Shown: positions 1-34,096 of the stretch, one piece after another | Numbering within the stretch: position 1 is the first letter of the stretch | How the letters are laid out: each line of letters opens with the position of its first letter | Made by a program: the position numbers and the translations under genes | Assembly: GCA_003568945.1 (NCBI GenBank) | Contig: BDIP01000071.1 | Location: forward strand, 1 to 34,096 | Source of the DNA: Kipferlia bialata | Taxonomy: Eukaryota | DNA length: 34,096 bases | Reading direction: 5' to 3' | Notes under the pieces: generated by a model | What the model was told of the DNA's origin: nothing | What the model saw: the letters and a program-made list of their open reading frames with translations, nothing else | The model's database searches: none

Positions 1-51
1 CCCCGGCCTTCTCGATGCAAACGAGACGCTCTACCCCTGAGCTACGAGCCC
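1..51 (-). tRNA. tRNA-Ala(TGC): tRNA-Ala (anticodon UGC), 3' part cut by window edge
   Basis: Reverse complement reads GGGCTCG TA GCTC-AGGGGTA-GAGC G TCTCG-TT TGC AT-CGAGA AGGCCGGGG: perfect D stem, perfect 5-bp anticodon stem, TGC anticodon, G3 as expected for Ala identity. Confidence 0.93.
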
Positions 52-570
52 GTAGCGTTTGGTCAAAATGAGGGTTGACTGAACCACTGAAGACGTTTTC
101 ATCATATAGGCCAATAGAGGGGTGCTACGCGGTACATGGGGGGGTACATGGGGTTGGGTATGAGCTAAATACCCGGAAATGCAACAGTATTTGTGAACTC
201 GCTTGAGTGTATAGGATATAAGAGCCTCCAATTGTCTATAATTGTGTCATTCAACTCCCACGATAGCTCTGAACTTCCAGCAAATGATATCGATGACGTG
301 TCTCTATTGTTTGGGCGGTACACACGCGTGCTATATGTAAATAGATAAGTATAGAATAACATGATGAAGTACTAAGCTTAGGGTCACAACACAATGCGAC
401 CCATATCTGTAACAGTGATGCAAGGAGGTGAGGGTATGCATTGTCAACCAGCATGTGCTATGACTGAAATAATGCTGGTTGATAATCCACACACCCACAC
501 TATCCCTCCGTCCCCCCTTCCTACCCTCAGACTATGCGTGAGGGGCGTCAATCTCTATGCCTCTACACCC

Positions 571-2184
571 CTAGGCCTTGGGAGCCTTGGGCCTCCTCAT
601 CTTCTGTAGGGCGGGTACTGCCTGTTGCACAGTGGAGGCCTTGCCAGTCTCACCTGGGGTAAGAATATATATATATACATACATGTATAGAGAGATAGTG
701 AGAGAAAGAGACTGATCTGAGACCCCAGGTGGATCTGTGGGCATGTATATATACGAACCCTTGAGTGCAATGAGTATCTCGTAGGGCGGGAACTCCATGC
801 AGAGCCTGTCGGAGTCACTGACGCCCACACACCCTCTGCGTCTCTCTGGCATCCCCACCCTATCTCTCTCCGGCACCATGACAGGTCTGTTCAATGACAC
901 AGATGATAGACCCCCCTCTCTGATCTGTCTGCAGATGTCAAGGGCGCCCAGGATGGCACCGCCCTTGACCCTGGGTGTGAGTGTGCATCGAGATACACTA
1001 TGAATAATGGCACCTGGAATACATATACACACATCCATACCTGTAGTCCACCATTCATCAGGTATAATAATCTATACATACACCAGCATACCTGTAGTCC
1101 ACCATGCCCTCCACCTTGAGTGATGGACTGGCATTGGCCTCAAGGATGTAGGGGCGCAGCTGGGGGTGAGATACTGAATATTGATATATACTAATTCTAA
1201 CATATATATGTGTGTGTGTATTTGTATGTATATACCTGTGATGTCAGGAGGACGTCGAGTCCAAACAGCTCCATGAACCCTCCTCCCACTGGGGCAGACC
1301 CACGCCTCCTGGGGTGAGAGAAGTATATATATATGACGAAACCACATATTACATAGAATGGCTGTTAGTATGTATACCTAGGTGGAGGAGGGTTGTCCTG
1401 CCCCTTGAGCAATAGGACAGAGAGAGTGGCTGCACACACACGCCGGATGTCAGCCCATACACCCTCCCAGACATCCTCCCCTAGCATACCAGCAAGGCCC
1501 TGAGGGTGAGGGGGAGAGACAGGGACAAAGAGACAAGCTCGGCAAGAGTATATATATGTGTGAGAGAGAGTACCATACCTTGAATGTGCCCTTGGTCAGC
1601 AGGTCCTCTGAGTGGGGCCTGTGGGAGGACGCCCCCTCCCCCATCAATCCCCCCATACCCACACCCATGCCCTCTGAGTGCTCTGAGGCAATAGGGGTGG
1701 AGGGCACAGAGGGGTATATCTCGGGGAAGGGGTCGGGTGTCACGTCGTGCTGTGAGGCCACGCCACTCCGTATCAGTGCCTTGCCCCCACCCTTCCCACC
1801 TTTGGCTAGGGATGTGTTAGTGAGGTGGGACCCCATACTATCAGAGGTGGCGTCTCTGCCTAGACCACTGCTGCTGCTGCTGCGGCCGAGGGTCTTGCTC
1901 TTGGCCAAAGGGGTGTATCTCTCTGTGGCCACCCTGACCAGACCCTCCCTCAGTATGTACACGACTAGAGGGGCCACACTCACCACCAGGCAGTACACAC
2001 GAAGGTCAGCCTGGAGTGAGGAGAGGGGGGGGGGGAAGAACACATATAGCAGTCAAGCTAGGATACATCATCAGAGACCCCATTAATATGTATACATATC
2101 CCACCTTGTGTCCCCCCACGGTCAGTGGCTCCCCCAGGTACCGCTGCACAACACTGGGTCTGGAGTATGATATGGACTGGGCAT
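571..2184 (-). CDS. Tubulin-tyrosine ligase-like (TTLL) family enzyme, 3' portion (about 7 exons visible; 5' end missing)
   Basis: Splicing exons 2184-2105, 2010-1579, ~1499-1379, ~1308-1236, ~1160-1093, ~970-759, 653-571 gives VVQRYLGEPLTVGGHK|ADLRVYCLVVSVAPLVVYILREGLVRVATERY...SHLTNTS...VWADIRRV...FMELFGLDVLL..|LRPYILEANASPSL. This matches TTL-domain motifs (QxYI..PL..G.K.DLR.Y, HLTN, FELFGFD.LL, P.LLEVN.SPS). Subfamily not determinable. Confidence 0.92.
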
Positions 2185-2222
2185 CTGGGGGTTAAGAAAT
2201 GTAGTGTATATATAGTATCCAT

Positions 2223-2295
2223 GGGGGGGGGGGGGGGGGGGGGGGGTTGGGGAAAATATATAGTTTCTCTCTCCCCTTTTCCCCCCCCCCCCCCC
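2223..2295. repeat. G homopolymer (2223-2246) and C homopolymer (2281-2295); breakpoint between two 5'-truncated genes
   Basis: Direct reading. The TTLL (-) and LRR (+) genes both run outward from here without visible N-termini. Confidence 0.9.
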
Positions 2296-2333
2296 ATATC
2301 CTGTCCATTTGAATTGAGGGTTCTAATACACAG

Positions 2334-4514
2334 GCATGTGCACTTTACTCGGGAAGAGACGGCGATACGCTTCCCTTCAGACACTCTCACTGGCCCACAA
2401 CAGGTATATCATCTGCATACCTATTCCACATGTGAACAGATCCCGCAATCCAATATCCCAATCTCTCTCTCTCTCTCTCTTTATCAGCCTCTCTCTCTAT
2501 AACACTCACACCAGACTCAGCGGCTCTATTCTGGGTATGCTGTCCCTGGCATATACTAAGAAGAGCAGTGCAGTTTCCAAGCACCACGAGAAGGAGAGAG
2601 AGAGAGAGGAGCAGCGGGAGAGGGACACCGGCGTCTACGTGCTCCCTGCACCCCGAGTCCCTATCCAGCACCTGCTGAGGCTGGACCTCACTGGGAACAG
2701 AATCAGGTGGGCATTGCTACTACAAGGCATTCTTGTTTGTATTGTTCCCCCCCTCCTCTTGGTCGAGTCCACTTATCCCCAGGTCTGTCCCGCCCTTTGT
2801 CCTCCCTGACCTGGAGTATCTGTGCCTGGCCGACAACCCCCTGGGTAGGAAGGGGACGGCACCTGCCTCCGGGGAGACTGCCCCTAGGGTGGCCCCTGGC
2901 AGCGTCAGCACCCTGCCTGGCATCATGCATGCCCTATCGAGGGGGTGTCCGTCGCTGGAGAACCTAGACATAGGTACCTAGGCGTATCGGTTGTCTGTCC
3001 ATCTTTGGACAATCTCCCAGTGTTTGAACCCTACTGTCTAACACACATTGTGAGGCTTCCTCTGTAATCTCACATTCAGGGTCCTGTGGTGTTCGGACCG
3101 TTCCTGACATGGTTACTGCCCACCCCCTATCCAAGTACTATGATACCGATGGGGACACACCCCCACCCTTCCCATCCCTGACGTCACTCGACGTGTCAGG
3201 AAACCCAATTGTAGCCGTGGCTTCTCTTGCCGGCTGTCTGGAGTTCCCTCTTCTGGAGAGGTGGGATATTCTCTCTCTCTCACCCACACACATATACATT
3301 CGTATTTTCCTCATTGTAATATCCACTCTTGGCCGACCCCAGGGTGTACGCCAGACGCACTGTCCTCTCTCACACCCACCCCCTGGACGCATATGCGACA
3401 GGGAGGCATGGCAACAGGGTGGTGTTCCAGATGCAGATGGACTCCCTAAACAGACAGGTGCATGATATGTATTGAGAGACATCATTGATCATCATTGGAC
3501 ACATTCTTCCAATGGTATCTGACACCAGGCAAGGTCTGATCGTGTAGTGTCAGCTGCGGCAAGGGATGCGGTCAAGACTGCCACTCAGCTTCTGTCTCCT
3601 GCAAGGTTAGTCTGGTCTGTTTACTCCAATGGCTATATATATTGATACAATTTCCCCCATTGCATGTATACACATTTCATGTGAACACCCATCTTCATAC
3701 GTCTGAGAACAGTGACTCATACAGGTCTATGCTACGTCAGGGGTCGAGAAAGAGACGAGAAGAGCATGTAGGGGACGTATTGCTGAAGGTACAAGATGAG
3801 GATATATATTCTTATACCGCTGTCTCATAATGTCATTGTGGCTATGTATATTCGGTTGTTGGACACAATTTGTGGTATCTGCGAAATCTTCGTCTCATAT
3901 TTCCACCACCAGGCTAGAGAGCGTGCTCAGTCGATGCTGAACCGACTCAATGCGACAGAGAGCGATGTATCGGTGCCCGCGGAGGATGGGGGTTCCTTCT
4001 TCCTAACCTCCACTAGTATATCCACTGGTATATCCACTGGTATATCCACTGGTATATCAGACACCAGTGTAGCCAGAGGTAGTAGGGCCGGTGACAGTGG
4101 CCTGGGATACGGTGGCACAGTGTCTACCCCAGTCCCCACTGACGGCAAGAAACGGCCCTCCACCCCAGCCTCCATCCGGCCCAAGACTAGGTACTTGGGA
4201 TACTGGGTATTGGTATACACCACTGCTGGGTACTAGTGTGTCCACCTTACTGACCTTCAGGGATCGAAGTGATTTACTTGCTGCCATTGAGGGGCCAATG
4301 ACGGTCCAAGAGCTGCGTGAAATGGATATTGACTGGGATATGTTAGGTACAAGTGCATATATACTGACTGTACTGTATAATCTCTGTCTCACCTCTAGCG
4401 CTTCCCCAAGGTTCCAATTCAACGCTGCAAACACTGTTTGAGGCTCTCCGCTATTCACTTGCGCACCCTCTCACTGTGCACACCCACCACCAGGACCAGT
4501 ATCAGAAGGGATAA
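2334..4514 (+). CDS. Leucine-rich-repeat protein, XRRA1-like, 3' portion (about 10 exons)
   Basis: Spliced frame gives LRRs LQTLSLAHNRL, LLRLDLTGNRI, LEYLCLADNPL, LENLDIG, PPFPSLTSLDVSGNPI...EFPLLER and C-terminal ALRYSLAHPL before TAA 4512-4514. Exon phases join consistently. The XRRA1 resemblance is from recalled motifs, not a search. Confidence 0.75.
4009..4058 (+). repeat. In-frame 12-bp tandem repeat (TCCACTGGTATA x4) encoding STSI/STGI
   Basis: Four adjacent units, the first with one mismatch, inside an exon of the LRR gene. Confidence 0.9.
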
Positions 4515-4724
4515 CCCAATATATGTGTCAAGGTTGAAATATGCCGGTCTCATTTGTATCATCGATTCTTATGCTATATATGGTTGTCGATACGAAGTCA
4601 GATACACTCTCTCTGAATGATATATGGCCAGTATAGAGTATCACTGAATCCAACCCGTCTTTCCAAAGTGTTAATGGACTCGTTTATGGAGCATATATGA
4701 ATGTGAATGCAAAATTAGTATTGA

Positions 4725-4749
4725 TGAATACTGGGCTTCCCAGTATTCA
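4725..4749. other. Perfect 11-bp inverted repeat between convergent gene ends
   Basis: TGAATACTGGG-CTT-CCCAGTATTCA. Confidence 0.6.
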
Positions 4750-4809
4750 AGTATTGGTAACAACTGGCACTTGACGATATGAGAGAGACACATACTGTTC
4801 AGCTCCCTG

Positions 4810-7800
4810 CTAGCAGAAGGCCTTCACCACTTCTTGCTGGACCCAACCAATTGAAGGTAGGTTCTGCCACTGCTCATGTGTCTGGGAACCATCGACAGCC
4901 AGAGACACAGAGAGAGAGTGGCTACCGTAGCCGGCAGGGGTAGTCTCGGAAGAGGTGTAAACACCGGCCATTGCGTCATAGGATGCTACGACAGTGGTGT
5001 CAGTGTCCCACTGTACAGACACTGACTCTGCTGCATAGGTGGCACCCTGACACACACCGCCCAGGAAGACAAACACGTCAGAGATGTCAGATGCCCCATG
5101 TGCAACGGTTGTCAGAGATGGGTGCGGAGCAGGGTCTCCAGCCACTGTGAGAGATAGGTCCAGAGAGATATCAGCACAGTCCGTGGCTAGGACACTGAGT
5201 GTGTATGTCCCAGGGGTGCAGGGAGCCGTGAAGGAGAGTGTGTAGTACCCAGTCGCATGATCCCACTCGGCAACCTCCGAGTAGACTCCATCCACAACCG
5301 TGTAGAGTTCAAACACACCATACACCTCTCTACCGTCACTAGCATAGAGCTCCCCTGTGTCGTGTGATATATACTGACCCGGCCTAGCCGTGAGAGAGGC
5401 TCTATCCATCGCCACAGGGATTAACCGAGACCCATATAGAGCAACCCCCCGACCCGCGTCCACTCCTGCGGACCGGATGTGTACATAGCCATCAGAGGTG
5501 TGAATGGAGACACCAAACGTCCCAGCACCGTTGGGTTGGGGTTTGTGGATTGAAGTCCCTGTAGCAACCAGGTTGGCGCTGGCGTCGTAGGTTGAGACGC
5601 CCCCACTCTCATATCCAAAGTGGTCGTCAGAAATATCTGCTGCAAAGACCTGATCCCCTTCCGTAAGAGAGGGGTAACAATCGAGTTATTATTCACTATA
5701 TAAGTACGTCCTATCTAGATATATCTACAGACAATGCAGAAAGCGACAAATACTTCTGACGATTGAACACATGACTAACCACCACTGTATACAACGCACC
5801 TACTAGGGCGGCCCCTCCTGTGGCAGGGACCGCTGTACTGCCACTTACTAGCGACATGGTCCCATCATCAGCGAGGCCAATGGTAACGAGGTAGATTAGA
5901 TCTCCATTTGGACACGATATTAACACTCTGGCCTCCGACACGGACTCGATAGAGCATCCGGCCTGGCCAAAGTTGATGGAGGATTCTAGGAAAGTGGAAC
6001 CGCTTCCAGAGTCAAACCTCTTGTTAGCACAGACTAGAGAGACAGGCATTTTAGTCAACAGTTCTGTCGGGGAATAGGATGAGGCGCACAACAACACTGT
6101 AATACCTATGCCACGTCAGGATCGCTTGGTCTGTATGGGTAAGGAACATGCTGTGGCCTGACAGAACAGCATCCTGGGTAGGGTTAGTCAGATATCAATA
6201 TGAATTGTATATCCAGTAACCGAGTACGTGCTGATATACCTGCACATTCTCATATGAGGCATCAAGGGACCAAACGCCGCTACTCTGTCTCATCAATAGA
6301 CACGAGTCTGTGGAGTCGCCATTCAGAAGCAGAAACCTGTGATGAGCAAACATGATATCTTGTGAAACATGAGAGTAAACGTCGCGTTGAGCATGCAAGT
6401 GATGGAATTGTCTGGAGTACCAACCTGTTTCCGAACGCACTCGCCCCTCTACCTCCTAGGTGCATGTCAGCCTAGCAGTGAGAAAAGGTTCTGAAGGATA
6501 TAGTCATAAACATAAACATAAGAAGAGTAATAATATACATGGCACAGGACCACCATACGAACCTGTGACATGAATATGACGCCTTGGTCGTCCCATGTAC
6601 CAGGAGCAGAAGGCCACCCGCTATCACAGCTGGGGTAAGCGGAGGTGACAGTACTCAACACACAACCTAGACCATACTCTATCGGAACATGTGACGTTAT
6701 GGACCACTGGACATATGGTGATTACAATACATGGCGTACTAACCTGATATATCCCATCCCAATACCAGAAGAGTCTTCGGAGCACGCCAAAATAGTACAC
6801 CCTGGAGACATCGCTGCGACTGATGTAGCGTCAACGCTAGACTCAACGTGTTTCTCAACATAGGTCTGACTGTCAGAGAACCCATAAGAACGGTATGAAG
6901 TGAAGTCCACAATCACACCTGTGTAGAGCTGTCGAACACATATACAGACACGGTATCTGATGGGCCCTGTACCACAGAGGTCCCCCCTGTGGAGGTCATC
7001 AGTGAGGAGAGAGATGCAGAGTCGGCAGAAGCCCCGTAGAACCCTGTGTGAGATATAGTACAGAATATGTATCAGAATAGAAGGTATAGTGATATTCAAC
7101 TTCGCAGTTCCAAACACTGTCAATTCTGTTGTATCTCACCTGCCAGATGCACCCCTGACTGACCCAGTCCACTGGAGTCTTCGCCGAGTGTCTCTGTGTG
7201 GACTGATTGTCCGTCTAGCAATACAGTCAACACGAACTCTCCCACAGGTGACACCACCACACACACGTGGTCGTCGGTGGCATAGTCATATACACACGGG
7301 ACAGGCACAGCGTGGCCGGTGTCATCGGTGAGGACACTCACGCCACTGTCTATGCGAAGAGTCTCGCCCCCAGCGGTGAGGGCAACCCTCAACACACACC
7401 GAGTGAGGGGCTTTACCACTCCGTCTGAGTGAGTGACCGTGACAGTATCCGGTGAAGGGGTCGGCACCCAGAACTGGATCTCACGGGCGTCATAGGAGCC
7501 AATGCTAGCTGCGAACCCTCCCACCAGGGCCACCTGGGACAGCCGAGTGTCCACGGCACCAAACCAGCCAGTGCGATAGGCACCGGAGGTAGCACGGTCC
7601 GGATATATCAGGGCCCCGCCGTTATTCCCAACAGCAGAGGTAGACCCCCATACCTTCACTAGAGGATATCCCACCATCAAATCACTGCCGGACAGAGACA
7701 GGGAGGATCCAAACAATCCCCCATTGGCGTATGGAGTGGTACCAGCAAGTGCTGACACCTGCGAGGCCTTGTGCACAAACTCTCCCTCCTAAAAATTAGA

Positions 7801-10800
7801 GCATGCTCAACAGATGAGACACATAGACACACGTAAACACTGCTACACATGGATAGAACCACTAATTATCCCCAAACCTCAAGCTGATATACCCACACAG
7901 CCCCGATGTCGTCTGTGTGTGGAGAGTGCACCACTAGCCACCCCGCATCCATATCCAGGGCACTGCCAAATGCTGCCCCGCCGTCTAGTGAGGTACTGGC
8001 AACCCACGTGTTGGTGGCTGAGTCCAGAGCATATACGAGCACCCTCCCATTTCCACTGTTGTTTGTACCAATGGCCAGGATTCTGGTGTAAGTAGAGGGT
8101 CCAACAAACAAATGAGTCACTAGGGGACCGAGTCAACGTATCGTACCCACTATCGATCACAATGCAGTAGACAACCGAACTGGCGACACTGATCTCCTGC
8201 TTGATTGACCAAGTGTACTCTCTGTGGAACAGATACAGACTGGAATCCGTCTGAGCGGCTATCCAGTCACCATCAACAGCGACAATGGACCCGAAATTGG
8301 CAGAACCGGAGGGAACCGGGAGTGACTCTGAAGGTTAGCACCATCTAGAGACTGCAACAGTTACATTATTGGGATCCGTACCTCCGTTCCCAAGAGTACC
8401 ACTGGCCAACACCTCCATCGCCATGACCACATTGGCATCGGGACACCCTAGCACAGCACTGGGGCCGGACACGTCAACAGAGGCTATAGTAGTAGTGACT
8501 CCAGTAATGGTCTCCACACTATAGCTGCCAGTCACACTGTCCCATGTGTATGTGTAGATTTCGCTGTCAGTGGCAGGGTTGGCTACATATACAGCGACAA
8601 CAATACCTGACAGTAAGACTAACAATTCCAGCCCAAATCCAACCAGAGAGAATATGAGAAGATATGTATATATACGAACTCACCACTGTCAGCAGCTAGC
8701 AGAGTGTTGGTCAGGGCGGAGTCGGAGGGTGCGGTGAAAGGGTCACTGGCCACTATCTGTCTGGAAAGATACGGATACTCAACCCCAGAGACAGTGATAC
8801 CGATGGAAAGACTAAGATCGTTGAGGGGACTATCTGCGGACCCAAAGAGCTCCATTGTATAGGAACCAGCCGTCAAAGGGGCAACCAGACTCACACTACA
8901 CTCCCCTCCTGGACTGCAACTAACAGCAAAGTTGCACTCGTTAAAGGTTACATATACTGGAGTGTAGCAGTCCACGATATTAGATATGAGAGCGCCAGAC
9001 CCATCTCGCAGCCGAAGCCTGAGGTCCTGGACCTCCCTGGTGGCCAGGGTCTGGGTGGAAACACTGATAGATGCTGGGATACTCGGAGAGAGAGTGGGAA
9101 GTGTAGAGTGGTACACATATGCACCCCCAACACCCGAGTTCAGACCAGTGTGTCCCACCACAACCCCGTGCTCTCCAAGGGCGACCCAGGCGGGGTTTGA
9201 ACCAGCGGCAGGAGTCAGGCTGGCGACCAGCTCCCAGTGTGCGCTCCAGTCTTGGAATGCGTATACATACACTGCCTCATTGCAGCCAACAGCAACGGTG
9301 GATCCATGCAGTGCCACCCGAACACCCTTTTGGAGCGGAAGGCGCTCCTGCTCCGCCCAAAGGGTACCATCAAATGCATACATGATGACATACAGACAGT
9401 AGCTGAAAGCGTATGTCACAGCACATACACCATGGCCTGCGGACATATCCAGAGATATATCATGGTGTCCCCCATTGTAGTTGAACCGGTAATCAAAGTC
9501 TGGCTGGCTTATATGCCAGTCGGTCTTCGATACATCCCACATCATATGCGAATTCCGGCTAATGTATGCCAGCCAATCACCACTCAGCGACACCTGAGTA
9601 TCAGATGGAGAGCCCCAGGCGTGTAAATGTAGGAAATATATACAACTTACCTTCGCATCATAGCCTGAGGTGCAGGAACCACTGTATGGGGAGGTGACAA
9701 GTATGACCTCGCCCCAGGCACCTGTGTCCGGATCCCTCTCACTGTAGAGTAACTTGTTTTGAGCTGTCATGGCCAGTCGGTCCCCAGATAGACTGAGGTA
9801 ACTGCCTGCACCCACGCCTCCTATGCTAGAGGTGGTAACCACAGTGCCGTTGGCCTCGTCAATGGACCAGACACCACCAGACTGAGTATATACCCACACA
9901 GCCCCTCTGCCATCGGTTCCATCCACCTACGAGTTAGACGCACCGCCTTGAAGAGAGATAGAATCAGAAGGAGTGTCAGTAGCAGTCTCTGTATAAGAAT
10001 ACCTGAGCTCTAGAGGCAGAAATGGCCATGCTGTCCCCAGAGATAGACACCCGGAAACCGAAGAACAGGTTGGTCCCACTGAATACAGCATTGGAAGGGG
10101 GCAGAATCTGGGAATGGTACTGGTATAGCCCGGTAGTGGAGTCCCGCAGGTACATATACACACACCCGGCGTTGGAATTGTTTCTGTAAGTGAGATAATG
10201 ATTCTATCGCTATCAACAACCATGGGGGTATTCAATTCCTCATTGTGCTAGATATCTAACACTGGTATGAACGATGTCATTGGAGAAAGAGATGACTCAC
10301 TTGTATGCTCCGACCGCTAGCCAGTCTCCATCAAGGTCAACACATATGCCAACCTGGGTGAGATGCGAGTGATACGGTAGAGAATGAATAATGGAGAGAG
10401 TATTGCGACACTAAAGTGAACATACCCCATCGACAGTCGTAGAGGGTTCAAGAACCATAGGGGGACTGAACAGGTCTTCTTCGAACCCAACAAGCTCCTC
10501 TGAGTGCTGGGTCCCTGGCACTGATGCATTATAGAGATATAGGGGGCTCGGATGGTTTCTGTCAATGGTCAGTATACCGTCTCCAGTCACAGAGACAAGG
10601 GAATGGCACCCAGCAGTCAGTGTGCTTGGGGTCTGGAGGGAGAGCTGGGGTACCCATGTACTCAGATTGTGACTATACACCGAGACATATGATCCCTGCC
10701 CAAGAGCCAGGGTAGAGCCAAGAATCGAGACACTCAGTCCCCCAACCCCAGGTATATGAGTCTCATGTTGCCATTTGCGACCAGAAAGGACATATACCAC

Positions 10801-13800
10801 AGCATCACTGTCCACGGCAGTACCATCCACAGCTATGGCCAGACGACCAGACGACGCATCCAGACTGACGGAGCAGCTGTAGCTTGAGGCACTGACCCCA
10901 GCGCCAAGGCCATGCTCGATGGCCTGGTACGGGGCTGCTTCCCAGCCTTCGTTAGAGGTAAGATAGAGGTAGAGGTAGTCTGGTGCCATCACCACAACCC
11001 AGTCCCCGCCAGCGGCCACAACCTCCCGTCCAATAGTGAACTGGTCTGTATGGGGCTCTGGCAGCTCTGTGACAGCACCCCAAGACTGGCCCGACAGTGT
11101 CTGAGTGTACACGGCCCCAGCTGCCGCAGCAACCATGGTGGTATTGGAGAGAGCAAGGTTGAGTCCAAAGAAGGTGACACCACCAGACACATCAGTGGGG
11201 AGGGATTGGGTGCTGAATGAGAATCCGGACACCCCCATCTGGAAGAGACTCACTGCCCCGATAAAGTGCTCACCACCCACTTGTGCATTCGGCAGTCCTA
11301 CTGCCACCCAGTTGCCACACACAGCAACACTATAGCCAAACAACAGAATATCCATGGTGGTATAGGAAGAGACGTCAGCTGTCCTAGGTGTCAGCTCCTG
11401 GAATTGATCATAGGAGCCATCTGCCTGTCTTCGGTAGACAATTGTACTGCCCCTCCAGGAGTCAGTCGACGTTGACCCTACAACCATCCACTGACCGTCA
11501 TATCCTATGCTGTATGCATCTGAAATGCTGCTGACTACAAGGGCTGGAGTCTCTGACACCAGAGATATGGAGTCATACATGATCGGTAGGTGGAAGGGGA
11601 ATGCATATACGGCACCACCACCACCACCATTGGTATCTAGCAAAGGAACACCAGCAAATAGGCCCCGTTCTCCCATATGTAGGCTAGAGAGACCCCAAGT
11701 CATCACCAAATCCTGACTCCTCAGCTCCACCCACCCCGACTCCTGACAGTAGTATACTGTGACATCAGAGTCTGTACCCACCGCAAGATAGTCATCGTAC
11801 AGGGACACACCGGAAACACCACTGTGTGGGAGCACTGCCTCCTGAACCCACACTCCACCGGTACTGAGTTGCCATACATGAACATTCACCCCTTCCTCTG
11901 ATGTAGCTGCAACACGGCCCCTTCCACTGTTCATGCAGATGGAGACAGAGAGAGACCCCATGTCCCAAAGAGTCTCAGTCTGGGTAGGAGCATGAAGGTG
12001 CCAGTCAGTGAAGCTCAGTGCGTAGAAGTGGAGGTGTGAGTATGTCACGATGACGGCCCAATCTCCATCCATGGCTATTTGGGGAGGGGTGGTCCCAAGA
12101 ACTGCAGCACTGGGTGGCACTATCTCAACCACTTCTGCCCACCCGTCTGAGTCGTAGTGGGTGTACAAGACACAACCACAACCAGTCAGTAGCATATCAT
12201 TCCCTGAGAGGGATACCTCCATACCAACCAATGAATACTCATTGGAAATGGAAACCTTCTCCTCCTCCTCCCAAGAACCACTGGCATTAAGTGCGTATGT
12301 GAACACTGCTCCAGACGAATGCGTTTGATCCTGAGAGTAAGACCAAGGCAACAGGTTTGAGTAGTACCCACAAAGTGAAATATATATAACAATAGCTTGG
12401 TCGTAGTACCTGTGTCTCATGGATGGCACCAATGGCGATTCTGTTGCCTGAAATGGAAACAGACGACCCAAAGGACAGGTTGCCTGTGCTGGTGGCAGAT
12501 AGGGGGCTGGATAGGGTCTGGACGTGATCGTATGTCCCAGAGGCGTTGGCTTCCAGAATATACACGGTCCCAGAGTCGGTGGTCGTGGCGTTCGCTGAAA
12601 TGACCACAAGAGTACCCTGAGAGTCAACTGCACGACCAAACTCGGCCGCCTCGGCTAGTCCTCCCAAGTCTTCGACGAGATAGGGCTGTGCTGCCACTGT
12701 CTCCCAAGGGGTAGGGGCATCGGTGGGTCCGGAGTACGGCAGAGACACGTTATACACCCAGACGCCACCGGTGGTAGACATGCCATCATATGGGCTGGAG
12801 AGATAGAGGTCGTTCTGGCTGAGCACAAGACCCCCAATACCCCATGTTAGAGCAACACTCTTGTCAGTAAGGTAGTCCCAGTAAGGATACACGGTACTCG
12901 AGTAATCGTAGACCCAGAAGCCATCATCCTCAGCTAAAACAAGATAGTCGCCGTATAGAGCAGCCCTCTTCACATTGGTCCAGTCTGTGACAGCCAGGTC
13001 AGACTCCCAGGCCCAGAGACCGTCAGACAGTGAGTAGGTCACAGGTTGATGGGCGTAAGATCCCACAACTACCCTCCCTCCTCCGCTATGTGCATCCATA
13101 GTGATATAGAACTCCACCGCACCCCACGTATTTGTCTGGGTGTGTGAGGGGACCTTGTACCATCCCGGATAAGTGAGGTCGTAGAAGAAGAGAGCATTGT
13201 AACCAAGGATGACCAGCCAGTTTCCCGACATCGCGAACTCCGTATAGTTCCAGGCGTCAGTGACCTAGACAGTAAGACATCTCATGAGACTAGGATGGGG
13301 ATAACACTTGAGAACACTATACTAACGTACCGGGACTGGGAGCTCAACAACCTCTTGCCAGGCCCCGCCTCTATACGTGGATGCAAAGACACGGGCCGTC
13401 AGACACCCAATTACCATAACATCCCCAGACATTGAGAGCTTACTTCCAAACTGAGTACTTGCCGCAGTGCCAGTGGGTGGTAGCACCTTCGCTTCGTACA
13501 CCCACCCTGCACCAGTAAGGGTGTATGTGTATACAGCACCAACTGCGTCTAGCCCGTCAATAGTCTCAGCAATCGCTGCAACCGCCATCCTGTCTCCAGA
13601 CAAGGCAATAGTATTACCGTAGAGAAGCATAGTTGTTCCTGCACCGTCGTCGTAGGCAATACTCTCAGCAGGGGGTGTCAGGGAAGACGTAAGGACGTAG
13701 GTTCCATCCAGCTCCCGCTCATAAATGAATACAGCACCCCTGTCTGCCACCCCAGTAGCCCCGACTATCATCCACTCCCCATCTGCAGCGAGGGCACTTG

Positions 13801-16800
13801 CAGCTGTGCTGTCTGGCTGATAAGGTCCATATCCCGACAGCCGATCCGCAATATCAGCACTACGTGTGGACCCAGCATATCCAATCTGAGTGGTAGAGTA
13901 GGCATACACCCCTCCAGCAGAACCCAGCTCAGTATCTCCGATGAACATCCCGTATTCACCAAGCCCTAGAGAAGACGCACCATCTCTTACGAGGGTGTGG
14001 ATATGCTCCCAAGTGCTGTCACTGTACTCATACACAACCACATTGGCGGCTGTAGCGACAGCCATCACACTTCCGTAAAGAGCAATACTGGTGGGACTGA
14101 CACTAGAGAGCTCAGCCTCAAGGACCCATACTCCATCTTGAAAGGAGTATACATGGGTAGAGGTGGCTGCCGTGTCAGACCCAAACACCAGTCTCCCAGT
14201 CCCGCTATACCCATCCAGAGAAAGACATGTAAGTGCCCCAAATGAGTGTGACACGATCACAGGCACAGTGTTCCACCACTCGGTCTGTGACATATCATAC
14301 ACCATGACATCGTCTGACCCTGTCACAGCAAAGAGGTCCCCACTTGCAGACAGCCTACTGTTGGGTGTGAAGGGGCTAGCGATGCTGAGGGGAGGGAACA
14401 CCACTCTGGCACCGGTCCAGGCACCTGCCAGGTTGTATGCATAGAGAGGTACATCATCCACTCCTGTCTGTCCACTCAAGACGAGAAGAGTACCATTGTC
14501 ACAGAGGGCGATATGCGATCCAAACATCCTATCAGCTACGACGACACTCTCCTCAATCATCTCGGTAAACACCCAGTCTGTGCCATCGAAGGAGTATGTG
14601 AACACTGAACCTGCAAGACTACCGGAGTCGGAGTATTCTGGGGCTCCCACAGCAAGTCTGATGTCAGATAGGATTCACTATTGTAGATGGGCATACGAAA
14701 CGTTAGCATACCTAGTTCCAGCAACAGCAACAGAATGGCCAAAGAGGCCTGCTGACACAGAAGGGAGGACCGACTGGAAGAACCCCCAAGACAGGTCATC
14801 TTGTCGTCTATATATGTAAACCTGGTATTAGTTGCTTTAGATACTATACTACAAGTATGAAACAATGTGGTATATACGGGGTATGGTGTATATTCAAATG
14901 AGGAAACGTACATGACATCCGGTATTGAGTCCCGGGAGGCCCACCACCATCCACTCCCCAGATACAGAGACAGAGGCACCAGCCAGAGCATCGGCCGTAC
15001 TGCTAGGCAGCAGGACAGAGGGAACAGCAGACACTTCGGACAACAGAGTGACGGCACCATACACTGGGAGAGACACGAGGAAGGCGCGAATGCCACCCGT
15101 ACTTGTGCCCATACCCGATCCGCCAACAAATATCCCATGCTGAGAAAGGGACAGAGAAGTGCACGAGCCGTTAGTGCTTGGTTCCTTCAGTGAGATAGAA
15201 CGCACGAGACATAATACATAACAAAATGAATGGTATATGTCATGTTCACAAATATACCTGTACATCAAGGAGGGTCCAGCCTGACTCCTGGGAGTGTGTG
15301 TATATGTCTATCCTGCTAGACGACCCTAGTACTAGAGTAGAGCCGTACAGTGCCACTCGTTCCGATGGCCCTGTCGGCGTTATAGTGGACTCTGCCATCC
15401 AGCCGGTGCTATCTAGGTATATCACATACACGTCCCCTCCCTCCACCCCATAGACTACACGGCCAGTGCCAGACAACATGTCAACGGCGGCATACGGCGC
15501 CTTGTCACCGCCAGCGGATGTGGAGAGGCCGTGAGCATTGCTACTAGATGGTGTCAGGTGCCAATCAGTAGCATCTTGGGGTGAACTCATATGGGCAAAT
15601 ATGAACACCTACAACTGCGAAAATATATCCTCTGACCATACCTAAGTGGTACATAAACATGATGTCAGGCGCAAACACAAACGCCCAGCTCTCGCTGACT
15701 GCCACCTGATATGAATACCGTGTGTTCAAAGATACATTCTAAAACATAAAGCATACCTTTGCATCTGCCACACTGGTTTGTAGTAGGGCTGGGGTGTCCC
15801 ATACTCCATCTGTGTCAACTGTGGAGAAGTAGACATCCCCGGTCAAGGATGTAATGAAGACGTATCCCAGATCAGCCTAAAGTGAGCACACCATTTCTTT
15901 AGAGAACCATCAACAAAGGTGTGTCAAGTGCACTCTATCATGGAGCAGAAGACAGTATCTCTGAGGTATCATAGTCACTAAGACTTAACACAGAAGCACA
16001 CATACCTGTACTGCCACGTCATGTCCGAATTCCATTCCAGCTGTGGAGGTAGGGGGCAGTAGTTTACCGTCCTCAACCCACTCTGTTCCCTCTAACCTGC
16101 AATGGGTATACAGAGGTATGTAAGGGAAACTGTTGAAAGGATAGAAGATGAGTACCTATACATGTACACAGCCCCCACAGAGGAGAGCCCCCCTACGTGT
16201 TCAAGGGTGGTTCCAACAGCCAGAAGGTCCTTGTGCACATGCACAGCAATACCAAAGCGAAGGTCTGTAGTGCCAGACGGGAGAGCAGACGCAGGAGGGG
16301 AGATTGACTGGTAGAGGGATAGCACCCAGGACTCAGACACTGTGTCGTATACAGAGCGGTAAACATACACCATTCCGTTGTTGGATCCCACCCCATACGA
16401 CCCTACTACCACCCAGTCCCCATAAGAAGAGGAAGCATGTGCACTGTAGGTGTTGGCACCTGCATTAGCCTGGTAGAATGAAAAATATAGGACACATATA
16501 CAGAGAGTGTATGTAAAGCATCCACATCTGCTTGTCACTGACAGTGATTACGTGTTTGATTACAAACCTTGCACTGGCTGGTACAGAGTAGACCCCTTCC
16601 TTATCTCGCTGAGAAGGTTGACAGGACCTGAGAATGAGTACATAGCTAAGAACTGTTGCGAGGACCCTACAAGAGCCTCACCTGAGTAGGGAAGATCCGC
16701 GTTGACCACATACACACCACCATAGTTGGAGCTGGCACCACCAACGTACCGTGATGCTAAGGTGAGACCATAACTGTTGATAGGAAATAGTTGTGACAAG

Positions 16801-18293
16801 TGGGAAGATATAAGGCCAGAAATTCTTAAGACCTTAGAGTCTTCACATACCCATAAAGATACCGCTCTCAGAGACTGCCATAGAGGCCATGTCTCCGTTT
16901 TGGTTGACACTGATAGTCCCAACCTGTCGTTAGTGAGTACAATACACTTCAGAGAGAACTCATGTGCATGGTGGTGATATAAAAATGATCTCTTAAATAA
17001 TAGAGGCTTATCGGTAACTATGACGCTGCAGACGGGCTGAGAGCAGTGACTCAATGCACTCACCACACTTGAGGTAGCATCTGCCAGAGAGTACACCGAC
17101 ACCCAGTCGTTCTCCCCAATGGCAAGGATGCTCCCGTAGAGCCCGGCCTGTAATCAGATAGAGAGAGAGTCTGATCTAAACAAAGTATACTTGGGCCTCC
17201 TACCCACTCACCTGGCGCCCATTTGCGTTCACGATGTAGTAGTCGAAGACCCAACCACTGTCAGTCAGTGAGTACACGTTGAGACCGTCATTGACGGCCT
17301 CTCTTGTCCCAAGCACAACACGCCCTATGGGTTAGGGACGGGCACACCTTCTAACAGTCGTGACAGTCATTACGAGTGACACTCAACGATAATCAAAAGT
17401 GTCACTGTAGGTGTCTGACCATAAGAACTCCCATCACATACCTATGTCCCCACTATACATGTCCAGAGCACAGTAACTGTCAGTGGTGCCAAATGCGTGG
17501 TTGATACTCCTGGGGTGAATATACAAGCTTTTATATTAATTATACAAGGTCTAGTGTGCATATAACCTATATGTACTGTATGTGTATATGACATCAGGAG
17601 ACCCTCTGGATGATGACATCCGGCAGAAGAAGAAGAGTAGAGTGCATATCAGAGGTACGTACGCGACAGGGGCTGTGGTCTGAACGGGCTGGACATCCAA
17701 CTCATACAGATAGAGGTTGTCTGTGCACATTGTGGCCACCCAGACTGTCCCACCTGCACTGGTGCTGATCGAGGTACCAGCACCATTCCACTGTGCCCCA
17801 GCAGGGGCGTCTATAGAGACGGGGGCTCCCCAGGTGGACCTATGTAAGAGTACTATATAGGGACCGTACCTGTTATGTTGTGTTATGTAGTGTGAGCACA
17901 TGGGACAAACACTTGGGGTAGATATCTCAACACATACCCAGAGTAGAGGGATATCCACATCCCAATCACGCCACTATAGTCGTCCCTACAGACAATGCCG
18001 GTCTCTGTGAGGGAGATCGTCTTGCCGAAGTACTGAGAGGCCGTAGTCGTGGAGGGCTTGACAAGGCTGTGGAACCCCCAGTCTGGTATGAATGGGTGGT
18101 GTATGGATATGATGTATGGATATGACACAGGTGATACTCATACTGCGACTAACGATGTATATCTACTAGGAGGAGTTAGGAACAGTCGGACATCCACTCT
18201 CTCACCTGTCCCAACCAGACTATACATGGCCACTACACCGGAGTATGACTTCCCAGACACGGAGCAGTAGGGACAACCAATGGCTAGCCATCC
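4810..18293 (-). CDS. Giant multi-exon FG-GAP/integrin-alpha-like beta-propeller repeat protein with Ig-like segments; 5' end uncertain
   Basis: Recurrent FG-x-SV-x-SG-x-x-L-A-VGA-P...GAVY motifs across ORFs 8619-9926, 10411-12639, 12287-13231, 13322-14650 and others. Frame changes checked are explained by short GT-AG introns (e.g. HETQ|DQTHSSGAVF near 12410-12331). About nine propeller-like modules; beta-rich 'APxTxGxYT' Ig-like segments near 9070-8780, 7450-7130 and 5400-4870. Confidence 0.85.
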
Positions 18294-18372
18294 CTGCACA
18301 TCAGAGAGTGCAAGAGGGTACACGTATTAAGAACAGGTAGGTGAATATAGAGAGGGATAACAAGTGCACAGC

Positions 18373-18418
18373 GGGGGGGGGGGGGGGGGGGAAGGAGGGG
18401 GGGGGGAGAGGGGGGGGG
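18373..18418. repeat. G-rich homopolymer tract inside the intron joining two dissimilar coding regions
   Basis: G19 followed by further G runs. Confidence 0.9.
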
Positions 18419-18549
18419 TATTGGAAGAGAGACGGGGGGGATGGAAGGGGAATAGTAGAGAGGGGGAGGGGGGGTAGAGGGTACCTCGACGGTGCTGACA
18501 AAATGAGAGAGAGAGAGAGAGAGAGAGAAAGGGGAGAGAGAGGGGGTAC

Positions 18550-19225
18550 CTCGAGGGTGTTGACGCAGTGCTTGAGCTCGGAGGGGGTGGGCTCAATTTC
18601 GGCCAGGTCCTCCTCGATGTTCTGGGGGAGGGACATGTGCATCTGGGAGAGGGCCTGGAGGGCGGAGAAGGTGAAGGACACCTTGTCCTGGGGTGAGTGG
18701 GAGATTCATACATACATACATACATACGTTAACCCACACTGATTACCATATTGAACAACCCAGTTAATACCTCCAGACTCTCGCTGGCAAGCTCCTCAAC
18801 GTCGTCCAGCTGCTGCAGGGTCACAAACTCAGTGAAGGTGGCGAGTCCCTGGGCAACGGGCACGGAGGCGTTGAGGAAGTGGGCGAGGGCAGAGGTGACA
18901 TCGGAGTCAAACAGGGTGGAGCAGTCGCTCTCCTTGTTGTTGAAGTCAACGTCAGACTCGATGTTCTGCTGGCTGCAGAACTCCCTGAAGAAGGCCAGGA
19001 CGAACCTTGACTCCTTCAAGAACTGGTTGCCGGTCTCAGAGAGCACGAGCACATTCCTAGAGTGAGGTAAAACTAGTCCTTTCATAAGTGAACAGCTAAC
19101 CCGAGTAAAAACTGCTTCCAGCATCCCCAAAGCTCTAGCATGTTTACTGTATCGACGTACTTGGTGAGCGCTGCCTGACTCATTGTGATGTGGCACGAAA
19201 AGTCAACATCTCTGGTGTATGACAT
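18550..19225 (-). CDS. 5' exons of an unidentified alpha-helical protein
   Basis: Exons 19225(or 19183)-19161, 19056-18771, 18687-18550 splice in frame: MSQAALTK|NVLVLSETGNQFLKESRFVLAFFREFC...LASESLE|DKVSFTFSALQALSQMH...CVNTLE. Strong GC3 codon bias. Confidence 0.7.
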
Positions 19226-20131
19226 TCTCCTTGCTTTGACGATGAACTGAGTACATTATTACTGCCTACACCCTTATGTTTCCGACGGTGGTCGCCGCGT
19301 GGCGGACATTTTGTTGACACTTTCTCAAGTGGCAAGGATATATGAAGCAACCCACTCAATATTAAGCATACACAATGATGTCAAGTAAAAGCTGCTGTTC
19401 CACAGGATCATCTGTATATATCTCCTGTTTCCATATCTTTAAAGGTTGGATAAAATGTAAAGTAAGTATAAACTGAGGTTGTCGAGACTGTACCCTGATG
19501 GCATATCTTGTATATGTTTTCGCTGCTAGATACTATGGAAATAAATAGAATGGGGTACGTCAAAGCGAGTGGGCAGGATGGGGGAGGTGGGGGGGGAGGA
19601 TATTCCTACCTCTAAATACCACTGGTCTCAATCCAGCGCTGGACCAGGTGTGACGATCAGTGTCGAGCGTCAACGAAGTTGGCACTCAGCATAGATATCG
19701 AAGGAGACTGACGGTATATCACTACCCTCACCCTTCCAACCATCAATGAAGAGCACGTATGTGGAATATCCAGACGGATGACGACATCAGATGAACTGTA
19801 CTGGACCAGAACGGTATTAATACAGTACTAGTCACATGTTCAGTACACTCCCCGCTGAATCTTACGCCTACACACTCTGGAAGGCTCTCTGGTAGTGTAT
19901 AGTGTTACTGTCATTGGGAAATAAAGAGGACAACACACATGGGACACCTTAACAGGTATAGTATAGTAGGGCACCTATATCGTACACACAGTTTCCTTCT
20001 TCCCTGGTATCCAATGCACCCGGTTCATGGCAGCTTAACGGTGGCACTATAGGTACCCACTACTCAATGAAAAAATTATCTACTCAACGTGTCATGCGTC
20101 GCTGCTCTGTGAGAAGGTAGTTCTGAAGTGC

Positions 20132-20143
20132 CGTAGTTTTTGA
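20132..20143 (+). promoter_or_regulatory. Candidate upstream motif CGTAGTTTTTGA
   Basis: About 70 bp upstream of the VPS35 ATG. The identical 12-mer is on the minus strand at 25240-25251, upstream of the LRMDA-like gene. Confidence 0.3.
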
Positions 20144-20210
20144 TTCTGAAAGCTTAGGCTAGGGGTGTAGGCGTCGCACTCTGGGATGACTGCCTCCCTT
20201 CACCGTCAGC

Positions 20211-20929
20211 ATGCTAGCCACTCAGCAGTCGGACATCACCAACCAGGACGATCAGGTAGATGTGGCTGTCAGGAGTGGGGGTGAATAGTAGCAGTTGGGG
20301 ATCTCTATCCAGTACAAGAACCCGTATAGTATTATCAGTGTTCACTATGCGATTGTCTATACTCCACCACATGCGTTGTCAGGGGAGAATACTAAGTTGT
20401 GAATATTGAGATGTGGTATACTGGTGTTTATAGTGGTGTTATTGTACTGTTGGTCCTGCTGTGTTGTTATCTGCATTCGGTACCGGTACCGATGTCGTAA
20501 TCGTGCTTCCTCATATCCTATTGAGGATCAGACTTTCATATGTATCAGTACTACAGCATGATATAGGTCTCTCTAACGACCTGGTGGACTGGTGGTTGAT
20601 ACCCCTCACTTGATCTATACGAGTCTCCCACCAGTCAGTGTATGCAAGACACTAGCCGACTCCCACCCCTCACCCCCCAGGACTCCTGGCTGGAGGACTG
20701 CCTGCGTGCCGTGGATGCCGCCAACCACCACCTGGAGCAGTGTGCCGCACAGTCTGACTTCAAGGTATCAGGATCAGTATCGAATACTGATACTACTGCT
20801 AGTACTGGTACCACTCATACTCATACTGACACTCACTTCAAGGGCGTCATCACCCATGCCTGTGTGCTGCTGACCCAGCTCAGGACCAACCTGCTGCAGC
20901 CCAGGACATACGCATCCCTCTTTGCCAGG
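20211..20929 (+). CDS. VPS35: Retromer subunit VPS35, first three exons only
   Basis: Exons 20211-20255, 20681-20764, 20843-20929: MLATQQSDITNQDDQ|DSWLEDCLRAVDAANHHLEQCAAQSDFK|GVITHACVLLTQLRTNLLQPRTYASLFAR. Aligns with the VPS35 N-terminus (Q..LL.EA...V.....M..C.......ALKHAS.ML.ELRTS.LSPK.YYELY). Confidence 0.88.
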
Positions 20930-20982
20930 GTAGGGAGACATGTGTATACGATGCTAATACACACACATATGTATATATAGAT

Positions 20983-21020
20983 GGGGGGGGGGGGGGGGGG
21001 GGCCGGGGGGGCCCCCCCCC
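20983..21020. repeat. G20 plus G7/C9 tract where VPS35 breaks off
   Basis: Direct reading. No VPS35-like exons follow. Confidence 0.9.
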
Positions 21021-21158
21021 TTACTAAGCCGCAACTCGGAATATAAACACCCACTCTATATATGGCACTCAACTCACTCTATTCAATCAAGTTTCCCCGG
21101 AAGACAGAGCTAGCATTAACTACTATACTGCCCAAACAACGAAGTAGAAGATACTTAC

Positions 21159-21274
21159 AACGTGGGAATTCTCGCTAATGTCATATACAAATATAGGGTA
21201 TAGTGTGTGGAAATAGATAGTAATAGTACCTCCCCTTGCACCTCAGGCGCATCCATCACAACATGACGTGGCAT
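21159..21274 (-). CDS. Possible 5' exons of another gene (MPRHVVMDAPEVQGE|REFPR...) heading into the G/C tract
   Basis: ATG at 21274 after a GA repeat, as upstream of GCN5. Donor GTACT at 21229; mini-exon 21174-21159 with a GTAAGT donor. No recognisable homology. Confidence 0.35.
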
Positions 21275-21451
21275 AGCTCTCTCGCACTATCTCTCTCTCT
21301 CTCTCTCCCTTTAGCTATGTACCCCTAGCACAGGAGGTGAGAGAGCAGCACAGTCTCAAACGCAAACTTGCAATCAGTGCTCATTTATCTACACCCCCAA
21401 TCAAAAATCGCAAAAACACAAAAGGGTCTGGTCTATTCTTACAGACAAATA

Positions 21452-23678
21452 TTAAAGGTCATCGTTACTAACCATCTCCCTCTCCCTCTCTCCCTCCCCA
21501 TCACCAAAGAGTACACTCTGGTCAAAGGGCCATAGGGAGTATGTGAGGCGGCGATCCTTCCCGGTTTCATCGGCCTCTCTCTCTCTCTCCTGTGCATGTG
21601 AGGGTATAGCTGCACCCTTCTTAGGTGTTGTGTCCCTCCCTGACCCCTCTTGACTGGTAGTCTCCCATAGTCCAGTGTTGACGGCCCCTGTCAGGCCGAT
21701 GTCCTCAACCTCCTGGGGGGTGAGACAATATAGTAAATATATTTTATTGTATATATATGTAAGTGTGAATACTGCGTGAGTATTATCAATACTCATCCGT
21801 TCATGCGCTATGGTACAACTTCTCACCTGCATCTGTGTGCATACATTGACAATGGAGGGTCTAAAGTGCTCAGCCTCGCCAGATATACTGGGTGTGAGAC
21901 AAACACATATACGTACTTGAATACGAGAATTCCATTTATGGATATGTGCAAACATAAGTTGTACCTAAATAGCTGTCCGTCCACACACACATATATATAC
22001 GCATTCAAACTACACACACACACATATATATATATCTAACTGAGTAGCTGTCCGTCCAGTCCACATACCCTTATTAACTACATACATCCTTTGTATACAT
22101 ACCTAAACATCTGTCCGTCCAGCCTACTCAGGTAGTAGTAGTGTCTGTAGCTATATATATATACATATACATTATATCTACATAACATACTATGTATATA
22201 TATACTCTATATACCATATCTACCTAAACAGCTGTCCGTCCAGTCTACTCAGGTGTTTACTCCGTCGCCGTTCTGTGCTCTCAACCACAGCATAGTCTGA
22301 GGGTCAGGAGAGAGAGGTAACAAATATATAAGGAATAATATAGTATATATATATACAATAGATATCTCAACCACAGCATAGTCTGAGGGTCAGAAGGTAG
22401 AGATCACAAATCTATTTAGAATAATACAGTATATATATAAATCAGTATACAATAGACATCTCAACCACAGCATAGTCTGAGGGTCAGAAGAGGCACATAA
22501 CTATATAGTCAAACACACCATCCACCAATATTAAACATTGCACATATGTATGTATATATATTAGTATCTACTATATATATACTTATGTATATATATTAGT
22601 ATCTACTGATGTACATACATCCATACCTATACTCCTCAGTGTTGGTATCTCTGACACTGCATGCACCCTCATCAGTCTGCTCAATACATATGTATATACA
22701 TACACATATGTATATAGATATATATATATATATATAGGTATACATATATATTCATATATACATATATGAGTGTTGATAACATATATATGTCATATACCTA
22801 TACTTCTAAGAGTGGGTATCTCTGACACTGCATGCACCCTCATCAGTCTGCTCAGTCTCTGCTGGGTGAAGGTGTCGGGATAGCCTGATGGTTAATAGAT
22901 CACTATATACACATATACATGGATATACTAGTATATGCATATGGGAATAGTATGCTCAGTCTCTGCTGGGTGAAGGTGTCGGGGTAGCCTGATGGTTAAG
23001 CATATATAATGATATATATATATATATATATACTCATATATGTCGATATACTAGTCCATGCATATAAGAATAATATGCTAAGTTTCTGCTGGGTGAAGAT
23101 GTCTGGGTAGCCTGAGGTCAAGAGAATACACCATAGTCAGGTCCTTGACTACACATGTATACACTTGGATAGTACATATATATATGCCCCTACCTGGGTT
23201 ACCAAGAGCACAATACTAACAATTATATCCATGGAAATGCTAGGGTGGATATGTATGTCCCTACCTGGGTTACCAATAAGACACAGTGTCCTCAGAGACG
23301 GGAAGGACTCCCTGGGGGTAAGACATAGTGTAAATATGTGATAATACTGTATATATACATATATGCGACCAATAGAATGAAGTATAGTGGCCTCAGAGAC
23401 GGGAAGGACTCCTTGGTATGAGCTACAACTAAATATAGAAATATACTAAATTTAACAGAGAGGTGTAGACCCAAGGTAGAAACATGATGTATGTCTGATA
23501 TTCTGTTCTCGCTAACTGGTGCAAAATAGATTTCATAAGGATACTAGTAATTATACTATATGCATACCTATTCTTGTGCAGGAACTGTGCGATGTCTGAT
23601 ATCCTGTTCTGGTTGAGGGACAGATACTGCAGGGCAGGACAAGGAGGGAAGACGGTGTCTTCACTATATGTTAGAGGG

Positions 23679-23726
<48 letters not shown>

Positions 23727-23957
23727 CTGCAGGGAAGGGGCAGGGGGGGAACACCGTATCCTCACTATATGTGAGAGGGGAGAGAGAGAGATGTAGTGCA
23801 TGGGAAATCATTGTGTCTTCACCAGGTGTGAGACTCATACGCAGTGGAATAGAGAGAGCGAGAGAGACCGACCGATACTTAATTCTGTTATGGTGCAGTT
23901 CCAGCCTGTGCAGCATGGGATAATATCAGACACCTCACACACACTGGGTAGTTCAGT

Positions 23958-24000
<43 letters not shown>

Positions 24001-25051
24001 AATATATAGTATTATTATACAACAATACATAATCCTGTTGTGGTCCAGTTCCAGTGTGTGCAGCATTGTGAAGTAGAACGAGTATTCTATTACAATACAA
24101 ATATATACCCATATATATACCATACATATATACATATATATACCTAATTCTGTTATGGTCCAGTTCCAGTGTGTGCAGCATGGGGTAGAGGGACAGCGCA
24201 CTGACATCGCTGGGGGTTAGAGAGAGACATATCAAATATTGATCATGGTAAGATAGAACTAGCATCGCTAGGTTTAAGATGATAGAGATAGATACCTGAT
24301 GTAGTTCCTAGGCACCTGTATGACCCATTCAATAATACAATATCCAACTGTAGCATACATATATTGGTATATTATTCAATTGTCTAATGACTTAGTATTT
24401 AACATATATGCATATATACGTATTCATCTATATACCCATACCTGATGTGGTTCCTGGGCACCTGTATGACACAGATGGAGGGGTCAATGTCATCTGGGAT
24501 ACGGCTCAGGTTGGCCTGGGATGAGAAGAGAGAGTTAGATAGAGAGAGAGAGAGAGATGGAGACTATGAGGAAGAGAGAGAGAGAGAGAGAGAGTCATCT
24601 GGGATACGGGTCAGGTGACCTGGGGTGAGAGGGAGGAGACCAAATATAAGGGGGCATAGAGAGAGACAGAGAGAGGGAACTCAGGTTGATATGACATATG
24701 ATATATATGATGACAGGAGAGAGAGAATGACCCAGTCGAAAGTGAGAGAGACACAATGGAGTTAGCTACTACCATCAAGTACATAATCAAACCAGCATAA
24801 CGAGGGTGACTAATAGGGAGACAGAGGGAGAGAGTGTACAATGAGTCACAATGGAGGTTCCTCCTGGAGGACGGAGGGGGGGGGAGGGGGTATGGTAATC
24901 GAACACTAGTATCAAACCACTAATACAACCATCGTGAAAGTAGATACGGCATGGGACCCACCTCCATGGCACAGTACGGTGGTAGCATCTTGGCACTCTC
25001 TCTCTCTCTCTCTCTCTCCGGCGCACCATCCCTCTTCGCCCTCTCCGCCAT
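21452..25051 (-). CDS. LRMDA (C10orf11)-like short leucine-rich-repeat protein, about 10 exons; first exons uncertain
   Basis: Spliced: ...NLSRIPDDIDPSICVIQVPRNHI|SDVSALSLYPMLHTLELDHNRI|SEDTVFPPCPALQYLSLNQNRISDIAQFLHKN|..ESFPSLRTLCLIGNP|GYPDTF...RVHAVSEIPTLRSI|DYAVVESTERRRS... ending MVSNDDL*. LRR plus LRR-cap layout and an acidic 'xxDDL' C-terminus as in LRMDA. Confidence 0.75.
21962..24630 (-). repeat. Intronic partial copies ('echoes') of exon edges of the LRMDA-like gene
   Basis: Examples at ~21962, 22040, 22101, 22366, 22460, 22627-22683, 22955, 23078, 23191, 23391, 23491, 23721-23767, 23878, 24033, 24294 and 24594. Confidence 0.92.
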
Positions 25052-25300
25052 ACTCACTCTCCCCTACACTCTCCTACACTCCTTCTCTACCACCAGGGCT
25101 CTGCTATCTCAGTAACGAACCGGATACGTCACAATAGGCCCCTATGTTGAAGACAAGTCACTCAGAGCCTGAGTCAGATGAACTCACACCTACACCCTTG
25201 ATTCCATACAGAGTTTTTGTCTATTATATACCCTCAATTTCAAAAACTACGAGACCGATGCGACCAACATTGACCAGTGTGGCTCCTTACTATTGACACA

Positions 25301-25874
25301 ATGCGTGCTGGTCTTGTTATTGTGCTGGTGCTGTGTGCCTGGTGTCTGGCAGAGAGCTTCCTGTCCTTCGCTGACGTCGAGGGGAACCTGAAGAGCGATT
25401 CGTGCGTGCTGAACAAGTAAGTATTACAACTGATGATAACGTACTATATATGCTTAGTGACATGGGAGTAAACTCGCAGAGAGTCTTTCAATGATGACGG
25501 ATATATGCATGGCAGAGATATAGTCTTTTGGGAGTGGGGTTGCTGTTCCCCTGCTCCGCTGCGATACCAGTGTGATTGAGTGCGGCATTTGAGATTATTC
25601 AGAGAATTGTTGCCATTCTGATCACCGAGACCATGTATAGCAATTCAACCCTTCCAATAATCTCTCTCTTGCTTGAGGACCACTGGTGTGTCTCACTCAC
25701 TATCTCTGCACTCTCTTACTATTATCCTCTCTGCACATCTAAGTCTCTCTGTTATATCTATGTATATATACAAATTTCTATATATATATGTCAATCCCTT
25801 ACCCTCAGGACCACTGGCAAGTGCGATGGACACTGCAGCAACTCACTAGAGGGATGCACTGAGGTACTCTTAGT

Positions 25875-25908
<34 letters not shown>

Positions 25909-28900
25909 CGACATATGTGTCCCGGCCACTCTCCCCTGGGTATACTCTACCCGCTCACCCCAGTACAAGCCTGGCCACTGTGGGTGCAAGGAGTGCAGCT
26001 ATGACTACGGGACAGGTATACATATATATGTATATATATGTGTATATATGTATATAAGTTAGTATAGATAGATAGATGGATGTGTATATATGTGTTATAG
26101 TGCTAGTGCAGCTATGATTACGGGACAGGTATCAACACACACACATATATATATACAATTATATATATATATATATATATACTTTATATATAATCATACG
26201 TCTACACGGTGTGTTTATATGTACTATGGGTGCAAGAAGTGCAGCTATTATGACTATGGAACAGGTAACACATATAATGGATGTCTTTGCATGTCCCTCT
26301 TCTGACTCAAATAGTGCCACTGTGTACTATTACTCGACACTCATACTCATTGTGACTTGGTCGTATTTCATGTGTGTATAGAGTACCCCATACTCACTCC
26401 CCAGGTGACTGCAACAGTGCCGGGTGCTACCAGGCCGGCATGACATGGTGCATGTACACGGGGAATGAGAAGTGCGAGTGCTCAGGTATAACATGCATAT
26501 GTATGGTATATGTATACATATATGTATATGTATATATATACATAGTATGGCATGACATGGTGCATGTACACAGGCAATGAGAAGTGTGCCTGTTCAGGTA
26601 GTATATACATCTATATATGTATATATAAATATATATATACATAGTATGGCATGACATGGTGCATGTACACAGGGAATGAGAAGTGTGAATGCTCAGGTAA
26701 TGAATGCATATGTGTACAATGAATGCATATATTGTATGATATGGATATCCTCTCTTAGTAAGAGACTCTTACCAGGCTGTGCATGGGCCGACTCGTCCAC
26801 GGACATGTACAGTCTCTTTACTTATACTCTCTCTCTCTCTCTCTCTCTAGTAGAGACTCTACATATATATATATATATGTATCCTCACTCTCTAGGCTGT
26901 GCCTGGGCCAACTCTTCCAAGGACACGTCTATCTCTACAGTTTACTAATTCACTATGAATAGAGTATATATAGATATATCCCCTTATCAATCAGGCTGTG
27001 CCTGGGCTGATTCTTCCAAGGACAGGTGCTTCGGGGCATGCTCCAACTCACTGTGCTTCCAGAAGGGACCCGCAAGTACGTAATGGTTTTCATATCTCCC
27101 TACATATGCATGACTATGTTACATAGTATGTACATATACCATCCAACACCAGGTGACTGCCACTGCAACCAGGACAAGTGCTCCTGGGATTATGCATCGG
27201 AGCAGTGCGTGGTACGTGTATATATGAACACACATATATATAATGTGATCATAGTTATGTATATGCCACATCATGGATACTCGTGGGACTATGCATCGGA
27301 GCAGTGCGAGGTACGTCTCTCTCTCTCTCTCTAACTCTACTATCTATTCCTCTATTTCATCCCCAGGTTGTCTGTGACAAGTATGGACATATGTGGATTG
27401 AGAAGTTGCTCTACATTATACATGTATACTATATACATATTATTCCGCCATTCACCCCTAGGGTGCCTGTGACAAGTATGGCCACCAGCTCTGTGTGCAG
27501 ACAGCCAAGTACGTCATACTATATGTACATACGTGTATACAACGCTGTGTGCATGAATGCGTTTGTCGTATGTTGCTTACATATGTAAAGACTGTTTCTC
27601 ACTATATCTTTCTCATATAGGTACACTCCTGGCTGTGACATCACCCCTCTCTCTCAGCCTGTATATGCTATTCTGCTGTCATATACTCCTCACCTGCACC
27701 TGCTCCAGCTGTGACTCTCTCTCTCTTGCTGTCTCGACATAAGTATGTGTATGTATGTGTCCATACACTCACCCCAGTGCCACCTGCACCTGTTCCAGCT
27801 GTTACTCTCTCTCTCTTTCTGTCTCGACATAAGTATGTACATGTATGTGTCCATACACTCACCCCAGTGCCACCTGCACATGCTCCAGCTGTGACTACGA
27901 TGTGGCCCTCAAGCAGTGCATGTGTACGTAGTATGCTGTCCACAGTATAGTCCATCAATTTCTACAATCCATAACCTGTTATTCCGGATGTACGGTGTGA
28001 CTGCGATGTGGCACTGAAGCAGTGCCTATACTAGTGGATATACGCTCTATCTTTCTCTCCTACATATGTGTGTATAGCACATGAACTCTACACTCACCCC
28101 AGCCCCTGTGTATGGCTGCACCTCAGGGCGCATCTCCATCCTGTCCTTATATCTCTGTACAATCTCCTCTTATACTCTTTCAGTGTCTATAACTCAATGT
28201 TTTACTAACCCCAGCCCCTGTGTATGGCTGCACCCCCCAGGGGTCTAGTGTGGACCACGGTGGATGCTACGCACCAAGGGCAGACGGAGAGTGCTCGGTA
28301 TGTAGATATCATTATATATATACTAGTATATATATATACTAGTATATAAGAGAGGGTGTGTTATGGGTTATACTACATGTGTGGTATGACATGCACCAAG
28401 GGTAGACGGAGAGTGCTCGGTATGTGGAGTTTATAGTATGTAGTACATTCTATGTACATGTAGATGGAGACACTATCGTAATATCCTGGTGGTACTTCGT
28501 GTATGATATGCACCAAAGGCAGGTGGGGAGTACTCGGTTAGTAGATATACGCTCTCGCTCTCTCTCGCTCTCTCTCTCTACACCCCTAATCCCAGTGTAC
28601 CACGGACTCCTGTTTCTATGATCATGTCCACAAGAAGTGCATATCACCTGGGTTCGGTTGCCCAGGTATCTAGTTACATATATAAACATATGTGAGTTGA
28701 GGTGCCCAGGTACTCTAAGACTATGTCTCTCTCTGTCCCTTACAATATATATGTCCCACTTTCGTTGATTTCTCAAATATTGAACAATGTTGTGTACCTG
28801 GGTGCCCAGGAAGCAATTCCCTAGTTGTTCTCGTAGTATCGTCAGCATATATATCCATCTCTTAGAGATTCTAACAATAGATATGTTCAGTGTATATTTC

Positions 28901-29439
28901 CCACGATGTGAGTGGTAATTTTGTGTATATGTATAAATACTATATGATATAGTATGATACAATTAGTATCCCTTCTCCCTCTGCTACACTCTCACCCCAG
29001 TCACTGATGAGTGTCGTCTCTCACTCACTACATGGCTGATGAGTATATATCTGCTGGATGTGTCTATGCATATCCTCCATATCTCTCTCAGTAGTATATT
29101 TTCACACCTTTTGTAGTATATATGTAGTATATATGTAGTGTATAGTATACATGACATATGTATTGCTCTCACCCTAGGGACTGAGGAGTGCGTCTATGCG
29201 TCCTCCCTATCTCTCTCAGTAGTATATAGAGTATATATTATATACATTATATAGTATATATTCTCTTGTCTCACACTCTCACCCTAGGCACTGAGGAGTG
29301 CGTATATGCGTCCTCCCCATCTCTCTCAGTAGTATATATAGTATATATTATATACATTATATAGTATATACTATATTCTCTCACCCTAGGCACTGAGGAG
29401 TGCGTGCTGTCAAGCCCAGGGAAGTGCAGGTGCAAGTGA
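25301..29439 (+). CDS. Secreted cysteine-rich protein (~249 aa, 11 exons) with six 6-Cys repeats
   Basis: Signal peptide MRAGLVIVLVLCAWCLA. All exon phases join. Repeats follow C-x8-9-C-x3-6-C-x4-11-C-x7-8-C-x-C. TGA at 29437-29439. Confidence 0.88.
26104..29305 (+). repeat. Intronic exon-edge echoes of the Cys-rich gene
   Basis: Donor echoes at ~26104, 26228, 26548, 26647, 27280, 27996, 28393, 28510, 28701 and 28801. Acceptor echoes at ~26771, 26892, 27361, 27691, 27772, 28097, 28995, 29172 and 29282. Confidence 0.92.
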
Positions 29440-29791
29440 TGCATAGTCCATACACGTGATGGTAGTCAAGAGAAACAGCGTCAAAGCATTGAAATGAGAT
29501 TGTTTAGACATGCCACACTGACGTTGCCAATGGAAGTGGGGGAGGCAAACAATACTGTGGGAATGCAGAGTACCTATAAATTGTTAATAGATTAATCGTA
29601 ATTACAACCATCCAATGGTTACCAGTGTTATCACGCCCATAAACTTGTAAGCGTATGAATCGTAAACTGATTGTAAGCCACTTCTTTGTATTCGTCCTCA
29701 CTTGCGAGGCTCGTTAATCACTCAGAAGACATTTCTGAGTGAGGAATCAAATCTACGACAAGTGAAAATGTTCTATTCAGCAAATTGACGT

Positions 29792-32700
29792 TGACTTCTT
29801 TGGTATGCCGTATGGTGGATTGGGCACCCTTCTCAAACGATCACAAGTATTATCGAGTTATTCATACTCGACGTGTGTAACTGTTCTATTGAATACACAT
29901 TCACTTCTTTGGGATGCCGTATGGTGGGTAGGGCATGCCTCGCAGGGTGGCCCAGTAGGCAGGCTGGGGTGAGTACATTGCATATTGCAGTAATGTATGT
30001 GATATATAGAGCAGTATTATAATGTTGGCTATGCCTCTGAGAGTGGCCCAGTAGCAGGCTGGAGTAGGTGGAGATACTAGAAGGAGCTTAGTGTATAGTA
30101 GGATACACACTGTCGCATATTGGTGATTGATATACAGTGTTATATATATATAACACCATACCGCGTGGTCACTAGAGTATACTTGATACTATACATTATA
30201 GTATCCATGTATCATACCGGGTGGTCACAGCAGAAGGGAGTAGGCTTAGAATATGATAAGGAATAGATGGTTACTATCAATAGTCGCTTTGGTATCCAAT
30301 AGTATTAGAATATATATTAGGGAGTGTTCTTTATAGTATGCATGTACCATACCGGGTGGTCACAGCAGAAGGGAGTAGTAGGCTTAGAATATGATATGGA
30401 GTAGGTAGTATTTATCTATAGTTGTTCTGGTATCCAATGGTATCAGATATATATCTATACACGGTAGTATTAAGTACCATACCGGGTGGTCACAGGCCTC
30501 ATCTAATTGCAAATAGCTGTCCTATACATATATATATATATACATGTACCATACCGGATGGTCACAGCAGAAGGGCGTGGCTGCTCTGCTGTAGATGCTC
30601 AGACCGGCACTCTCTGGGGTAGGTAATACAGAAAGCGTTTCTATTGCAAGAGTCTTCCTGCAAAAGTCTTGCAGTAAATGTGTATGATGAGTACGTATGT
30701 GTACTATTGTATCTGTACCTACGTGGCGATTTCTATTGCAGTATATGTGGATTATGTCATGGTGTACACTGCATCTCTACCTACAAAGTCCAGTGTGGCC
30801 AACATCAGCTCGTTGTCCTTCCTCTGGTGGTAGGCAACTGGGGTTGAGAGACTGCCACAGAGAGGGTATCTGTCTCAGTACTATGAAACATACTAAACAC
30901 ACAATCTCCATTGGTAGTAATACTTGATCCCTACCTGCCTTGTCCAGAGCCCTCATACAATCACAGTATCCTTCCACAAGACAATGCATAATAGAGATGT
31001 GGGTGCAATGTTACATTACTAATGAATATTACACTATGACTCCATACCTGCCTTGTCCAGTGCCCTCTCCAGCTTGGATACCATTCACGATACTCTTATG
31101 TATATTACGTATACTAATAGTATACGTATACTAATAGTATACTAATAGTATTACTATTCACATATAACACTAGTTACTCCAGTGTCCCTACCTGCCTTGT
31201 CCAGTGCCCTCTCTAGCTTGGGGTCATAGACAGGCCTAGGGGTTAGAGGACCAAACAGATACAGAAACTGTACCGGGTTACAAGAATTGATCGGGACAGA
31301 GGGAGGAATACTCCATGATCATGACTCACTGCAGAGTTGTACGCACCTGCACCACAGGTCGCTTGAAGCATATATGAAATACATGTCATTGTATACATAC
31401 CTGCACCATAGGTCTGGCTCGTACACCTCTGGCAGGGGGTCCAGGGCACGGACAAGCCTAGGGGTGAGGAAGATGATGGAATAGATTCAATTGCTAGGTG
31501 TCAGCATGCACGGACAAGCCTAGGGGTGAGAAGAGTGAAACCACTATTCATAGTTGACATCCTGTCAAGCTTGGCTCAAGAATGACGTCTACTCTCTTAG
31601 ACTCTAACGAATTGAATAGAACACTCTATCCACAATACCTCATCTCCGACTCCTTCTTGGCTTGTACCATTCTGGAATGCACACTGGTCTGACTGGCACC
31701 TGGCAGTGAGGACTCAGCATAGTACAATACAGGGTACTAATATAGTTGTCAATGTTAGTATTGATGGACTCACCCTTTGCCACCCTGTGCAGTGAGGGTA
31801 TGTATGTATATAGTATACTAGGACAGTACGTTATAGTATGCCATCATTATATTGCTTTGGACTCACCCTTAGACACCCTTGGTCTCTCTCTCTTGGGGGC
31901 AGGGTACTCAGACTGGGGGTGAGAGAGAATAAAGCGAGCAGTAGTTTACTTACACTTTGAAGAAACTGCATATATATACCAAGGGGTAGGGTACTCACAC
32001 TGGGGGTGAGAGTGTCTCATAGTGAAGTACAACAAAAAGGCGTGATAGAGTATATAGAGCATACCTTTCGTGGTGTCTTTCTGTCCCTGCTCCGGGTCCT
32101 ACCTCCTGGAGTTCAGTGTCGTTATATGGTTGTATATGTCATAATATATTATCATTGCATATATATAGGACATGGTAGTATATGTAAGTGTACTATTTAT
32201 TAGATAATGCACCTGGTGTCTGTGGGGACTGAGCCCTGGACGAGGGCCTAGACGATGCCCTAGAAGTGGGTCTGGATGTTTGTCTCCTGGGTGCCTTGGG
32301 CAGACTGATGGGGGTGGGGGAGTATCTGGGGTTAGGGTACACATGTGTTGTGATATATACTCTTAGCACTCTTAGATAACGAACTTCATAGGATACTTAT
32401 GCAATATATGGGCCTTGAGCAGACTAACGGGGGTGGGGGAGTATCTGGGGTTAGTGTCGAAGCCTATATAGACTCACTGGTATTCTTCTTACATATATTG
32501 GGCGTTCATCACACTATAATGTAGTGTTCAATACACACACTAGAGTGAGTATGTGCCTAATGTGTATTCTCCATACCTGTCATGGAGGCCTGGTATTCTG
32601 ATGATGGGTGTGCCTGGGGTGACAAGAGAGGGGAAGAGGAGGGGAGAGATAGGGAAGAGGGAAAGTGTCCTTGCCAATGACTCATTGGCGAAGAATCATA

Positions 32701-33190
32701 TACATAAGTATGTATATATGACAGGTCATGAAATTTATTGGGGTCTGATGATGGGTGTGCCTGGGGTGAGAGATAGATGCGAGAAGAAGAAGATGTAGAT
32801 ATAGATATAGAAGCAACTGAAATGTAATATATATGTATATATAATAGCATATGGGGGCCTGATGATGGGTGTGCCTGGGGTGAAAAGGGAGAGAGATGGT
32901 TGGAAAGAGAGATATAGAGAAAATACTAGAAGCAGGTATCATATGTATTATCAATCATCACGTGTACATATGGTGACAGAGAGTGTATGTCACAACAGGG
33001 GTATAGGAAGAGAGACTGTGTGACGACAGGCAGAGATCAAGAGAGAGAGTATCTACTACTGCCCCGGTAGTCATAAGTGTATGTGGTGTGTGAGTGGAGG
33101 GATGGGGAGAGTGAGAGAGGGAGGGAGACAGAGAGAGTGAGAGAGGGAGAGCGTATGATATAGTACCTGGTGCACTGCCGGGCACTGACG
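29792..33190 (-). repeat. Exon-edge echoes of the Pro/Ser/Arg-rich gene, including one beyond the stop codon
   Basis: Copies at ~29792, 30031, 30160, 30216, 30351, 30481, 30933, 31047, 31344, 31508, 31770, 31990, 32414, 32744, 32860 and 33165. Confidence 0.9.
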
Positions 33191-33464
33191 CTGTCATGTT
33201 ATATTACTAATGTATACTACGTATTCACTATACTTGTGTATAGAGAGTATATGTATAATACCTGGAGCACTGCCGGGCACTGACCCTGTGGTGGCAGAGC
33301 CAGTAGGGAGGACAGGGGGCTAGGGGTCAGAGAGAGAAGGCAAGAATCTAATAATATCCACGGGGTCTATTGGTGATGCCATTTGTCACACAGACACACA
33401 CGCTGTCTGTAAAACAATGATCACTGTCAATACCACTGCATCATACCTTAGAACGCCCCTCCAT
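29901..33464 (-). CDS. Pro/Ser/Arg-rich hypothetical protein, about 12 short exons
   Basis: Phase-consistent splice: MEGRSK|PPVLPTGSATTGSVPGSAP|GTPIIRIPGLHDR|YSPTPISLPK...|...LVRALDPLPEVYEPDLWCR|PVYDPKLERALDKA|VAYHQRKDNELMLATLDFV|ESAGLSIYSRAATPFCCDHP|PAYWATLRGMPYPPYGIPKK*. Start uncertain; family not recognised. Confidence 0.72.
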
Positions 33465-33791
33465 GCCAGGCAAGATGCAGAGAAGAGGGGGGTATACACC
33501 CACCTGTCACGAGGACAATACAAGAGATGGTCTAAACAGTGTATCAATACAGTGACAAGCTGCGAAACAGTGTGATTGTATATTTCGAAAATGTGACACT
33601 ATTTCGAAAAATTTGGATTGGCTTCTTCTCCCACCCACCCTCTCTCTACGCTGTGGCCTTCTAGTGCGCGGGATACCTTGCATACCCCATAGGGAGCAAG
33701 TAGATCAGTAGAGCAACCTCCCGTGGTCTTTGTGGGCTTGGGAGGGAGCACGTAGTGTAACTAAGAGGGAGAGAGAGAGAGAGAGGGTTAG

Positions 33792-33940
33792 ATGGGAGGG
33801 TCTCCAGAGCTAGAGATCAAGATTCTGCAGAACGACGGCGCCAATGAGTCCTTGCTGCATCTGCTGCTAGTGAAGAGCCTCTTCTGCAAGTCCCTGCCCA
33901 GGATGCCCAAGGACTACATCACAAGACTGGTCTTCGATCC
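33792..33940 (+). CDS. GCN5: Histone acetyltransferase GCN5, first HAT-domain exon (rest outside window)
   Basis: MGGSPELEIKILQNDGANESLLHLLLVKSLFCKSLPRMPKDYITRLVFDP followed by a GTACG donor. Matches the GCN5 hallmark NDG.......L..LK.IF.KQLP.MPKEYI.RLV.D. Confidence 0.92.
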
Positions 33941-34046
33941 GTACGTTGTATAGTTTCTCTCCTCTGTGTCTTCCTCACACATGCTGTGGACTATCTTCCT
34001 CAGTTGTAGCAGCTAGTGTATCCAGTAGTTGTGATGGGTGTGGGTA

Positions 34047-34047
<1 letters not shown>

Positions 34048-34096
<49 letters not shown>
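34048..34096. repeat. Terminal poly-C in GCN5 intron; probable contig end
   Basis: 49 consecutive C to the end of the window. Confidence 0.9.

Follow-up and report, generated by a model that had tools for sequence, protein, structure and literature searches.

Gene models and setting

The window analysed here, the whole 34,096-nt stretch of contig BDIP01000071.1, comes from the free-living protist Kipferlia bialata. Three genes that adjoin one another, designated A, B and C, were modelled by hand; the models are open and contain 29 GT-AG introns in total (Table 1). The outside check of the models concerns gene B, genes A and C being predicted. The public K. bialata protein P0002 is identical to the translation of gene B over 249 of 249 amino acids, and thus equals the model free of the exon-edge copies described below. 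A contig of the putative RNA run X2 (type guessed) measures 907 nt including 23 A, versus 915 nt modelled. The assignment of gene A to the LRR proteins comes from a weak match that scores under the Pfam cut-off. Homologue searches were also made with an exon of the neighbouring GCN5 gene, which found none, and with an FG-GAP ORF, which gave one match at 29%.

Table 1. Coordinates of the genes and of the exon-edge echoes in the window.
Feature	Position	Strand	Remarks
Gene A, LRR protein, 9 exons	21452..24988	-	open model; echoes in 7/8 introns
Gene A exons 1-5	24962-24988 (tentative), 24442-24515, 24144-24209, 23568-23663, 23265-23311	-	
Gene A exons 6-9	22798-22884, 22224-22296, 21827-21887, 21452-21712	-	
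Gene A exon 3, two donor echoes	23879..24073 (24029-24073, 23879-23922)	-	
Gene A exon 4, acceptor plus first 49 nt	23715..23764	-	most diverged echo: 10 silent, 1 replacement
Gene A exon 6, two acceptor echoes	22949..23111	-	common junction
Gene A exon 6, donor echo (IPTLRS), 57 nt	22627..22683	-	4 silent differences, all adjoining donor
Gene A exon 7 plus its two acceptor and three donor-side echoes	21965..22476	-	
Gene B, secreted-looking Cys-rich protein, 11 exons	25301..29439	+	echoes in 7/10 introns
Gene B exon 3, two donor echoes	26105..26264	+	distal one with in-frame 3-nt insertion
Gene B intron 4: two exon 4 donor echoes (YTGNEKCECS), then two exon 5 acceptor echoes	26549..26928	+	
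Gene B exons 6, 7, 8 and 9, echoes	27280..28536	+	
Gene B last exon, two acceptor echoes	29178..29303	+	whole unit including intron part aligns, minisatellite-like
Gene B 3' UTR, ending at poly(A) site	29440..29604	+	run X2 contig, A-run behind 29604
Gene C, unknown protein, 12 exons	29901..33464	-	open model; echoes in 7/11 introns
Gene C last-exon echo behind stop codon	29794..29835	-	without intron or splice site
Gene C intron 11: exon 11 donor echoes and exon 12 WATLRG echo	30024..30376	-	
Gene C exons 9, 8, 6, 4, 3 and 2, echoes	30935..33194	-	30349-33000 matched by DNA contig

Exon-edge echoes

We define "echoes" as partial, tandem, direct copies of exon edges. Local alignment with a score of at least 12 gave 47 matches in genes A, B and C, from which an LRR cross-match to the echo of another exon and a GA microsatellite were removed (jointly 4 silent and 9 replacement differences), leaving 45 echoes of 12-57 nt. 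For background, an exon compared with a foreign intron reached this score in 5 of 614 pairs. All but one of the echoes (44/45) lie in introns adjoining their exon, and the remaining one lies behind the stop codon of gene C. The initial annotation had stated that most introns of the three genes carry such copies, usually with GT or AG attached, and the counts bear this out: one or more echoes occur in 21 of 29 introns, and the splice dinucleotide is kept in 37 of 45 (17 AG, 20 GT). Automated counting gave 1-3 echoes per edge and up to four per intron, again as first described. Shorter copies are also visible under the score cut-off. Echoes that include a splice site cover a median of 43% of their exon and at most 75%, and none of the 45 carries both acceptor and donor. 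They are concentrated in a block of about 12 kb that adjoins echo-poor genes, with few elsewhere in the window.

Splice signals

Although about 2 of 10 nt differ between an echo acceptor and its true site, echo acceptors score 9.2, against 8.9 for true sites and -9.8 for background. In 35 of 37 cases, splicing at an echo would disrupt the protein; such use would be in frame in 13 of 37, which is the chance rate, and would keep the reading frame open in two. The idea that echoes serve as translated alternative ends was rejected. Because echo acceptors sit upstream of the true ones and are equally strong, the spliceosome would need to choose the innermost pair of sites, by exon definition or by nested splicing.

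Intron flanks and junctions

The median identity of the coding parts of echoes is 0.92, whereas 28 of 37 intron flanks score under the 5th percentile expected at 20% divergence and 3 of 37 reach or exceed the mean expected at that divergence; this contrast is inflated by the detection of echoes through their coding similarity and by slippage of TA-rich flanks. In a few units the alignment extends from end to end, intron part included. Junctions join intron to mid-exon sequence and show no long exact overlap. Where an edge has several echoes, the junction is common within 4 nt in 10 of 13 cases, indicating that most extra copies arose by re-duplication of an existing unit and not each from a break of its own. 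The proximal echo is nearer to the exon sequence than the distal one at six edges and farther at two, with five ties.

Silent and replacement differences

Unique differences between echo and exon number 46 silent to 24 replacement after trimming and 62 to 49 untrimmed, so that the "clear majority" of silent differences noted at first amounts to a share of 56-68%, depending on trimming. The bias is confined to the true reading frame, in which the silent fraction is 0.66, versus 0.07 and 0.24 in the shifted frames. The three motifs originally offered as examples (IPTLRS, YTGNEKCECS and WATLRG) are all present, but the WATLRG echo has three further replacement differences at its ragged end. In the IPTLRS echo the silent changes are confined to the last five codons and the rest of the 57 nt is identical.

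Neutral decay of a duplicate is unlikely to account for these counts. A neutral copy should show a silent fraction of 0.22-0.30, rising to 0.36-0.46 where the exon next to it is fully constrained; this second case was the null that the initial annotation had named for a formal count, and against it the silent excess persists in the three genes. Among unique differences, pN/pS is 0.15-0.33, below the floor of 0.5 that applies in that second case. Zero-fold sites differ at 21 of 510 positions and fourfold sites at 25 of 120, a ratio of 0.20 (p = 0.0014 against 0.5). Simulations of the whole pipeline reached the observed fraction in at most 1 of 300 cases, with the strongest echo included or excluded, and 17 of 24 informative edges exceed the null. 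Divergence between echo and exon is about 20-25% at silent sites and 3-5% at replacement sites. With CpG sites removed the excess persists in the trimmed counts (p from 0.0005 to 0.0035). The harshest analytic null, applied to untrimmed counts, gives marginal values: p is 0.11 once the strongest echo is left out and 0.051 once CpG sites are. CpG decay was considered as a cause of the bias and rejected; CpG transitions account for 4 of the 46 silent differences.

Comparison of echoes with one another gave 15 silent and 12 replacement differences, an excess over 0.29 (p = 0.003) but not over 0.45 (p = 0.18). Replacement differences run from GC to AT in 14 cases and in the opposite direction in four, compared with 20 and 17 for silent differences, a contrast short of significance (p = 0.14). 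The amino-acid changes of echoes show no clear tendency to be conservative (p = 0.14) and no clear enrichment for residues of homologues (7/11 versus 43%), and two of them strike a near-invariant G and C. Distance from the splice site is alike for silent and replacement differences (p = 0.79); the scarcity of differences beyond 30 nt is largely a product of trimming.

A ratio below 0.5, we deduce, requires either that both copies were working simultaneously during their divergence, as alleles or paralogs, or that the echo was under selection; it is likely that the two diverged as working alleles. The exon's own silent change is unable to bring the ratio below 0.5.

Assembly support and the search for a second copy

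Run X1 is the sole DNA run containing the stretch and may be the source run of the assembly. Its contigs contain 98% of the 31-mers sampled from 24900-33400. Contigs were compared over 29440-33000, X1 leaving 29440-30153 uncovered, a gap that carries no weight; X2 contigs did not cover gene C, which says nothing about its expression. One X1 contig of 3,721 nt matches 30349-33000 without difference or gap at a depth of 407, within the 359-498 found at other loci of the same run, and the sole exact 31-nt repeat stands at depth 900. The ten echoes that lie under cover are reproduced letter for letter by one DNA contig.

The X1 contigs over 30154-33000 yielded no alternative letters, joints or exon-sized pieces of another haplotype, a search limited by the fact that contigs drop variants. 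P0002 has no other member in its 90% cluster; the nearest relatives of gene B are 30-48% identical, although closer ones could hide in the 50% cluster. A search with gene B exon 1 returned nothing but the protein itself, and the contig-covered part of gene C showed no exon-sized second copy. A metagenome scan with the GCN5 exon found six loci, 53-62% identical and carrying 0-1 fused-acceptor motifs apiece (counted from partial sequence at L005 and L006), and no second strain.

Comparison with known systems

The initial annotation did not recognise its exon-turnover route to intron growth as described. Structures of this kind, the amphioxus "mirages", are already known from Adh3, the globins BflGb6 and BflGb9, troponin C and PGBD5, as far as the mirage accounts in PMC3087553 and PMC3902484 go. 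Those accounts describe tandem direct copies of exon-intron boundaries in the adjoining intron, 5' and 3', with AG or GT, that are reported not to disturb splicing, and PMC3087553 calls their origin unclear. Mirage copy number varies between haplotypes or cells. Echoes share the placement in the adjoining intron (44/45) and the AG or GT at both kinds of boundary (37/45). Mirage units, as presented there, are 81-100% alike over their whole length, whereas the intron parts in K. bialata mostly do not align (28 of 37 flanks too diverged) and few units show such likeness; also, unlike the amphioxus case, echoes fill most introns of three adjoining genes in a unicellular protist. The structure itself is therefore already described, and what is new is the tested ratio below 0.5. 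Within openly readable literature, which did not extend to the paper that first described the Adh3 mirages, our search of listings and abstract beginnings found neither a silent bias described for mirages nor such repeats described for Kipferlia; heterozygosity, ploidy and intron repeats go unmentioned in section 12 of the main text of PMC5874029.

The 37-bp minisatellite in intron 7 of human F7 is described in PMC1557585 as repeating functional donors that stay silent, the most upstream being chosen. As portrayed there its units are near-identical VNTR repeats with donors only, and first-come scanning fails for the skipped upstream acceptor echoes. For mouse meiosis, the double-cut account in bioRxiv 10.1101/2020.06.23.168138 describes how broken ends from two chromatids or from two homologues can become joined when gap repair is aborted, producing tandem duplications or haplotype switches; those events span hundreds of bp to kb, at hotspots and mostly in Atm mutants, with no link to exon edges in that account.

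Duplicated mutually exclusive exons are tandem exon-derived copies with a silent bias, but each of them is a complete exon that has its acceptor and its donor. Echoes were rejected as duplicated alternative exons on the partial coverage (at most 75%), the absence of both sites in any of them and the frame open in 2 of 37. As known from repair experiments, one-sided invasion, or SDSA resolved by end-joining, leaves one homologous and one non-homologous junction, the pattern first put forward as a candidate for echoes.

Origin of the echoes

The reading that we prefer, at about even odds (roughly 0.5), is that recombination between homologous chromosomes that had strongly diverged copied the echoes from other working alleles, and that they are truncated exon edges, splice signals included, which are not used. 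Between such haplotypes matching sequence would be limited to exons of 40-110 nt. Repair of a break on the homologue would pair within the exon, and copying would run on past the splice site and into intron sequence of the other allele; out-of-register resolution would then leave two allelic edges in tandem. Products with one whole exon innermost would be harmless and so persist. Unequal exchange between exon and echo would then multiply units, keeping the first junction and bringing in fresh allelic edges, and the displaced echo would decay neutrally, the source of most replacement differences. The initial suggestion that echoes derive from formerly functional edges of a diverged allele appears likely in view of the silent excess, the strong splice signals and the unalignable flanks, but the searches above turned up neither a second allele nor a close paralog; under the allelic reading the diverged partner must be historical or reside in other isolates. 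That reading also requires, by our own estimate from the zero-fold and fourfold comparison, a silent polymorphism of about 10-15%. The echo scarcity in the rest of the window is left unaccounted for by the model.

The break-repair route first put forward is a candidate that would fit the mostly unalignable intron flanks; canonical end-joining is reported absent in metamonads (PMC8516963), so that any joining step would be alternative end-joining. Sections 8 and 10 of that source report fornicates to lack NHEJ and Rad51A and to have two Dmc1 and meiotic genes.

The strongest alternative, though a rather doubtful one, is that tandem duplication within one allele came first and that later conversion or crossing over with diverged alleles overwrote exons and in some cases echoes as the flanks drifted. 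Allelic diversity would still be needed, with no special repair event at birth. This sequence of events also fits the counts. It accounts for the common junctions at 10 of 13 edges, for strongly diverged flanks beside young-looking coding parts, for patchiness such as that of the IPTLRS echo, and for the few units that align end to end. On this view, however, young units whose coding part and flank are both identical ought to be frequent, yet only 3 of 37 flanks reach the mean for 20% divergence, and conversion would have to act across 12-57 nt of homology.

It is unlikely that echoes are ordinary neutral mirages whose bias stems from evolution of the exon itself, from exons having a faster silent rate or from small numbers. 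Such repeats are already known and the p-values are marginal in two harsh untrimmed tests, but the simulations reject a neutral same-allele duplicate, CpG transitions are too few, and exon silent sites would need 2-3.6 times the echo rate, when the intron flanks are the faster part. Weak purifying selection on echoes, exerted if contraction or conversion regularly moves their sequence and splice sites into working position, would preserve codons and splice consensus while flanks drift, without a second haplotype; it seems quite improbable, because near-invariant residues are broken in echoes and because, by our own reasoning, echoes reaching 20% silent divergence swap at no more than about ten times the mutation rate, so that it works only with already extreme diversity and leads back to allelic models. 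Paralogs, or a lost whole-genome duplicate, are very unlikely donors: they too predict a ratio below 0.5, and the echo-rich block beside echo-poor genes could have its own history, but no close paralog was seen for gene B or the covered part of gene C, and several variants per edge would demand several paralogs for three unrelated genes. An assembly artefact that strung together the haplotypes of a heterozygous or mixed culture in tandem would yield allelic silent differences directly and the stretch is in a single DNA run, possibly the source, but the gapless contig at normal depth, the 98% of 31-mers present and the intron-to-mid-exon junctions without long exact overlap make it extremely improbable.

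Implications

Echoes provide a measurable route of intron growth, as the initial annotation had envisaged, at about 106 nt per echo on a base of about 150 nt. Upstream acceptors of full strength appear to be passed over by a reduced spliceosome that has fused branch-point acceptors, so that exon definition and nested splicing can be tested against each other. Any genome can be examined for a ratio below 0.5, a simple sequence criterion that ties mirages to exchange between alleles that were both working. According to section 10 of PMC8516963, there is no direct observation of sex or parasex in metamonads; if the preferred reading is true, a single assembly yields sequence evidence of outcrossing between very diverged metamonad strains.

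More tentatively, it is possible that exon edges turn over through recombination between hyperdiverged haplotypes that have nothing in common but their very short exons, that introns archive past alleles and cryptic outcrossing, and that mirages of highly polymorphic animals have the same explanation. Each mis-resolved exchange would install another allele's edge and splice site and stack a working version in the intron, and the process would feed itself as allelic introns become still less alike. In the available text of the amphioxus globin paper the word "synonymous" does not occur. Our hand count of the BflGb6 mirages presented in supplement 4 of PMC3087553 gave 15 silent and 7 replacement differences, a silent bias as in the echoes, and in that material four of five differences between two working alleles recur, by eye, in the haplotype 1 mirages.

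Gene models and assembly

The window is eukaryotic in character: its exons are short, and its introns carry a fused branch point and acceptor, resembling the Giardia motif in the available portion of PMC10711314. Kipferlia bialata is described in the available text of PMC5874029 as a free-living fornicate with 124,912 introns; that text makes no statement on its ploidy, heterozygosity or intron repeats. Genes A, B and C were modelled by hand, and all three are open with GT-AG introns. The model of gene B is identical to P0002, a hypothetical protein of K. bialata and the sole match in a protein search with its first exon, and gene B had no Pfam match; the models of A and C are hand-built only. 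At locus L005 of another eukaryote, an intron seems by eye to occupy the same place as the one after the GCN5-type exon.

Features of the contig, with strand and remarks
Feature	Position	Strand	Remarks
Donor echo	1023-1105	minus	single; gene presumably TTLL-like
FG-GAP-like repeat genes	4700-18300	minus	weak Pfam match; long exons, few consensus acceptors
Donor echo	18476-18564	minus	single; gene near 18.5-19.2 kb; two conservative replacements (by eye)
Gene A	21452-24988	minus	LRR; 9 exons; exon 1 tentative
Gene A intron 8	21713-21826		114 nt, stop-free, in frame; longer protein if retained
Gene B	25301-29439	plus	11 exons; unnamed Cys-rich family, 19 relatives at 30-48% identity
Gene B exon 6 donor echo	27212-27310		open frame
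Gene C	29901-33464	minus	12 exons
Gene C exon 8 donor echo	31347-31400		open frame
GCN5-type histone acetyltransferase, first exon	33792-33938	plus	divergent from start of gene C

The DNA sequencing run X1 contains 98% of the sampled words of 24900-33400 and may be the source of the assembly. One X1 contig of 3,721 nt, at depth 407, matches 30349-33000 with no difference and no gap, and 10 counted echoes (partial copies of an exon edge in the neighbouring intron) lie wholly inside its span, which makes an assembly artefact a most improbable source of them. The sole exact 31-nt repeat in 29440-33000 has a depth of 900. The X1 contigs over that interval carry no alternative letters and no joints skipping an echo; because contigs lose variants, the match shows that the echoes are present, not that a second allele is absent.

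Echoes and splicing

Every exon was aligned to both neighbouring introns, or to 400-nt flanks, with a score cut-off of 12, which foreign introns reached in 5 of 614 exon-intron pairs. Two of the 47 hits were removed, an LRR cross-match and a microsatellite (together 4 silent and 9 replacement differences). The remaining 45 echoes are 12-57 nt long, 37 retain the AG or GT, and 21 of the 29 introns of the three genes have at least one, confirming the exon-edge copies reported in the initial annotation. Intron length is approximately 150 nt plus 106 nt per echo (r = 0.74). One echo lies 3' of the gene C stop codon, and the process therefore tracks coding edges, not splice sites alone.

Compared with its own true site, an echo acceptor is changed at about 2 of 10 positions, but the scores are as high (9.2 against 8.9) and equal or exceed the true site in 12 of 17 cases; donors score 1.9 in echoes, 2.3 at true sites and -0.8 in background. 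Splicing at the echo would stay in frame for 13 of 37 and give an open frame for just two, so the echoes were rejected as translated alternatives. The two open-frame donor echoes (gene C exon 8, gene B exon 6) are candidates for rare alternative products. A 907-nt contig from X2, a second run that we guess to be RNA, ends in 23 A's behind 29604; the modelled gene B message spans 915 nt from ATG to 29604, and the exon words of this model would account for 0.069 of the searched stretch, against 0.07 reported. The contig thus fits echo-free splicing of gene B in size and word share, rather than by junctions.

Silent and replacement differences

A neutral copy alone predicts a silent fraction of 0.22-0.30, which we judged the wrong null. 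The appropriate one sets the neutral copy against an exon in which silent change alone is tolerated, with a silent fraction of 0.36-0.46 and a pN/pS of 0.5; this ratio is a floor within one lineage, where the two copies cannot both be at work at once. Silent and replacement differences numbered 72:51 (unique, 62:49), or 51:24 (unique, 46:24) after trimming of ragged ends where the alignment enters foreign sequence. Unique differences gave a pN/pS of 0.15-0.33, with upper limits up to 0.48. By degeneracy class, differences fell on 21 of 510 zero-fold sites and on 25 of 120 fourfold sites (ratio 0.20, p = 0.0014 against 0.5). Duplications simulated through the same detection and trimming had silent fractions of 0.37-0.41, and the observed value was reached by at most 1 of 300 runs in each of six settings, irrespective of trimming and of whether the strongest echo was included. 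Shifted frames gave 0.07 and 0.24.

Simulations and degeneracy classes therefore support a silent excess over a neutral copy beside a constrained exon, but the harshest analytic null is marginal when applied untrimmed, without the strongest echo (p = 0.11) or without CpG sites (p = 0.051). The bias has the same direction in each of the three genes and is weak for B and C taken singly (p up to 0.06). Echo-to-echo comparisons (15 silent, 12 replacement) lie above neutral (p = 0.003) and not above 0.45. Replacement differences run 14:4 from GC to AT and silent differences 20:17, a contrast that is not significant and fits working divergence followed by decay. CpG is depleted: observed/expected is 0.46 for the window as a whole, against 0.34 within coding sequence and 0.37 within introns.

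Origin of the echoes

For a ratio below 0.5, either both copies must have been working at the same time, whether as alleles or as paralogs, or the echo must be under selection. We favour, at a probability of roughly one half, exchange between diverged alleles able to pair only at exons. A break would be repaired on the homologue, copying would continue past the splice site into intron sequence of the other allele, and the resolution would be out of register. Exon and echo could afterwards undergo unequal exchange, which would multiply units with the same junction. Among 13 multi-echo edges, 10 have junctions at most 4 nt apart, about eight of these with visibly alike sequence past the junction. 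Dmc1 may tolerate mismatches. Metamonads lack NHEJ, and in fornicates Rad51A has been lost and two Dmc1 paralogs are in use; meiotic genes are retained, sex is yet to be observed, and haploidy is predicted for the related Carpediemonas membranifera (PMC8516963). If the clone were haploid and outcrossed rarely, allelic echoes would be compatible with the single haplotype of the reads.

Duplication within one allele followed by allelic conversion is a possible but distinctly less probable origin: it fits the counts nearly as well as allelic exchange and likewise requires high diversity. Simple duplication predicts that the intron beyond the echo splice site copies the true flank. Such flanks exceeded the 95th percentile of foreign introns in 10 of 37 cases; 28 of 37 scored under the 5th percentile predicted for 20% divergence but just 4 of 37 under that for 30% plus indels, and the contrast between coding and flank is inflated by the detection method and by slippage in TA-rich DNA. 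The initial reading, of relics from a diverged allele, haplotype or paralog, is partly supported: the silent excess suggests that both copies worked, and the route is less secure.

The structure itself is not new: tandem copies of the exon-intron boundary in the adjacent intron are known from amphioxus as mirages (PMC3087553). Amphioxus mirages are similar over the whole unit, unlike the Kipferlia echoes, and human F7 intron 7 is, in the available text of PMC1557585, a donor-only case. That the echoes are neutral mirages is unlikely in view of the silent excess. By our hand count from supplement 4 of PMC3087553, the haplotype 1 mirages of amphioxus BflGb6 look silent-biased, with 15 silent and 7 replacement unique differences from their exon (p = 0.02 against 0.45, for related units at one locus). 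Of the 5 differences that separate its two working alleles, 4 turn up again in these mirages. This hints at a shared allelic origin, although the retention of ancestral states would give the same picture. Selection on echoes for swapping back, which would also give a low ratio, is improbable, and paralogous donors slightly more so, no close paralog having been found in the X1 contigs over 29440-33000 or in protein searches with gene B.

Distribution along the contig

The echo analysis covers three genes in one assembly. Echoes lie nearly all within a 12-kb block (21400-33500); the intron-rich genes in 1-21400 have shorter introns and almost none. Strong acceptor-like sites have a twin in 26 of 50 cases at 21.4-33.5 kb; for the rest of the window, where many of the sites are not true acceptors, the figure is 0 of 47. 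A repeat survey found three pairs outside the block, two of them donor echoes by eye. The FG-GAP-like genes, whose nearest relative found is 29% identical, form a distinct sequence compartment with almost no microsatellite and no echoes.
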